The position numbers were made by a program, and so were the translations under genes. Below, piece after piece: positions 1 to 64,000 of a stretch of 64,000 nt of DNA. The notes beneath the pieces are model-generated. The model was not told the DNA's origin, ran no database searches, and was given only the letters and a program-made list of their open reading frames with translations. The DNA comes from an archaeon GW2011_AR20 (GTDB lineage: Archaea; Nanobdellota; Nanobdellia; SCGC-AAA011-G17; GW2011-AR20): positions 135,156 to 199,155 of the forward strand of contig CP010426.1 of assembly GCA_000830315.1 (NCBI GenBank). The letters are read 5' to 3'. Each line of letters begins with the position of its first letter. Position 1 is the first letter of the stretch.

Positions 1-270
1 TCCAGGTGTATTTTGAACTCTGTTCCTGTCGGACCCCATTTTTCCTTGAATTCTTTTTCCGAAAACTTATAATTATTCTTTGCAAACCAGTCTTTTGAAG
101 ATTTGTAAAGTTTTTTAATGTCGCAGGTTCCTTTATATTTTAAGATAAAACCTTGTTTAGGCGTAACAGAATCTTTTTGGCCTTTAATCATGAATTTAAC
201 CATGAAAACCCAATAATAAACCTTTTGGTTGAGTAAAAAAACTTATAAACATTCAATATGATAAAGTTAT

Positions 271-687
271 ATGGAAGATTGTGTTTTTTGCAAAATAATC
301 AAAAATAAAATTCCTGCCATTAAGGTTTATGAGGACGACGAAGTATTGGCAATTTTAGATGTCAGGCCTGCTACCAAGCATGGCGGCCATACTTTAGTTA
401 TGCCGAAAGAACATTTTGAATTAATAACAGATTTGCCAGATGATTTGCTTAAAAAATTATCTTTGGTAATTAAAAAAATTTCCAAGGCTTTACTCAAATT
501 CGGCAATGGATTAAATATCCTACAAAACAACAAAAAATACGCCGGGCAGGTAATTCCTCATGTTCACTTCCATTTAATCCCCAGATTTGAAAATGATAAT
601 GTTAAGGTTGAAAAATGGGTTGTAAATGAATACCGTGAAGGGGAAATTGAAAAAACTGCCTCTAAAATCAAAAGTCTTTTAAAATAA
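271..687 (+). CDS. HIT-family (histidine triad) nucleotide hydrolase
   Basis: 138 aa; C-terminal HxHxHxx motif 'HVHFHLIP' typical of the HIT superfamily; N-terminal CxxC. Confidence 0.85.
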   Translation: MEDCVFCKIIKNKIPAIKVYEDDEVLAILDVRPATKHGGHTLVMPKEHFELITDLPDDLLKKLSLVIKKISKALLKFGNGLNILQNNKKYAGQVIPHVHFHLIPRFENDNVKVEKWVVNEYREGEIEKTASKIKSLLK

Positions 688-707
688 ATTAATTCTTTTC
701 TGTTTAA

Positions 708-781
708 GGCACTGTAGCTTAACCTGGCAAAGCATCGGTTTCATGAGCCGAGGATTGGGAGTTCAAATCTCCTCAGTGCCA
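708..781 (+). tRNA. tRNA-Met (anticodon CAT), elongator-type or Ile2-type
   Basis: Hand-folded cloverleaf: acceptor GGCACTG/CAGTGCC, D-stem GCTT/AAGC, anticodon stem TCGGT/GCCGA with loop TTCATGA (anticodon CAT), T-arm GGGAG-TTCAAAT-CTCCT, discriminator A, no encoded CCA. G1:C72 argues against initiator. Confidence 0.8.
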
Positions 782-2497
782 TTAGAAATTATTTCTGACC
801 ATTGTTCTTACATGCCTTGATCTTATTTCGTCAAAAATGCGCTTGTCTTTAATAGCTATCCTTAATATATCTGCTACTCTTTCTCCAGACAATGTATGGG
901 GCAATATAACATAATCTGCTCCTGATTTATATAAATCAAAAGCTTCATCATTTTGCTGTGCGGTTACAATAACCTTAACTTTATTGTTCAAATTTCTAAC
1001 TTTTTTAATTAAATTCATATTATCCTCTAGATTCGGGATTGTTGAAATGACAAATTCAGATTCTTTCAAATTCAATTTTTCCAGCACATCAATATCCCCC
1101 AAGTCTCCATATATTGCTGTGATGTTATCGTTGTTTAATTTTTCAATTATAACCGGGTCGAAATCCACAACAATGATCTTTCTTTTCAATGATTTCAGTA
1201 AATCAACAATCTGGTAGCCCAGCCTGTGGCATCCGAATATAACTGTATGTTTAGAAAATTTCTCGGTGATTTCATATTTACCTTCAATAGTCTCTTTTTT
1301 TTCAAATATGCCAAGATAAGGCATCAAAAAATTATACAATTTATGATTGTAATGAATCATATAAACAGATAATGTAATTGTAATTATTCCAACCAAAGTT
1401 ATTAATGATACGATATTCTCATTAATGTGATTTAATTTTAATCCCAAAAACGCCAAGATTAATGAAAATTCTGAAATTTGTGCAACTGTTAATCCTGCAT
1501 AAAAGCTGGTTCTTTTTGTATAGCCAAGCAAACCCATCAAAATTGTGACAATTAGAGGATTTCCTATTAAAACAAATAATGATAGTAGAATCGCGGGAAC
1601 CAACAGATTAGCCTGATTAATGATAAGTTGTGTTCCTAGTATTACAAAAAATAATGTTATGAAGAAATCCCTTAAAGGCTTAACCTTATTGCTTATTTCT
1701 AGTTTGTATGGCAAATTTGCAAGTGATAAACCAGCTAAAAATGCCCCTATTTCAATTGAAAATCCGAGATATCTCGAGATTATTATGAATAAGAACGGCA
1801 AGGCTATTGACGCTAAAAATAACAATTCTGATGATTTTGCTATTCTATTGAATAAATTTGTCAAAATATATCTGCTGAACAAATAAACAAATAATAAAAA
1901 TAGGGCTGCTTTAAGAATAACCAAAAACATTGTTTCCTGCACAGAAGCACCCTGCTGTAAGGCAGCTAGGATAATTAGGATTATTATGGCAACAAAATCC
2001 TGCACCAATAAAAATCCCACTGAAATCCTCCCATATAATGATTGCAAGTCTTGTTTTTCTGAAAGTAATTTAACAATAATGATTGTGCTGCTAAATGTTA
2101 AGGCAATGGAAATATATACTGATTCAATAACTGAAAAATTGAGCAAATATTTTGTTATTAAATACCCAATGATAAAGGTGAATATTATTTGGCCAATGCC
2201 TGTTATTAGGGAAGTTCTCCCAACGTGTTTAACGTCCTTGAAACTAAGCTCTATGCCGACCAAGAATAATAAGAATGCGATTCCCAATTCAGAGAAAAAC
2301 CTGATTGTTTCAATGCTACTCGATCCTGCTAAAAACTGGCTTAATATAATTCCTGTAAAGATATATGCAAGTATTAATGGCTGCTTTATTAATCTAACAA
2401 AATAAGCAATTACCGAAGCAACTATTAATATTAAGCTAAAATAAAATAAGTTATCCCTGGGCAGGGCATTTATCAAATTAGCTGTATCAAAAGACAT
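782..2497 (-). CDS. Kef-type monovalent cation:proton antiporter (CPA2) with C-terminal RCK/TrkA-N domain
   Basis: 571 aa; about 12 predicted TM helices followed by a Rossmann-like TrkA-N segment (IVVDFDP...GDLGD); stop codon abuts the tRNA. Confidence 0.8.
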   Translation of the reverse strand: MSFDTANLINALPRDNLFYFSLILIVASVIAYFVRLIKQPLILAYIFTGIILSQFLAGSSSIETIRFFSELGIAFLLFLVGIELSFKDVKHVGRTSLITGIGQIIFTFIIGYLITKYLLNFSVIESVYISIALTFSSTIIIVKLLSEKQDLQSLYGRISVGFLLVQDFVAIIILIILAALQQGASVQETMFLVILKAALFLLFVYLFSRYILTNLFNRIAKSSELLFLASIALPFLFIIISRYLGFSIEIGAFLAGLSLANLPYKLEISNKVKPLRDFFITLFFVILGTQLIINQANLLVPAILLSLFVLIGNPLIVTILMGLLGYTKRTSFYAGLTVAQISEFSLILAFLGLKLNHINENIVSLITLVGIITITLSVYMIHYNHKLYNFLMPYLGIFEKKETIEGKYEITEKFSKHTVIFGCHRLGYQIVDLLKSLKRKIIVVDFDPVIIEKLNNDNITAIYGDLGDIDVLEKLNLKESEFVISTIPNLEDNMNLIKKVRNLNNKVKVIVTAQQNDEAFDLYKSGADYVILPHTLSGERVADILRIAIKDKRIFDEIRSRHVRTMVRNNF

Positions 2498-2729
2498 AAA
2501 TTAAAAAAAGAAAATTAATATTTAAATGTTATTATTTTTTAAAAAAGATGATTGCAATATTGTCCTCTTACTAATAAGTTCGATCCAGTAATCCCTGTCA
2601 CCATTGCTTATTTTAGCATTACAACTATTGCACAAAGGGATAAGATTTTTTTCGCTACAATCATTTTTTATATAAATTTTACTATTTTAAGAAGTATCAT
2701 TAGAGTATAAAGGAAAAAATAATAAATTT

Positions 2730-2975
2730 TTATTTGCGTGCTAGAACTATCTCGACGGTACTAACACGGACTGTTTTTCCTTCCTTATTCTCAAATTCTT
2801 CGCTGTCAATTTTTATGTCCTTAACTCCGACTGTGTTCTCTAAAAATCTCTTGCTCGCTACTTCCACGATATCAACTGCTCTTGAAATAAATTTTCCCCT
2901 AGCTTTTACTTTTACTTCATTTGCACCCTGTGTTGTAAACTGCATTATGACTCCCGTTACATAACGCGTGTCCAA
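2730..2975 (-). CDS. albA: Chromatin protein Alba (Sso10b family)
   Basis: 81 aa; sequence 'ARGKFISRAVDIVEVASKRF' matches the Alba fold signature. Confidence 0.8.
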   Translation of the reverse strand: MDTRYVTGVIMQFTTQGANEVKVKARGKFISRAVDIVEVASKRFLENTVGVKDIKIDSEEFENKEGKTVRVSTVEIVLARK

Positions 2976-3105
2976 AAAGACTTAACTTAATTGGAATTCA
3001 TGAATGGACGAGAGCCAACAAACACTGTATTTCTGTCCATATCTGTCATTTTTGTTACCCCCTTATGATTTAATTAATATTATAGAAATTAGTTTATAAT
3101 ACTTT

Positions 3106-3300
3106 CTACCCAGTTTTGCCTTTTCTCACTAACCTTGTTACATACCCGGCTATGACATTTCTCAATTTCTTAGAATTTAGCTCGGTTAATTCAGGTAATA
3201 CTTTCTTGTTATCCTCAAAATCCTCACTAAATTTATTTGGATTATTTCTAAACAATTCTTCTCCTGTTCTCTTAACCAGTTTTGTTTTAATTCTACCCAT
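3106..3300 (-). CDS. rps17e: 30S ribosomal protein S17e
   Basis: Internal Met of ORF 3106..3414; 'MGRIKTKLVKRTGEELF...SKKLRNVIAGYVTRLVRKG' matches the S17e consensus (MGRVRTK...KKLRNKIAGYVT). Start moved to 3300 because the upstream part overlaps nothing conserved. Confidence 0.75.
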   Translation of the reverse strand: MGRIKTKLVKRTGEELFRNNPNKFSEDFEDNKKVLPELTELNSKKLRNVIAGYVTRLVRKGKTG

Positions 3301-3325
3301 GAAATAGAGGCAAAAAATACTATAT

Positions 3326-4390
3326 TTAAAGTTTTTGTTTGTTAAAAATCCATATCTCTCTTTCCAATATTGACCCCTTATGCTTGTATATAATTGGAAG
3401 TTGAGAATTTGCAATTTTAAAATTAGTGTTTCTTAATAAATTTTTAATATCAATGTTTAATCTTCTTCTGTTTCTAGTCAATATAACCGGAAGAATTATT
3501 ACGATTTTATTCGTTATCTTACTTAATTCTTGAAAAACCCTTAAGTACAATAAGTTTAGCCTAGAGATGATATTTCTTGCTTCTTCTTCATTTGGATAAG
3601 TCTTTAAATACGGTCCAAGATAGGGCTCTGTAACAACGGCTTCAATATTTTTTATGTATCTGCTTAAATTTCTGGAATCTCCCTGAATCAATTTAATTTT
3701 ATTTTTTACTTTAAAATTTTTGCTTAACCATAACAAATTATCTCTCGCTTCTTTTATATTGACATCTAAGCCATAAGCGTCCAGGTTCATCAGTAACGCT
3801 TCCTGAAGCATTGTGCCTGCGCCACAAAAAGGGTCGAGAATTTCTTTCTTAGCCTGGCTTAAATTAATTAATATTTTTGCCAACCTGATTGAGATGACTT
3901 TTTTCTCATCAAATCTTGGCCTAACCTCATCTCTTTTTTTGTATATTTTTGGATTAGAAACCTGGATCACTTTTGCCAGATAATTCTTAAAGAAAATTAA
4001 TTCTAAATCTAATTTTAACGCATCACTAGGATCCTGGACATTTCTTTTATAGTAAGCTTTAATTTCTTCTTCCTTAAATCTTTTGCTTAGAGTTTCTTTG
4101 ATTAAATCATCATTTACGCTGTAATAAATTTTATTTTTATTAGGGATTTCAAATTCTCTTAAAAATTTCATTAAATTTTCTTCATTTCCTTTCTTAAAAA
4201 TGATTTTTGCTATTTTTATTGTACCTCCCAATTCATCAATATCAAAATTATTCTTATCTGTAGAAAATATGACTAAGTTAATCCATTTACCTTTCATTTC
4301 ATACTTTATATTCTTTTTACTGAAATAGCATAATAATTCAAGCAAACTTAGTTCTTTATCCCTTCCTAAAACAAATAAATATTCTTCCAT
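3326..4390 (-). CDS. Putative RNA (guanine-N2)-methyltransferase, Trm11/Trm-G10-like
   Basis: 354 aa; SAM-binding motif I 'DPFCGAGTMLQEALLMN' as in archaeal Trm-G10/Trm11 (DPFCGTG); N-terminal domain could be THUMP-like. Confidence 0.5.
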   Translation of the reverse strand: MEEYLFVLGRDKELSLLELLCYFSKKNIKYEMKGKWINLVIFSTDKNNFDIDELGGTIKIAKIIFKKGNEENLMKFLREFEIPNKNKIYYSVNDDLIKETLSKRFKEEEIKAYYKRNVQDPSDALKLDLELIFFKNYLAKVIQVSNPKIYKKRDEVRPRFDEKKVISIRLAKILINLSQAKKEILDPFCGAGTMLQEALLMNLDAYGLDVNIKEARDNLLWLSKNFKVKNKIKLIQGDSRNLSRYIKNIEAVVTEPYLGPYLKTYPNEEEARNIISRLNLLYLRVFQELSKITNKIVIILPVILTRNRRRLNIDIKNLLRNTNFKIANSQLPIIYKHKGSILEREIWIFNKQKL

Positions 4391-4416
4391 ATTAATATTA
4401 TAAGAAAACTCGGGTT

Positions 4417-5355
4417 TTAAATCTTTTCAAAAATTAAATAATTATTATTAATATATTCCTTAGCCTGCTTTGTTAACTCCCCGTTTGTTAAAATCATTAA
4501 TGGTAGTTTCTTCAATTGGGATTTATTGTGTGCCAAGCTTAAATCAGCATCGTTTATTTTGTTCTTGTCTTTTGCGCTTAGGAAGAATCTTACGCTTCCT
4601 ACCTGACTTGAAATTTCAACCACGTAATCAGTCTCCTTTCCTTTCTTAACGGTGTTTTCCTCAATAACCTTAATGTTTTTAGTATTAAAATAATTTTTTA
4701 ATATAAGCATAAAATCTGTTTTGGTTTCTTTTTTAACTTTTTTCTTCTCTGGTTTGGGCTTAATAATCTCTTTTTGCTGTTCGGCTTTAATTTGCGGCTG
4801 CAATTTTTCCTGCACTTCCGGAACTTCTTTGATCCCCATAATAACTTCTGGTTTTTGTATTTCTGTTTTTACTTCTTGTACAATTTCCTGGATAACTGGT
4901 TGTGGTTTTTCTTTTTCAGTTACCTGGGATATAAATAAATTAGCCTCCTGTTCGCTTAACAAATGCCATCTCCAAAATATCTCATCATTAATCTGAATCG
5001 GATATGCAAAATCTTTTATTTCACGCAATGCAACTCTTTCAACCGGCTGCAATACCTTATCGCGCAAAACTTTATTCTGCCTTAGTAAATCGTAAGCGTG
5101 TTTTTCGCGCTGGTGTAAATACGGGTAAAGCATGCTTAATCTGGGCTCTTGGCCAGGAAAATAATACACCGGGCTACCACCTATTTTTGCTGTGCTTATC
5201 TTTATCTTTCCGTTGCTTAATAATTCAGACAATAAAGCCCCGGCAAATAAAATATTGCTTCCGATTTGCTTAGAAACCTGCACAGGTATTACAGGACCCC
5301 TCATTCTAATAAACTCAATTACCTTAAATTTAAGCTCCTGCATGTTAATCGGCAT
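4417..5355 (-). CDS. Hypothetical protein: N-terminal winged-helix-like domain, K/P/E-rich linker, C-terminal restriction-endonuclease-like (Mrr_cat/PD-(D/E)xK-like) region
   Basis: 312 aa; low-complexity 'KPEVIMGIKEVPEVQEKLQPQIKAEQQKEIIKPKPEKKK'; C-terminal 'DYVVEISSQVGSVRFFLSAKDK' resembles the Mrr catalytic core; weak. Confidence 0.3.
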   Translation of the reverse strand: MPINMQELKFKVIEFIRMRGPVIPVQVSKQIGSNILFAGALLSELLSNGKIKISTAKIGGSPVYYFPGQEPRLSMLYPYLHQREKHAYDLLRQNKVLRDKVLQPVERVALREIKDFAYPIQINDEIFWRWHLLSEQEANLFISQVTEKEKPQPVIQEIVQEVKTEIQKPEVIMGIKEVPEVQEKLQPQIKAEQQKEIIKPKPEKKKVKKETKTDFMLILKNYFNTKNIKVIEENTVKKGKETDYVVEISSQVGSVRFFLSAKDKNKINDADLSLAHNKSQLKKLPLMILTNGELTKQAKEYINNNYLIFEKI

Positions 5356-5421
5356 AAGTTAGTAAAATTAGAAAGGATATAAAAATGTTGCCTAAATGCC
5401 GACCTGACTTGGGTTAAGATA

Positions 5422-5994
5422 TTACGGCCTTGTCCAGGCTATCTCATAAAAAGTGCAGTCGTTTTCTTCATCCACAACAGCTATCAATAACTTCTTTCTA
5501 GTACTGTGGGCAACCCTATTTTTTGCAGAAAATTCATACCAAGTTAATGAATCTGTTTCCCTTACAGGATACATTATCCATTTGGCATGATCTTCTCCCG
5601 GTTTTATTCCCCTGTCATAAATTCTAAAATCTGCTCCAAATTTTAAGGCTGTCTTGACAATATAACCACGATTTCTCATATCCCCATAAGCAACATATCT
5701 TGTCCAGAAGTTTTTTTCTTTTTTAACAGCTTCTTTTAAAAAATCATCAAATTTTAATTTCTTTTTCTCATTTAAAATATCGACCCTTCCTTTCTCAAGT
5801 AAATATAATCCTTCGACGACAGAATATTGTATCTTATTATCTACAATTTCGCCGTATCTTGACTGGTCATATAAATTATGGGCTTCATGCTTATCCTCAG
5901 CAATTAATCTATCTCCGACTAAGTTAATTTGGAATTTCTTTATTTCTTTTTCTTCCTTAACCTCTTTTACTTCCCTGGATTTTTTCTTAGCCAT
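5422..5994 (-). CDS. endA: tRNA-splicing endonuclease
   Basis: 190 aa; 'YVAYGDMRNRGYIVKTALKFGADFRIYDRG...HAKWIMYPV' matches the EndA catalytic domain signature (Y..R.RG..V..G.KFG.DF..Y). Confidence 0.8.
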   Translation of the reverse strand: MAKKKSREVKEVKEEKEIKKFQINLVGDRLIAEDKHEAHNLYDQSRYGEIVDNKIQYSVVEGLYLLEKGRVDILNEKKKLKFDDFLKEAVKKEKNFWTRYVAYGDMRNRGYIVKTALKFGADFRIYDRGIKPGEDHAKWIMYPVRETDSLTWYEFSAKNRVAHSTRKKLLIAVVDEENDCTFYEIAWTRP

Positions 5995-6044
5995 AACTAG
6001 TTTTAGTAGTAAGCTATTTAAAAGCCTTTTTCTTTAATAAAATC

Positions 6045-6929
6045 ATGAAAATAACATTTTTGGGAACTGGAGCTATGCTTCCCACTAAAGAAAGAAATCC
6101 GAACGCGATTTTTATTAGTTACAAGAATGAGGGAATTTTAATTGATTGTGCAGAAGGAACTCAAAGACAACTGAGACATGCCGGAATTTCACCTACAAAA
6201 GTAACTAAGTTATTAATAACACACTGGCATGGCGATCATGTTTTGGGAATTCCTGGATTAATGCAAAGTCTTGGAGCAAGCAATTATACAAAAAAATTAG
6301 AGATTTACGGACCAAGGGGAAGCAAAAATTTCCTTAAAAATATGATGAAAGGACTGGTTTTTAAGTCAAGGATCAAATACGAATTAAGAGAAACCAACCA
6401 AGGAAAGCTTTTTGATAATGAGGATTTTTATTTAGAGGCAAATAAAGTTAAACACAGCATAGATTGTTTAAGTTATTCTTTTATTGAGAAAGATAAGTTA
6501 AAAATTAATATTGACTATACTAAAAAATTTGGGTTAACACAGCATCCTTTGCTCGGAGAGTTGCAAAAAGGAAAAGATATTATTTATCAAGGAAAGAAAA
6601 TCAAGGTCAAAAATGCTACATTTGTAAAAAGAGGAAAGAAAATTTGCTTTATTCTAGATACTTATTATAATAAAAAATTGATTTCAATAGCTAAAAGTGC
6701 GGATTTGCTAGTTGCAGAATCAACATGGCTGGAAAAAGACAAGTTAATTGATAAAGAGCATTTAAGTTCTAAAGATGCCGGAAAATTAGCAAGGCAGGCA
6801 AAGGTAAAGAAATTAATTTTAACGCACTTTTCTCAAAGATACAAAGATTTGGGTGAAATGTTAAAAGAGGCAAAAAAAGAATTTAGCAATGTTGAATTAG
6901 CCAAGGATTTAATGAGTTTGGAAATTTAA
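6045..6929 (+). CDS. rnz: Ribonuclease Z (tRNA 3' processing, metallo-beta-lactamase fold)
   Basis: 294 aa; 'MKITFLGTGAMLP' and 'ITHWHGDHVLGIPGL' (HxHxDH) motifs. Confidence 0.85.
   Translation: MKITFLGTGAMLPTKERNPNAIFISYKNEGILIDCAEGTQRQLRHAGISPTKVTKLLITHWHGDHVLGIPGLMQSLGASNYTKKLEIYGPRGSKNFLKNMMKGLVFKSRIKYELRETNQGKLFDNEDFYLEANKVKHSIDCLSYSFIEKDKLKINIDYTKKFGLTQHPLLGELQKGKDIIYQGKKIKVKNATFVKRGKKICFILDTYYNKKLISIAKSADLLVAESTWLEKDKLIDKEHLSSKDAGKLARQAKVKKLILTHFSQRYKDLGEMLKEAKKEFSNVELAKDLMSLEI
6874..6929. repeat. Direct repeat copy 1 (3' end of rnz), 56 bp, 54/56 identical to 7901..7956
   Basis: aaaaagaatttagcaatgttgaattagcCaaggatttaatgagtttgGaaatttaa vs copy 2 with A/A at the two capitalised positions. 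Confidence 0.9.
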
Positions 6930-7537
6930 GTATTTCTTTGAATTAAATTTTTTAGCCTATCCGGCATCATTATTGGAAACTCGATATATTTTATTTTCCA
7001 ATAATCAAGATATTCTTTCATTTTTTCAGTATTCTGTATGGGGCATAATAAGATGGTATCAGAAAATTTTAAAACATTCAAATCCTTTAAAATCCCCCCA
7101 TCATTTTTGTTTCTACCATAAAGGCTATAATAAAATCTCATTCTGTTTGATTTAGTAAATCCTCTTAACTCATATTTGAAAAGGTTGAATGAGACATAGC
7201 CGAAAGATGCTGATAAAAAATTATTATTAAGAACACTAAAGCCTTCTGCTAAAACTCCCTCTCTTGCCTTAAAAGTTTCGTTAAAAAGCTCTTTATAATT
7301 CCTGGAATTCAAATCAACATCAAAACCTTTTTTTTCTAAAAGTTTTTTCAGCTCATATTCCTTATCCAAATCTTTTTTATCTTTATATAAAATTAATATG
7401 TCAATATCATTTGGTTTTTCCTTTCCCTTTATAAAAGAACCGAAAATAATTATATCTAATAAAATATGCCTGTTTTTTTTGAGAAAATCCTTAAGTTCAG
7501 ACTTCAATTTTGTATTCTTTAGCTGTTCTTTTGACAT
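6926..7537 (-). CDS. Minimal nucleotidyltransferase (Pol-beta superfamily, MNT-like)
   Basis: 203 aa; 'GSFIKGKEKPNDIDILILY' = G[SG]x9-13Dx[DE] NTase motif. Confidence 0.7.
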   Translation of the reverse strand: MSKEQLKNTKLKSELKDFLKKNRHILLDIIIFGSFIKGKEKPNDIDILILYKDKKDLDKEYELKKLLEKKGFDVDLNSRNYKELFNETFKAREGVLAEGFSVLNNNFLSASFGYVSFNLFKYELRGFTKSNRMRFYYSLYGRNKNDGGILKDLNVLKFSDTILLCPIQNTEKMKEYLDYWKIKYIEFPIMMPDRLKNLIQRNT

Positions 7538-7916
7538 ATTCTTTTATTAAATCGCAGGTTTCTTTATCTATTGAAATTGAGTAAGTATCCCTATAAATTT
7601 TGAAATATTTATCTAATGAGGCGTATAATTCTGGGAAATCTTGTTGCAGAATTCTAAACCTTTCTGTATGATCTTTCGGAGTTTTTCCCTTTATTCCTAA
7701 AATTATAAAGTCTAAAATTGAAAAAATTGCCTTAAAATACAGTATTGTAGCAGATGTATAGTCCTTATTGGTATAAACTAAATCTGCAGATTTCAAGATG
7801 GTTTTTACATTTTTTATTAATTCGTCTTCAATCATGTTGGTATTATTAACAAAGAACTGATATTTAAACCTTTCGGTTGGTAGTACAAACATATCATGGT
7901 AAAAAGAATTTAGCAA
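7497..7916 (-). CDS. HEPN-like protein (partner of the upstream NTase)
   Basis: 139 aa all-helical; position immediately upstream of and overlapping an MNT gene, as in HEPN/MNT pairs; possible 'KDHTERFR' R/H motif; start may be the internal ATG at M9. Confidence 0.45.
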   Translation of the reverse strand: MLNSFYHDMFVLPTERFKYQFFVNNTNMIEDELIKNVKTILKSADLVYTNKDYTSATILYFKAIFSILDFIILGIKGKTPKDHTERFRILQQDFPELYASLDKYFKIYRDTYSISIDKETCDLIKEYVKRTAKEYKIEV

Positions 7917-7956
7917 TGTTGAATTAGCAAAGGATTTAATGAGTTTGAAAATTTAA
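7901..7956. repeat. Direct repeat copy 2 (duplicate of rnz 3' end)
   Basis: See copy 1; retains an in-frame ...EFSNVELAKDLMSLKI* coding potential. Confidence 0.9.
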
Positions 7957-8276
7957 ATTAAACCTAAATTTTTCTTTGCATCATCCAATAAAATTGCTTG
8001 GGCAAGTGCATCTCTGATTTTACTATGATCTTCATAGATTCCTTTATATATCTTCTGACATGTTTCACATTCAATACAGTGATTTACAAAATATCCTCTA
8101 ATTTCCTCCCAGGATTCTCCGAATTCTGAATATGCTTTCTCTATATAGTTGTAGTATAATTTCTGACCCGGGGTTGGATTATTCTCAGTTATTATTAAGT
8201 CGGTTAAAGAAAAGATGGTAATAAAATCTAACCTTGAATCGGTTGGACACCTATATCTTGTGTCTGGGGCTAACAT
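7953..8276 (-). CDS. Hypothetical Cys-containing protein
   Basis: 107 aa; 'CIECETCQ' CxxCxxC; no recognisable family. Confidence 0.3.
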   Translation of the reverse strand: MLAPDTRYRCPTDSRLDFITIFSLTDLIITENNPTPGQKLYYNYIEKAYSEFGESWEEIRGYFVNHCIECETCQKIYKGIYEDHSKIRDALAQAILLDDAKKNLGLI

Positions 8277-8298
8277 TTTAAAAAATAAAAAAAGAAAT

Positions 8299-9225
8299 TT
8301 ATTCTTCCTCGTCTAAGAATTTCTTCTTAATTTCGTCTTTCAAATCTAATTCGCGAAGCAATTCCTTATAACGGTTTCTGATTGTAACTTCTGTAACTCC
8401 TGCAACGTCTGCTACCTCACGTTGGGTTCTTTTCTCATTGTTGATTAAAGCAGCAACATATAATGAAGCGGCTGCAATTCCTGTAGGTCCTCTTCCTGAG
8501 GTTAATTCTTCTTTCTGAGCTTTTTCAAGAATTTCAACAGCCTTGCTTTGAGTTTCTGCATTTAATTTCAATGCTGAAGCAAATCTTGGAATATAATCGA
8601 CTGGATTACTAGGAAGAATTCTAATTCCCAATTCCCTTGTAATAAATCTGTAAGTTCTTCCGATTTCTTTTTTGTCAATACCGCTTGCTTCACTTAACTC
8701 GTCTAATGTTCTTGGAACTTCATGACGTCTACAGGCAGCATATAATGCACCCGCAACAACACTTTCCATAGATCTTCCACGAACCAGACCTCTTTGAACA
8801 GCTAAAGTATAAACTCTTGCAGCTTCCTCTTCTACAGATGCTGGCAATTTTAAATATGAAGAAACTCTTTTTAATTCAGCCAGGGCTAATTTTAAATTTC
8901 TTTCAATTGCAGTACTTATTCTGTGCTGCCACTTTCTTAATCTAAAAAATTTGTTTCTTTCTTTGCTCTTTAATTGGTAAATATCACCTTTTTGGCCTAC
9001 ATCTGTTCCTAATCCGCGGTCAAATTTGGTCCATGTACTGGGAGCACCTGTTCTTCTACGTTTATCAGCCTGTTCAGGATCAAATTCTCTCCATTCCTGG
9101 CCGAAGTCAATCATCTTTTCCTCAATAACTAAACCGCAGTCCCTACATATCATTTCACCCTTTTCTTTATTAAGAACTAAATGAATTCCGCCACACTCAG
9201 GGCATTTTTTTATGTATTGGTGCAT
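8299..9225 (-). CDS. tfb: Transcription initiation factor IIB (TFB)
   Basis: 308 aa; N-terminal Zn ribbon 'CPECGG...CRDCG' followed by two cyclin-like repeats; AT-rich TATA-like upstream region around 9240-9300. Confidence 0.9.
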   Translation of the reverse strand: MHQYIKKCPECGGIHLVLNKEKGEMICRDCGLVIEEKMIDFGQEWREFDPEQADKRRRTGAPSTWTKFDRGLGTDVGQKGDIYQLKSKERNKFFRLRKWQHRISTAIERNLKLALAELKRVSSYLKLPASVEEEAARVYTLAVQRGLVRGRSMESVVAGALYAACRRHEVPRTLDELSEASGIDKKEIGRTYRFITRELGIRILPSNPVDYIPRFASALKLNAETQSKAVEILEKAQKEELTSGRGPTGIAAASLYVAALINNEKRTQREVADVAGVTEVTIRNRYKELLRELDLKDEIKKKFLDEEE

Positions 9226-9454
9226 TTTACCCCCCTAAAATGGTTATATAATAAAATTTAAATATAAACTTAATGTTGACTATATAAACCTTTCGGTAGA
9301 CCATTCTTCTCGTCGAAAAATATCCTGGCTGTAATTCTAATTTCTCGCATTTATTTACAGAATACACATGTGATAACTGTGGAAGAGGGGTTAAGTATAA
9401 ACAAAAGATTTGTGGTGGATGTGGAATTAATTTGAATTGGGATTAGAATTATTT

Positions 9455-10402
9455 TTATTTAATAAAAAATAATCCTAAAATAAAAATTAAATAAAGTGCT
9501 AATAAACTAATTCCTTGCATCAGACGGGCTGACCAATTCTTTCTTATATAAATAAAAAATAATATTGTCATTACAAACATAAATGGCATTAAATAAATTA
9601 AAGCAAAATTACTAACTTTAATTGGATTTATTACCCCACTTATGCCAATAATTAATAAAAGGTTTGAGATATTACTCCCAATTATATTTCCGACCAATAT
9701 TTTTTCTAAATTTTTTCTTGCTGCCGTTATTGTAACAAATAACTCAGGCAAAGAAGTTCCAATTGCTATTAAAATAACTCCAATTATTTCTGTAGGAACC
9801 TTAAAGAATTTGGCAATATTTATTGCACTTGGTATCAATAAACCGGCTCCAAAATATAAACCAAGAATTCCAAGTAATATAAATAAGATACTTTTAGTTA
9901 AATCCTTTTTTAATTCTCTTTTTGATAATTTTTTATAATATATTTCTTTCTGTTCTTCTTTAGCTCCGAATAGATGTATTAAATAAAATGCGAATATTAT
10001 TAAAAATAAAGTGGCGTCTATAAATGAAATTACTCCATCTATACTTAAGATTACAAATAAAAGGGTTATCACCACTAAAAATTTACTATCTCTAATAAAT
10101 ATTTTTTCTTTTGTTTTTATAACAAATAATAAAGTTCCTATTGCGATAACTAAACCAATGTTTGCTACATTGCTCCCCACAATATTTCCAATAATTAATC
10201 CAGATTCTTTTGAAAATGAGGCCGATATAGAAGTGGCTAATTCTGGTAATGAAGTGCCTATAGAAATTAATGTTAACCCTATAACAAATTCGCTGACCCC
10301 AATACGTCTTGCTAATTTAGCTGAGTGTTCTACAAAAAAATCAGAACCCTTTATTAAAATAACTAATGAAAATAGGAATATTAAAAAATCATATAATATC
10401 AT
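9455..10402 (-). CDS. Na+/Ca2+ exchanger (CaCA family, YrbG-like)
   Basis: 315 aa; two alpha-repeat signatures 'GTSLPEL' (residues about 49 and about 207), 10 TM segments. Confidence 0.8.
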   Translation of the reverse strand: MILYDFLIFLFSLVILIKGSDFFVEHSAKLARRIGVSEFVIGLTLISIGTSLPELATSISASFSKESGLIIGNIVGSNVANIGLVIAIGTLLFVIKTKEKIFIRDSKFLVVITLLFVILSIDGVISFIDATLFLIIFAFYLIHLFGAKEEQKEIYYKKLSKRELKKDLTKSILFILLGILGLYFGAGLLIPSAINIAKFFKVPTEIIGVILIAIGTSLPELFVTITAARKNLEKILVGNIIGSNISNLLLIIGISGVINPIKVSNFALIYLMPFMFVMTILFFIYIRKNWSARLMQGISLLALYLIFILGLFFIK

Positions 10403-10528
10403 ATTTAGAGAATATCTTTTATATATATAAAGATTATTTTTAACCCATTAAAAAATTCATTTTAAAGCACAAAGCTTTTTTATCTCAAAAGAGTCCCCTT
10501 TTTATGAGTTATATATATCCCTTTAAAG

Positions 10529-10630
10529 AAGTGTGGGAGACACACTCAGAAACCCGATTCAATCGCACCGTAACAATATATATTAACGCCATATATTTGC
10601 ATAGTAATATGTAAAAATATTTAAAACTTG
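10529..10630. repeat. Direct repeat A (about 100 bp, about 85% identical to 11651..11750), begins with hairpin GTGTGGGAGACACAC
   Basis: gtgtgggagacacactcagaaacccgattcaatcgcaccgtaac... aligned by eye with copy B. Confidence 0.8.
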
Positions 10631-11602
10631 CTGTCATATTTTATTGTCCACAAAATAGAAACATTTATATATAATGTGGACAATAGTGTTAGTATGGTGT
10701 ATGTCGATAAAATCAAGTCAGGGAAAAAAACTTTTTACTATCTTGGAAAAACTATAAGAATAGGAGAAAATAAGTGGAAGAAAATAAGGATTAAATTAGG
10801 AGAAAAAAAGCCAACAAGAGAAGAAATAGGAGATAAACTAAAAAAGCTTAAGTTAGAGGAATATAAAGTTTACAATGAAGATTATTTAGATGCTGATAAA
10901 CTGGAGGTAATTGATGACTTCAGAGAGGTATACAATAATCATCTTAAACAAATACCTAAAACAATCGCTGAGAAAGAAGAAGCTGATTTTTTAATTAGAT
11001 TTACTTATAATTCTAATGCTATTGAAGGAAATAGATTAACGTTACGTGATACTTATTTAATAATTAAAGAAAAACAAATCCCTTCTGGAGCTCCACCAAA
11101 AGACTATAATGAAGCTATTAATGGGCGAGAAGCGTTTGAATTTATTAAAAAATATAAAGGAAAACTTACGATTGAGTTTATTGAAAGATTAAATGAGATA
11201 TTAACTAAAAATACCGGAGTAATTTATACTGGAAGAGTACGCTTTTTTCCAGTTAAAATTGAGGGGGCCGAACATATACCGCCAGAACCAGAAGAAGTTA
11301 AACCATTATTAAGAAAGATGATTAGATTTTATAATGAGAATAAGAAAAAGATTCATCCATTTATATTAGCTTGTTTGATACACGCACGATTTGTGGAGAT
11401 TCATCCATTTGAAGATGGAAACGGCAGAACTGGAAGAGCATTAATGAATTGGATTTTAATGCAAACAAAATATCCAAAAATTTTTGTTCCAGTAAAACTA
11501 AGACAAAAGTATTATGAAGCTATTGATCTTCACAACCAAAAGAACATTAAGAGTTATTGCCAAAAAATGTTTGAAATTGTGATAGAACAATTTAAATTAT
11601 AA
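10628..11602 (+). CDS. Fic/DOC family protein (AMPylation/phosphocholination-type)
   Basis: 324 aa; canonical Fic motif 'HPFEDGNGRTGRALMNWIL' (HPFx[DE]GNGR). Confidence 0.85.
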   Translation: MLSYFIVHKIETFIYNVDNSVSMVYVDKIKSGKKTFYYLGKTIRIGENKWKKIRIKLGEKKPTREEIGDKLKKLKLEEYKVYNEDYLDADKLEVIDDFREVYNNHLKQIPKTIAEKEEADFLIRFTYNSNAIEGNRLTLRDTYLIIKEKQIPSGAPPKDYNEAINGREAFEFIKKYKGKLTIEFIERLNEILTKNTGVIYTGRVRFFPVKIEGAEHIPPEPEEVKPLLRKMIRFYNENKKKIHPFILACLIHARFVEIHPFEDGNGRTGRALMNWILMQTKYPKIFVPVKLRQKYYEAIDLHNQKNIKSYCQKMFEIVIEQFKL

Positions 11603-11650
11603 TATCACCAATATTTTTCAGACTATTTTACAATACATTGATGTTAAGAA

Positions 11651-11750
11651 GGAATGTGGGAGACACACTTAGAATCCTGATTTGATTGCACCGTAACGAT
11701 ATATCTTTTTAACGATGTATATTTGTATAGTATGGTAATATATAAAACTT
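11651..11750. repeat. Direct repeat B (copy of 10529..10630)
   Basis: atgtgggagacacacttagaatcctgatttgattgcaccgtaacgatatat... Confidence 0.8.
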
Positions 11751-11782
11751 GTTATTATTAAAATAATATTTAAGAATAAAGA

Positions 11783-11914
11783 TTAATGAATCCTAGAAAT
11801 TATTGCTCCAACTATTGCTCCTACGATTGTGCCAGCTATCGCTCCTTCTATTCCATTACTAAACAATCCTATAATAGCACCAATTAGCGCCCCTATCTTA
11901 ATTAAGTCTGGCAT
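11783..11914 (-). CDS. Small glycine-zipper membrane peptide (43 aa)
   Basis: Hand translation: MPDLIKIGALIGAIIGLFSNGIEGAIAGTIVGAIVGAIISRIH*; repeated GxxxG/AxxxG; below the ORF-track size cut-off. Confidence 0.35.
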   Translation of the reverse strand: MPDLIKIGALIGAIIGLFSNGIEGAIAGTIVGAIVGAIISRIH

Positions 11915-12110
11915 TTTTCTCCAATTTTTTAATCCTCATTTCTATGTAGATTATATATAAAAGTATAATTGTTATAGCTACGGCTATTTTTATATAATAA
12001 TTATCGTTAAAAATAAGTTTAGTAATGGATGCAACAGCAAGGATTGGACCCAAAACCCATCCAAGTTTTTTCATAAAACCAACAAAACTTTCTTCTTTCT
12101 TTTTAATCAT
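11898..12110 (-). CDS. Small membrane protein, hypothetical
   Basis: 70 aa, 2 predicted TM helices. Confidence 0.3.
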   Translation of the reverse strand: MIKKKEESFVGFMKKLGWVLGPILAVASITKLIFNDNYYIKIAVAITIILLYIIYIEMRIKKLEKNARLN

Positions 12111-12111
12111 T

Positions 12112-12270
12112 TTAATGTTTTACTCCAACCCATATAAGAAAGATACCAAATAATCCTAAAATAAATTTATAGCTAAAACCAAGATTTAATACCCATGGAG
12201 CAATAATTATTATAACCCCTAATAGAACAGACATTGCCGCTCCACTTATTGTGTTTGTATTGCTAACCAT
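12112..12270 (-). CDS. Small membrane protein (52 aa), SPW-repeat-like
   Basis: Hand translation: MVSNTNTISGAAMSVLLGVIIIIAPWVLNLGFSYKFILGLFGIFLIWVGVKH*. Confidence 0.3.
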   Translation of the reverse strand: MVSNTNTISGAAMSVLLGVIIIIAPWVLNLGFSYKFILGLFGIFLIWVGVKH

Positions 12271-12305
12271 TATTGTTAATGAGATTTTATAATTTAAAAA
12301 TCTTT

Positions 12306-12518
12306 TTAATATTCACTTCTATGAAGTTTTGAGTGTTTTCTTACTGCTTTTTTGAATCTCTTTTTAAGTTTTTTATTAATTCTTTTAAGCATAACTTGTC
12401 TTTTTTTAGTTTCTTTTTTATATTCCTTTGCTAATTCTTTTAATTCTTCTAAAATCTTTTCTTTTTCATTTTCATCTCTTTTCATAATCTCGGAAAAGAG
12501 TTTTTGAGTTTTATCCAT
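12306..12518 (-). CDS. Lys/Glu-rich coiled-coil protein, hypothetical
   Basis: 70 aa, about 40% K/R/E. Confidence 0.3.
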   Translation of the reverse strand: MDKTQKLFSEIMKRDENEKEKILEELKELAKEYKKETKKRQVMLKRINKKLKKRFKKAVRKHSKLHRSEY

Positions 12519-12650
12519 TTTATTCGCCTCACTTTAATACAAGATCTTTAGATATATAAATATAATCTTATTATTTTAATCCAGCTAATAACATGCTTAA
12601 ATCTCCACCGTTCACAGACAAATTAGAGATCGTAGACCAAACTAATGTAG

Positions 12651-13094
12651 CTAACCATAAACATAAAGTAATATTAAATATAAAACCATAAATGCTAATG
12701 GTATGTAAGCCTCTGTAATTGTTGTTTTATAATTTTTGTTAATATGGTAATCCTCTATAGTATAAGGTCTTATTGGCAAATATTCTTCTATATTATGTAT
12801 AACCCTAAATTTAGCAGAATTTAATTTTCTATAACTCCTAATGTTTAGATACCAAGAAACAGATATAATAATTCCAACTAAGGATAATAAAATTAATATC
12901 CTGTCTCTATTCATAACTGAAAAATAACTTACCAAACCAAATATAATGGAGTTTATTGTTAAATAAAAATTATTTGATATCAATCTTCTAGAGCTAACAT
13001 CATCTGCACTCTTTACATATATCTTATATTGCTCCAATAAATGATTTTGAAAATCCTTTTTATACTTTTTATTTATCAAATTTTTTGCTTCCAT
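12651..13094 (-). CDS. Small 3-TM membrane protein (candidate effector), last gene of the three-gene operon
   Basis: 147 aa; about 50-aa soluble N-terminus, two adjacent TM helices (INSIIFGLVSYFSVM / ILILLSLVGIIISVSWYL), about 55-aa loop, C-terminal TM; 2 nt downstream of the TIR-like gene. Confidence 0.4.
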   Translation of the reverse strand: MEAKNLINKKYKKDFQNHLLEQYKIYVKSADDVSSRRLISNNFYLTINSIIFGLVSYFSVMNRDRILILLSLVGIIISVSWYLNIRSYRKLNSAKFRVIHNIEEYLPIRPYTIEDYHINKNYKTTITEAYIPLAFMVLYLILLYVYG

Positions 13095-13096
13095 AT

Positions 13097-13591
13097 TTAA
13101 TCACTATTTAGCTCATTTGAGATTTCATCTATATCCCAATTAATAATTCTGGCTCCATTATCTCTCATTTGTTGAGGAATTCTATGATTCTCATATCTAT
13201 GAACCCTTACACCAATTACTTTTTTTTCTTGCGAATAAGCTTCATTTATCTCCCAGTTAACAGCGTCTCTACTATGTGTTTCAGGTCCTATTAAAACTAT
13301 TACTGTAGACGTCATAGCAATCCTTTCTCTGCATTGGGTCCTCCATTTTTCATCAAATGGCTCATTTACTGCATAATTAATAAAATCTAAATCATATTTA
13401 TCACTTTTTGCTTGGTGGGTCAATAGCTGTTTTGCATATTCATCATCTATATGAAAGCTAATAAATACTTTTTTTCTAGTTTTCTGAATTTCTCCATCCC
13501 CATTATAACTTGAAACTTTTTTATTTATTGCATTTTTAGTTGTTTGACTATAGCTCTGACGGGTTCCTCTTGGACCTCCTCCCATAAACAT
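13097..13591 (-). CDS. TIR-like domain protein (DUF1863 / ThsB-like flavour)
   Basis: 164 aa; 'KKVFISFHIDDEYAKQLL' = TIR box-1-like (VFISY/H), later 'AVNWEINEAYSQ' W-x-x-E motif; low-complexity N-terminus overlaps the upstream gene, so the true start may be later. Confidence 0.5.
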   Translation of the reverse strand: MFMGGGPRGTRQSYSQTTKNAINKKVSSYNGDGEIQKTRKKVFISFHIDDEYAKQLLTHQAKSDKYDLDFINYAVNEPFDEKWRTQCRERIAMTSTVIVLIGPETHSRDAVNWEINEAYSQEKKVIGVRVHRYENHRIPQQMRDNGARIINWDIDEISNELNSD

Positions 13592-14403
13592 ACACCTCCT
13601 TCAAATAATTTTTTCTGTTCATTTAATCTTTGTATGTTGTTAAATATTTCAATGAGATTTTCTTTAACAATTTTAGTGTTGTATTTCCCGGAGTATTTTA
13701 CTTTCTTTGTCCCAACAAATTTTTTTCCATTTAATGCGGTGACAAGATGTGTATTTGTAATGTATGCATCGGCAAATGAAAATTCTAATAAATTATTTTG
13801 CGAACCCATTCCATAAAGAAGCAAATATCTCGCATACGGTCTTATTTTAAATGCAAAATTTTTAGCTTTGTTGATCATATTTCTATCTCCAGATCTAAAA
13901 AAATCCCGGGTATGAAAAATAAAATCTTTTATTCCAAACATTTTCAATATTTTTACATGCTTCTCTATTATCCATTCATTGCATCCCTTAACGTGACCAA
14001 TTGGAAAACTAAATGGACATCGCTCTATTAATTCCTTAGTTTGGAACAACGATTTTTTAATTTCTTCGATAGATACGATTTGCTCTCCCTCATAAGTTTC
14101 ACAATCTGGCGTTGTATAAAAATTTGGTTTTAAGGTATTTATAATGAAAGCATAATCTGAGGGGGTCAGTTTAGAAAGCATATCATCTTTTACAATCAAC
14201 GATAGAATTATCATTCCATGATAGTTTAAATAATTGTGAATCCCACCAACATTCCTGATCTCATAAAAAACACTCTTGAGTTCTAAAGTTATATGCGAAA
14301 TTATATCTAACAATCTCACTACTACAAACTTTGTTGGTATGCTTTGAGCAACACCAATCATTTTCTTTTTGTTTACCTCTGTAATGGGTATAATTTCTAC
14401 CAT
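13525..14403 (-). CDS. Hypothetical 292-aa protein; weak resemblance to the C-terminal half of the tRNA-guanine transglycosylase (TGT/DpdA-like) TIM barrel
   Basis: 'RYLLLYGMGSQNNLLEFSFADAYITNTHLVTALNGKKFVG' vs TGT 'HLMGVGKPDDI...IDMFDCVMPTRSGRNGQAFT' (by-eye alignment only; no DSGGFQ or Zn motif seen). Confidence 0.3.
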   Translation of the reverse strand: MVEIIPITEVNKKKMIGVAQSIPTKFVVVRLLDIISHITLELKSVFYEIRNVGGIHNYLNYHGMIILSLIVKDDMLSKLTPSDYAFIINTLKPNFYTTPDCETYEGEQIVSIEEIKKSLFQTKELIERCPFSFPIGHVKGCNEWIIEKHVKILKMFGIKDFIFHTRDFFRSGDRNMINKAKNFAFKIRPYARYLLLYGMGSQNNLLEFSFADAYITNTHLVTALNGKKFVGTKKVKYSGKYNTKIVKENLIEIFNNIQRLNEQKKLFEGGVCLWEEVQEEPVRAIVKQLKMQ

Positions 14404-14570
14404 TTTTAATAGCTCTATCCTCTTGACCTCTTTTTTGCATGGTATTAGAGGGTTGAACTTATTTATATAGTTTTCTATTGACTTCTTTACGTAATAATAT
14501 AAGATTTAGACTAAAATAGAAATATTTATATAACTTATTATGCTTCTTTTTTGAAGAAGGAATCAATTAA

Positions 14571-15155
14571 ATGAAAGTATTAATATCTACAATTTGGAAA
14601 GGGTCTGCTGTTATACAGGCTATAAAACTATTTTCTCCTAATAAAGTCTTTTTTATTGCAGATGAACCTGTTGAAGATATAAGAAATAATTCTATTAATA
14701 TGATCAAAGAAATATTCCCTAATTTAGAATATAAAACTGTTCCAACTAAGATTTATGATATAGTAGGAATTGCAAAGTCTGTAATGGATATCATAGAATC
14801 AGAAACAGGAAATGAGATAATAGTTCATATTTCAGAAGGTAGAAAAACTATGAGTTTAGGTTTATTATTTGGTGCTTATGTTAAAAGAGAATTAGTTAGT
14901 TCTGCATATTATATTACTGAAGAAACAAATACACCAATTCAATTACCTCTCGTAAAACTTAAATTATCAAAACAAAAAAAAGGATTATTACAAAAAATTG
15001 ATGAGAACATTACCTCAATATCTGAACTTGCAAAGAAACTAAAGATCAAAGCTCCAACCGTATATGTTCATATGAAAGAATTAAGAGATGACGGCTTTTT
15101 GAATAAGGAAAATAAGCTCACAGAGATTGGGAGGATTATTCTTTTAAATAATTAA
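14571..15155 (+). CDS. Csa3-like regulator (Rossmann/CARF-like N-domain + C-terminal wHTH)
   Basis: 194 aa; N-terminus 'MKVLISTIWKGSAVIQAIKL' resembles the Csa3 start (MKxxxxTLGF); C-terminal 'ISELAKKLKIKAPTVYVHMKELRDDGFL' wHTH. Confidence 0.4.
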   Translation: MKVLISTIWKGSAVIQAIKLFSPNKVFFIADEPVEDIRNNSINMIKEIFPNLEYKTVPTKIYDIVGIAKSVMDIIESETGNEIIVHISEGRKTMSLGLLFGAYVKRELVSSAYYITEETNTPIQLPLVKLKLSKQKKGLLQKIDENITSISELAKKLKIKAPTVYVHMKELRDDGFLNKENKLTEIGRIILLNN

Positions 15156-15156
15156 A

Positions 15157-16314
15157 ATGACTACTTACTCTCATTCAAAACTTGGCACATTTCAACAATG
15201 TAAGTATAAATATAAACTTCAATATATTGATAAAATAAAAAGTGATTTAGAAAGTATTGAAATCTTTATGGGAAAACGTGTCCATGAGGCTTTAGAGAAA
15301 TTATATAATGATTTAAAATTCCAAAAATTAAATACTAAAGAAGAATTACTACAATTTTTTGAAAAAATCTGGGATGAGAATTGGCATGATAAGGTTTTCA
15401 TTGTTAAAGATGAATATACAGCTAAAAATTATAAAGAAATGAGTAAAAAGTTTATAGCAGATTATTATGATCATTATAAACCATTTAATCATAGAACGGT
15501 TATAGCTATAGAAACACAAGATAGAATGAATCTGTCTGAAGGATATCAATATCATATAAGGATAGACCATTTAGCTTGTGATAAAGAAGGAAATTATTAT
15601 GTTTGTGATTATAAAACAAATAATTTATTAAAAGCACAGGAAGAATTAGATGAAGACCATCAGTTAGCAATGTATTCTTTATGGGTCAAGCAAAAATATC
15701 CTGATGCTAAGTCTGTTAAATTAGTGTGGTATTTCTTAGCTTTTGATAAAGAAATGATTTCTGAAAGAAATGATGAACAGTTAAAAGAATTAAAAAAACA
15801 AATTGAAAAGTTAATCAAGGAAATAGAAGCTTGTAATAATTTCCCAACAAATGTTAGTTCTTTATGTGATTATTGTCAATATAAACCAATATGTCCTGCT
15901 TGGAAACATAAATTTGAAGTTGAAGAAAGTAAAAAAGAATTTTCTGAAGATTATGGTGGAAAGTTAGTGGATGAGTTTTCTAAGTTACAAGAAACTAAGA
16001 AACATGCTGAAGAAAAAATAGAAGAAATAAAAGAAGATCTTATCAAATTTGCTAAACAAAAAGAAATTGATGTGGTTTTTGGAACTGATAAGAGATGTTC
16101 TGTAAAAGAATATGATAAAATTATTTTTCCGGATGATAAGAAAGAGGAATTGTTGAAATTAATTAAGGATAAAGGAATTTATGATGAATTTTCATCTCTT
16201 AATTATTTTAAATTAAGCCCAAAGGTCCTTAAAAAAGAAGTTGATGAAGATATAATAAGTCTTACTGATAGGGAAAAAGCCTATAGATTAAGCTTATCCA
16301 AAAGGAGAGATTAA
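15157..16314 (+). CDS. Cas4-like PD-(D/E)xK nuclease with Fe-S cysteines (RecB-family), C-terminal charged extension
   Basis: 385 aa; N-terminal Cys 'FQQC', motif II 'IRIDHL', motif III 'VCDYKT' (D-x-K), 'QLAMYSLW' Q-x-x-x-Y, C-terminal 'CDYCQYKPIC' (C-x2-C-x5-C). Confidence 0.65.
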   Translation: MTTYSHSKLGTFQQCKYKYKLQYIDKIKSDLESIEIFMGKRVHEALEKLYNDLKFQKLNTKEELLQFFEKIWDENWHDKVFIVKDEYTAKNYKEMSKKFIADYYDHYKPFNHRTVIAIETQDRMNLSEGYQYHIRIDHLACDKEGNYYVCDYKTNNLLKAQEELDEDHQLAMYSLWVKQKYPDAKSVKLVWYFLAFDKEMISERNDEQLKELKKQIEKLIKEIEACNNFPTNVSSLCDYCQYKPICPAWKHKFEVEESKKEFSEDYGGKLVDEFSKLQETKKHAEEKIEEIKEDLIKFAKQKEIDVVFGTDKRCSVKEYDKIIFPDDKKEELLKLIKDKGIYDEFSSLNYFKLSPKVLKKEVDEDIISLTDREKAYRLSLSKRRD

Positions 16315-16370
16315 AAATTATTAGATTACAAAAGTGATTATAAAAAAGTAAAAGGAGTCTTAATAGAAAA

Positions 16371-17630
16371 ATGAAAACAAATCCCAAACAAAGAACAATC
16401 GGTTCAATATATCACAGAATGAAGGATAAAATAAATTTATCTGACAAAAGGTTTCAGAGGGGTTCTGTTTGGACGAGAGAGCAAGAACAATTTTTGATTG
16501 ATACATTAATTAAAAGTTTAGATATTCCAAAATTATATTTTTGGGATGTAAAAAACGAAGGTGTTTATGACTATTCTGTTGTGGATGGCCAACAGAGACT
16601 AACAACAATTTTTAGATTTTTAAACAATGAATTAGAATTGAATTCAGAATTCACACCAGAATTCGCAAATAAAACTTATGAAAAACTGCCAGAAGATTTG
16701 AAGGATGAAATATATAATTATGAGCTGACCATCGTTATAATAGAAGATGCAGATGAGGAAGCGATTCAGGACTTATTTTTACGACTCAACAACGGAACAA
16801 CATTGAAGTCCCAAGAGAAAAGAATGAATATCGGAGGAAATCTTTCAAAATATATTGTTAATATGACAAACCATAATATTTTTTCTAAAGTGACATTTAA
16901 AAATAAACACAGAGATTACGAGCAAATTTTAGCACAATGTATTAAACTAGAGCTAGAAGGAAAAACAACCAACACCCAAGGGAAATATCTGGATTTGATG
17001 TACAAAGAGGAAAAGGACTTTGATGTTAATGGAACCGTCGCCAAGAAATTTAAAAAAGTTTTAGATTATATGGGTGAAATATTCTCCGAGGAGAATAAAG
17101 TGCCGGAATTAAAACGATTTAATCTAATATCTTTATATTTGATGCTTTCTCAAATGATTGACAAATTTGTGATTAAAGACAAAAAAGATTTGTTTAAAAA
17201 ATTCCTGATTGGTTTTTGGAATGATTTAACAAATTATCGAGACCAAGAAAAAATATCTGATGACAAAAGAAACCTCGATTTTGATGATTTTATACAATTT
17301 ATCAGTAGCAGGACAGATAGTTTGGAATCGATAGATGGGAGACACAAAATTTTACTAAAATATTTTATGCTTAAAAATCCAAATTTAGAAATCTTTGATA
17401 ATAACAGAAATTTTACAGAAGAACAGCGACTTGTTATTTATCGAAGGGATAAAGAGATATGTTGGCATTGTGGTAAACACGTCGATTGGGTAGATTTTGA
17501 AGCAGATCATAGACCTAAACCATATAGCAAGGGTGGAAAAACGACTGTTGGAAACGGCACTTGTGCCCATCAAAGTTGTAATTTGAAAGCAAGTAATAAA
17601 GAAGAATTACTACCTGGATGGTTAAAATAA
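16371..17630 (+). CDS. DUF262 (ParB-like NTPase/nuclease, DGQQR) + C-terminal HNH-like domain; GmrSD/BrxU-like type IV restriction-type enzyme
   Basis: 419 aa; 'VVDGQQRLTTIFRFL' DUF262 signature; C-terminal 'CWHCGKHVDWVDFEADHRPKPYSKGGKTTVGNGTCAHQSCNLKASN' HNH/DUF1524-like. Confidence 0.7.
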   Translation: MKTNPKQRTIGSIYHRMKDKINLSDKRFQRGSVWTREQEQFLIDTLIKSLDIPKLYFWDVKNEGVYDYSVVDGQQRLTTIFRFLNNELELNSEFTPEFANKTYEKLPEDLKDEIYNYELTIVIIEDADEEAIQDLFLRLNNGTTLKSQEKRMNIGGNLSKYIVNMTNHNIFSKVTFKNKHRDYEQILAQCIKLELEGKTTNTQGKYLDLMYKEEKDFDVNGTVAKKFKKVLDYMGEIFSEENKVPELKRFNLISLYLMLSQMIDKFVIKDKKDLFKKFLIGFWNDLTNYRDQEKISDDKRNLDFDDFIQFISSRTDSLESIDGRHKILLKYFMLKNPNLEIFDNNRNFTEEQRLVIYRRDKEICWHCGKHVDWVDFEADHRPKPYSKGGKTTVGNGTCAHQSCNLKASNKEELLPGWLK

Positions 17631-17634
17631 TAAA

Positions 17635-19122
17635 ATGGTCGAAAAGATTACACTTTCAGAGTTAGAATCATACTTATGGGCTGCAGCAAATATACTTAGG
17701 GGTCCAATAGATAATGCAGACTTTAAAGCATATATATTTCCAATGTTATTTTTTAAAAGAATATCTGATGTTTATGATGAAGAATATCAATCTGCTCTAA
17801 AAAAATTTGATGGTGATGAAGAAGCAGCATCTTATCCTGAAAACTTTTCTTTTATTATTTCAGATAACGCTCATTGGAAAGATGTTAGAGCAAATACTAA
17901 AAATGTCGGTCAAGCAATTCAATATGCTTTTAGAACTATAGAAACTGCAAACCCGGACAGATTATATGGTATTTTTGGTGATGTAAATTGGACAAACAAA
18001 GAAAGATTGTCTGACGAGTTATTGATTAATTTGATTGAAAATTTCTCTACAAAGAATCTTTCAAAGGAAAATGTTGAACCAGATATATTGGGACAAGCCT
18101 ATGAATATCTTATTAAGAAATTTGCTGACCTCACTAATAAAACCGCCGGAGAGTTCTATACTCCTAGAGCGGTAGTTCATTTAATGGGTAATATTCTAAA
18201 ACCCAAAGAAAAAGACACAATCTATGACCCTGCTTGTGGTTCTGGTGGCATGCTTTTAGAAGCATTCAACTTTGTAAAAAATAAAGGGGGTGACGTTAGA
18301 ACACTTAAACTATATGGTCAAGAAAAGAATTTAACAACTTCTGCTATTGCCAGAATAAACTTGTTTTTACATGGGGTTGAAGACTTTCAAATAATTAGAG
18401 GAGATACACTAAGAAATCCAGCTTTCCATGAAGGGGATTTATTGTCTAAATTTGATGTTGTAATTGCTAATCCACCATTCTCATTAAAAAATTGGGGTGC
18501 CGTTGAATGGTCTCATGATCAGTTTAGTAGAAATATTGCTGGAACTCCCACAGACAATAGTGGTGACTTTGCTTGGGTCCAACATATGGTTTGTTCTATG
18601 GCACATCCAAATGGAAGAATGGGAATAGTTTTGCCACATGGTGCTTTATTTAGAGGGGGGGTTGAAGGCAAAATAAGAAAAGAACTTTTAACAAAAGATT
18701 TACTTGAAACAGTTATTGGTCTTGGACCAAATCTTTTCTATGGAACAGGAATTAGTGCCTGTATATTAATATTCAAACAAAAGAAAGATGCTAAAAAGCA
18801 AAATAAGATTCAGTTTATTGATGGTTCTGCATTATTTACTAAAGGGAGAAATCAAAATTTCTTTCGGGAAGAACATGCAAAACAAATTCTTGAATGGTAC
18901 AATAAATATGAAGATATAGAAAATATAAGTAAAATTGTTTCACTATCAGAAATAGAAGAGAATGAATTTAATTTAAATATTTCAAGGTATGTTGTAAAAC
19001 TGGATGAAGAAGATAAAATAACATTAAAGGAAGCATATACTGAAATGCTCAATACTCAAAAAGATTTTGAAAAATCGCAAGAAAAAATGATTAAAACCTT
19101 AACAAAATACAAGGTAATATGA
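17635..19122 (+). CDS. hsdM: Type I R-M N6-adenine DNA methyltransferase subunit (HsdM), copy 1
   Basis: 495 aa; 'DPACGSGGMLLEA' motif I, 'VIANPPFS' motif IV, HsdM N-terminal domain 'YLWAAANILRG'. Confidence 0.9.
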   Translation: MVEKITLSELESYLWAAANILRGPIDNADFKAYIFPMLFFKRISDVYDEEYQSALKKFDGDEEAASYPENFSFIISDNAHWKDVRANTKNVGQAIQYAFRTIETANPDRLYGIFGDVNWTNKERLSDELLINLIENFSTKNLSKENVEPDILGQAYEYLIKKFADLTNKTAGEFYTPRAVVHLMGNILKPKEKDTIYDPACGSGGMLLEAFNFVKNKGGDVRTLKLYGQEKNLTTSAIARINLFLHGVEDFQIIRGDTLRNPAFHEGDLLSKFDVVIANPPFSLKNWGAVEWSHDQFSRNIAGTPTDNSGDFAWVQHMVCSMAHPNGRMGIVLPHGALFRGGVEGKIRKELLTKDLLETVIGLGPNLFYGTGISACILIFKQKKDAKKQNKIQFIDGSALFTKGRNQNFFREEHAKQILEWYNKYEDIENISKIVSLSEIEENEFNLNISRYVVKLDEEDKITLKEAYTEMLNTQKDFEKSQEKMIKTLTKYKVI

Positions 19123-19123
19123 A

Positions 19124-20617
19124 ATGACAAAAACAATATCAGCCCAAGAACTAGAATCATATCTTTGGCAAGCTGCGAATATACTTAGAGGAGTAATTGA
19201 TGCAAGCGAATACAAAAGTATAATTTTTCCATTGATGTTTTTTAAGAGAATTTCTGATGCATATGATGAAGAGTATGAAATAGCTCTTGCTGAATCTAAA
19301 GGAGACAAAGAATATGCTTCATATCCAGAACAACACGAATTTCAAGTTCCTAAAGGATACCATTGGAATGATGTAAGACAAATTACAAAAGAAGTTGGAA
19401 GAGCTATTAAAAATGCAATGGAGAATCTAGAGAAAGCTAATCCAGATAAGTTAATGGGTATTTTTGGAGATAACAATTGGACAAATAAGGAAAGACTTTC
19501 TGACTCAATATTAATTAATTTGATTGAACACTTTTCGAGTTTAAATCTCTCTACTAAAAATGTGCCTCAAGATGAATTTGGAACTGCTTATGAATTTTTA
19601 ATAAAGAAATTTGCAGATGATAGTGGACACACTGCTGCTGAATTTTACACCAATAGGACTGTAGTCAGAATAATGGCACTAATTATGAATCCAAAACCGG
19701 GAGAATCTATTTACGACCCAACTTGCGGTTCTGGAGGTATGTTGCTTAATTCCGCATTGCTTGTTAAGGAAAAGGGTCAAGAGTATCGTGGCTTAAAATT
19801 ATATGGGCAAGAAATTAATCTAATAACTTCAGGTATTGCGAGAATGAACATGTTCATACATGGATTTAATGAATTTCATATTGTTAGAGGAGACACATTA
19901 AAACATCCCGCCTTTGTGGAGAATGACAAACTAAAGAAGTTTAATATTGTTATAGCTAATCCCCCATATTCAATCAGCAAATGGAATAAAGAGCTATGGA
20001 AACACGACCCTTGGGGGAGAAATAAATATGGTGTTCCTCCTGCAGGTAATGCCGATTATGCTTTTTTTCAACATTGTATATGTTCTATGGATGAAAAAAA
20101 TGGGAGATGTGGAATATTATATCCTAACGGAATACTTGAAAGAGATGCAGAAAAATCTATGCGACAAAAGATAGTTGAAGATGATTTGATTGAGTGTATT
20201 GTTGGCTTGGGAAAAGATTTATTTTATAATTCATCAATGGAATCATGCTTAGTATTCTGTAAAACTAATAAAGAAAAGAGTAAAAAAGGAAAAATATTAT
20301 TTATTGATGCTAAAGCAGAGATTACAAGAAAACAAACACAGAGTTTTTTAGAACCACATCATATTAAGAAGATACATGATGCTTACAAAGGTTTTGAAGA
20401 CATTAAAGGTTTTGCAAAAGTTGTTGACTTGGATGAAGTAAGAAAGAATGACTTTAATCTTAATCTAAGACTATATGTTGAAGAAAAAAGATATGTTGAT
20501 AATTCATTATTGGAAACTCCACTAAAGACTTACATTAAGGAATGGAAGGATAGTATAAAAGAACTTGAAAAATCAACAAAAGAAATGAACGAAGCTATTA
20601 AGGAGGTATTGAAATGA
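19124..20617 (+). CDS. hsdM: Type I R-M methyltransferase subunit (HsdM), copy 2 (tandem paralog, about 55% identical by eye)
   Basis: 497 aa; 'DPTCGSGGMLLNS', 'VIANPPYS', 'YLWQAANILRG'. Confidence 0.9.
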   Translation: MTKTISAQELESYLWQAANILRGVIDASEYKSIIFPLMFFKRISDAYDEEYEIALAESKGDKEYASYPEQHEFQVPKGYHWNDVRQITKEVGRAIKNAMENLEKANPDKLMGIFGDNNWTNKERLSDSILINLIEHFSSLNLSTKNVPQDEFGTAYEFLIKKFADDSGHTAAEFYTNRTVVRIMALIMNPKPGESIYDPTCGSGGMLLNSALLVKEKGQEYRGLKLYGQEINLITSGIARMNMFIHGFNEFHIVRGDTLKHPAFVENDKLKKFNIVIANPPYSISKWNKELWKHDPWGRNKYGVPPAGNADYAFFQHCICSMDEKNGRCGILYPNGILERDAEKSMRQKIVEDDLIECIVGLGKDLFYNSSMESCLVFCKTNKEKSKKGKILFIDAKAEITRKQTQSFLEPHHIKKIHDAYKGFEDIKGFAKVVDLDEVRKNDFNLNLRLYVEEKRYVDNSLLETPLKTYIKEWKDSIKELEKSTKEMNEAIKEVLK

Positions 20618-21762
20618 AAATTCCTAATAGCTGGAAAAAAGTTCAGTTTGGAGATGTCGTAAGTAAAATAAACGATAAAGTTTCAAACAGAGAAGAATGG
20701 ATTTTTAATAGATATATTGGTGGAGAACATTTTGATGAAGGCGAAATTAGAGTTACAAAATCAGCGCCTATTGAAGGAAATGAAGAAGTTATTGGTTCAG
20801 CATTTCACATGAGATTTAAGCCAGGACAAGTTCTTTATGTTACAAGAAATCCAAGATTACGTAAAGGTGGAATGGTAAATTTTGAAGGAGTTTGTTCTAA
20901 TGTCAGCTTTGTTATGGAAGCGAATGAAACAAAATTATTACAATCATTATTACCTTTTGTAATTCAAACAGAAGATTTTGTAAAACATACTTGCAACAAT
21001 GCACATGGTTCAACAAATCCATTCCTTAATTGGAAAGATATAGCAAATTACGAGTTTTTACTTCCGCCTTTAGTTGAACAGAAGAAGATTAATGAAGTGT
21101 TATGGGGTGTTGAGAACAGCATAATTAAATTAGAAATATATCTTCAAAAATTAAGAAGTTTTCAAGATAAAATAATAACTAATTTGTTAAAACCAAAAAA
21201 AGGCGGTAAATTAACTAAATTTGGAGAAATTATCAAACTTTCAAAGGAGAAGTCTCAAGCACCATATGGGAATTTAAAATATCTAGGATTAGAGCATATT
21301 GATTCAGGTGTAAGTATTTGTAATAAATTTTCAGATGCAAATAATGTTAAAAGCGTTACTTCCGTATTCAAAAAAGGAGACATATTATATGGTAAGCTTA
21401 GACCATATCTTGATAAAGCAGTTATTGCATCGTTCGATGGAATCTGCACAACTGAAATTTTAGTTATTAATGCAAATGATAAAACAACAAATGATTTTCT
21501 AATGTTACATATAAGAACAAAAGACTTCATTGATTATAATACTCGATTAGGATTTGGAACTAAAATGCCTAGAACTTCCGTAGAAATAATTTCTAATTAT
21601 GAAATATATCTTCCTTCAATAAGTGAACAGAAAATTCTTTTGAATACAACCAATAAATTAAATAAGCTGATTGCAGATGTAAATAAAAATAAAGCATCAC
21701 TAAAAAATCTTCGTAATAAACTCTCCAACGAACTTTTAAAAGGCGAGTTGAGGTTAGATTAA
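20614..21762 (+). CDS. hsdS: Type I R-M specificity subunit (HsdS), two target-recognition domains
   Basis: 382 aa; duplicated TRD architecture with conserved central/terminal helices (LPPLVEQKKI / LPSISEQKIL); 4-nt overlaps with flanking genes. Confidence 0.8.
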   Translation: MKIPNSWKKVQFGDVVSKINDKVSNREEWIFNRYIGGEHFDEGEIRVTKSAPIEGNEEVIGSAFHMRFKPGQVLYVTRNPRLRKGGMVNFEGVCSNVSFVMEANETKLLQSLLPFVIQTEDFVKHTCNNAHGSTNPFLNWKDIANYEFLLPPLVEQKKINEVLWGVENSIIKLEIYLQKLRSFQDKIITNLLKPKKGGKLTKFGEIIKLSKEKSQAPYGNLKYLGLEHIDSGVSICNKFSDANNVKSVTSVFKKGDILYGKLRPYLDKAVIASFDGICTTEILVINANDKTTNDFLMLHIRTKDFIDYNTRLGFGTKMPRTSVEIISNYEIYLPSISEQKILLNTTNKLNKLIADVNKNKASLKNLRNKLSNELLKGELRLD

Positions 21763-21763
21763 A

Positions 21764-24664
21764 ATGGTATTTAATGAACAAAACACAGTTGAACATTATG
21801 TAAGAGATTTACTTGTTAAAATGGGTTGGAAATATATTCCAAAAGAGCATTTGCCAAGGCAAGATGCCGATGTTTTAGTCGAAGAGCATTTAAAACAAGC
21901 ATTAATAAAATTGAATCCTGAAATAGCTGAAAAGCCTGAAAGAGCTGAAGAAGTATTATACAAGTTGAGAGCAATTCTTATTTCAGTTAGAGGAACAGGC
22001 ATTGTTAAAACAAATGAAGAGTTTACAAAATGGTTGAGAAATGAAAAAACAATGCCATTTGGAGAAAATAGTGAACATACTACTGTAAGATTAATAGATT
22101 TTGATAATATTGCTAATAATAATTTTGTTGTAACAACACAATATTCATTCACATCAGGTCAGAACATAAGACCAGATTTAGTTTTATTAATAAATGGTAT
22201 TCCATTAATTATAGGGGAGGCTAAAACTCCAGTAAGACCTGCAATATCTTGGGTTGATGGAGCATTGCAATTAGAAGGCTATCAAAATTATACTCCCGCA
22301 TTATTTGTTCCAAATATGTTTTGTTTTGCAACAGAGGGTAAAACTTACAGAGTAGGTTCAATTAAATTACCATTACAAAATTGGCAACCATGGAAGAAAA
22401 CTGACGATACTGCTTTTGAAGATTTAGAGGAATTAAGAAATTCCGTTAGTAGAATGTTAAATCCAGAAGTTATCATAGATATTTTACAAAATTTTACATT
22501 ATATAGCACAACTCAGGGTGGCCAAAAAATAAAAATAATGGTAAGATACCAACAATATGAAGGAGCAAAACAGATTGTTAAAAGAGTTATAGATGGTAAA
22601 ATAAAAAAGGGTTTGATTTGGCAATTCCAAGGCTCGGGAAAGTCTTTTTTAATGGTTTATGCAGCGATGCAATTAAGACAAGAAGAAAAACTCAAAAGTC
22701 CAACAGTTATTGTAGTCGTTGATAGGGTTGATTTAAACTCTCAAATTACTGCCACATTTAATGCATCTAATGTACCAAATATGGTCATTGCTGATTCTAG
22801 AGAAGATTTACAAAAATTCCTAAAACAAGATACTAGAAAAATAATAATCACAACAATTCATAAATTTGCAGAAGCTGAAGGGGTACTAAATGAAAGAAGT
22901 AATATTATTGTGTTAGTTGATGAAGCTCACAGAACACAAGAAGGCAATCTTGGTAACAAAATGCGAGAAGCCTTGCCAAACGCATTTTTATTTGGTCTTA
23001 CAGGTACTCCAATAAATAAAAGAGATAGAAATACTTTTTGGGCATTTGGAGCAATAGAAGATAAAAACGGTTACATGAATCGTTATTCTTTTGAACAGTC
23101 CCTAAGAGATGGGGCAACACTTCCAATCTATTTTGAACCAAGATTAGTAGAATTAAGAATAAATAAAGAACAGATTGACAAAGAATTTGAATGGTTAGTA
23201 AAAGAAGAACAATTAGATTATGGAGAAAAAACCGAACTTTCAAAAGAGGCTGCTAAATTTGGCATTATTGTTAAAACAAAAGATAGAATACAAAAAATTT
23301 GCACAGATATCGCAAAACATTTCAGAGAAGACATTGAACCGAATAATTTCAAAGGGCAAGTTGTTGTATTTGATAGAGAATCTTGTCATTTATACAAACA
23401 AGAGCTTGATAAACATCTACGACCAGAAGAAACAGCAGTTGTAATGACTGTCAAACAAAAGGGAGAGGAGGAATGGAGAAAATTATATGGTTTATCTGAT
23501 GATGATCAAGAAAAATTGTTAGACAGATTTAGAGATCCAAAAGACCCTCTTAAATTATTAATAGTTACTTCAAAACTTCTCACAGGGTTTGATGCACCAA
23601 TCAATCAAGTAATGTATTTGGATAAACCAATGAAAGATCATACTCTATTACAAGCTATTTGTAGGGTTAATCGACCTTATCCAAATAAAAACCACGGGCT
23701 TATTGTAGATTATCTTGGCATATTTGATAATGTTGGCAGAGCTCTTGACTTTGATATGGCTGAAATGAGAAATGTAATATTAAATATTGCAAAACTAAGA
23801 GAAGAATTACCAAAAGCTATGGATAAATGTTTATCTCACTTTAAAAATATTGATAGAAACATTGAAGAATATGAAGGATTACTTGCAGCCCAAGATTGTT
23901 TGCCTTCAAATGAAAAAAGAGATAAATTTGCTGGAGATTATTCATATTTAACAAAACATTGGGAAGCGGTGTCTCCTGATCCAATATTGAAAAAATTTAC
24001 GAAAGATTACAAGTGGCTTACACAAGTATATCAATCCATTCAACCGCCAAGCGGTAATGGGAGATTGATATGGCATGCATTAGGAGCAAAAACTCTTGAA
24101 TTAATCCATAGAAATATTGAAGTTCAGACAATCAGAGATGATCTAGATGTATTGGTAATGGATGCTAATATTTTAGAAAAAATTTCAGAGAGTAAAGCTA
24201 AAGAAAAAGCTAAGGAAATTGAAATGAAAATTGTTTGGCGACTTCATAAGCACGCTAATGATCCAAGATTTCAAGAACTTGGAAAAAGATTAGAAGAATT
24301 AAAAGAAAGACATTATCAAAATGCCATTAGCAGCATTGAATTTCTTAAAGGTTTACTAGAAATTGCAAAAGCAACCGTAAAATTAGAAAGAGAAACAGAA
24401 GCAGAACCTGTTGACGGAACAAAAGAAGCACTTACTCAATTGTTTTTGGAATGTAAAGTCGATAAAACCCCAATAATTTTAGAACAAATAATAAAAGATA
24501 TTGACCAAGTTGTAAAAGTAACTAGATTTGATGGATGGCAATGGACTAAAACAGGAGAAAGAGATATACAACAAGCACTTAGAAGAACCTTACTAAAATA
24601 TAAATTACATAAAGAACAAGATTTATTTGATAAGGCATTCGGGTATATTAGGGAGCATTATTAG
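21764..24664 (+). CDS. hsdR: Type I R-M restriction subunit (HsdR), nuclease + SF2 helicase
   Basis: 966 aa; N-terminal PD-(D/E)xK 'DLVLLINGIPLIIGEAKTP', Walker A 'QGSGKS', 'VLVDEAHRTQ' DEAH box. Confidence 0.9.
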   Translation: MVFNEQNTVEHYVRDLLVKMGWKYIPKEHLPRQDADVLVEEHLKQALIKLNPEIAEKPERAEEVLYKLRAILISVRGTGIVKTNEEFTKWLRNEKTMPFGENSEHTTVRLIDFDNIANNNFVVTTQYSFTSGQNIRPDLVLLINGIPLIIGEAKTPVRPAISWVDGALQLEGYQNYTPALFVPNMFCFATEGKTYRVGSIKLPLQNWQPWKKTDDTAFEDLEELRNSVSRMLNPEVIIDILQNFTLYSTTQGGQKIKIMVRYQQYEGAKQIVKRVIDGKIKKGLIWQFQGSGKSFLMVYAAMQLRQEEKLKSPTVIVVVDRVDLNSQITATFNASNVPNMVIADSREDLQKFLKQDTRKIIITTIHKFAEAEGVLNERSNIIVLVDEAHRTQEGNLGNKMREALPNAFLFGLTGTPINKRDRNTFWAFGAIEDKNGYMNRYSFEQSLRDGATLPIYFEPRLVELRINKEQIDKEFEWLVKEEQLDYGEKTELSKEAAKFGIIVKTKDRIQKICTDIAKHFREDIEPNNFKGQVVVFDRESCHLYKQELDKHLRPEETAVVMTVKQKGEEEWRKLYGLSDDDQEKLLDRFRDPKDPLKLLIVTSKLLTGFDAPINQVMYLDKPMKDHTLLQAICRVNRPYPNKNHGLIVDYLGIFDNVGRALDFDMAEMRNVILNIAKLREELPKAMDKCLSHFKNIDRNIEEYEGLLAAQDCLPSNEKRDKFAGDYSYLTKHWEAVSPDPILKKFTKDYKWLTQVYQSIQPPSGNGRLIWHALGAKTLELIHRNIEVQTIRDDLDVLVMDANILEKISESKAKEKAKEIEMKIVWRLHKHANDPRFQELGKRLEELKERHYQNAISSIEFLKGLLEIAKATVKLERETEAEPVDGTKEALTQLFLECKVDKTPIILEQIIKDIDQVVKVTRFDGWQWTKTGERDIQQALRRTLLKYKLHKEQDLFDKAFGYIREHY

Positions 24665-25346
24665 ATCGGTTTTCTTTATAACTCCAATAACTTTCATCTC
24701 CAATAATAACATGATCCAATACATTTATTCCTAATAATTCTCCTGCCTCAAATATTTTTTTTGTTATCTCTATATCTTTTTGAGAAGGATTAGGATCACC
24801 AGATGGATGATTGTGAACTAAAATAACAGAATTAGCACTTTCTTTAATAGCTTCTTTGAATATTTCCCTTGGATGGATTAGAGAAGAATTCAAAATTCCT
24901 ATTGTAATCCCTTCTTTAAAACTAATAATTTTATTTTTAGTATCTAATAAGATAATACTCAAAACTTCTTTCTTATAATTCCTAAATTTATCTATAAATA
25001 TATTTTTAACATCTTTAGCGGAGTTTATTTTTTTATGTTTAATTTTATTATCATAACCTCCATTAATTAGTTTATTATATCTTTTACTTAGTTCAATTAA
25101 ACTTATTAATTGCAAGGCTTTATTGTAGCTTTTGCATTCTTTAGCTAACTCTTTTATAGATAAATTCTCTAAATTGTTAAAATTATATTTTTTAAGTAAT
25201 TTATTAGATAACTCAAGAGCACTTTCTCCTTTAGAACCAACACCAAAAATTATGGATAATAACTCAGCATCATCTAAAGAATTAACCCCATTTCTTGTTA
25301 ATTTAAAACCAGGGCGATTAAACCATGGAATTTCTTTTATTTTCAT
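24648..25346 (-). CDS. radC: RadC-like JAB/MPN domain protein (DUF2466)
   Basis: 232 aa; JAMM motif 'ILVHNHPSGDPNPSQKD', N-terminal HhH; converges on and overlaps the hsdR end by 17 nt. Confidence 0.8.
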   Translation of the reverse strand: MKIKEIPWFNRPGFKLTRNGVNSLDDAELLSIIFGVGSKGESALELSNKLLKKYNFNNLENLSIKELAKECKSYNKALQLISLIELSKRYNKLINGGYDNKIKHKKINSAKDVKNIFIDKFRNYKKEVLSIILLDTKNKIISFKEGITIGILNSSLIHPREIFKEAIKESANSVILVHNHPSGDPNPSQKDIEITKKIFEAGELLGINVLDHVIIGDESYWSYKENRSNNAP

Positions 25347-25429
25347 TAAAAATAGTAAAATAGAGAAATTAATAAATCTTTCACTATATATCGTAAAACT
25401 ATTTATTCTTAATTTAATTTATATATTAA

Positions 25430-25906
25430 ATGGAAAAAGAATATTACAGGAAAGTTATGATTAGTTTATATAGACCAGTTGTACAAAAGAAATTATACAA
25501 ATATAGAAGATATATAAAAAATAAACTTCCATATACATATGTTCCAATATGTAAAGATAAGTTATATTACAAATATTTCACTGAAGAAGGAATAGCTCGA
25601 TATTTATATGATAATTATGGTTGTGGAACTTATATGATCCAAGGCTGGAAGTGGTACAGTAAATGTAAAAAATGTAAACTTTCTTTTAATAAAAAAGAAT
25701 ATCGTAAGGTTATTGTATGTCCAAGATGTGATTGTAAGGAAAGAACTTGGTTTAAAGGCTTTTATAATTTATGTGTTTATGAGATTATAAAACATGGTGG
25801 AACTTACTTATACAACCCAATAAACATTAGTAATATATCAAAAACCAAAGCCTGGCGGTGGAACATAAATCATTTAGAAAATTTTGACCCCCTTACTAAT
25901 GTATAG
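25430..25906 (+). CDS. Cys-rich zinc-ribbon protein, hypothetical
   Basis: 158 aa; 'CKKCKLSFN...CPRCDCKE' two CxxC pairs. Confidence 0.3.
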   Translation: MEKEYYRKVMISLYRPVVQKKLYKYRRYIKNKLPYTYVPICKDKLYYKYFTEEGIARYLYDNYGCGTYMIQGWKWYSKCKKCKLSFNKKEYRKVIVCPRCDCKERTWFKGFYNLCVYEIIKHGGTYLYNPINISNISKTKAWRWNINHLENFDPLTNV

Positions 25907-26310
25907 TTCTTGTTTTTTGTTCAGTTGTCCAATTTCAATTTTTCAGCACTAGGGGTATAAAAAAATTCTTGTATATACAATGCTTCTATAAAGTGAATAT
26001 TTTCACGCATATACGTGTTCAATGAGAAAACTCAGGGCATCAAAAAAAATATAAATACAGAACTCAAATTATTAACTTTTAAGCCTTATAACATTTAATT
26101 TTAAACTTTTAACTATCTTCATATCTCATAAATCAAAGTTGTTAAGTGTTAAGTTTTTCTAATTTTAATATCAAAAAAACCATAAATCCAAAGTTATTAT
26201 TCTTTAAAGCCTATAAGTTAAAAATAAATTCTAAAAAAAATGTCCAATTCTGTTAAGTCTTTTAATGTATTGAACAAAACTTAACAGCGATATATATTTA
26301 ATTATTTTAA
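25907..26310. other. 400-bp AT-rich non-coding region with imperfect direct repeats
   Basis: Degenerate iterons, e.g. ttaacttttaagccttataa / ttctttaaagcctataagttaaaa and ataaatcaaagttgttaag / ataaatccaaagttattatt; no ORF over 30 aa. Confidence 0.5.
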
Positions 26311-26532
26311 CTATATATTGTTTTGTTCTTCTTTCTTTGGTTGTTCTTCTACTGTTACAAATTCTTTTGACAAAGATTTTATATGATCAAAGATCAATCT
26401 TGATATAGAGATACCATATTTCTTTGCTAGTTCTTTTAGATACATCCATTCTAAGTTATTCATATATATGCTATGTTGCCTCTTTGTTTTATTTATAATT
26501 TCTCCTGCCCCAGTAAATTCATTTGCTATCAT
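26311..26532 (-). CDS. Putative ribbon-helix-helix (CopG/Arc-like) DNA-binding protein
   Basis: 73 aa; beta-strand 'KRQHSIYMNN' then helices 'LEWMYLKELAKKYGISISRLIFDHI'; strong SD-like GGAGGAT 8 nt upstream; preceded by a 27-aa upstream micro-ORF. Confidence 0.4.
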   Translation of the reverse strand: MIANEFTGAGEIINKTKRQHSIYMNNLEWMYLKELAKKYGISISRLIFDHIKSLSKEFVTVEEQPKKEEQNNI

Positions 26533-26702
26533 TTTCTAGATCCTCCTTTGGTTCTTTATTTTCTAATTTCCCAAATAATTTTTCAAACCACATATCTTTT
26601 CTTGTAAGCTTTTGTTTTTCCATAGAATATATATTGAGGATCTTATTTATATAGTTCAATACAAAAAATCATAAATTATAATTTTTATATATAAAGCAAT
26701 AG

Positions 26703-26760
26703 AAAGGTACACTTCGAGAGTGTACCTTGGGTGTGTGCCACACCCCGGGTGTTATTCACA
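26703..26760. promoter_or_regulatory. Cluster of perfect inverted repeats (stem-loops) downstream of int
   Basis: AAGGTACAC-ttcgaga-GTGTACCTT, then GGTGTG-tgc-CACACC and CACCC-c-GGGTG. Confidence 0.5.
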
Positions 26761-26789
26761 ACCCTTTAAACAAAAGCTACAATCCATAT

Positions 26790-26957
26790 TCATATAATGC
26801 CTTTAGATTTTAATTCAAGGTGTTGGGTAAATACACGATCTATCACTTTATCCAACGATATGCTACTTTCACCTTCTTTTATAAAATCCCCTTGAACCTT
26901 ATGAATCTTAGCCTTTGTTTCTATTGTTATTCCTATTGTTCTATATTTTTTCTTCAT
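26790..26957 (-). CDS. Small basic protein (55 aa), possible DNA-binding
   Basis: Hand translation: MKKKYRTIGITIETKAKIHKVQGDFIKEGESSISLDKVIDRVFTQHLELKSKGII*. Confidence 0.25.
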   Translation of the reverse strand: MKKKYRTIGITIETKAKIHKVQGDFIKEGESSISLDKVIDRVFTQHLELKSKGII

Positions 26958-27113
26958 TTTGTTTTAGCTTTCATTAAAAAATGAAAAACTAAACAAAAGA
27001 GCTAAAACAAGTGGTTGTTAGTTTTGGGATTATAATAGTATATCATAAAAATTTAAAAAGCTTTCCCAACCTTAGTAAGGCATTGTTTTTTATATGTAAG
27101 ATAATATTAAAAT

Positions 27114-28328
27114 TTATTTATCAATCTCTTTAATCATTTTTGCTAACAAATCAAGTATCTCTGGTTTCTTTTCAATTAAATTGTTCATCTGCTCATCTAT
27201 CTTTATCCTTTTATTTTCTAAACTTAGAGCAACTCTTAAATTTAATGGCTTGCCACAGTTGTTACAATAATCATTAGTTGGTGCATTAACCGCTTTACAA
27301 ATACATACTACTGATTGCAATTGACTTTCTTTAACCTTTAATTCTTGTTTGCCAAAACCTTTTCTATAACTATTATCTGCTTCCTTCGGATTGAGGAATG
27401 TATAACTTGAAACAGTTTGTCTTTTAGTCCAACCATATCTCATCATTAACAATGAATCACTCATAAAGCTGCTTGAAGATGTTGCACTAAATCTTCTGAA
27501 AGCATGGGGATTAACAGCTTTTTTTAAATTTATTTTTTTAGCTATTTTATGTAACATCATATTTACTGAGCTATGACTGAGCTGTCCATAATGATTTCTT
27601 TTATCTAAACTAATAAACAAATGAGCTTTTGGATCATCTTTAAGTGGATGATGATTTAGCCATGTACTTAAATATGGAACTGAAGGAATTAATAGAACTC
27701 TTCTCCCTCCAGTCTTACCAGTTTCAACCATTAGTTGGATTAAACCATCATCTGTATAAGAAATATTAGATATATGTACGTTAACTAATTCACCTACTCT
27801 AACTCCAGAATCAGCTAAGATAGAAATCATAGCTTTATTTCTGACAGAACTTGTAACATTTAACATAGCTAATATATCTTCTTCTGTTAAAATTTCGCTA
27901 GGAGCTCTTTTCTTAGTTTCTCTTCTTATTGTTATATCCTGGACTTCCTTAGGATATTTTTTGTCATTACCTTTAAGCCATTTGTAGAATAATCTTAATA
28001 TAGCTAGATCTTCTCCTTTGCTATTAGTACTTAAATTAGAATTATTAATCTGTATTACTAAAGTTTCTATATCTTTTTTATTTACCTTATCTAAATCCTT
28101 GTTTAATTTTAAAACCATTAACCTTAGCCTATTAAAGTACTTTAGTATCCTTACATCACTTAAACCTTTAAACTTCTTGTATTCTGTAAATTCAATAATA
28201 AGCTCTTTATTTTTCTTGGAGATTGCTTTATTCTCTGTTAATAATACTAATTCTCTATTTGTTTTAGAATGTACTTTATACAAGATTTCAGCTGCATCTA
28301 TTACTATTTCATTTTCCATAAACTTCAT
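27114..28328 (-). CDS. int: Tyrosine recombinase/integrase (full length, adjacent to tRNA)
   Basis: 404 aa; catalytic region 'RVGELVNVHISNI' (box I Arg), 'HAFRRFSATS' (H-x-x-R), 'MRYGW...Y' ; C-terminal Zn ribbon 'CICK...CNNCGK'. Confidence 0.85.
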   Translation of the reverse strand: MKFMENEIVIDAAEILYKVHSKTNRELVLLTENKAISKKNKELIIEFTEYKKFKGLSDVRILKYFNRLRLMVLKLNKDLDKVNKKDIETLVIQINNSNLSTNSKGEDLAILRLFYKWLKGNDKKYPKEVQDITIRRETKKRAPSEILTEEDILAMLNVTSSVRNKAMISILADSGVRVGELVNVHISNISYTDDGLIQLMVETGKTGGRRVLLIPSVPYLSTWLNHHPLKDDPKAHLFISLDKRNHYGQLSHSSVNMMLHKIAKKINLKKAVNPHAFRRFSATSSSSFMSDSLLMMRYGWTKRQTVSSYTFLNPKEADNSYRKGFGKQELKVKESQLQSVVCICKAVNAPTNDYCNNCGKPLNLRVALSLENKRIKIDEQMNNLIEKKPEILDLLAKMIKEIDK

Positions 28329-28386
28329 TTTAAGCTCCTTATGCTTTTATACTTTAACGATACAACACATTAGAATCAGGTTTAAG

Positions 28387-28512
28387 TGTGGGAGACAGGA
28401 TTCGAACCTGTGAAGGCACTAAGCCAATAGGTTTCCTCCAAAATGACCTAAGCTTGGACTTTATTTCTAAAAATAATAAAGCTATCCCGTTTGGCCACTC
28501 CGGCACTCCCAC
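28387..28512 (-). tRNA. Intron-containing tRNA (126 nt), isotype unresolved
   Basis: Minus-strand: acceptor GTGGGAG/CTCCCAC (7 perfect bp), D-region GCCGGAGTGGCCAAACGGG, T-arm ACAGG-TTCGAAT-CCTGT, discriminator A; about 50 nt AT-rich insert (TTTATTATTTTTAGAAATAAAG...) between the D and T regions. Confidence 0.6.
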
Positions 28513-28545
28513 TTAAAATTTAAGAATTAATAATAGTATTTAAGG

Positions 28546-28713
28546 TTATTTTTTCTGCCATGCATAACTTCTTAGTCTTCTTGATCTGCCAAAACCGCAG
28601 CTTGAACAAATTCTTTTTCTAACCCTGTAAGAATGTTTTCCGCACCTTCTGCACCTGCTAACTAATCCTGCTTTGCCTGATTTCTTGCCATGAGAAGCTG
28701 TTCCTTTTGTCAT
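28546..28713 (-). CDS. rpl37e: 50S ribosomal protein L37e
   Basis: Hand translation (55 aa): MTKGTASHGKKSGKAGLVSRCRRCGKHSYRVRKRICSSCGFGRSRRLRSYAWQKK*; C4 Zn ribbon and GT.SFGK-like start typical of L37e. Confidence 0.8.
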   Translation of the reverse strand: MTKGTASHGKKSGKAGLVSRCRRCGKHSYRVRKRICSSCGFGRSRRLRSYAWQKK

Positions 28714-28721
28714 TTTCTATT

Positions 28722-28952
28722 TTATTGCGGTGTAATAAGAATAATCGTATCACCGCGAACAAATGCTGTTCCAATTTTTCTTTTTAATTCCCCATCAACA
28801 TGCTCTTCTGTGTCATACAAAACAACATTAATATGAATGTCAAATGATTTCAAGGTTCCAATTAACTGTTTACCGTTTTTTAATTCCAATAAAACACGCT
28901 TGTTTCTTGCATCATTTAACGCATCTAATGGTCTCTCTGGATTCATACGCAA
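28722..28952 (-). CDS. Sm-like archaeal protein (LSm/SmAP)
   Basis: 76 aa; Sm1 'LIGTLKSFDIHINVVLYD' and Sm2 'VRGDTIILI'; adjacent to L37e as in many archaea. Confidence 0.8.
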   Translation of the reverse strand: MRMNPERPLDALNDARNKRVLLELKNGKQLIGTLKSFDIHINVVLYDTEEHVDGELKRKIGTAFVRGDTIILITPQ

Positions 28953-29023
28953 AAATATAAATAGAATGTTTATAAATTTATGCTTTTCATAATCTTTATA
29001 AACACTTAATTTATTGCAAGACT

Positions 29024-29404
29024 ATGGCAATCTCTCAAGCAAGATCAATAAGAAAAATATCCGGTTCAAGATATAGAAGTTATAGGAAAAAACGTTTGTA
29101 TGAATTGGGGAACTTGCCAAGGTTGACTAAATTAGGGGAGAAAAGATTAAAGTTAATTAAGATAAAATTCGGCAAAGAAAAAAATGCCTTATTACAATCT
29201 GATGTGGCAAATGTTTACAACCCAAAAACCAGGAAATATTCAAAAACAAAGATAATAACCATTGTTGAAAGTTCTGCAAACAGGCATTTTGTAAGGAGAA
29301 ACATAATGACCAAAGGCAGTGTAATCAAGACAGAACTTGGAAATGCGCGCATTACTTCTCGCCCAGGTCAAGAAGGAACGGTCAATGCTGTTTTAATCGA
29401 ATAA
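29024..29404 (+). CDS. rps8e: 30S ribosomal protein S8e
   Basis: 126 aa; basic N-terminus 'SGSRYRSYRKKR', 'TKIITIVESSANRHFVRRNIMTKGSVIKTELG'. Confidence 0.8.
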   Translation: MAISQARSIRKISGSRYRSYRKKRLYELGNLPRLTKLGEKRLKLIKIKFGKEKNALLQSDVANVYNPKTRKYSKTKIITIVESSANRHFVRRNIMTKGSVIKTELGNARITSRPGQEGTVNAVLIE

Positions 29405-30091
29405 TTTTATCAAACTAATTTTATACCAGGAATAAATTAAAGTAAAAATCATTCCAAAGATTAGCAATAAAATATAACTGTTACCCGAGACAATATTCAG
29501 ATAAGCAATAAAGAATATGCTTGTTATGGAAACTGCTAGCAGAGTATATAATAAGTATAAAGGAAAATATTTGTGAATTTTCGTGAATATCAATTTTATT
29601 TCGTTTAACTCTTTAAAATATAAAAAAAATGACAGGTAAGTTGTTAATATTAAAATTATTAATAAGTAAATGTTTGGATTAAAGACCAGCAAGGTAAAAA
29701 ATATAAAACTCGGCAGGCTTGCCAGACTGAATTTTACCAGATAATATTTTTCTTTTTTTAATAAATAAAAGCTGCATCCCTGCAATGAAACATATAAGAT
29801 AAAAATTATTAATGGTACAATTAAGAACATAAAAACATAGGCTTGGTTGGATAGGGAACTAATCTGGTTTAGTAAATTTTGTGCTTCCAAAACATTCTGG
29901 CTCGGATCTAATGCATTTAATTCTGGTCCATAAGTCTGTATGTTTAATAAAACTTGCTGAATTTTTGATCTTGAAACCATTAAAACAAAAATAAATATTA
30001 AAAAATAGCTTAAATCCAGAAAAAATGTTTTTAATAATTTTTGTTTCATGTTATTAATTGGTTGGTAGTCGGTAATGGGTTGTATCCGCAA
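29393..30091 (-). CDS. Polytopic membrane protein, hypothetical
   Basis: 232 aa, about 6 TM helices. Confidence 0.3.
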   Translation of the reverse strand: MRIQPITDYQPINNMKQKLLKTFFLDLSYFLIFIFVLMVSRSKIQQVLLNIQTYGPELNALDPSQNVLEAQNLLNQISSLSNQAYVFMFLIVPLIIFILYVSLQGCSFYLLKKEKYYLVKFSLASLPSFIFFTLLVFNPNIYLLIILILTTYLSFFLYFKELNEIKLIFTKIHKYFPLYLLYTLLAVSITSIFFIAYLNIVSGNSYILLLIFGMIFTLIYSWYKISLIKLFD

Positions 30092-33000
30092 TTTTTTTCT
30101 ATGTTTTGTTGTAGCCAGTAATGGATGGAATCTTCTTCTTTATTATCTCTAGCATAAATAAGCCTAGTTTCATCAAAGTTTGATTCAAAATCAGAACATT
30201 TTAAAGAAATTTCATGTATTTCCTCACTTGAGTATCCTAATGCCTGCTGTTCTATTATTTTAATGCCAAGCTCGTACGAAGCGATTTTTGAAGAAAATTT
30301 ATTTTCTGGTAGAATCCATTTAGTACCATCAAAAACGTATGTCTCATCTTTCTTTAATAAATCTCCCAAAAAATTTCTAAATGATCTTAAAACAAGCTTA
30401 ACTTCTACAGGAAGATTTCCTTTCGCTTCTTCTGGTTTTTGTACTTCTGTTCTTATTTCACCAGTATATTTTCCATTACAAGCATCAATAATTAAACCAT
30501 ACTTTTCTCCAATTGTCTTAAATTCATGTAAATCGTCTGGATTAACTTCTATTCTCTCTCTACCTTTAATTTGCGTATGCACTATTAAGAAATCATTATT
30601 TCTAATGTCAAGGGGTGTTTTCGGACCCAGAAAAATATAATCTCTATTTGCAATAAATGCTAAATAACCGATTCCATCCTGCAAATTCTTGTTTTTTAAA
30701 TTATCACAAATTTCTTTGTAGACCAGATCATATGAATTAAAGAGTTTATCACTACAGGTTTCCTCATTAAGTTCCTTCCACGTAATAAATGGCGCGTGAC
30801 TTGGTTCTTGCAACTGCCATTTTCCATTAATGAACCTATAATAAAAGTTTGACTTTTTTGTCCGACTAGATAATTGATTATTTTCTTCATATTCAACAAT
30901 GCATGAAAACGCTTCTGTTGTAATAGTCTCTTGCTCATTTTCTACTTCAGCTTCCTCTGTTTTTAGTGTACTAAGGTAAGCGCCGGAATATCTTGCAAGG
31001 GAATAATAAACCTGTGCGATTCTTAATCTTGCAGTTGTACTTTTCTCTATGTCTGCTGAAACACTTATTAAATAACGGTAGCTTGAATCATCTTCTGCTG
31101 TTTTTTCATCATCATACTTAATTAAGTTAGTTATTTCATTTATTGTATTTTCATCCAATACATCCTTAAATGTTAATTCATCTAATTTTAATTCCTTATT
31201 TGAAATCTCGGTAATGTTAAGCTTAGCATTTAATTGCAATTTTCCATTAGCAATAAATAATTCATTAAATCTTTTCTCCAATCCATCAAATAAAGTCTTC
31301 AATTTTTCTTGAGGTAATACATTTAATTTTTGGACTTCAAATCCCCTTTCCTCAATGTCTCTTAAAACTTCTTTGCTTGTTGCAATATCCTGTATCTTGA
31401 CTGTCCTCATATCTAGCCAGCATAATCCTAGATCCTGCCCTTGTTCATTCTTGCCGCAGGATCCGACCACATTCCAGTCAGATGGGTTGGTGCCTGTTCC
31501 AGGATTAGTTGGATTACATACCCTGACAATTCCTGTGCTGATTAATCCTTCGTTTGGCAGCGTTGTTCCTATATCAACGACAGGGCTCAATCTTTGTTGC
31601 TCTGGCCTGCAATCTTCAGCTGTATTTATTTGCCTATTAAGCTCGCTTTTAACAAATAAATCATTCACGTAAGACAAGCCAAATCCGGTTGTAATTTTTC
31701 CAAATCCGCATTCTACCCTGTTATTAATTGAAACACAAACTTGGTCATAACCCGATCTTGCGATTATATCACAGGTTTTGTCGATATATCCCCCTACTTT
31801 GATAATATCCCTTTGCTTAAACTGGCTATTGCAGTCTGTAACATACAAATTTCTGCCAAATTTGTCATTTAAAAACACGCTGTACCAAACATCTGAATTT
31901 TCACCGGCATAAATATGATAATAAATCTGGTATCTTGATTGTTCTTCGGCTTGTGACAATAATCCGGGGTCTCTGCCGCCTGCTGTTCTTCCAGCAGAAG
32001 TTGTCCATGGAAATACGTCAAAGAATGCTGTAAATTGCGGTGGCGTATCAGGGGCAGTAAGCTGATCGAAGAATTTGCCCAATCCAGGTGCCTTGCCAAA
32101 TATTGCTGCTTTGCAAATTTGTGTTCCAAATTCCTCTGTACTCCTTGCCTTATACGCAGCAAATGCATTTCTTCCATATTCGCTTGTAAAGAACTTGAAA
32201 GAATCTGCTGCGTTATCAAAACTATCTTTAAATGTTAAATATTCTCCACCGCCTTTGCCATTATTTTCCCCAAATATTGCTTCTGCACCCAAGCTAAATA
32301 CTCCTTTGTTAACATCAAGCAATGCCAATGCTTCTCTCCAGACTAACTCGCACATATAAACACTTCTAACCTTGTCGCAAATCCCGACGCTTTTTTGTTC
32401 AACCTTGGCAACTTGCAAACATTCTGCATAGCCCTGGAATACAGAGCGCCATGCTTTCAATCCAGCTGAAACGCCTGTAACACATACTGGCGGAACAGGT
32501 TGAGACAGACCCCAATTCGGCAATCCTAAAATTAATGATCCGATTAATCCAGTTTCTGCAACGCTTCTTTTTCCTAAAGGCCATCTGCCTCCTAAATTAA
32601 ATCTCGAGCCAGGACATAATACAGGATCACATATGTTAAATAATGTCTGACAGTCTCCAATATCCATGAAATCAGAACATTGTGCTTGTGTCAATGAAGA
32701 TTCTATTTGAGATCTGGCTTTGCTGCAGATCCAATTTCCAACTAATCCGGATATTCTATCGCCTTCATTTCTGCAGATGCCTGCTCTATTTACAGTTGTC
32801 TTGAAATCATTGGCTTTGTTTTGAGTGGATGAATCAGGCAATCTCAAAACATCCTCTGAAGTTAATAAAACATCGTCATTAGTACAAGGCAGGCCGTCTG
32901 GCCCGACGTTCCATTCGGAAATTGTTTTTGGCTGGCCGTTTGCATAATACTCCAAAATTTTTACAAAATTACCGTCTCTGGTTGGAACACAATATGGTTT

Positions 33001-36000
33001 GCCATCCTCATAATACTCAACCTTGGCTCCGGCATCATAGTCTCTTCTAATTCTGTTGCTGCTTAAATCACTATGACCAAGAATAAATTTATCGGCTTTA
33101 AGGTTTCCTTTTTCATCCAAGGCTTGATAAAGGGTTCTCCCATCATCTAATCTCACGACTTCTTCATCTTTTAATATCTTCAAAGCGTCAAGTTGCTTTT
33201 GTAACTTTGTTCTTGCCTCGGTATTTTGTTCAGAACTTAATTTACCTTCAAGATAATTTTTATAGTTCAGCTTGTTGGCTTCTGTTAGATTAATCTGCCT
33301 TCCGTCATTTTCATAATAATATAAATAAGTTCGTTCCTCTCCCCTAACATCTTTATACCTTCCAAGGAAAATTGCACTTGTCTTCTCAACAGCAACTATA
33401 TCAACTGCTTTCCTGTCGAAGATTTCCTTATACTTTGTCTCAAATACTTTTATTAATTCATCCTGACTTATTCCCGAATTGCTTTTAATAACTTCAGCAA
33501 GATATTCATAAGCTTCGTTAACGGCTTTCTTTTTATTATCTATAAACTTGGCACGTGTTTCTCTTTCCAGTTCTAGTTTATCGATGTTATTTTTTTCAAT
33601 CGAATAAGCAACTTCATCTTTTTTAGAATCATAGTCGCCTAATCTTTTTTTAGCATCTTCTAATTCTTTTTCTATTAATCTAAGTCTCATCGCTTCATCT
33701 TTATTTACAATGTCGGCATTATCCGGAGTTTTATACTTGCTATAATCGTTTTTGTAGAAATCCTGATTTTCATAATCTTCTGATTCTTTCTTAAACTCTT
33801 TTAAATTAGTTTCTGTATCCTCTATTTGTGTATTTATTATATTGCGATTTTCAAATATGCAGCTGTCATAATTCACATATGTTTTTTTAGCACCGCTATT
33901 TGCCTTGCAATATTGCTTCCATCCGCTTTCTCCATCAATTCCGTTAAGTGTAAGCTGTCTTGCGCGTGCATGTATTGGTCCTTGCAGCAAATTTTTTACA
34001 GTTAATAATCCAAAGACGCCATAACAGGTAGCCGTCCATATTCTTATTGTATTGTCTAATTTCGCGACTATTTTATCAATGTCATTAATTATTTTTCTTG
34101 TTTCATTAATTTGATGGTCTATTTGCTGCGGGGATAAACTAAACGGCCTTTTTTCTATTGGGATGTGAACTTTAAAATCACTTCTAGAAACAGCCTTGCC
34201 GCTTCCGGGCAATATTGTAACATATGCCTCTTGCTTTGTGTCTATTTGTGTAACCTGCACCTCATATTTTATATCTTTAAACACATCAAAATCAACCTGC
34301 CTTATATCTTTTAAATTTAGGTTGAATGTTATCCCAAATCTATCGTTGTATTTTTGCCTTATTGTAACCCTTGTATCTGCAATGCTTTCAACAACCCAGT
34401 CATAAGCTTCATTGTTTTTATCACGTGCATTTCTGATTAAAACATCATCTTTTTTTAGTTCTCTTATAGGATCATTTCCAACTCTTATTGATGCTGTTGC
34501 CCTGTCTCTTGTCTCGACTCTTGTTACTTTTTCCAAACTAACATAAGCATCCTCATCTTCCAAATAAATCTCTTCAGATCTTTCATTTCTGTTAAGCTTA
34601 TCCTGCAAATTATCGATTATTAACAATGCATTTTCATAATAAGAATTCCCTGGATTTATTTTTCCATATTCATTTATGGCTTTAGAATAATCTCCTAATT
34701 CCTCATAATTTTTGCCAAGATAAAAATAAACTTCATCCATATTCTCTGCATTTGGGTCACTTTCTACAATTCTATTTAACTCATTTATTGAAGTGCAGTG
34801 TAATTTCTTTTTATCGGGATTTAATTGTGCTAAATCATCTGTTTGATAAACCTCATCTTCTTTACATTCTATTGAAGAAACTGTTTCTGTTAAAGTGGCT
34901 TGACCTCCATTTAATTTTATTGCATTGTAGAAATTAAGTATATTATTGGCGAAATTAAAATCGACGGGCCCTATATTTGTTGTAATTATGTTTTTCATAT
35001 TTTGATTGTTATTTAAAAAGTTTTGATATTCTATCCAAGTTTTTCTTTGCCCAACAAAACTATATAATCCGTCAAAGTTTTTTGTGCCTGTAAATAAACC
35101 ATCTCCGCCGTTATAAGAAGCCAATCCTAAATCTACTGCTCCATGCTCTTTTATTCTATCTGCTAAGTACTTCGTTCCAAGCTCAATATTAATTTCTGGT
35201 TTCTCTATCTCTTCTATAGTCAATTGTTCTGGAGATTTGTAATTAAGTGATTTTGCAACTCCTCTTGCTGTACTTTGAAGCAGTTGCATTAAACCTATCG
35301 CGTTGCTGGATGATCGGGCTGTCGAGTCTCCATTTGATTCATACCAGATTACTGACCTAATTAAATCTTCATCCACATTAAATCTTTGGGCATTTTTCTT
35401 AATTATTTCATCATAAGTTTTTATTTTATCTAGGTAAGTGTTAAATGAATTTGCTGTTGTTGATCTTCCGATAATTTTATCAAGATAAAATTCGATGCTT
35501 TTGCTAAAATCAATTGATGTTCCAGTCAGGGGTGCTTCTGAAGCAAATATTGATCTTAAATTTTTAATGTTTCCCTCATTATTTCTTATAACAACTTCAT
35601 TAACATAATCTTTATTTCCGATTGCAACGGACTCTTTAATTTCAATTATCCTCAAATCAGAACCAGGATAAATTCTATCCCCCACACCCACAATTCTCTT
35701 ATCAAGATTATTATCGCGGATAATTTTCAGGGTTATCTTGTCTTCGGGCGTTTTGGTTCCTCGAAATTCAACCCTAAAATAATCATAGAGGAAAAATCCG
35801 CTTCTCAAATTAATGGGTCCTTTAATATCTCCAGTTTTGCTGAAAAACATTGTCCCGATGTTGTTCAATCTTGTATCATAAAGAGATAAGCTTACTTGAT
35901 TTTCATCTATTTTTGATGCCCTGATATAACCTTTTCCGCCCCAGAATTTTTGCTGTCTGCTTCTATCTTGTTTCCAAGCCTGTTCATCTGGTTCCTCTAC

Positions 36001-36543
36001 TAAAACTAGGTCTTCCAAGCCAAACTCTCCAAATCCCGATTCTAAGTCAAACCTGATATCCGCTGTTAAATTAAGAACAATATTATCTGGAACCTTTGTT
36101 TCCTGAGGAACTCTTTTCAACATTATAATTAAATAACCCAAATCAGTAAACCCATCTTGCGATAAGAAATTTCTTCTTTGCGGGGGGATGTATTGAATAA
36201 CTGCCTGTCTCGAACTTTCTGCATCTGCTAATCTAATGCTTACAATTCTTATTGGCGGCGTACCATACAAAGGTGAAATTTGAGGGCTTTCTTCCCCAGC
36301 AATCAAACTTCCTAACGTGACTCCTTTTAAAAAAGCATAAACGGGAGTATTCTGATTTTCCAGAACAGATGCAGGAACTATAGTTGGTTCGATTCCATCA
36401 ACATTTATCACAATTGCTTGTCCGACTTCTTCTTCAAAACCAGAGGTAAACGGGTTGGTTGATTCTCCAGGGGTTTGTGCAATTGTTATAGGACTGGTTA
36501 TTATAATTAAAATGCACAATATTGCAATAATTTTTGTTTTCAT
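30046..36543 (-). CDS. Giant secreted/surface protein (2165 aa) with a lytic transglycosylase (SLT) domain and Cys-rich modules
   Basis: N-terminal signal peptide 'MKTKIIAILCILIIITSPITIAQ'; SLT signature 'IWYESNGDSTARSSSNAIGLMQLLQSTA' (E-S...GLMQ) around nt 35150-35400; Cys-rich segment in the C-terminal third. Confidence 0.7.
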   Translation of the reverse strand: MKTKIIAILCILIIITSPITIAQTPGESTNPFTSGFEEEVGQAIVINVDGIEPTIVPASVLENQNTPVYAFLKGVTLGSLIAGEESPQISPLYGTPPIRIVSIRLADAESSRQAVIQYIPPQRRNFLSQDGFTDLGYLIIMLKRVPQETKVPDNIVLNLTADIRFDLESGFGEFGLEDLVLVEEPDEQAWKQDRSRQQKFWGGKGYIRASKIDENQVSLSLYDTRLNNIGTMFFSKTGDIKGPINLRSGFFLYDYFRVEFRGTKTPEDKITLKIIRDNNLDKRIVGVGDRIYPGSDLRIIEIKESVAIGNKDYVNEVVIRNNEGNIKNLRSIFASEAPLTGTSIDFSKSIEFYLDKIIGRSTTANSFNTYLDKIKTYDEIIKKNAQRFNVDEDLIRSVIWYESNGDSTARSSSNAIGLMQLLQSTARGVAKSLNYKSPEQLTIEEIEKPEINIELGTKYLADRIKEHGAVDLGLASYNGGDGLFTGTKNFDGLYSFVGQRKTWIEYQNFLNNNQNMKNIITTNIGPVDFNFANNILNFYNAIKLNGGQATLTETVSSIECKEDEVYQTDDLAQLNPDKKKLHCTSINELNRIVESDPNAENMDEVYFYLGKNYEELGDYSKAINEYGKINPGNSYYENALLIIDNLQDKLNRNERSEEIYLEDEDAYVSLEKVTRVETRDRATASIRVGNDPIRELKKDDVLIRNARDKNNEAYDWVVESIADTRVTIRQKYNDRFGITFNLNLKDIRQVDFDVFKDIKYEVQVTQIDTKQEAYVTILPGSGKAVSRSDFKVHIPIEKRPFSLSPQQIDHQINETRKIINDIDKIVAKLDNTIRIWTATCYGVFGLLTVKNLLQGPIHARARQLTLNGIDGESGWKQYCKANSGAKKTYVNYDSCIFENRNIINTQIEDTETNLKEFKKESEDYENQDFYKNDYSKYKTPDNADIVNKDEAMRLRLIEKELEDAKKRLGDYDSKKDEVAYSIEKNNIDKLELERETRAKFIDNKKKAVNEAYEYLAEVIKSNSGISQDELIKVFETKYKEIFDRKAVDIVAVEKTSAIFLGRYKDVRGEERTYLYYYENDGRQINLTEANKLNYKNYLEGKLSSEQNTEARTKLQKQLDALKILKDEEVVRLDDGRTLYQALDEKGNLKADKFILGHSDLSSNRIRRDYDAGAKVEYYEDGKPYCVPTRDGNFVKILEYYANGQPKTISEWNVGPDGLPCTNDDVLLTSEDVLRLPDSSTQNKANDFKTTVNRAGICRNEGDRISGLVGNWICSKARSQIESSLTQAQCSDFMDIGDCQTLFNICDPVLCPGSRFNLGGRWPLGKRSVAETGLIGSLILGLPNWGLSQPVPPVCVTGVSAGLKAWRSVFQGYAECLQVAKVEQKSVGICDKVRSVYMCELVWREALALLDVNKGVFSLGAEAIFGENNGKGGGEYLTFKDSFDNAADSFKFFTSEYGRNAFAAYKARSTEEFGTQICKAAIFGKAPGLGKFFDQLTAPDTPPQFTAFFDVFPWTTSAGRTAGGRDPGLLSQAEEQSRYQIYYHIYAGENSDVWYSVFLNDKFGRNLYVTDCNSQFKQRDIIKVGGYIDKTCDIIARSGYDQVCVSINNRVECGFGKITTGFGLSYVNDLFVKSELNRQINTAEDCRPEQQRLSPVVDIGTTLPNEGLISTGIVRVCNPTNPGTGTNPSDWNVVGSCGKNEQGQDLGLCWLDMRTVKIQDIATSKEVLRDIEERGFEVQKLNVLPQEKLKTLFDGLEKRFNELFIANGKLQLNAKLNITEISNKELKLDELTFKDVLDENTINEITNLIKYDDEKTAEDDSSYRYLISVSADIEKSTTARLRIAQVYYSLARYSGAYLSTLKTEEAEVENEQETITTEAFSCIVEYEENNQLSSRTKKSNFYYRFINGKWQLQEPSHAPFITWKELNEETCSDKLFNSYDLVYKEICDNLKNKNLQDGIGYLAFIANRDYIFLGPKTPLDIRNNDFLIVHTQIKGRERIEVNPDDLHEFKTIGEKYGLIIDACNGKYTGEIRTEVQKPEEAKGNLPVEVKLVLRSFRNFLGDLLKKDETYVFDGTKWILPENKFSSKIASYELGIKIIEQQALGYSSEEIHEISLKCSDFESNFDETRLIYARDNKEEDSIHYWLQQNIEKNCGYNPLPTTNQLIT

Positions 36544-38687
36544 TTTAATTCCGGATATTTAAAGTTTATATTGTCCGCATTTAAGCTAACACCTTCGTAA
36601 ACTAAAGTTATTTCATCATTATTTTCTGGAACCATGTCAAAGATTGTATAAATAATTATTTTATCTGAATTGGCCAAATTGATTCTATCAATTCCATATT
36701 CAAAGACGGCTCCCCCTACAACAACATCCTCTAAATTAAATCCTTCTAGAGTTGTGGTGATGCATTTCGTTTCATCAAAAAAGAGTCCGAGCAATCCTCC
36801 TTTAGGAACTTTCACGCATTTTTCAACAGTTTCTGGATCTATCGTTATCTTGCCAGGATCATTCATACTTAAATAAGTTGTAATTGCATAATCTCCGGAA
36901 ATTAAATTGATATTTTTTGTTTCCGGGTAAGTTATTGCTTCGGAATAATCCTCGGTTAGATGGTCAAAGGTCAGCAAAACTTTTTCATTACTTCTTAACT
37001 CCCTTGTTGCTCCTGAGCTTTTATCCACCACCACAATTTCAATTTCTTTATTGTAATAAGGTTCCAGGACTAATGAAACTTGAGATTCCTGATTGGTTGA
37101 TATCGTAGAGGTTGCTTTATTATAACCTTCTTTTTCTGCAATAATCTGGCCATTTAAACACTGTTGGAAATTCTCTTCTAAAACTGCATTTCCATTTTCA
37201 TTGCTGGTTTCTCCGATATTGCATGTATTTGTTAAACATTTAAATGAAATCAAAACATTGTCTAAAGGAACAACCACATCATTATTATTAACAGTTAATG
37301 TATTTACTCTTGTCTTTGTTGCTTTTCTATCGCAGATGTTAACTGTTTCTATTGGATTTAAAGTTCCCAAAATATTTTCTTTAGGCTGATTATTATCGAT
37401 TACAATCATTTGTGCAAACTGAAAATTATAATTGTTTTTGTTTAAAGTGATCAATATAGGATACTTAACATCATAAACAAAATGATAGTTGTTCAAACAT
37501 AAGAATATGCTTAATGCCTTTAATGCGCCTGTTTTCTTAATTATTTCATCTCCTTTTAAAATTCCGTTATCACTTGGAAAAACCTCCATGTAAAATGGCC
37601 AGTTCTCGCTATATAAAAAATTTGAATTAATATCCTTATCAACTGACCCTAATGTAAAATAATCTGTAGTCTGAGAGGTTTTAACTGCACCTATATTCCT
37701 GTTAACTATTCTTTTAAAATCTGTTTTTACCTGGTTTTCATCCCAGATTTTTATATCACAGCTGAATTCTGTTTTTGATAAAGGTATCTCATCATATAAG
37801 ACCATCATATCAATTGTTTTCTCCTCAAAGAAATTATTTCTGCTGCTTTCTTCAAATAAATTCAAAGAGGTATCATATAATTTACCAAGAGGAACAGGCA
37901 CCGTAATCAGGAATTTATCAAATTTTGCTGTTAATCCATCTTTGCTAATTTCCATATCACTCAAGATCCGGACAAATATTTCTTCATCCCTTATTTCAAT
38001 TTCTGTTTCAATATTATTAAAACTACTAAAATCATAACCTTGAAATGCGGTAAAATTATTCAGACAATCATTTAAATTAGAATTAATATAAACTGCTAAT
38101 TGATCCTGCATCTCGTTTAATGTCGGGATTTGCTGTTTTTGAATGCCGTTTCCTGTTTCATAAAACCAATACGGAACTTCCAGTCCATTATTCCTGAACA
38201 CGTCCAATTTATTCGAGAAAGGCGCATTCGGGTTTACAGGAACATTCTCTTGGGGCAATTCAATATAACCTCCTTGAGATCCGAGTATCTGTGCGCCTTC
38301 AAGAGCCACCTGGGAAACGCAAGAATCAAGATAGTTTTTAACTGGTTTGAATTCTTCTAAAATTTCTATGCTTTCTAATTCGCGTTCAAATTGGCTTTTA
38401 AAAATATAATTTCTGAAAGAAAATAATAATACTGTCGTGATTAGAACAACCAAGCCAAGAATAATATAAACTGAAACCTGCCCTCTTTTTTTCATTTTAT
38501 TTTCCCTTACTTGCACCATTTTGCTGCCGCCAGCATCAATGATATCAACAAGTTTTTTTTCCTCTAAATCCTTAACAAGATCAGAAACAGTTGTATTTTT
38601 TATATTAAAATGCTTTGCGATTATGCTAAAATTAATAAAGTTCTTGCTCCTTATGAATTTCATTAATTGTTCTTGTGTTGGTATCAA
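36540..38687 (-). CDS. Membrane-anchored protein: cytoplasmic wHTH, single TM, large extracytoplasmic domain; co-transcribed upstream of the giant protein
   Basis: 715 aa; 'IKNTTVSDLVKDLEEKKLVDIID' wHTH, TM 'VSVYIILGLVVLITTVLLFSF'; 4-nt overlap with the downstream gene. Confidence 0.4.
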   Translation of the reverse strand: MIPTQEQLMKFIRSKNFINFSIIAKHFNIKNTTVSDLVKDLEEKKLVDIIDAGGSKMVQVRENKMKKRGQVSVYIILGLVVLITTVLLFSFRNYIFKSQFERELESIEILEEFKPVKNYLDSCVSQVALEGAQILGSQGGYIELPQENVPVNPNAPFSNKLDVFRNNGLEVPYWFYETGNGIQKQQIPTLNEMQDQLAVYINSNLNDCLNNFTAFQGYDFSSFNNIETEIEIRDEEIFVRILSDMEISKDGLTAKFDKFLITVPVPLGKLYDTSLNLFEESSRNNFFEEKTIDMMVLYDEIPLSKTEFSCDIKIWDENQVKTDFKRIVNRNIGAVKTSQTTDYFTLGSVDKDINSNFLYSENWPFYMEVFPSDNGILKGDEIIKKTGALKALSIFLCLNNYHFVYDVKYPILITLNKNNYNFQFAQMIVIDNNQPKENILGTLNPIETVNICDRKATKTRVNTLTVNNNDVVVPLDNVLISFKCLTNTCNIGETSNENGNAVLEENFQQCLNGQIIAEKEGYNKATSTISTNQESQVSLVLEPYYNKEIEIVVVDKSSGATRELRSNEKVLLTFDHLTEDYSEAITYPETKNINLISGDYAITTYLSMNDPGKITIDPETVEKCVKVPKGGLLGLFFDETKCITTTLEGFNLEDVVVGGAVFEYGIDRINLANSDKIIIYTIFDMVPENNDEITLVYEGVSLNADNINFKYPELK

Positions 38688-38857
38688 TTAAATCGAGCCT
38701 TTTTTAACCTTCTAAGGCTTTTTCGACCTTCTTTAACCCCTAGAAACACTTTAAAACTTAATAAATAATTTTAGTATATAAATGTTGTGTTGTAATTTTA
38801 GAATTAAAAATTCGTAAAAAGAATTGGATTTATATACTTTTAACAAATCTGAAATTT

Positions 38858-39649
38858 ATGAAAAAATCAATAATTATATTGATGATATTCCTGGTTTTAT
38901 CCTTGGCTTCATTATATTATTCTGCTAATTTTAGAGGGGATGTTGTTTTTACCGGAGAAACGATACGCGAGCCTGGTCGTTATAAGATAGCCAACTGGAA
39001 TCTCAATATTTTTGGGGTTTCTAAGGCGAATAATTCGGCTTTAATCGAATCTTATGCAAATATTCTTAGCAAATATGACATAATCTTCATACAAGAGATA
39101 AGAGACGCTTCATATACATCATTTGATAAATTATGCATTCACCTAGCCAATTATACCTGCATAACTAGTTCAAGGGCAGGTAAATCAATTTCAAAAGAGC
39201 AATATGGAATCATTTACAGAAATGAGATTAATATAGCCGAGGTTAAAGATTACAACCCCGATCCAAGATTCGAACGTCCGCCTATTAAAATTACTTTTGA
39301 TTTGAAGGATTATTTTCTAACAGTATATAATATTCATACCAAACCAGAAGATGTCTCAAAAGAACTTTCTTATTTAGAAGATTTGGTTGAAGACACTGGA
39401 AACATAATGATTATTGGAGATTTGAATGCAGATTGTTCTTATTATAATAACTACAAAGAAACTCAATTTGATAAATGGCATTGGATAATCAATGATGATG
39501 AGGACACAACTGTTTCGAGAAGAGATTGTGCTTATGACAGAATAATTTTCAATGATAATGCTTATGAATATTATGTAGATTATGGAATTTTAAAAAATAT
39601 TAATTCAACGCAAAGCGATCATTATCTAATCTGGACTTCGGTGAAATAA
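38858..39649 (+). CDS. Secreted endonuclease/exonuclease/phosphatase (EEP, DNase I-like) family nuclease
   Basis: 263 aa; signal/TM 'MKKSIIILMIFLVLSLASL'; 'KIANWNLNIFG', 'IIFIQEI', 'GDLNAD', C-terminal 'SDHYLI' EEP motifs. Confidence 0.7.
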   Translation: MKKSIIILMIFLVLSLASLYYSANFRGDVVFTGETIREPGRYKIANWNLNIFGVSKANNSALIESYANILSKYDIIFIQEIRDASYTSFDKLCIHLANYTCITSSRAGKSISKEQYGIIYRNEINIAEVKDYNPDPRFERPPIKITFDLKDYFLTVYNIHTKPEDVSKELSYLEDLVEDTGNIMIIGDLNADCSYYNNYKETQFDKWHWIINDDEDTTVSRRDCAYDRIIFNDNAYEYYVDYGILKNINSTQSDHYLIWTSVK

Positions 39650-39722
39650 TGGGCCTGCCCAGATTCGAACTGGGGATCTCTTCGACGTCAACGAAGTGTC
39701 ATAACCACTAGACCACAAGCCC
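39650..39722 (-). tRNA. tRNA-Val (anticodon GAC)
   Basis: Minus: GGGCTTG..CTTCG-TTGACGT-CGAAG..CCCAG-TTCGAAT-CTGGG-CAGGCCC-A. Confidence 0.8.
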
Positions 39723-39776
39723 TTAAAGCCTTTAAAATTATCAATATTTATTAACTTAACTAAAACCTTACTCATT

Positions 39777-40391
39777 ATGGAAAGTCAAGAACAAATCTGG
39801 GACAGTATATCAGAATCCTGGCATAATTTCAGGAATAAACCAGAACGGTTAGTTGAGTATTTCAAGGACAATTATACAAACAATGCCGGAAGAATTATAG
39901 ATTTAGGATGTGGCAATGCTCGTAACTTAATCCCATTTCAAAACTTTATTTGTTATGGGGTTGATTTTTCTAAGAAATTGCTGGAGAAAGCAAAATTAAC
40001 CTCAGAAAAGCACAATCTAGATTTAAGATTGAATAAATCTAATTTAGATAAATTAATATTTAAAGATAACTTTTTTGATTATGCCCTAATGCTTGCCTCT
40101 TTGCACAATCTTGAAACTAAAGAAAAAAGAATTAATGCATTAAAAGAATTGTATAGGATATCAAGAAAAGATGGTGTTGCATTAATAACCGTTTGGAATA
40201 AATGGCAATTAAAGTTTTTATTTAGAAAAAAAGATACATTAATTCCTTGGCATCAAAAAGGTAAAGTTTATTATAGAGATTATCATTTGTTTAATTATTT
40301 TGAATTAAAAAATTTATTAAAAAAAGTTAATTTTGAAATTCTTGAATCGAAAATAAATGGGGGAAACATAATTTTTATTGTAAAGAAATAA
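39777..40391 (+). CDS. Class I SAM-dependent methyltransferase
   Basis: 204 aa; motif I 'IIDLGCGNARN'. Confidence 0.75.
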   Translation: MESQEQIWDSISESWHNFRNKPERLVEYFKDNYTNNAGRIIDLGCGNARNLIPFQNFICYGVDFSKKLLEKAKLTSEKHNLDLRLNKSNLDKLIFKDNFFDYALMLASLHNLETKEKRINALKELYRISRKDGVALITVWNKWQLKFLFRKKDTLIPWHQKGKVYYRDYHLFNYFELKNLLKKVNFEILESKINGGNIIFIVKK

Positions 40392-40392
40392 G

Positions 40393-40484
40393 AGCCGCTG
40401 ACCGGATTTGAACCGGCGACCTGCTGTTTACAAAACAGCTGCTCTAGCCATTGCTCCTACCTTGATAGTCTGAGCTACAGCGGC
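40393..40484 (-). tRNA. tRNA-Thr (anticodon TGT) with a probable 18-20-nt intron in the D-loop
   Basis: Minus: GCCGCTG-TA-GCTC-AG[ACTATCAAGGTAGGAGCAA]TGGCTA-GAGC-A-GCTGT-TTTGTAA-ACAGC-AGGTC-GCCGG-TTCAAAT-CCGGT-CAGCGGC-T; 92 nt; everything except the D-loop insert is canonical. Confidence 0.6.
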
Positions 40485-40520
40485 GTAAAGATAAAGAATT
40501 AATTTGATTTAAATATCTTA

Positions 40521-41081
40521 CTATAACCTTTCCATCATTCTGATTTCGCAGACGCTTAATGGATAAATTTTCTTTAAAATATTTTTCAGGTCTTTCTGCA
40601 GATTATGAGATGCCAAATCATTGATTAAAGTTGTATAATCTGTTTTTTTGAAATAATTTTGCAGATACTCATGTGATTTATGGCGGATGTTTGTCAATAT
40701 GGATTTTATTGTCTTTGACTTGGTTAATATTATTGTTTTAACAACAACCTTTACATTGTCTTTTGTCAGATATTTAAAGGAGTCATCTATTTTCTCTTTT
40801 GCCGGTTTTATGACTCTTTTGACATAAGTCGATAACATTGCATAGGAAATAACTTCAGCGTAAGCCTCATTGCCCTTAACTTCTTTTATTCTGAATTTTA
40901 CCTTAATATTTTGCGACTTGGGATCCTGGGTAATGTTTGCTAAGTTTACTTCTAAGGTTCTGCCGACTAAGTTGGCGTCTTCATTAGCCAGAGTTTCTCC
41001 TATCTCAGACCTATTAGACTCCAGTCCTGTGACTATTCCGAACCATTTCTTCTTTTTCTTTTGTAATTGTACATCAGCCAT
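40521..41081 (-). CDS. rps3ae: 30S ribosomal protein S3Ae (S1e)
   Basis: 186 aa; 'KKKKKWFGIV...GRTLEVNLANIT' typical S3Ae N-terminus. Confidence 0.7.
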   Translation of the reverse strand: MADVQLQKKKKKWFGIVTGLESNRSEIGETLANEDANLVGRTLEVNLANITQDPKSQNIKVKFRIKEVKGNEAYAEVISYAMLSTYVKRVIKPAKEKIDDSFKYLTKDNVKVVVKTIILTKSKTIKSILTNIRHKSHEYLQNYFKKTDYTTLINDLASHNLQKDLKNILKKIYPLSVCEIRMMERL

Positions 41082-41103
41082 ATTTTTCTTCCCTTCAAGA
41101 CGA

Positions 41104-42465
41104 TTAATAAACCTTTCTATTCAAAACATCAACCGATTTATTAATGAATTCCTGTTCGTTTTCAATAGGAATTAAGCAGCCACATGCATATTTATGACCA
41201 CCGGATTCCCATTTATCCTCTGTAATTTCCTTTAAAATCTCTCTTAAATCAATTTCGCTATTATCCCCGTTGCAAATGCGCATGCTAACTTTAATATTAT
41301 TATCAATAGTATAAGCCATGGATATTAGTATTGTATTTTCGCGATAAATATTTGCCTTGGAGATTATGCTTGTTATCGTGCCAATTAAAGTGTCCCTTAT
41401 ATTCTCCTGGGCATTCATGATTAAGTAATTATTTCCTTTTATCATTTTGTCCTTATTATTGTAAAACCAATTTAATCCGTTTATTAGCTCAATTTTATAC
41501 TCCTTCATTAATTCATTTGCAATGTTCTTAAATTTCGGATTATTTAAGCAGACCCCGATTCCAACGCTTGGCTTGTCTAATCTTCCACAGCAGTTCAGCA
41601 GAGTGCTAAACTCTCTGGCATCTTTGGTAAAACTCTCGTCTTCTTCCTCTTTTAATAGGTAAACATCTGAGAATATGTCTGCAGGATTTTTTTCGCTTCC
41701 AAGTCTTTTTAATATAATCCCCGTAGTCAGTTTTTTTAATTCTTCTTCGTTCAAATTTACCAGTTTTTTGAATCTGTCGTTATCTTTTACTTCTATCCCC
41801 AATTCATTCATGAATAATAAGGCACCTTCTTCACTGCCCGTAACACCCGGGATAAATGGATCTGTGCTAAATTGTAGCACCTTGTACAGGGGTTTTGTCT
41901 GGGCACCAAACATTTTCAATCCCCTTCTTATCTCAATTTTATTCGTGTCAACAGCATCATCCAGAATTTGTTTGTTTAAATCTTGAAACTTCTGTGAATC
42001 GCCTATGCTTCCGATCACAGCCAAGTAAGCAAGGTCTTTATTTTCTAAACTCAAATTTTTAGCAAACAAATAAGTTACACCCGAACCTGATATTTGAAAA
42101 ATTCTATCGGAAGAATTTGGATTAACGTGAGAGATATTAGAATGAATTTCGGACACATCGGGGATATGGTGATCGAATATAAAAATTTTCTTATTTTTTA
42201 AATACTGATTTATTAATTTTATGTAGCCAGAGCCCAAATCAGTAAAGATTATTGTATTATAATTCTCTAAACTTAATTCCTTTAATACATTTTCATTTAA
42301 TTGTTTAACAATGCTTAAAACAAATTTTTTCTTCTCGCGTTTTAAAACTTGCAGCATTATTGAAGCAGAAGTTAGTCCATCGGAGTCCAAATGGCTTATT
42401 ACCCTGATTGGTTTATTGTCCAGATTTTTAAATTCTTCGATTGCATTTTTTATTAAATCTTGCAT
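41104..42465 (-). CDS. DHH-family phosphoesterase, archaeal RecJ/GAN (Cdc45-like) type
   Basis: 453 aa; 'ISHLDSDGLTSASIM' motif I/II, 'IFIFDHHIPD' DHH motif, C-terminal DHHA1-like 'GGHKYACG'. Confidence 0.6.
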   Translation of the reverse strand: MQDLIKNAIEEFKNLDNKPIRVISHLDSDGLTSASIMLQVLKREKKKFVLSIVKQLNENVLKELSLENYNTIIFTDLGSGYIKLINQYLKNKKIFIFDHHIPDVSEIHSNISHVNPNSSDRIFQISGSGVTYLFAKNLSLENKDLAYLAVIGSIGDSQKFQDLNKQILDDAVDTNKIEIRRGLKMFGAQTKPLYKVLQFSTDPFIPGVTGSEEGALLFMNELGIEVKDNDRFKKLVNLNEEELKKLTTGIILKRLGSEKNPADIFSDVYLLKEEEDESFTKDAREFSTLLNCCGRLDKPSVGIGVCLNNPKFKNIANELMKEYKIELINGLNWFYNNKDKMIKGNNYLIMNAQENIRDTLIGTITSIISKANIYRENTILISMAYTIDNNIKVSMRICNGDNSEIDLREILKEITEDKWESGGHKYACGCLIPIENEQEFINKSVDVLNRKVY

Positions 42466-42467
42466 TC

Positions 42468-42956
42468 TTATTTAATAAGAAGTTCTGCGCTTTTGGTATC
42501 ATACTTCCATGTAACCGGTAATTTGCCTATTCTCTTGTAGTATTTCACCAAACGATGAATTTTTGAATTTGTTAATAATAACCCGCGTTTAGCGTGCATG
42601 TCGTGTTTATTCAGCTCAAAGTGTTTTTTAATTCTGATTTCATGCTTGATTAGACTGCTTAAATCCTCCGGTATCTCCTGGGAAAGTTTATTTTCTTTTA
42701 AAATTTCGTTGAGTTTCTTTTTTAATAAGTCTCTTACACTTGGAACACCGTAAGTATCTCTTAAAATCATTCCAATTTCGCTTTGCGACTTACCCTGCTT
42801 TGCTAACTTGACAATTAATTGCTCAACCTCTTTTTCTGAATAACGAATCCAAGTTAGCTTATGCTTTTTAACTGGCTTTTTGCTTCCAGATTTTCCTTTC
42901 TTTCCTGAGTACATTCTTCCCATTTTAATAATCCTACCTAGAAATAATCTAGGCAT
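42468..42956 (-). CDS. rps15: 30S ribosomal protein S15 (S13e)
   Basis: 162 aa; 'SEIGMILRDTYGVPSVRDL' and C-terminal S15 fold 'HDMHAKRGLLLTNSKIHRLVKYYKR'. Confidence 0.8.
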   Translation of the reverse strand: MPRLFLGRIIKMGRMYSGKKGKSGSKKPVKKHKLTWIRYSEKEVEQLIVKLAKQGKSQSEIGMILRDTYGVPSVRDLLKKKLNEILKENKLSQEIPEDLSSLIKHEIRIKKHFELNKHDMHAKRGLLLTNSKIHRLVKYYKRIGKLPVTWKYDTKSAELLIK

Positions 42957-43012
42957 AAGTAAGCCTTAACCGACTTATCCTAAAAATCTTTTAAAATCAA
43001 GCGTTTATAAAG

Positions 43013-43264
43013 TTATTCTTTGTAAACAAGGTCATTTGGTCTTACTTTATCGTTAACCTTAATGCCAACAGAATCTTTCTTTTTAGCCTCTTTAACTAAT
43101 TTATGCTCTATTTGCATTGAGTCAACTGTTTGTGTTAAATCTGTTGTTGCCCCCTTGATTCTTATTTTGTCTCCTACTTTTAACTTATCGGTTAATTCTA
43201 TTGCAGCTACCCCAATATGCGAGAAATAACTGCTTACTCTTCCAATAGGTTTTGGTTCAGCCAT
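43013..43264 (-). CDS. Small beta-barrel protein, hypothetical (EF-Tu domain-2-like?)
   Basis: 83 aa; 'KVGDKIRIKGATTDLTQTVDSMQIEHK'. Confidence 0.25.
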   Translation of the reverse strand: MAEPKPIGRVSSYFSHIGVAAIELTDKLKVGDKIRIKGATTDLTQTVDSMQIEHKLVKEAKKKDSVGIKVNDKVRPNDLVYKE

Positions 43265-43391
43265 AATGCCAGTAAGTTAAATATGTTTATAAAGATTTTG
43301 AATAGCCAGTCAGAATACCAGTATATAAAGTAAATTAGAGTGCGACATACAAACTATGAGGGCCGAGAAGAATCATCAAAGAATCATAAAG

Positions 43392-44078
43392 CTATTTTTC
43401 TGGAAAATTAGGATTTTTTAAAGTTGGTTCATATCGTAATATTTTATGATTATTATATAGATAAACAGCTCTTCTTATTTTTGCTCTAATTTTTTCTATT
43501 GCTGTATTTGCATCATGGTCTTCAATCTCCAAATCAAGGTTATCCATAACCGCGTCATAAACCAAATTTTTGAATATGTCTCTATCATACCAAAAAGGGT
43601 CTTTACAAGGCTTCCAAAATTGAATAATCCCCCCATTATCTATGTGGGCATGAACACTCTGTCTTCCACAGCTCGTCATTAATTCCATCGATGGTATAAT
43701 CGGATAGTTAGAATATTCTGCAAAGGGTATGTAATGAGATATTGGATCAACATTCTCTATTGCATCAACAAGCGTTCTTCCCAAATTTAAACTTTCTTGT
43801 TTCTTGGCATCAAATCCGCTAGATGTAAGTTCGGCTCTTTTTTGCAGTTGCTCCATCGTTAAACCACCATCGGTTCTATAAAATATTTCAAATCTCCCCC
43901 TAAGCAAGGTTGGACAATTAGAATCATAACCTGTAGAAACTCTCCCAAAATGGTTTACATACAGTCTCCCCAAAAGACCCTCTTTTCGGAATGTATCAAC
44001 AGTTTCGAAATATAATTTATTAGGGATGCCAGAAATGTTAGGTTCCATGCTTGTTTCAATGTTATATGCGGTAGCCAT
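43392..44078 (-). CDS. Hypothetical protein
   Basis: 228 aa; no recognisable motif. Confidence 0.3.
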   Translation of the reverse strand: MATAYNIETSMEPNISGIPNKLYFETVDTFRKEGLLGRLYVNHFGRVSTGYDSNCPTLLRGRFEIFYRTDGGLTMEQLQKRAELTSSGFDAKKQESLNLGRTLVDAIENVDPISHYIPFAEYSNYPIIPSMELMTSCGRQSVHAHIDNGGIIQFWKPCKDPFWYDRDIFKNLVYDAVMDNLDLEIEDHDANTAIEKIRAKIRRAVYLYNNHKILRYEPTLKNPNFPEK

Positions 44079-44165
44079 GCTTCAATAAACATCTTTTTGA
44101 AAATAATTGTTCATGTGGGTATCTGCGGGCATTTAATAAACCCACTGGTGTCACGTGAAAGTGCA

Positions 44166-44238
44166 TAGCCCTGGGAAGATTCGAACTTCCGTCTAGAGCT
44201 CCAAAGGCTCCAATGCTTGACCACTACACCACAGGGCT
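44166..44238 (-). tRNA. tRNA-Gln (anticodon TTG)
   Basis: Minus: AGCCCTG..GGAGC-CTTTGGA-GCTCT-AGAC-GGAAG-TTCGAAT-CTTCC-CAGGGCT-A; A1:U72 as in archaeal tRNA-Gln; weak D-stem. Confidence 0.65.
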
Positions 44239-44275
44239 GTATGGTTAAAGTCCTAATTTAAATTTATATAACTTT

Positions 44276-45475
44276 CTAAAGCAGAAAGAACAAAATTACA
44301 GGAAGGATTAAGCAACCCATTAAATGGTTCTTGCCTATGCCTGCTAAATTCGGGATTAATCCAATAGATGTTGAAACTATTAAAACGAATAAGCCGATCC
44401 AACCTGTTAAAATTGCAACTAAAACAATTATTAATAATATAATAAAGAGGCATAATTTATTGTAATTAACCTTGCTCATTAATTTGGAGAATAGTTTAGC
44501 AAATTTTAATGTCAAATATGTTGCAATGCCTGCTGAAATTAAAGATGCTGCGAGAAATAATGCTAAATGGTTTAATGTAAAATTCTCCAATAATTTAGAG
44601 ATAACAACAACGCTTCCAGATCTGGCTTTGTCAATACTATACAACGCAAGAAAGGAAACAATCATTACAAATGTGTTTATTCCTCCAACTATAACCAAAA
44701 ATTTCTCTGGTTTAATTTCTTTTTGCCCAGAGGTTGCTACAATAGCTGCCTGGCTCGCTCCTAATCCTGGAAACAGACCTAGCAAGAAGCTTGCAAAAAA
44801 TCCAGAACCCATTGCTTTGCTGATTTCTTTTCCACTTAAAGTAACTTCTGTAAATTTTTGCTTTGGAATCTTAGTTTTTTGGAATACGCTTGTTAATAAG
44901 ATGCTGATCCCAAACAATCCGGACAACAAAGGAAACAAAGGTTCTTTCAATTGCAAATTTAGTGTTATTAGACCCAAAACCCCCGCCAATAAAAATATAA
45001 TTAATGCCAATGTTCTAGACTTCTTTTCCCTATAAATTAATAATAATGAAAAAAAGATTAAGACATATGGAATAAATCTTTGGATTAAGGGATAAACCCA
45101 TTTTATAAAAGGCAGTCCGATAGGGGCGAAGGCGACCATCATTATGACAGCAAATAAACTTCCAATAGCGGTTAAAACAACAGCTTCGTAACCCCTTCCT
45201 TCCAATAATAATTTATGCCCTGGTAAAACGCTTAATTCCAATCCAGAGTCTGGTGCTCCAAGGAAAATGCTTGGCAAGGCATCTAGAAACGTATGTGTTA
45301 TGGACATTGCAATGATTACAACCGCTAAGGTTAAGACTGAAACATGCTGGGAGAGAAATGGTGATAATGATAAAATAATAACGCTAACTAAATTAATGTG
45401 GATTCCTGGTGTAATCCCGGTTATAATTCCAAGCAAGCATCCGACTAAAATTGCTAGAAATATTTCGATGAACAA
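44276..45475 (-). CDS. TctA-family (DUF112) polytopic membrane transporter-like protein
   Basis: 399 aa; about 12 TM; 'GITPGIHINLV' and 'GLFPGLGASQAAI' motifs. Confidence 0.5.
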   Translation of the reverse strand: MFIEIFLAILVGCLLGIITGITPGIHINLVSVIILSLSPFLSQHVSVLTLAVVIIAMSITHTFLDALPSIFLGAPDSGLELSVLPGHKLLLEGRGYEAVVLTAIGSLFAVIMMVAFAPIGLPFIKWVYPLIQRFIPYVLIFFSLLLIYREKKSRTLALIIFLLAGVLGLITLNLQLKEPLFPLLSGLFGISILLTSVFQKTKIPKQKFTEVTLSGKEISKAMGSGFFASFLLGLFPGLGASQAAIVATSGQKEIKPEKFLVIVGGINTFVMIVSFLALYSIDKARSGSVVVISKLLENFTLNHLALFLAASLISAGIATYLTLKFAKLFSKLMSKVNYNKLCLFIILLIIVLVAILTGWIGLFVLIVSTSIGLIPNLAGIGKNHLMGCLILPVILFFLL

Positions 45476-45476
45476 G

Positions 45477-46130
45477 TTACATCATTGCTTCTTTATAATT
45501 TTTTTCAACTTGGTCCCAATTTATTATATTATAAAAATTCTCTATAAATCCTGCTCGATTAGAATTCCATTTAAGATAATAACTATGTTCCCACAAATCA
45601 ATTCCGAGTATCGGGATTTTTCCCTCGCTTATTGGATTATCTTGATTACTGGTTTTTACAGTTTCTAATTTGTTATTGTTTAAGACTAACCAGCACCATC
45701 CAGAGCCAAATAAACTATTCGCACTTTTGCTAAACTCTTCTTTAAATTTATCAAAATTTCCAAAATTTTTATTAATTGCTTTTAATATTTCTCCATTAAT
45801 TTTTGTATCTTTTTTCAATAATTTCCAGAACATAGAATGATTAACATGCCCGCCACCATGATTTCTTACAGCTGTTTTTATGTCTTCGGGAATTTCATTT
45901 AAATTTTTAATTAAACTAGTTACTGGTTTATTTTGCCATTCTGGATATTTTTCCAAAGCTAAATTTAATTTATCAACATAAGCTTGGTGATGCTTTGTAT
46001 GGTGGATTTTCATAGTTTGTTCATCCATATATGGCTCTAAAGCATTGTACTCATATCCTAAATCGGGTAAAGTGTACATAATAATAGAAAATAACCAACT
46101 TATATTAAAGTTTTGCTTTTCAAAAGACAT
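45477..46130 (-). CDS. sod: Fe/Mn superoxide dismutase
   Basis: 217 aa; 'HHTKHHQAYV' and 'DLWEHSYYLKW' metal-binding signatures. Confidence 0.9.
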   Translation of the reverse strand: MSFEKQNFNISWLFSIIMYTLPDLGYEYNALEPYMDEQTMKIHHTKHHQAYVDKLNLALEKYPEWQNKPVTSLIKNLNEIPEDIKTAVRNHGGGHVNHSMFWKLLKKDTKINGEILKAINKNFGNFDKFKEEFSKSANSLFGSGWCWLVLNNNKLETVKTSNQDNPISEGKIPILGIDLWEHSYYLKWNSNRAGFIENFYNIINWDQVEKNYKEAMM

Positions 46131-46187
46131 ATAAAGATTATTTTCTTTCTTATTTTTGGTGATATGCCAAAAAAGAGGTGATTTTCC

Positions 46188-46697
46188 TTATAAAATAATT
46201 CTTTTGGCTATGATTTCTATCTTGTCCTGATAACCTGTAACCTGTCCTTCAACCTGTATTATTCTGCCTTTTTCTAAATTAAGCTGCTCTTCTTTAAAAA
46301 CAACAACATCAATATTCCCCGTATCATCCATAATATTTATGATGTATAGGCCGGGTGTTTCGGTTATCTTTGTTATTTCGCCTTTAACTTTTATCTGTTT
46401 GTCTATAAGATCCTTATTTATAGAATTAATGTCCGGGTCTGGAACATCAATATTATTTAAGATTATTAGTAGAAATAAAATTCCTATTAATGAGATGACC
46501 AATGATATTTTTAAGAGTAATTTTTCTTTCATTAAACAGTTAAATTTATTAAGATTTAAATAACTTGTTAAATATGGATTTAAGTAAAAGATTTGAGTTA
46601 ATAAAAAGAAACTCTCAAGAGATTTTAACAGAAAATGAATTAAAGGGAGCTTTGCAGAAAAAGAAACAATTATCGGCTTATTATGGAACCGCCCCAA
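46188..46697 (-). CDS. Membrane-anchored OB-fold protein, hypothetical (true start probably downstream; overlaps tyrS start)
   Basis: 169 aa; TM then 'IKVKGEITKI...IQVEGQVTGY' OB-like. Confidence 0.35.
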   Translation of the reverse strand: MGRFHNKPIIVSFSAKLPLIHFLLKSLESFFLLTQIFYLNPYLTSYLNLNKFNCLMKEKLLLKISLVISLIGILFLLIILNNIDVPDPDINSINKDLIDKQIKVKGEITKITETPGLYIINIMDDTGNIDVVVFKEEQLNLEKGRIIQVEGQVTGYQDKIEIIAKRIIL

Positions 46698-47572
46698 CAG
46701 GATTATATCATATGGGTTATTTAGTCCCTTTGAGCAAATTATTTGATTTTGATAAAGCTGGGATAAAAAATAAGGTCCTTATAGCTAACATACATGCAGC
46801 ATTAGATGACCTAAAAACGCCTTGGGAAAAAATAGATTTTGTTGGAAACTATTACCAGAAATGTATTGAATTAAGTTTTCCTTGGGATAAAAAACCGAGA
46901 TTTGTTAGGGGGAGCAGTTTTCAACTGACAAAAGAATACCAATTAGATGTTTTAAAATTATCAGCCTTATCAACAGTTGCAAGAACTACAAGAGCGGCAT
47001 CAGAAGTCACAAGAATGAAAAATCCAAAAGTTTCTGAATTAATTTACCCGATAATGCAAGCCTTAGATGAGGAATATTTAGATGTAGATATTCAATTGGG
47101 TGGCCAAGATCAACGCCATATACTAGCGTATGCCCGCGAATATTTGCCTTTAATTAAATATGAACCGAGAATAGAAATCATGACCCCATTGATCGTAAGT
47201 TTAAGGGGGCCGGGTGTTAAAATGAGCGCCTCGATTCCAGAAAGCAGAATTTTAGTTCATGATCCTAAAGAAGTTATTGAAAAAAATATAAATAATGCAT
47301 ATTGCCCTGCAGGAATTGTTCAAGATAACCCCATTTTGCAATTGGCCAAGTTTATAGTTTTTAGTGTTAAAGATAAATTTAAAATTGAAAGAGATAAAAA
47401 ATTTGGAGGAAATATCGTATTTAATAATTATAATAATTTAGAGAAAGAATTCGTTGACAAAAAAATTCATCCAAGTGATTTAAAAAACAATTTGAGTAAA
47501 GAGTTGACAAATATTTTCAGTAAAGTTAGAAATTATTTCGAAAAGAACCAAGATTTAATTCCAAAGGTTTAA
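46565..47572 (+). CDS. tyrS: Tyrosyl-tRNA synthetase, archaeal type
   Basis: 335 aa; near-collinear with M. jannaschii TyrRS from memory ('ELIKRNSQEILTENEL', 'HMGY' HIGH variant, 'KMSAS', 'AYCPAGIVQDNPIL', 'KFGGNIVFNNY'). Confidence 0.85.
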   Translation: MLNMDLSKRFELIKRNSQEILTENELKGALQKKKQLSAYYGTAPTGLYHMGYLVPLSKLFDFDKAGIKNKVLIANIHAALDDLKTPWEKIDFVGNYYQKCIELSFPWDKKPRFVRGSSFQLTKEYQLDVLKLSALSTVARTTRAASEVTRMKNPKVSELIYPIMQALDEEYLDVDIQLGGQDQRHILAYAREYLPLIKYEPRIEIMTPLIVSLRGPGVKMSASIPESRILVHDPKEVIEKNINNAYCPAGIVQDNPILQLAKFIVFSVKDKFKIERDKKFGGNIVFNNYNNLEKEFVDKKIHPSDLKNNLSKELTNIFSKVRNYFEKNQDLIPKV

Positions 47573-47596
47573 AAAATTACTTTTTCTGGTAAGATC

Positions 47597-48325
47597 ATGA
47601 AAATAATTAAAATTCCATATTCAGAAGGAACGGATGTAAACAAGGGGTGCGAAAAGGCCCCAGATGAAATAATAAAACAATTAAATGAATGTTGGAGCAA
47701 TGAAAACTTCCAGGATAATAAATATGATGTTTTAAGCTCCAATATAAATGATTTAAAGGAGGGGGATGTTTTTATTGGAGGAGATCATACAATTAGTTAT
47801 CACATTTTCAAGAAATTTTTCAGAGATAAAAATAATCCTGGGATAATTGTTTTTGATGCACATCCTGATTTGTTTCAGCATTTTGATATGCCGATGCAGA
47901 CAGATTGGCTGTATTTTTTAATCAAGGAAAAAATAGTTAAACCAGAAAACGTGATTTTGATCGGGATTAGAAATCCTGATGTGAAAGAAGTTTCCTTTTT
48001 AAAAGATTACAAAATAAAATATTTTACTGCAAGACAGTTGTTTAATAATATAGAGGATCATTGTGATGCGATAATGGAATTAGCACAAAAATTTTCAGAT
48101 GTTTACGTTTCAATTGATATAGATGTCTTAGATCCTGCTTTTGCTCCTGGAACCGGTTATATTGAACCTGGAGGATTATCTACAAGAGAATTAATTTACT
48201 TATTGCAAAGAATTAAATTACTTAAAAACATTAGAAAATATGATTTGGTTGAAGTTAACCCCAATAAAGATATTAATTTAATGACGTGTAAAGTGGCGGC
48301 TAGAACAATAAAGGAATTAATTTAA
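47597..48325 (+). CDS. Ureohydrolase family (agmatinase/arginase-like)
   Basis: 242 aa; 'GGDHTISY', 'VFDAHPDL', 'SIDIDVLDPAFAPGTG' Mn-binding motifs. Confidence 0.7.
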   Translation: MKIIKIPYSEGTDVNKGCEKAPDEIIKQLNECWSNENFQDNKYDVLSSNINDLKEGDVFIGGDHTISYHIFKKFFRDKNNPGIIVFDAHPDLFQHFDMPMQTDWLYFLIKEKIVKPENVILIGIRNPDVKEVSFLKDYKIKYFTARQLFNNIEDHCDAIMELAQKFSDVYVSIDIDVLDPAFAPGTGYIEPGGLSTRELIYLLQRIKLLKNIRKYDLVEVNPNKDINLMTCKVAARTIKELI

Positions 48326-48360
48326 AAAGATTTAAATAACATAAAAAAAACTAAAATCTT

Positions 48361-49167
48361 ATGGGTTTTATTAACAGATTAAAAAATGCATGGAATATCT
48401 TTAAACTCAGTTTTAGTTTGTTAAAAAGAGATAAAAGTTTGTCTGTAATACCAATAATGGTTTTTCTTAGTATGATTTTTGTCAGTTTCTGGTTAATTAT
48501 TGTCTTTATATTACATAAATTTAATATAGATACCTCTACTTATTTTCAAACTCCTGGGTCAAGATTGATACTATTTTTTATTATTCTCTTTTTTATGTTA
48601 TCTTATTATGTTTGGACGATATTTTTATTTTCTGTACAGAGTTGGATGGTGTATGAAGTTTTACAAGGTAAAAATACAAATTTTAAATCTGGATTTAAAA
48701 GAGCATTGCAAAATTTAGATGACATTTTATTGTTTGCTTTAGTAACTCTGTCTATCGGTGCAATTGGTTCTATGCTTCGTTCGAGGGGCATATTAGAAAA
48801 ACTATTTGGTAGCTTCATAGGACTCGTAGCCGGAATAGCCGGTAAACTTGTATTGCCCGCAATGATTATTACAGAAAGAAGTTTTAAAGAATCAGTTTTG
48901 CAATTAAAAGAAAGTATTAAGGTTGTCCCAGAAATCTTAACTTATGAAATTGGAATAAGCCCATTAATGAACTTAGTTTTTTATATTTCTCTCATAATTG
49001 CGTTTTTATCTGGCCTTAGTTTTGGATTTGTAATTGGAATTTTAGTTTTGATAGTTTTAACTTTATTAACTACATCATTATCAGTTTATATTAATATTAC
49101 TTATTATACAATCCTTTATTTAACTTTAATTGAGAAGAAGAAAATTCGGGGCTTAAAAATTTTATGA
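48361..49167 (+). CDS. Polytopic membrane protein, hypothetical
   Basis: 268 aa, 6 TM. Confidence 0.3.
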   Translation: MGFINRLKNAWNIFKLSFSLLKRDKSLSVIPIMVFLSMIFVSFWLIIVFILHKFNIDTSTYFQTPGSRLILFFIILFFMLSYYVWTIFLFSVQSWMVYEVLQGKNTNFKSGFKRALQNLDDILLFALVTLSIGAIGSMLRSRGILEKLFGSFIGLVAGIAGKLVLPAMIITERSFKESVLQLKESIKVVPEILTYEIGISPLMNLVFYISLIIAFLSGLSFGFVIGILVLIVLTLLTTSLSVYINITYYTILYLTLIEKKKIRGLKIL

Positions 49168-49700
49168 GAACATTTATTGCAATTTTTTTGCCAAAAGAAA
49201 TTCTTGACTACTTGTATGAGGTTGAGAATAAATTAAAAAAAGAACTTCCAGCTAAAATAAACTGGGTTGCAAAAGAAAATTTGCACTTCACTTTAAAGTT
49301 CTTAGGCCAGGTTGATGAAAAAAACATTAATTCCATAAAGGAAAGGCTAAATAGAATAAAATTCGGTTCATTTAAAATAGATTTAGATAAAATTGGGGTT
49401 TTTCCAAATGAAGAATTTATTAGAGTTATTTGGATTGGACTAAAATCTAAAGAATTGGGTGACTTACAAAGATTAATTGATTATGAGCTGCTTGATTTGT
49501 TTTCTAAAGAGCAGGATTTTATTTCTCATTTAACGCTTGGAAGGATAAAAAATATTCAAGATAAGGAAAAATTCAAGAAAGCCCTACAAATTAAAATTGA
49601 AGATAAAGAATTTGAAATTAATGAATTTTGTTTAGTTAAAAGCGAGTTGCATAAAGAAGGTCCAAGTTACGAGATTTTAGAAAGATTTAAATTATATTAG
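49164..49700 (+). CDS. thpR: RNA 2',3'-cyclic phosphodiesterase (2H family, ThpR/LigT)
   Basis: 178 aa; two H-x-T/S-x motifs 'HFTLKFLG' and 'HLTLGRIK'. Confidence 0.8.
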   Translation: MRTFIAIFLPKEILDYLYEVENKLKKELPAKINWVAKENLHFTLKFLGQVDEKNINSIKERLNRIKFGSFKIDLDKIGVFPNEEFIRVIWIGLKSKELGDLQRLIDYELLDLFSKEQDFISHLTLGRIKNIQDKEKFKKALQIKIEDKEFEINEFCLVKSELHKEGPSYEILERFKLY

Positions 49701-49714
49701 AATATTTTAGATTT

Positions 49715-49954
49715 ATGAGTATAGAAGAAGAAATTGAAAAAAGTGGGGACATTGCTTACGGTGGTGTTCGTACATATGCTATTGGAGAAGTTGCCAATTT
49801 AAGAAAAGCTTTAGTCCAATTAAAAATGCATATAAATGATTTAGGAGAATTACCTCAAGTAACTAAAAAATATAAAAAAGAGATTCTTATTATTAATGTC
49901 TCAATTCAAGACATAGAAGATGAAATCAAAATAATCGACAAACATTTAAATTAA
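49715..49954 (+). CDS. Hypothetical small protein
   Basis: 79 aa. Confidence 0.25.
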   Translation: MSIEEEIEKSGDIAYGGVRTYAIGEVANLRKALVQLKMHINDLGELPQVTKKYKKEILIINVSIQDIEDEIKIIDKHLN

Positions 49955-50037
49955 GCCAAAACAACTAAGATCCCTCAACTAATCTTCAAATTAATTAGAT
50001 TTCGCATGTAGTAAAAGTACTAAATAAATTTAAATGG

Positions 50038-50700
50038 TTAATTTTTATATTCGGAATCAAGAACTTCTCTAATAACCTTGCTTTTTTTATCCCCTATTTT
50101 TTCAACTTTTCTTAATTTATCTTCTTTGGCATTAATTACATTTTTTACAGATTTAAATTTGCTCAATAAAGATTTAGCCAAACTCGATCCAATCCCGGGT
50201 AATCCCTCTATTAAATATTCTTGCTGTTCTTTTAATGTCAAGGGTTTTCTTTTACTTACTAATGAGATGTGCCTTTTTGGTTTCTCTAATCTTTTGGCGA
50301 TTAAAGCAAGATAAGCGGCAGTGTCACGATAATTTTTGGTATAAAGTATCGGAATTTGATAATCAATGGCTATGCTTGATAACATCCCCCTAATTGAATT
50401 TGGATGAAAATCCCTCAATGAATATAAATTTCTATCTGTTTCAAGGATTAGTAGCTGTAATGGGAAATTTTCTTTTAAAGCGATTAACTGCGTAAGAATT
50501 CTTTTGTCAATTATTGAATTTAAAAAATCGTTTCCTGTTTTCCTTTCTATGGCCAGATCCTTTACATGACCGTCAACATCTTTAATTTGCATAACAAAAT
50601 CGGCTGAAATCAAACTTTTAATTTCGACATCAATATTATGTTTATATAATTCTTTAACGATATTTTTATCTTCCCTATAATCAACAATAATTTTAGCCAT
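50038..50700 (-). CDS. ERCC4-type (XPF/Hef) nuclease domain + (HhH)2 protein
   Basis: 220 aa; 'ADFVMQI...LAIERKTGNDFLNSI' ERK motif; C-terminal HhH 'GLPGIGSSLAKSLL'. Confidence 0.7.
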   Translation of the reverse strand: MAKIIVDYREDKNIVKELYKHNIDVEIKSLISADFVMQIKDVDGHVKDLAIERKTGNDFLNSIIDKRILTQLIALKENFPLQLLILETDRNLYSLRDFHPNSIRGMLSSIAIDYQIPILYTKNYRDTAAYLALIAKRLEKPKRHISLVSKRKPLTLKEQQEYLIEGLPGIGSSLAKSLLSKFKSVKNVINAKEDKLRKVEKIGDKKSKVIREVLDSEYKN

Positions 50701-52198
50701 CTTTTAAAAATTCCTCAATATTTTTATCTTTCAGATTATATAATGCCGTTTTCATCCTTTTCTCTTTCTGATAACCGCTCCAGAAATATGCTTCGTCTCT
50801 TGTATTCTTCGTTATTAAAAAGATTATTTTTCCTGCCTGCAATCTAGCGACTCGGCCTGCCCTCTGTATTTTTCTTATTTCGCTCGGAACAGCTTCATAA
50901 AATATAACTAAATTTGCCCCCTTGATATCTATACCTTCTTCTCCAATTGATGTTGCAATCAGAACATTATCGTCGTTCTCCTCAAATGTTTTTATGGTCA
51001 AAATTTGCTGCTTCTGGGTTAATCCTGATTTTTGTCCTATCAGCTTAACAGTTTTAATATTATTTTCTTTGAATAACTTTAGAATATTATCGACTGTATC
51101 GCGATAATTAGCAAAGACCATTATTTTAATGCTTTTATTTAAATTAATCTCATTTTTCACAATCTCCAATAATTTACTGAATTTTGGATGCTCTAATCCG
51201 TTCTTAATCAAATCGGTTGTTAAATGAATAATATCCTGGAATTCCTTATTATTCAAAATATTTTTAGCGGCTTTGCTTTCATCCAGTTTTAATTTATCCA
51301 AAAATTTGCTTAATACCCTTAATCCCTGAATTTCCAATAATTCCATCATATAATCAATTTTAATTAATTGGGCAGTTAAAGAAATTCCGTAGTAAGCACT
51401 TTTATCCCCCTTATTCAGATTATTTCTTAAAACAGCCTGCATTTGAATTAAATCTTTTTTATTAATCAGGTGTGTTGGTTTATTGAATCCTAGTCTCAAT
51501 AATTCCTTTGCCTTATTCAAGTAAATGTTTTTAATTTTTGAATGTAGTCTAAGCAATTCATGCTGTAGATTAACTTCTATCCATTCTATTTCGCGTTTTT
51601 GTATATACTGCTTAACATCTTTGTCTGTTTCAGAACGGATTTCAACAGCCTCCAAATTCAAGTTTTTCATTATCTCCTTTATTCTATCTAAGGTCCCGCC
51701 TGGGGAAGCAGTTAATGCTAATATCCTTGGATTTAGAGATTGTTCAAAATATGCTTTTGTGACGTGCGTATTTGCAAAATTTAACCTGGAGCGATGAGCT
51801 TCATCAATTACCAATAAAGAAAAATCCCTTAAACCAATTCTGGAATTTTCTAAATCTTTTTCAATAGTTTGTGGTGTTGCAACAATAACCAAAGCATCTT
51901 CAACTAATTCTTTTCTTTGTTCTGGTTTTATTAATCCTGTAAGCAAAATGATTTTATCTTGAGGAAGGTCTGTATGTTGTTTAAATGTGTTAACGTGCTG
52001 CTGTGATAAAGGTTTGGTTGGACTTAAAACTAAAATTTTTGAATTTTGGAATTTGTTCAGTCTTTCAATTCCGAGCAATAAAGCAATGGCTGTCTTTCCT
52101 GTTCCTGTAGGCAGAACAACAAGGGTATTGTTATTCTTGCAGGTTTCTAAGATACTTGACTGGTACTCTCTTGGTGTAAAATTAACTAGATTAAACAT
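50693..52198 (-). CDS. Hef-like SF2 helicase (helicase part only)
   Basis: 501 aa; 'VLPTGTGKT' Walker A, 'VIDEAHRS' DEAH, 'LIATSIGEEGID' motif VI region; 8-nt overlap with the nuclease gene. Confidence 0.75.
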   Translation of the reverse strand: MFNLVNFTPREYQSSILETCKNNNTLVVLPTGTGKTAIALLLGIERLNKFQNSKILVLSPTKPLSQQHVNTFKQHTDLPQDKIILLTGLIKPEQRKELVEDALVIVATPQTIEKDLENSRIGLRDFSLLVIDEAHRSRLNFANTHVTKAYFEQSLNPRILALTASPGGTLDRIKEIMKNLNLEAVEIRSETDKDVKQYIQKREIEWIEVNLQHELLRLHSKIKNIYLNKAKELLRLGFNKPTHLINKKDLIQMQAVLRNNLNKGDKSAYYGISLTAQLIKIDYMMELLEIQGLRVLSKFLDKLKLDESKAAKNILNNKEFQDIIHLTTDLIKNGLEHPKFSKLLEIVKNEINLNKSIKIMVFANYRDTVDNILKLFKENNIKTVKLIGQKSGLTQKQQILTIKTFEENDDNVLIATSIGEEGIDIKGANLVIFYEAVPSEIRKIQRAGRVARLQAGKIIFLITKNTRDEAYFWSGYQKEKRMKTALYNLKDKNIEEFLKDG

Positions 52199-52222
52199 GA
52201 TAAAATAAAGTTATGAGTATAT

Positions 52223-52957
52223 TTAAGCTTTAAGATATTCCAAAAAATAGAAATATATTACTGCCAGAATAATGCTTACTAATAAAGACAGTATTATTGC
52301 ATAGATTACAGGTAAACTTTGAATCAGCAAGATATTCCCAATAAAGAAGATCAGGCTGAATATGTACAAGGCTCTTGATGCAAGAAATATCTTTGCGCCT
52401 GGTAAATTCGAGAACGGCAATAACTGCCATATTATAAACCATGAGCTAATTAAAATTCCTTTGTCTAAACCAGCTGATTTAAAGATAAGCATTAAAATAA
52501 AATTAAAAAATAATCCTCCTGTCGCGATCAACCCGTGATTAAAATAAGTTATTTTTGGAAATTTTCTGCCGAAGATATTATAATCTTTAATGTCAAAAGT
52601 TCCTACAGGAGTAAAAAAGAATTTCCCGTTGGAAAATAACGTTATTAATACAGGCAGGACAGGAGTAAAAACATATTTGTACAGTTTAAACAGTCTGAAT
52701 TTATCTTTAAAAACATGTGAATTCAAAGCTTTAATTTCAATTTCTGCTCCAAGATATTTTGCAACCAACTTATAACCGAGGGTATTAAACAATATTATCA
52801 TGGAAACAAGAATAAAAACGTAAAGTAAATTCAAGAGCCAATTTTTTAAAATAAATTCTGGTTTATTGTCATTAAATCCGAAAATTAAAGTTAGAATTAA
52901 TATAATTATAATTATTGCCTTAATTTCCTTTGAGAATTTCAAATATTCCTTTTTCAT
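52223..52957 (-). CDS. Membrane protein, hypothetical
   Basis: 244 aa, about 7 TM. Confidence 0.3.
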   Translation of the reverse strand: MKKEYLKFSKEIKAIIIIILILTLIFGFNDNKPEFILKNWLLNLLYVFILVSMIILFNTLGYKLVAKYLGAEIEIKALNSHVFKDKFRLFKLYKYVFTPVLPVLITLFSNGKFFFTPVGTFDIKDYNIFGRKFPKITYFNHGLIATGGLFFNFILMLIFKSAGLDKGILISSWFIIWQLLPFSNLPGAKIFLASRALYIFSLIFFIGNILLIQSLPVIYAIILSLLVSIILAVIYFYFLEYLKA

Positions 52958-53585
52958 GACCCGCCCCTATGATAGCCAGTATTTTCTTATCCTTATTCTC
53001 ATTCATTATTTTATATAAACCTTTTGCCATGATAATATTTCTCTCCTCTATCAGAACATCATAGATATTTGGATAACGCTCTTTTACTTTACTAATTAAT
53101 TTTAATATCAAAGATTCACTGGGAACTTTTGTTAAATCAAATGGCTCGATATCACTTTTTCTAAAGATTATCCCTTTAAGTAAATCTTTCACAATCCTAA
53201 ATTTTTCCTTAAATGTAATTCTCCTGCCTAATTTTTTCAAAGTGATGCTTATATCCTGGTCTATTAATGCAATTTTAGTGTTATATTCCCTGGATAACTC
53301 AAATGCTGTTTTCATTTCACTTCCAGGCATAACCCCGACTAATTTCCCGAGTTTTTTTTCAATGTATGCTCCGATTAAATTTATCAAGAATCCTTTAATT
53401 CCGATTTCTCCTATATCTTTTAAGCCTGGTTTTCTCTTATCAATCAGGGCAATTAATCTTTTTCTGTCCAACTCCAGCGCAATTATGTCTGGTTTGTTCT
53501 TTGAAATAAAATTTCCCACTTTCAAAATGCTTTCTTTTGAGATGTGAGATGTGCCAATTATCGTCAAATTCTTATAAACTCTCAT
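52920..53585 (-). CDS. TraB/GumN family protein
   Basis: 221 aa; 'IIGTSHIS' G-x-S-H, 'IIALELD', 'AIIGAGH' motifs. Confidence 0.55.
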   Translation of the reverse strand: MRVYKNLTIIGTSHISKESILKVGNFISKNKPDIIALELDRKRLIALIDKRKPGLKDIGEIGIKGFLINLIGAYIEKKLGKLVGVMPGSEMKTAFELSREYNTKIALIDQDISITLKKLGRRITFKEKFRIVKDLLKGIIFRKSDIEPFDLTKVPSESLILKLISKVKERYPNIYDVLIEERNIIMAKGLYKIMNENKDKKILAIIGAGHEKGIFEILKGN

Positions 53586-53652
53586 TACCCATTTAAAAGA
53601 AAGCTTTAAATATTTAAAATGATTTATTCCTTAATAAAGGAGGAGAGTTAAA

Positions 53653-53940
53653 ATGGCATTAAAAACAAAAAAAGTAACACAGGCATATGAAATGAAGGTT
53701 TTTACAGATGATGGTCTTTATTTTGGAGATGTTGAGGAGGCAATAGTGAGTTCCAATAGGGTATTTGGGTGGAGAGTTAAGTCTACCAGAAACTCTTATT
53801 TAACAAAAGTATTAGGTGGAGCAAAGGGTGTAATTGTGCCTCATCAATTAGTAAGGGCTGTTGGAGATGTATTCATAATAAGCAAATCGGCAATTCCAAG
53901 TTCAGCGCCTGAAGAAGGTTCTGAAATGGAAGAAGAGTAA
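53653..53940 (+). CDS. PRC-barrel domain protein
   Basis: 95 aa; 'VFTDDGLYFGDVEEAIV...GDVFIISK'. Confidence 0.55.
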   Translation: MALKTKKVTQAYEMKVFTDDGLYFGDVEEAIVSSNRVFGWRVKSTRNSYLTKVLGGAKGVIVPHQLVRAVGDVFIISKSAIPSSAPEEGSEMEEE

Positions 53941-53971
53941 GTTTTAAATACATTCTAAACTTAGTAAAATT

Positions 53972-54541
53972 ATGGTTACTCCATTAGGAAAAGCAATAGA
54001 GTTCTTTCGTGATTTTGGTTTATTTGATGTAGTTTTGCCATTTCTTTTGGTTTTCACGATCATATTTGCGATACTCGAAAAAACCAGGATTCTTGGTACT
54101 GTAAAAATTAAAGGAGACGAAGTTCCAAATAAGAATCTTAATTCCATGGTCTCATTTGTTGTTGCATTATTGACGGTTGCCACCGCAAACGTCGTTAGAA
54201 CAATAAATGAAAGCCTGCCAAATGTTGTTTTGCTGACTGTTATTGGCTTAAGCTTTTTGATAATGGTCGGTGTGTTTATGAAAACAGAAGAGATGGACTT
54301 GAGAAGCAAGCACAGGGGCATTTACATGACATTTATTATCTTCATGTTTGTTGGAGTAATTGCAATTTTTCTTAATTCAATATATGACGCTGACGGAAAT
54401 TCATGGCTCGAAATCTTATTGTTTTTTATAACAACCCAGTGGAGTGGTGCTGTAGTTACAAGCATATTATTTTTAATAGTAATGGTCGTTGCAATATGGT
54501 TTATTACAAAGCAACAAAAAGAAAAAAAGGAGGCTTCTTAA
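53972..54541 (+). CDS. 4-TM membrane protein, paralog 1 of 3 (tandem)
   Basis: 189 aa; shared N-terminal motif 'LPFLLVFTIIFAILEKTRILG'. Confidence 0.4.
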   Translation: MVTPLGKAIEFFRDFGLFDVVLPFLLVFTIIFAILEKTRILGTVKIKGDEVPNKNLNSMVSFVVALLTVATANVVRTINESLPNVVLLTVIGLSFLIMVGVFMKTEEMDLRSKHRGIYMTFIIFMFVGVIAIFLNSIYDADGNSWLEILLFFITTQWSGAVVTSILFLIVMVVAIWFITKQQKEKKEAS

Positions 54542-55120
54542 ATGGCGGCTCAAGATATTCTTTATCAATTACAAAGTTCGGGATTATATGAGATAGCATT
54601 ACCTTTCTTGTTGATTTTTACAATCACGTTTGCTATTCTGGAAAAAACAAAGATATTTGGTGCAGGCAAAGACCAGGAACCAAGAAGCAATATCAATGTG
54701 GTAGTCTCGGTTATTCTTGGATTATTGATAATAAACCAATTCGAAATCGTTGATAGGTTGAACTTATTTTTACCAAAAGTTTCATTATTCATTGTCGTAG
54801 CCATAATGTTCTTAATCTTGCTTGGCGTATTTGGGGCGAACATATCTGAAGGATTCAGCGGAATTTTGCTTTTGATTTTTGCAATAGTATCATTGTTTGT
54901 AATATACTGGGCACTAACACCATATGTTGGGTTAGACTTCATTGGACCGTATTGGCTTGAGTCCTGGGTTTATGATAATTCATCCACATTAATATTCTTA
55001 GTTATAATCGGGATAATAATCTGGGCTGTTGTTAAAAAACCGAGAGGCAATAATGATACCTTTACGAAATTCGGAGAAACAATAGATAAAATGTTTGGAA
55101 AGGGTTCCAGAAGCAGATAA
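54542..55120 (+). CDS. 4-TM membrane protein, paralog 2 of 3
   Basis: 192 aa; 'LPFLLIFTITFAILEKTKIFG'. Confidence 0.4.
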   Translation: MAAQDILYQLQSSGLYEIALPFLLIFTITFAILEKTKIFGAGKDQEPRSNINVVVSVILGLLIINQFEIVDRLNLFLPKVSLFIVVAIMFLILLGVFGANISEGFSGILLLIFAIVSLFVIYWALTPYVGLDFIGPYWLESWVYDNSSTLIFLVIIGIIIWAVVKKPRGNNDTFTKFGETIDKMFGKGSRSR

Positions 55121-55122
55121 AA

Positions 55123-55656
55123 ATGGCTACAATATTAGAAGGTCTGGGATTTTTAGAATTCTTTTTGCCAGTCTTCTCTTTCTTATTTATTTTTGTGATA
55201 ATGTACGCTGTTCTCGACAAATTCAAATTAATGGGAGATAATAAATCAATTAAATTTATTGCGTCATTATCCATTGCTTTAATTTTTCTGTTTTCCAAAT
55301 CAACGCTTGAATTCGTTAATTTTGTCACGCCCTGGTTTGTTATTCTGGTTATAATTGCATTTTTTATTTTATCTTTGTTCATGTTTATGGGTCTTAAGGA
55401 AAAAAGCATGGAAGCTACAATAGGGGACCCCAGGGTTTATTGGACAATTTTAGTCATAATAATCATCTTATTAATCGCTGCTATTGGCACGGTATTTAGT
55501 GATTTCTTTTCAACAGAGGGCGGGGAAATAACAGATCCGACTAAAGCAAGCATAACCCAGATTTTAGTTCATCCTAGGGTTTTGGGGGCATTATTTTTAC
55601 TGGTCATAATCTCATTTGCAATAAAAAATATAGCAAGTTTTGCAGAATCTAAATAG
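55123..55656 (+). CDS. 4-TM membrane protein, paralog 3 of 3
   Basis: 177 aa; 'LPVFSFLFIFVIMYAVLDKFKLMG'. Confidence 0.4.
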   Translation: MATILEGLGFLEFFLPVFSFLFIFVIMYAVLDKFKLMGDNKSIKFIASLSIALIFLFSKSTLEFVNFVTPWFVILVIIAFFILSLFMFMGLKEKSMEATIGDPRVYWTILVIIIILLIAAIGTVFSDFFSTEGGEITDPTKASITQILVHPRVLGALFLLVIISFAIKNIASFAESK

Positions 55657-56299
55657 ATCTTGATTTTTTCTTTTTTAATTCGCTCGTAATCTTTCCAAGT
55701 TCTTTTACATTTGTTGTTAACGGCTCGATTATTTTTTGCATTACCTGCTCCAAGGCTTTCATTTCAGAATTCAATTCAGAAACATTTTTATTATAATCAT
55801 GGACTCTCCCTACCAAAATATTTTGCAAATTATTAAATTTCTCCTGTACCCTTAATATTTCCTGCTTAACAGCTTCTAAATCATTATTCACGCTTTCTTT
55901 CCATAAATTTACATCGCCGATTTTTGATATCAGGTCATCCCATTTTTCTTCAACAATTGATTCAACAATTTCCTGAATCTGGCTTGAACCTAATTCTGGT
56001 GCCGGCTGATTATAACCTGTGTTTGATTGGGTGTATCTTAAACTCGGTTCTTCTCCTTCGGGGCTCGGAGCTTCTTCAAGCAAATCTTCTGGAGCATCCT
56101 GCTGTTCTTTAGATGGTTCAAACTGGTCTAATTCATCCAAAATATTACCGTCCTGTGAAGATTGATTAAAAGCGTCGTCTATCTCCTGATTAGAATAATC
56201 TGGTTTTAATGCTTTGAGAATTTCTTCATCATTCACATTATCGTCTTTCATAATCTTAACTTTGTCTGTTGGCGGTTTCTTTAGTGCTATCTTTCTCAC
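55649..56299 (-). CDS. Acidic (D/E-rich) protein, hypothetical
   Basis: 216 aa; pI clearly acidic; coiled-coil C-terminus. Confidence 0.3.
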   Translation of the reverse strand: MRKIALKKPPTDKVKIMKDDNVNDEEILKALKPDYSNQEIDDAFNQSSQDGNILDELDQFEPSKEQQDAPEDLLEEAPSPEGEEPSLRYTQSNTGYNQPAPELGSSQIQEIVESIVEEKWDDLISKIGDVNLWKESVNNDLEAVKQEILRVQEKFNNLQNILVGRVHDYNKNVSELNSEMKALEQVMQKIIEPLTTNVKELGKITSELKKKKSRSI

Positions 56300-56633
56300 C
56301 CCTGTTAATTATTTCCACAACTTCTTTTTGGGTAACAAAATTCAATGGATTCCAAAAACCAATGTATTTTTCGATTACTTTAACATTTTCTTTTCTTGCG
56401 AAATTCTGCATTTCGTTTACAACGTTTCTTAGGACATTCTTAATCTCATTTAAATCCTGCTTTAAGCCCTTTACTTCCGAATCAATTAATTTAATTTCCT
56501 TGTTTAACTTTCTGTATTCCTGAATCATGTTCTGGTTTATCAAAAAAATTCTGTCCCTCACAACACTATACCTTGATTCTAGAACTCTAACGCGCTCTTC
56601 GACAGTTGTTGGTTGAAATTCTTGCATTTTCAC
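56256..56633 (-). CDS. Coiled-coil protein, hypothetical
   Basis: 125 aa heptad-rich. Confidence 0.3.
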   Translation of the reverse strand: MKMQEFQPTTVEERVRVLESRYSVVRDRIFLINQNMIQEYRKLNKEIKLIDSEVKGLKQDLNEIKNVLRNVVNEMQNFARKENVKVIEKYIGFWNPLNFVTQKEVVEIINRGEKDSTKETANRQS

Positions 56634-56649
56634 CTCTATATTTTCATCA

Positions 56650-58998
56650 TTGTCAGCTATAAAAATGTTTCGAAAGAATAACTTTTTATATACATTAATA
56701 CACTTTTCAAATATGGCTTTGCAAAAAAAAGAAAGATCTTATGAGGTTATCAGGGAAGGCCAGGATACAATATTAAGGATAAACTCTAGTTCTTGGAGTT
56801 ATTCCCCGAGCATTGAAAACAATCCCTTGATAATGGCACGTGTAATTGATTTGCTCGTCGAAAATCCAAACATTACGAGAATCATTTTTACCCAAAGGAG
56901 GAATTATATTTACAATTATGACCAGACACAGATGCTGGTTGAAATAGCAAACGTTTATAATCACTTATCTAAGCAAAAGAATTTTCTTACCCTTGGTTTG
57001 ATTAACAAGGGCATGATGTTTGAAAGATTATATGAAGGCTGGAGAGTTGTACTACAAAACATTATCATTAATCTGCTGAGACAGGATCCGATAGGGGCTT
57101 ATGTAGAGGTCATAAGATTAATAAGAGAAGAAAAGATAAATCTTGAAAAAACAGATAATTTGGAAGAATCTCAAGTTAGAACAGGTTATATTGATTTATT
57201 AAATAATATCAGAAGATTGCTGGAAGAAACAAGGCTAATATCATTGGCCAAGCCGCATACTGCAGGATATTCTGTCGGACAAACTCGAGATACTTACAGA
57301 TTATTTTTCCGCCCAGAAATCACCCCGGATTTTATGTTTACAAGACTAATGGCAGAACCTCCCTTAGAAGCCGAAGAATTAGATATTTACAAATTAGACA
57401 AAGATACAGAAGTTAATATCTTCAAAATTCCTGGCGATATTAAATATTTATATCACTTAACGCCCCCTGAATTCAAGCTGGACGAAGATAAGTATGAATT
57501 ATTAGACTTAGCAAGACGGGCATTAATTGAACACAAACCAACAAAGGAAGAATTTACAGATCCTGAAAAGATGAGACAGACCTTCTTCAATATAGGAAGG
57601 GATTTGCTGCAGGAACTGGCGCAGCATAAAGGATTGCAAATAAGCTTAAAAGAAGCCGAGGATTTAGCAAATATTTTGGTAAGGTATACTGTTGGTTTTG
57701 GTTTAATTGAAGTTTTATTACAGGACCCAAAAATTCAGGATGTTTCAATTAATGGTCCGATAGGAGAAACCCCGATTTTCGTCGTACATCAGGAATATGA
57801 CGAATGTACGACAAACATAATTCCAAGTTTAGAAGATGGAGAAAGCTGGGCTTCTAAATTTAGGTTATTGTCAGGAAGACCTTTAGATGAAGCGAACCCT
57901 GTTTTAGATACAGAATTATTATTAAAAAATGCGAGGGCGAGAGTTGCAGTAATTTCAAAACCATTGAATCCGCATGGATTGGCATTTGCATTTAGAAGGC
58001 ACAGGGATGATCCCTGGACCTATCCATTATTCATAAAAAATAAAATGATGAGTCCTTTGGCAGCTGGTTTGTTAAGTTTTTTGGTTGATGGCGCAAGAAC
58101 AATTTTATTTTCTGGAACGAGAAGTTCTGGTAAGACAAGCTTGCTTGGAAGCACATTAGTTGAGATAATGAGAAAGTACCGCGTATTGGTTGTTGAAGAT
58201 ACTCAGGAACTTCCAGTAGATGCGCTAAGAAAGCTTGGTTATAATGTCCAGGCAATGAAAGTCAGAAGTGCTTTAATGCATGCAAGTTCTGAATTAGGGG
58301 CAGATGAAGGAATAAGAACCAGTTTAAGGCTGGGGGATAGCAGTTTAATTGTCGGGGAAATTAGAAGCATTGAGGCTCAGGCATTATATGAAGCAATGAG
58401 AATTGGGGCGTTAGCAAATGTTGTTGCCGGAACAATTCACGGAGCAGATCCTTATTCTGTATATGACAGGGTTGTTAATGATTTAAAGGTCCCAAAGACA
58501 AGCTTCAAAGCTACGGATATTATAGTTATTAGCAATCCTGTAAGAAGCGCAGATGGTTTGCATAGATTCAGAAGAGTTTTGCAGATTACAGAAGTCAGAA
58601 AACACTGGGAAGATGACCCGTTAAGAGAAAATGGATTTGTTGATTTGATGACCTACGATACAAAAGAAGATACCTTAAAACCAAGCCAGGATTTGATAAA
58701 CGGTGATTCAGAAATTTTAAAATCAATCGCTGGAAATATACGAGAGTTCGTTGGAAACTGGGATGCGGTTTGGGATAATATTTTATTAAGGGCAAGAATA
58801 AAAGAAACCTTGGTAAAATATGCATTAAAAACTAAATTTGACTGGCTGCTCGAATCAAAATTCACGGTTCAAAGCAACGATATTTTCCATCAGATAAGCG
58901 ATCAGGTTAAAGAAGAAGTAGGATATATTGATAGTAAGAGGGTTTTTTTCCAATGGGACGAGTGGATTAAAAGAGCCATAAAACAGAGGCAATTATAA
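56650..58998 (+). CDS. Type II/IV secretion-family ATPase (FlaI/PilB/VirB11 superfamily), long form
   Basis: 782 aa; Walker A 'GTRSSGKTSLLGS', Walker B 'VLVVEDTQELP', downstream 'GEIRS' and His-box region. Confidence 0.75.
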   Translation: MSAIKMFRKNNFLYTLIHFSNMALQKKERSYEVIREGQDTILRINSSSWSYSPSIENNPLIMARVIDLLVENPNITRIIFTQRRNYIYNYDQTQMLVEIANVYNHLSKQKNFLTLGLINKGMMFERLYEGWRVVLQNIIINLLRQDPIGAYVEVIRLIREEKINLEKTDNLEESQVRTGYIDLLNNIRRLLEETRLISLAKPHTAGYSVGQTRDTYRLFFRPEITPDFMFTRLMAEPPLEAEELDIYKLDKDTEVNIFKIPGDIKYLYHLTPPEFKLDEDKYELLDLARRALIEHKPTKEEFTDPEKMRQTFFNIGRDLLQELAQHKGLQISLKEAEDLANILVRYTVGFGLIEVLLQDPKIQDVSINGPIGETPIFVVHQEYDECTTNIIPSLEDGESWASKFRLLSGRPLDEANPVLDTELLLKNARARVAVISKPLNPHGLAFAFRRHRDDPWTYPLFIKNKMMSPLAAGLLSFLVDGARTILFSGTRSSGKTSLLGSTLVEIMRKYRVLVVEDTQELPVDALRKLGYNVQAMKVRSALMHASSELGADEGIRTSLRLGDSSLIVGEIRSIEAQALYEAMRIGALANVVAGTIHGADPYSVYDRVVNDLKVPKTSFKATDIIVISNPVRSADGLHRFRRVLQITEVRKHWEDDPLRENGFVDLMTYDTKEDTLKPSQDLINGDSEILKSIAGNIREFVGNWDAVWDNILLRARIKETLVKYALKTKFDWLLESKFTVQSNDIFHQISDQVKEEVGYIDSKRVFFQWDEWIKRAIKQRQL

Positions 58999-59012
58999 AA
59001 AAAGAGGATATT

Positions 59013-61196
59013 ATGGATGATGAGATTAAGAAGATATTAGATAAATATCAGTCTAAAATCAAAGAAAATATTGAAACTTCTGATGAGTATGAGCCAAATG
59101 AAGGATTTTCTCGTGAGTATAAAATATTTCGTGAAGAAGCTTTAAGTGCTGGATTAACAAACTATGAGAAGTTCTGCCAGTCTATCGGTAAAAAAATACA
59201 AATAAAGCCGAAAGAGGATGATTACAAAAAACTAGAAGATTCAATTAATGCAATACATCTAGAAATTCAGCCGGAACAGGCAGCTGGTCTTGCTGTTTTT
59301 GTTGCTTTAATGTTGATTATTTTAAGTTTAGGTTTGGCCGGAATATTATATTATCTTTCTGGTGATATTACAAGTGCATTATTACTGCCGATGTTCTTAA
59401 TCCTGATTTCTGTTTTATTTATTAAGCCAATAACAAATATCCCTAATTATCTCGCTGCAAAATGGCGTCTTAGGGCAACAAACCAGATGGTTCTCTGTAT
59501 TTTGTACATTGTAATGTATATGCGTCACACTTCTAATTTAGAGCATGCAATTAAATTTGCCTCGGACCATATAGGAAACCCGTTGGCCTTGGATTTAAGA
59601 AAAGTTTTTTGGGACATTGAAACAGGAAAATGCTCCAACATCAAAGAAAGTTTGAATGCTTATTTGTTAAAATGGCGCTCTTACAATCTTGAATTTGTTG
59701 AATCATTTCACTTAATCCAGGGCAGCTTGCTTGAATCAAGCGAAGATAGAAGAGTAACTTTACTTGAAAAAGCCTTGGAAGTCATATTAAACGGAACTTA
59801 TGAGAAAATGCTGCATTATGCACAGGAACTAAAAAATCCAATAACAATGCTGCATATGCTTGGTGTAATTCTGCCGATTTTGGGACTTGTTATATTACCT
59901 TTATTTGGCAGCCTAGTGCAGGGTGCTGGTTCAAGTAAAATTCTTTTTTTATTTTTAATTTATAATCTGGCTTTGCCAATACTCGTTTATTTTATTGGGG
60001 TAAATATATTGAGTAAAAGACCGACAGGTTATTCTGAATCTGATTTAATTGAGCAAAATCCGGAGTTAGCTAAATACAAAAATATTTTAATCAGGCTTGG
60101 AAATTCTGAGTTACAGATGAGTCCATTCTGGATTAGTTTCTTTATTTTTATAATAATAAGTTCAATTAGTTTAGTACCAATATTATTCTTGATTTTTAAT
60201 GTTCCAGATACTGAATTTTTCGGGTTAAGTTTTATGGATTATAAATTAGAAAACGGATTAGCATGCACATCAGGAAGCATATGTTACGGTCCGTTTGGGG
60301 TCGGAGCAGTCTTATTAAGTTTATTTTTGCCTTTGGGAGTTGCCCTTGGCCTTGGCACTTATTATAAATTAAGGACAAGAAAATTAATTAAAATCAGGAA
60401 TGAAACAAAAAAACTTGAATTGGAGTTTGCAGGCAGTCTATTTCAGTTAGGAAACAGGATAGGAGACGGAATTCCTGTAGAAGCGAGCTTTGGGGAGGTT
60501 GCTAAAAATATGGAGGGAACCCCAACAGGAGATTTCTTCAGAAAAGTTGCAGTAAACATACAAAAACTCGGCATGAGTGTCAGAGAAGCTATTTTCAACA
60601 AAGATAACGGGGCAATATGGTATTATCCCAGCAGTTTAATTGAAAGCAGCATGAAAGTTTTATTGCAGAGTGCGAAAAAAGGTCCATTAGTTGTTTCAAA
60701 AGCATTAGTAAGCATTTCGCTTTATATTGACAGGATTCACCAAGTAAATGAAAGATTAAAGGATTTATTAAGCGAGATAATTTCAAGTATGAAGTCTCAG
60801 ATTAGTTTTCTTACCCCAGTTATAGCGGGGATAGTTATTGGAATAGCCACAATGATAGTAACAATATTGGGGAAATTAAGCACTCAATTAACGCAAACAT
60901 CCCAGGCACAGGCTGGAGAGACAGGATTCGGGGGCATCGGGGCAGTCGCCGGCTTGTTTGAAATAAAAAATATAATTCCCGGTTATTATTTACAATTGAT
61001 TGTTGGAATGTATCTGGTTGAAATTGTCTTGGTTTTGACGATACTTGCAAATGGGATAGAGAATGGCGCTGATTCATTGAATGAAAAATATGAGCTAGGA
61101 AAGAATTTATATAAAAGTATAATTTTATATACAATCGTAGCATCATTCATAACAATAATATTCACATTGCTTGCGATAAATATATCCTTAACTTAA
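59013..61196 (+). CDS. FlaJ/TadC/GspF-like polytopic platform membrane protein
   Basis: 727 aa; two T2SS-F-like repeats with 9+ TM; immediately downstream of the ATPase. Confidence 0.65.
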   Translation: MDDEIKKILDKYQSKIKENIETSDEYEPNEGFSREYKIFREEALSAGLTNYEKFCQSIGKKIQIKPKEDDYKKLEDSINAIHLEIQPEQAAGLAVFVALMLIILSLGLAGILYYLSGDITSALLLPMFLILISVLFIKPITNIPNYLAAKWRLRATNQMVLCILYIVMYMRHTSNLEHAIKFASDHIGNPLALDLRKVFWDIETGKCSNIKESLNAYLLKWRSYNLEFVESFHLIQGSLLESSEDRRVTLLEKALEVILNGTYEKMLHYAQELKNPITMLHMLGVILPILGLVILPLFGSLVQGAGSSKILFLFLIYNLALPILVYFIGVNILSKRPTGYSESDLIEQNPELAKYKNILIRLGNSELQMSPFWISFFIFIIISSISLVPILFLIFNVPDTEFFGLSFMDYKLENGLACTSGSICYGPFGVGAVLLSLFLPLGVALGLGTYYKLRTRKLIKIRNETKKLELEFAGSLFQLGNRIGDGIPVEASFGEVAKNMEGTPTGDFFRKVAVNIQKLGMSVREAIFNKDNGAIWYYPSSLIESSMKVLLQSAKKGPLVVSKALVSISLYIDRIHQVNERLKDLLSEIISSMKSQISFLTPVIAGIVIGIATMIVTILGKLSTQLTQTSQAQAGETGFGGIGAVAGLFEIKNIIPGYYLQLIVGMYLVEIVLVLTILANGIENGADSLNEKYELGKNLYKSIILYTIVASFITIIFTLLAINISLT

Positions 61197-61197
61197 A

Positions 61198-61305
61198 ATG
61201 AACAAAAGAGCTGATTTAAAAACAATTGTAATCATCATCTTTCTATTATTATTTATCCTTATGGTGTATTTGGCTGTGACAGGGGTTTTAAAAAATGTTG
61301 GATAA
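61198..61305 (+). CDS. Small pilin-like protein (35 aa), class III signal peptide
   Basis: Hand translation: MNKRADLKTIVIIIFLLLFILMVYLAVTGVLKNVG*. Confidence 0.4.
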   Translation: MNKRADLKTIVIIIFLLLFILMVYLAVTGVLKNVG

Positions 61306-62173
61306 AAAGGCGGTTAGTTTTGAAACAATAGGAAAATGGATTGTAGCTTTAATAATAATAGGACTGCTCTGGGTCTTAGTAATTAATTTGGGAGATTTTT
61401 TATACGGAACAGGAAATAAAGCAGCTTGCGAAAACTGGGTCGCTAGGAATAGTGTGAGTTACATAAAAGAAGTTACCGGGAATATCGGAGAATCTCCGTG
61501 TGTTACAACAGAAGAGGTAATTAAAGATTTGAATGAAAATAAGATTTATGAACAATTAGCGAATAATATGTATGATTGCTGGGACCAGTATGGAAGAGGC
61601 GAAGCAGATTTTTATTCTAATTTCGATTTTGGCAGTGCAGATACATACTGTAGAATCTGCAGCGAGATAAAATTTGATGATGATGTTAAAAAAAGAACAA
61701 AGGCAATTGATGTAGACAAATTTGAAATTTATTTAAGCACCCGCAATCCGCCGAATAATGAATTGACATATGCTGAATTTCTTACTGGTTCAGATAATGC
61801 CAAACTTGATTTTGGAACAACCCCCATCAACATAGAATCGGGAAGTCTTTATACAACATTCTTGGTTTACAAACATTCTTCATCTGTCCTAGAACCTGAA
61901 ACCGGAGCGACGACACTTGGATTTACACTTGGTGCATGCTATGTTGGTGCACAAATTGGTGCTGTTGTTGGAACTGTGTTTGCTCCAATTACAGGAACAA
62001 CCGGGTGTGCGATTGGAATGATGAGTGTACTTTTTACCAAAGCCACCTCTATAGGGGATTCTCTATATCCGTCAATCGTTATGTTCAGAAGTGATTCTAA
62101 TAATATCGCAAAGGCATGCGATTATGTTTATTATAATCCGGAAGAGAAACCTTTCGAATTCATTAAAAAATAA
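61295..62173 (+). CDS. Pilin-like/pilus-associated protein with N-terminal class-III-like TM
   Basis: 292 aa; 'KKAVSFETIGKWIVALIIIGLLWVLV' N-terminus, paralogous to the 62351 gene N-terminus. Confidence 0.4.
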   Translation: MLDKKAVSFETIGKWIVALIIIGLLWVLVINLGDFLYGTGNKAACENWVARNSVSYIKEVTGNIGESPCVTTEEVIKDLNENKIYEQLANNMYDCWDQYGRGEADFYSNFDFGSADTYCRICSEIKFDDDVKKRTKAIDVDKFEIYLSTRNPPNNELTYAEFLTGSDNAKLDFGTTPINIESGSLYTTFLVYKHSSSVLEPETGATTLGFTLGACYVGAQIGAVVGTVFAPITGTTGCAIGMMSVLFTKATSIGDSLYPSIVMFRSDSNNIAKACDYVYYNPEEKPFEFIKK

Positions 62174-62205
62174 AGATTTAAATATTAACTTAATCGAGTA
62201 GTTTT

Positions 62206-62358
62206 ATGTTCAAAAGAGGGGAACTGGGTTGGGAAGAAATAGCAAAGATAATTATTGTTCTGGTTTTCTTAATTATCGTCATTGCAATAGTCTATTTATT
62301 CAAGGATAAGACAGGTTCATTGTTAGAAAGCATAAAAAACATTTTGAGGTTTGGTTGA
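62206..62358 (+). CDS. Small pilin-like protein (50 aa)
   Basis: Hand translation: MFKRGELGWEEIAKIIIVLVFLIIVIAIVYLFKDKTGSLLESIKNILRFG*. Confidence 0.4.
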   Translation: MFKRGELGWEEIAKIIIVLVFLIIVIAIVYLFKDKTGSLLESIKNILRFG

Positions 62359-62956
62359 TTTGAATAAAAAAGCATCATTTTTCGAAACACTTCCAAGAAT
62401 ACTGCTTATTCTAGTCGTAGTTTTGCTAATATTAATCGGTGGGGGAAGTTTACTTTGGAATGCTGGCAAATCTCTTTTAAGTAGTTTTGGTTTGATCAAT
62501 ATAAGCGAAACAGATTATTCGCGGTTAAATCAAGAGGCAAGAACAAATTTTGATACATTAATATCTGATATAAAAAATTGTAAGAATTCTATAGATGATA
62601 ATTGCTTATGCTATACCTCCCTATCTAGTTTTTACGAAACCCATGAAATTGAAATAAACAACCAGGAAATAAAGTTGCTCGATGTGAAAGAAGGTAATGA
62701 AATAACAATGGCAAAAGAAACAATAGAGAACCTTAACTGCTATTATACAGATTCAATCAACGTAGAAAATTCATTTAAAATAAGCTTTGATGAGAATTTA
62801 CCAAGAATAGGCAAATCAGCAATCGGGGTAGATTTCCTTTCTCAGGATATTAACTTTTTCAAAAATCCGGCGCTTTACAAAAATAATAGAATATGCCTAA
62901 CTTCAACAAGTTTTGATTTAACAAAGGGTTATAAGGCTTGTACTTTAAAGCAATAG
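62351..62956 (+). CDS. Pilin-like/pilus-associated protein
   Basis: 201 aa; 'NKKASFFETLPRILLILVVVLLILIGGG'; TTG start in ORF track, real start uncertain. Confidence 0.35.
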   Translation: MVDLNKKASFFETLPRILLILVVVLLILIGGGSLLWNAGKSLLSSFGLINISETDYSRLNQEARTNFDTLISDIKNCKNSIDDNCLCYTSLSSFYETHEIEINNQEIKLLDVKEGNEITMAKETIENLNCYYTDSINVENSFKISFDENLPRIGKSAIGVDFLSQDINFFKNPALYKNNRICLTSTSFDLTKGYKACTLKQ

Positions 62957-63005
62957 AAAAGCTTATATAATAAAATATTTAAACTTAAACAAAGAGGTAA
63001 TATAT

Positions 63006-63416
63006 ATGAAATTAAATAAAAGGGGTGCAGAACTTTCTATCAATGTTATTATCATAGCTATTTTAGTTATCTTGGTTTTGGTTATTGTAGCTGCATTTTT
63101 CACAGGTGGTTCATCTAAACTATTTGGCACTGTAAGAGAGATATTTACGAAAAGCACGGCCGGAACAGACAGGGGATTAGCAGAACAGTTTTGTCAGCAA
63201 TATTGCGATCAAGCCCAAGATTTGCAAAATCCGAGAAATTCAGCATACTGTAATACATTCTTTAAAATAGATGCTAATGGTGACGGAGAAGCTGATTTCA
63301 CTTTGGAAGGTGATACAAGGGTTTACAAGAAATATTACTGCAGTCCAGGTTCACCATTTGGAGAAAGTTTAAGTATTGGATGTAATGATAAACAGGGACA
63401 GCAGATTATTTGTTAA
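63006..63416 (+). CDS. Archaeal type IV pilin (class III signal peptide)
   Basis: 136 aa; 'MKLNKRGAELSINVIIIAILVILVLVIVAAFF' K-R-G then hydrophobic stretch. Confidence 0.55.
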   Translation: MKLNKRGAELSINVIIIAILVILVLVIVAAFFTGGSSKLFGTVREIFTKSTAGTDRGLAEQFCQQYCDQAQDLQNPRNSAYCNTFFKIDANGDGEADFTLEGDTRVYKKYYCSPGSPFGESLSIGCNDKQGQQIIC

Positions 63417-63610
63417 TTTCTTTTAAAATGAATAAGAAGGGTATGGAGCTTGGAATTCAAACAATTATAATTTTGATACTTGCAATTATCATTCTTGTTG
63501 TTCTTATCATTGCGTTTAGGTCACAAATTTCAAGTTTGTTTAGCAGCTTCTCAAATTTAATTTCAGGAGCGAATACAAGTGTTAGTAATTTACCAGGTAT
63601 AGGAAGATGA
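63410..63610 (+). CDS. Archaeal type IV pilin, small
   Basis: 66 aa; 'MNKKGMELGIQTIIILILAIIILVVLIIAF'. Confidence 0.5.
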   Translation: MLISFKMNKKGMELGIQTIIILILAIIILVVLIIAFRSQISSLFSSFSNLISGANTSVSNLPGIGR

Positions 63611-64000
63611 ATAATAGAGCAATAGAAACAACTCCGGTTAATGTTATTATAGGAATTTTGATTGCGGTTGTTCTTTCTTTGATATTAATCTCTTTAATTC
63701 CGAAATTATTCTCGGGCGAAGGACCGAAAGATGAGGAGAGCAGTTACTTTTATTTTACAAAGCTGGCGGATGATTTAACCAAGATGGGAATAGGCGATAA
63801 GAAAAATTCAACTTTTTTGATGAATAAGGATTTGGCACTAATCTCATTCAGAAGCAGTGTGCAGACTATAAAAAACAGCGAAGTTTCTTCATGTATTGAG
63901 TACAATCTGCAGGATGATATCGACAAACCGGTAAAATGCAGGGATAAGAACTGCTTATGCCTCTGTGAGACAGATTTTACAATAGGTATAAACAGCCGGG
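63607..64000 (+). CDS. Pilin-like protein, 3' truncated by window end
   Basis: 'MNNRAIETTPVNVIIGILIAVVLSLILISL...' continues to the window edge. Confidence 0.4.
   Translation, partial: MNNRAIETTPVNVIIGILIAVVLSLILISLIPKLFSGEGPKDEESSYFYFTKLADDLTKMGIGDKKNSTFLMNKDLALISFRSSVQTIKNSEVSSCIEYNLQDDIDKPVKCRDKNCLCLCETDFTIGINSR

What the first reader, a model, noticed from the sequence alone, without database searches (positions are those of the whole stretch)
30046..38687. 2165-aa secreted giant protein with a lytic transglycosylase (SLT) domain, co-transcribed with a membrane-anchored wHTH protein
Seen: signal peptide, SLT catalytic signature (YESNGDS...AIGLMQL) about 400 aa from the N-terminus, long repeat-poor regions and a Cys-rich module. 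The upstream gene (4-nt overlap) encodes a wHTH-TM-ectodomain protein. Established: SLT domains cleave peptidoglycan glycan strands, and archaea (outside pseudomurein producers) lack this substrate. In a DPANN-like genome, a giant surface protein with a murein/pseudomurein hydrolase domain is a candidate host-interaction or predation factor. A secreted EEP nuclease gene follows on the opposite strand (38858-39649), consistent with scavenging.
Basis: partly seen in the sequence, partly recalled or inferred. Interest (0 to 1): 0.55.

Follow-up and report, generated by a model that had tools for sequence, protein, structure and literature searches.

The report
Known Woesearchaeota giant surface murein-cutting protein
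This is the already published giant "lytic murein transglycosylase" of the tiny archaeon Woesearchaeota AR20. The enzyme domain that cuts bacterial cell walls is real, but it is only one swappable head on a widespread surface protein of unknown fold that always comes with a partner gene.

Summary
ORF 30046-36543(-) encodes a 2165-aa exported protein with a genuine SLT/GH23 domain (Pfam 80.2 bits, E 1e-22; catalytic E402 kept in 55 of 56 family modules).

The protein is identical to AJF62368.1, "Lytic murein transglycosylase [archaeon GW2011_AR20]". Its family and the idea that it attacks bacteria are already in the literature (PMC8204110, PMC9723730).

What the tools add:
- **SLT is optional.** It occurs in about 40% of members, at different positions. 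Other members carry amidase, M15 peptidase, 3D, phage lysozyme, GDSL lipase, PT-HINT, Ank or LRR modules.
- **The family is defined by a scaffold.** It is rich in cysteine (18 invariant Cys) and has no fold match in PDB or BFVD. It was found in at least 561 species genomes.
- **There is a fixed partner gene.** A roughly 650-aa gene sits directly upstream in 52 of 52 testable loci. Its N-terminus looks like a prepilin signal. The wHTH is a fusion found only in a subclade.
- **A third gene belongs to the operon.** A membrane-protein gene overlaps downstream (ATGA).
- **The locus is chromosomal.** It lies between ribosomal protein genes.
- **The EEP nuclease is not a conserved neighbour.**

Most likely this is a surface platform that displays interchangeable effectors aimed at bacterial envelopes.

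The parts
36540..38687 (-). Partner gene (715 aa from the TTG start; an ATG lies at 38662). It comprises a cytoplasmic wHTH, a prepilin-like motif with a TM helix, and a roughly 620-aa Cys-containing ectodomain. Identical to NCBI 'hypothetical protein J4213_02885'.
   Evidence: A partner gene lies directly upstream of the giant gene, on the same strand, in 52 of 52 loci with enough upstream sequence. No Pfam, PHROG or NCBIfam family matches the ectodomain.
38496..38687 (-). N-terminal winged-helix (MarR-like) extension of the partner, aa 1-64, predicted cytoplasmic
   Evidence: Below threshold in Pfam for this protein (MarR 21.0 bits against 24.6). Consistent across 17 orthologues (MarR best E 1e-6). 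Profile against PDB MarR 9z72 gives E 9e-4. It stays in frame in 18 of 120 partners and 10 of 52 loci and is absent from the rest.
38409..38495 (-). M65-KKRG|Q70 motif plus TM helix (aa 71-89). It resembles a class III (prepilin) signal. If the resemblance holds, cleavage would fall between G69 and Q70.
   Evidence: 95 of 120 partners start with M-x-K-[KR]-[GA]-Q-[VAI]-T-x-[FY]-I-I-L-G. Among the 37 partners with enough residues before the motif to tabulate, Q is invariant (37/37) and G is present in 32. TM helix. No Pfam class III signal model matches, so the pilin reading is an inference from the motif.
30046..36543 (-). Giant gene, 2165 aa. Identical to AJF62368.1 'Lytic murein transglycosylase [archaeon GW2011_AR20]'.
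36475..36543 (-). Signal peptide or signal anchor, aa 1-23
   Evidence: It is the only strongly hydrophobic segment (Kyte-Doolittle 2.47)
35554..36474 (-). Conserved N-terminal domain, aa 24-330, fold not determined
   Evidence: Aligned in 24 of 24 homologues, with occupancy 0.86-0.96. No family match.
35098..35406 (-). SLT / GH23 lytic transglycosylase module, aa 380-482. The catalytic E402 codon is at 35338-35340. The module lies in a variable insert (aa ~330-550).
   Evidence: Pfam E 1.1e-22. EmtA alignment. Motif conservation. Insert occupancy is only 0.17-0.44.
33754..34863 (-). Middle region, aa 561-930. It contains TPR-like helices, an Ig-like beta-sandwich, and a conserved I-E-K-R799 motif in a loop predicted to be disordered. 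These are followed by long helices carrying the invariant C840, C879 and C895.
   Evidence: Model 2. Weak TPR_2 match. Invariant columns.
33097..33753 (-). Poorly conserved, K/E-rich region of long helices (stalk-like), aa 931-1149
   Evidence: Conservation profile. Helices H388-488 of model 2.
31264..33096 (-). Core that defines the family, aa 1150-1760. It has Ig-like sandwiches on either side of a Cys-rich helical domain (aa ~1289-1495; motif C-D-P-V-x-C-P-x-S-R-x-x-L-G-G). 15 of the 18 invariant Cys lie here.
   Evidence: The profile hits 1114 representatives of 50%-identity clusters, 952 of them below 1e-30, and at least 561 species genomes. No PDB sequence match. Foldseek against PDB and BFVD finds only generic Ig-like hits.
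30049..31263 (-). Variable C-terminal tail, aa 1761-2165, with no recognisable domain in this member. This is the position where most relatives carry their SLT or other effector modules.
   Evidence: Occupancy 0.3-0.8. 47 of 59 SLT modules in full-length relatives lie C-terminal of the core.
29393..30049 (-). Third gene of the operon: a 218-aa polytopic membrane protein (5-6 TM helices) whose ATG overlaps the giant gene's TGA
   Evidence: Orthologues follow the giant gene in L001, L003, L004 and L008. tblastn detects it in 11 of 52 loci. No gene of this kind was called downstream in L006 and L007.

Best explanation
The three overlapping genes (partner, giant, small membrane protein) encode a cell-surface apparatus specific to the Woesearchaeota/Nanoarchaeia lineage.

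The giant protein is exported by the Sec pathway. It consists of a conserved scaffold: an N-terminal domain, Ig-like sandwiches, a long helical stalk, and a Cys-rich helical domain of unknown fold. Interchangeable effector or binding heads are grafted onto this scaffold.

In AR20 the head is a catalytically intact family-1 GH23 lytic transglycosylase. It would cut the MurNAc-GlcNAc bonds of bacterial murein wherever the archaeon touches a bacterium or bacterial wall debris. That would open the sacculus for attachment, for access to the membrane, or for uptake of wall fragments.

The partner, anchored by its single N-terminal helix, most likely holds or positions the giant protein at the archaeal surface. 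Its invariant [KR][GA]-Q motif suggests processing by a prepilin peptidase, and possibly incorporation into a type IV filament.

Shown here: the domain identity, catalytic motif conservation, modular swapping of heads, the fixed gene pairing, synteny, and the lack of any known fold for the scaffold.

Inferred: surface location, physical interaction between the proteins, bacterial target, and prepilin-type processing.
For: - The SLT domain is significant and its catalytic Glu is conserved.
- The same scaffold carries Amidase_3, Peptidase_M15_4 + 3D, Phage_lysozyme2, DUF1615, GDSL lipase, Metallophos, PT-HINT, Ank, LRR and C25 peptidase in other members. Several unrelated enzyme classes specific to murein have been recruited to it, plus a HINT domain of the polymorphic-toxin type.
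- The SLT position differs among relatives that are 43-45% identical.
- The protein has a signal peptide, no other TM helix, and 18 invariant Cys, as expected for an extracellular protein.
- The partner gene lies directly upstream in 52 of 52 loci, and the genes overlap by ATGA.
- The partner's N-terminal motif is conserved in 95 of 120 proteins.
- A FlaI/TadA-like ATPase and two small genes with N-terminal KKA-x-x-FET followed by a hydrophobic stretch lie about 18 kb away in the window.
- The literature reaches the same general reading from domain content alone (PMC8204110; PMC9723730; PMC12352652).
Against: - No experiment exists on any family member.
- About 60% of members have no recognisable wall-degrading domain, so the scaffold's core job may not be lysis.
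- The strict vertical inheritance at a housekeeping locus would also fit a structural envelope protein.
- The pilin-like reading fails the Pfam class III signal models.
- No host is known for AR20.
- The model of the central domain has only moderate confidence (pLDDT about 70-85, with loops below 50).
Confidence: 0.55

Rival explanations
1. Structural envelope protein. The giant protein and its membrane-anchored partner would form the main surface layer or envelope scaffold of these archaea, as SlaA and SlaB do in Sulfolobales. The enzymatic heads would be optional decorations.
For: The gene appears to be single-copy among the loci retrieved: 80 loci from 80 different contig records, not checked genome-wide. 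It is present in at least 561 species genomes, always at the same locus between the S3Ae/S15 and L37e/LSm/S8e genes. Most members have no enzyme domain. The arrangement of a large exported protein plus a membrane anchor resembles SlaA/SlaB (comparison from my own knowledge).
Against: 18 invariant cysteines and a long helical stalk are unusual for archaeal S-layer proteins (own knowledge). The tails are highly variable and include PT-HINT, lipase and PG hydrolases, which is typical of proteins involved in conflict or interaction with other cells. The model contains no lattice-type repeat domain.
Confidence: 0.2
2. Scavenging enzyme. The protein would be a surface-tethered glycanase that digests free peptidoglycan debris to supply amino sugars and amino acids, with no living host involved.
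For: The SLT is intact. The genome is small and reduced (829 kb). The literature notes PG-derived nutrient use in the sister group Pacearchaeota (PMC11537232). A secreted EEP nuclease is encoded next to the operon in this genome.
Against: A 2165-aa scaffold with a stalk, binding repeats (Ank, LRR) and toxin-type modules (PT-HINT) in relatives is excessive for a digestive enzyme. The EEP gene is absent from all 88 related loci. 60% of members lack any PG hydrolase.
Confidence: 0.15
3. Self-directed 'specialised' transglycosylase. Like VirB1, FlgJ or PleA, the SLT would open the organism's own murein-like wall so that a machine spanning the envelope can be inserted.
For: The best NCBIfam match is a flagellar-assembly lytic transglycosylase (72.7 bits, far below its cutoff of 234). 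A type IV filament ATPase is present in the window.
Against: Archaea of this lineage are not known to have murein (established knowledge; PMC8204110). SLT is optional and changes position. The gene is not adjacent to the filament locus, which is about 18 kb away.
Confidence: 0.05
4. Viral or mobile-element protein (like a tape measure or T7 gp16) in an integrated element marked by the nearby integrase.
For: PHROG and PDB hits to internal virion proteins, tail lysins and T7 gp16. A tyrosine integrase lies at 27114-28328.
Against: All of those hits cover only the SLT module. The integrase island is separated from the operon by the L37e-LSm-S8e genes and extends in the other direction. The locus is syntenic across many genomes that have no integrase there. 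BFVD gives no meaningful match (top hit TM 0.06, rmsd 60 Å).
Confidence: 0.02

Closest known systems
[quoted passage not shown]
   Same: Identical sequence. Same family, same lineage restriction, and same proposed role in binding or degrading bacterial walls.
   Different: In the passages I read, the papers describe the family by its SLT domain. Here SLT is shown to be optional (about 40% of members). The family is defined instead by an orphan Cys-rich scaffold and by a fixed upstream partner gene.
Family-1 bacterial lytic transglycosylases (E. coli EmtA/MltE, MltC, Slt70; GH23)
   Same: Homologous catalytic module with the E-S, G-L-M-Q and Y-N motifs.
   Different: The bacterial enzymes are 20-70 kDa periplasmic housekeeping proteins that act on the cell's own wall. 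Here the module is an insert in a 2165-aa archaeal surface protein in an organism with no wall of that type.
Phage T7 gp16 and other virion or tail-associated lysins
   Same: A large structural or delivery protein carrying an SLT module to breach a target cell's murein.
   Different: No similarity outside the SLT module. This gene is chromosomal and vertically inherited, and there are no phage genes nearby.
Bacterial polymorphic toxin / effector-display proteins (Rhs, CdiA and MafB types, with PT-HINT)
   Same: A conserved N-terminal delivery scaffold with variable C-terminal enzymatic cassettes. One relative carries PT-HINT.
   Different: No Rhs/YD, haemagglutinin or filamentous repeats. No evident cognate immunity gene that changes with the head. 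This is an architectural analogy only.
SPEARE proteins of Nanohaloarchaeota and giant proteins of predatory Omnitrophota (the former from my own knowledge, Hamm et al. 2019; the latter bioRxiv 10.1101/2023.11.21.568195, title and abstract seen)
   Same: Giant multi-domain surface proteins with lytic domains in ultra-small symbiotic or predatory cells.
   Different: No sequence relationship was seen. SPEARE carries protease, adhesion and restriction-endonuclease domains and is proposed to act on archaeal hosts.
Type IV pilus tip complexes (minor pilins plus a large non-pilin adhesin such as PilY1) and ToxR-like membrane-tethered wHTH regulators
   Same: The partner has a short basic leader, [KR][GA]-Q and a hydrophobic helix, like archaeal prepilins. 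It is paired with a large non-pilin protein. In the AR20 clade a cytoplasmic wHTH precedes the helix, as in ToxR/CadC.
   Different: No profile match to pilin or class III signal families. Cleavage, filament incorporation and DNA binding are all untested.

Membership tests
SLT / GH23 lytic transglycosylase (PF01464) | Profile match above the curated threshold | tested here: met
   80.2 bits against a cutoff of 21.3, E 1.1e-22, aa 380-482
SLT / GH23 lytic transglycosylase (PF01464) | Catalytic Glu in the E-S motif, aligned with the AIESGGN segment of EmtA (identifying that segment as the catalytic motif is own knowledge) | tested here: met
   WYE402S aligns with AIES of EmtA. E is present in 55 of 56 family SLT modules.
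SLT / GH23 lytic transglycosylase (PF01464) | G-L-M-Q and (A)YN-x-G substrate-binding motifs | tested here: met
   G417 in 56/56, L418-M419-Q420 in 49-52/56, Y477 in 51/56, N478 in 48/56
SLT / GH23 lytic transglycosylase (PF01464) | Cleavage of murein glycan strands, forming 1,6-anhydro-MurNAc | not testable with these tools
   Needs an enzyme assay on sacculi
Woesearchaeota/Pacearchaeota giant protein family (fam00969 of PMC8204110) | Shared conserved core and lineage restriction | tested here: met
   The core profile finds 1114 cluster representatives and at least 561 species genomes. All 80 retrieved are named Woesearchaeota, Nanoarchaeota, Nanoarchaeia or 'archaeon'. The sequence is identical to the AR20 protein that PMC9723730 cites as carrying an analogous gene.
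Archaeal type IV pilin-like proteins (class III signal peptide), for the partner | Match to Pfam class III signal or archaeal pilin N-terminal models | tested here: not met
   No such hit even at E <= 10 on three isolated N-termini
Archaeal type IV pilin-like proteins (class III signal peptide), for the partner | Short basic leader ending in [KR][GA], then +1 Q and a hydrophobic helix of about 20 aa at the extreme N-terminus | tested here: met
   95 of 120 partners. Among the 37 partners with enough residues before the motif to tabulate, Q is invariant (37/37) and G/A is 32/5.
Archaeal type IV pilin-like proteins (class III signal peptide), for the partner | Cleavage by a prepilin peptidase and assembly into a filament | not testable with these tools
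   Needs N-terminal proteomics. No prepilin peptidase gene was recognised among the window ORFs of at least 150 aa that were scanned.
MarR-type winged helix-turn-helix, for partner aa 1-64 | Profile match above the curated threshold | tested here: inconclusive
   Window protein: MarR at 21.0 bits against 24.6. 14 of 17 orthologues match MarR (best E 1e-6). Profile against PDB MarR gives E 9e-4.
Endonuclease/exonuclease/phosphatase (PF03372), for the neighbour gene 38858-39649 | Profile match above threshold; conserved association with the operon | tested here: met
   The domain test is met (45.1 bits against 24.5). The association test is not met: the gene is absent from 88 of 88 related loci.
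Phage tape-measure or internal virion proteins | Similarity outside the lysin module; phage gene context | tested here: not met
   PHROG and PDB hits are confined to aa ~361-491, with one extending to aa 550. No meaningful BFVD fold match. The flanks are housekeeping genes.

The most novel reading that the evidence does not exclude
The partner-giant pair is a previously unrecognised effector system specific to this archaeal lineage.

In this reading the partner is a giant pilin-like subunit that is processed by a prepilin peptidase. It anchors the polymorphic giant effector at the tip or base of a type IV filament that contacts bacterial hosts.

In the AR20 clade the prepilin leader has been expanded into a whole winged-helix domain. 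Cleavage at G69|Q70 would release this domain into the cytoplasm, so that surface assembly feeds back directly on transcription.

The Cys-rich helical core would be a new fold that engages the host membrane once the wall has been cut.
Probability: 0.12. Interest if true: 0.75.

Novelty: already known. Interest (0 to 1): 0.4.

Why it matters
Woesearchaeota and their relatives are among the most abundant uncultured archaea, and how they interact with other cells is unknown. This gene is the main published clue that some of them attack or attach to bacteria.

Three results turn that annotation-level hint into a defined and testable target:
- The wall-cutting domain is only one of many interchangeable heads.
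- The conserved unit is a scaffold with no detectable fold match in PDB or BFVD, plus a fixed partner with a prepilin-like N-terminus.
- The module sits at a fixed chromosomal locus in hundreds of species.

The heads could also serve as predictors of host type in environmental genomes.

Tried and rejected
- **Mobile-element origin.** Rejected. The integrase island lies on the far side of the L37e-LSm-S8e genes, and the locus is syntenic elsewhere. A repeat search for att sites found nothing convincing.
- **Phage relationship.** PHROG and PDB hits cover the SLT module only.
- **Profile of the core against PDB sequences.** Nothing found.
- **Word-indexed profile search.** It returned only 5 fragments. 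The exhaustive search was used instead.
- **First structure model.** With 25 sequences the central domain stayed below pLDDT 50. A second model with 47 sequences and a longer segment improved it.
- **Alignments.** Several large alignments failed or exceeded limits.
- **Pfam class III signal models on partner N-termini.** No hit.
- **Hydrophobic segment aa 1328-1343 as a fusion loop or pore-forming hairpin.** Considered, but it is too short, it is followed by a segment with charged residues, and the model shows only a short helix there. It is kept only as part of the low-probability novel case.
- **EEP nuclease as part of the system.** Rejected.
- **Castelle 2015.** The paper could not be read.
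Full report
**1. The observation**

The coordinates are exact. ORF 30046-36543 on the minus strand encodes 2165 aa. Its only strongly hydrophobic stretch is the N-terminal MKTKIIAILCILIIITSPITIAQ, so it is exported and has no further membrane span.

Pfam places an SLT domain at aa 380-482 with E 1.1e-22 (80.2 bits, cutoff 21.3). Searches against PDB sequences align the same stretch with E. coli EmtA, MltC, Slt70 and T7 gp16. NCBIfam gives lytic transglycosylase models only.

The 'YES' glutamate is E402 and aligns with the AIES motif of EmtA. In 56 SLT modules taken from the family, E402 is present in 55, S403 in 54 and G417 in all. L-M-Q and Y477-N478 are kept in about 90%.

The protein has 33 Cys, of which 18 are invariant in 25 homologues.

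The upstream 715-aa ORF overlaps the giant gene by ATGA and has one TM helix at aa 71-89. The EEP gene on the other strand is confirmed, with a hydrophobic N-terminus.

It encodes 218 aa with 5-6 TM helices, and its ATG overlaps the giant gene's TGA.

**2. Where the window comes from**

An exact look-up identifies the giant protein as AJF62368.1 / MBS3160622.1, 'Lytic murein transglycosylase [archaeon GW2011_AR20]', on an 829,411-bp record. The partner is 'hypothetical protein J4213_02885 [Candidatus Woesearchaeota archaeon]'.

Vigneron et al. (PMC9723730) report 'large lytic murein transglycosylase' genes in Woesearchaeota genomes and note that an analogous gene had already been reported in the AR20 genome. 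Castelle et al. (PMC8204110) describe family fam00969, with proteins up to 3,000 aa, as a possible new class of extracellular enzymes of Woesearchaeota and Pacearchaeota that bind and degrade bacterial walls. PMC12352652 repeats the point.

The finding and its interpretation are therefore already in the literature.

**3. What defines the family**

BLAST and MAFFT of 24 homologues show conserved blocks at these positions:
- aa 1-330
- aa 550-900
- aa 1150-1750, with the peak at 1300-1700

The stretch that holds SLT (aa 330-550) and the tail (aa 1760-2165) are variable.

A profile of the core finds 1114 representatives of 50%-identity clusters (952 below 1e-30), mostly 1,900-2,900 aa long. It also finds at least 561 GTDB species genomes. 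All 80 that were retrieved are named Woesearchaeota, Nanoarchaeota, Nanoarchaeia or 'archaeon'.

Only 58 of 147 full-length representatives carry SLT. Those 58 hold 59 SLT modules, 47 C-terminal of the core and 12 on the N-side as in AR20. Relatives 43-45% identical to AR20 already differ in SLT position.

Other members carry the following modules, and many carry nothing recognisable:
- Amidase_3
- Peptidase_M15_4 + 3D
- Phage_lysozyme2 + Peptidase_C25
- DUF1615
- GDSL lipase
- Metallophos
- PT-HINT
- Ank
- LRR
- TPM

SLT is thus one interchangeable head on a conserved scaffold. Several unrelated classes of murein hydrolase have been recruited to that scaffold independently. This is the strongest argument that bacterial walls are a target.

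**4. Genomic context**

The operon lies between tRNA-Val, S3Ae, a Cdc45-like DHH protein and S15 on one side, and S8e, LSm and L37e on the other. The same arrangement is seen in seven other loci that were inspected gene by gene.

Among the 80 genome loci, 52 have at least 6.5 kb upstream of the core. In those 52:
- the partner gene is directly upstream on the same strand in 52
- S3Ae lies upstream in 28
- L37e, LSm and S8e lie downstream in 23-26
- the wHTH extension is present in 10
- the downstream membrane gene is detectable in 11

The EEP nuclease occurs in none of the 88 related loci.

The nearby tyrosine integrase (27114-28328) abuts a tRNA with an intron at 28387-28512. It heads an insertion of about 19 kb of defence genes that points away from the operon. 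The giant gene is a vertically inherited core gene, not cargo.

**5. The partner**

At least 362 relatives exist, and none has a Pfam domain. Of 120 examined, 95 begin M-x-K-[KR]-[GA]-Q-[VAI]-T-x-[FY]-I-I-L-G. Among the 37 partners with enough residues before the motif to tabulate, Q is invariant.

This pattern is a short basic leader, a small residue, +1 Gln and a hydrophobic helix. From my own knowledge it is the pattern of archaeal class III (prepilin) signals. Pfam's models for such signals do not match, so this remains an inference.

Eighteen of the 120, including AR20, carry an in-frame extension of about 64 aa before the same motif and retain the internal Met. The extension matches winged-helix families consistently but below threshold (MarR best E 1e-6 among 17; PDB MarR E 9e-4).

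The topology places the wHTH in the cytoplasm. It is either a ToxR-like tether or, if a prepilin peptidase cuts at G69|Q70, a released factor.

The window also holds a FlaI/TadA-type ATPase (56650-58998). It is followed by a 727-aa protein and two small proteins with KKA-x-x-FET followed by a hydrophobic N-terminus. A type IV filament system therefore exists in this genome.

**6. Structure**

A first AlphaFold model of aa 1150-1760 used 25 sequences. It left the central Cys-rich region below pLDDT 50.

A second model of aa 561-1760 used 47 sequences and reached mean pLDDT 71.9 and pTM 0.51. It shows, in order:
- TPR-like helices
- an Ig-like sandwich
- a disordered loop holding the conserved I-E-K-R799 motif
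- long helices
- two further beta-sandwiches flanking an all-helical domain (aa ~1289-1495) that carries most of the invariant Cys

**7. Mechanism**

The best-supported reading is a surface-anchored platform that displays polymorphic effectors.

- The giant protein is exported.
- It is held at the archaeal surface by the partner. The fixed pairing and translational coupling are shown. The physical contact is inferred.
- Through a long helical stalk it presents a head that, in AR20, cuts the glycan strands of bacterial murein.

Whether this serves attachment to a living host, predation or feeding on debris cannot be decided from sequence. I give the platform-aimed-at-bacteria reading 0.55 and a structural envelope role 0.2. 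Pure scavenging gets 0.15, self-wall remodelling 0.05 and a viral origin 0.02.

**8. Novelty and score**

The feature as reported is already known, including this very gene. The new details are the optional and mobile SLT, the orphan scaffold, the fixed partner with a prepilin-like N-terminus, the wHTH fusion, the third gene, and the fixed locus. They sharpen an open question (how do Woesearchaeota engage bacteria?) but do not overturn anything.

Interest is 0.4. The most novel reading still open is a pilin-anchored effector system with a leader-encoded transcription factor that is released on processing. I give it about 0.12 probability.

Noticed in passing
window 10600-28520: A defence-gene island of about 19 kb is inserted next to an intron-containing tRNA with a long variable arm (28387-28512, minus strand; Rfam 37.9 bits; missed by ARAGORN). 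Its genes are: tyrosine integrase 27114-28328, RadC, a type I R-M system with two HsdM genes plus HsdS and HsdR (17635-24664), GmrSD+HNH, a PD-(D/E)XK nuclease, CARF-wHTH, ThsB-like TIR, and Fic. In relatives L001 and L003, TFIIB follows S8e directly. Here TFIIB is at 8299-9225. No att repeat was found.
   Followed up: partly
window 56650-62956: A locus like a type IV filament system. It holds a FlaI/TadA-type ATPase (782 aa), a 727-aa protein with no family match, and two small proteins (61295-62173 and 62351-62956). The N-termini of the small proteins (KKA-V/S-x-F-E-T followed by a hydrophobic stretch) look like class III signal peptides.
   Followed up: partly
window 38409-38687 (partner aa 1-93): A whole winged-helix domain sits in frame in front of a prepilin-like motif (…ENK-M65-KKRG-Q70…). 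The Met that starts the short forms is retained. This suggests either an alternative internal start or release of the wHTH by a prepilin peptidase. It is seen in 18 of 120 partners.
   Followed up: partly
window 34147-34158 (giant aa 796-799): The motif I-E-K-R (R799 invariant; E797 and K798 in at least 90% of members) lies in a loop predicted to be disordered (pLDDT about 31-36) just before a long conserved helix. It may be a proteolytic maturation site.
   Followed up: no
window 40401-40450: A partial tRNA-like match on the minus strand (Rfam 30.2 bits, model positions 8-63 of 71) between the methyltransferase and S3Ae genes. ARAGORN does not call it. It may be a tRNA remnant or an atypical tRNA.
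   Followed up: no
window 39649-39722: tRNA-Val(GAC), on the minus strand, starts at the base immediately after the stop codon of the EEP nuclease gene. The EEP gene is absent at this position in all related loci, so it may be a recent insertion next to the tRNA.
   Followed up: partly
L006 14358-17727 (relative of the locus): In a distant relative, a second and even larger gene (product called at 6553 aa, running off the locus) lies just beyond S8e, next to the partner-giant pair.
   Followed up: no
protein P0129 and the 17 other long family members scanned: One family member carries a PT-HINT (pretoxin HINT) domain, one a GDSL lipase and one a calcineurin-like phosphoesterase. These are presumably in the variable regions, although the positions were not listed. 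The scaffold therefore behaves like a carrier for polymorphic toxins.
   Followed up: partly
window 30001-36000: The giant gene is slightly richer in GC (0.33-0.37) than its flanks (0.27-0.32), with a strong negative GC and AT skew consistent with its strand.
   Followed up: no
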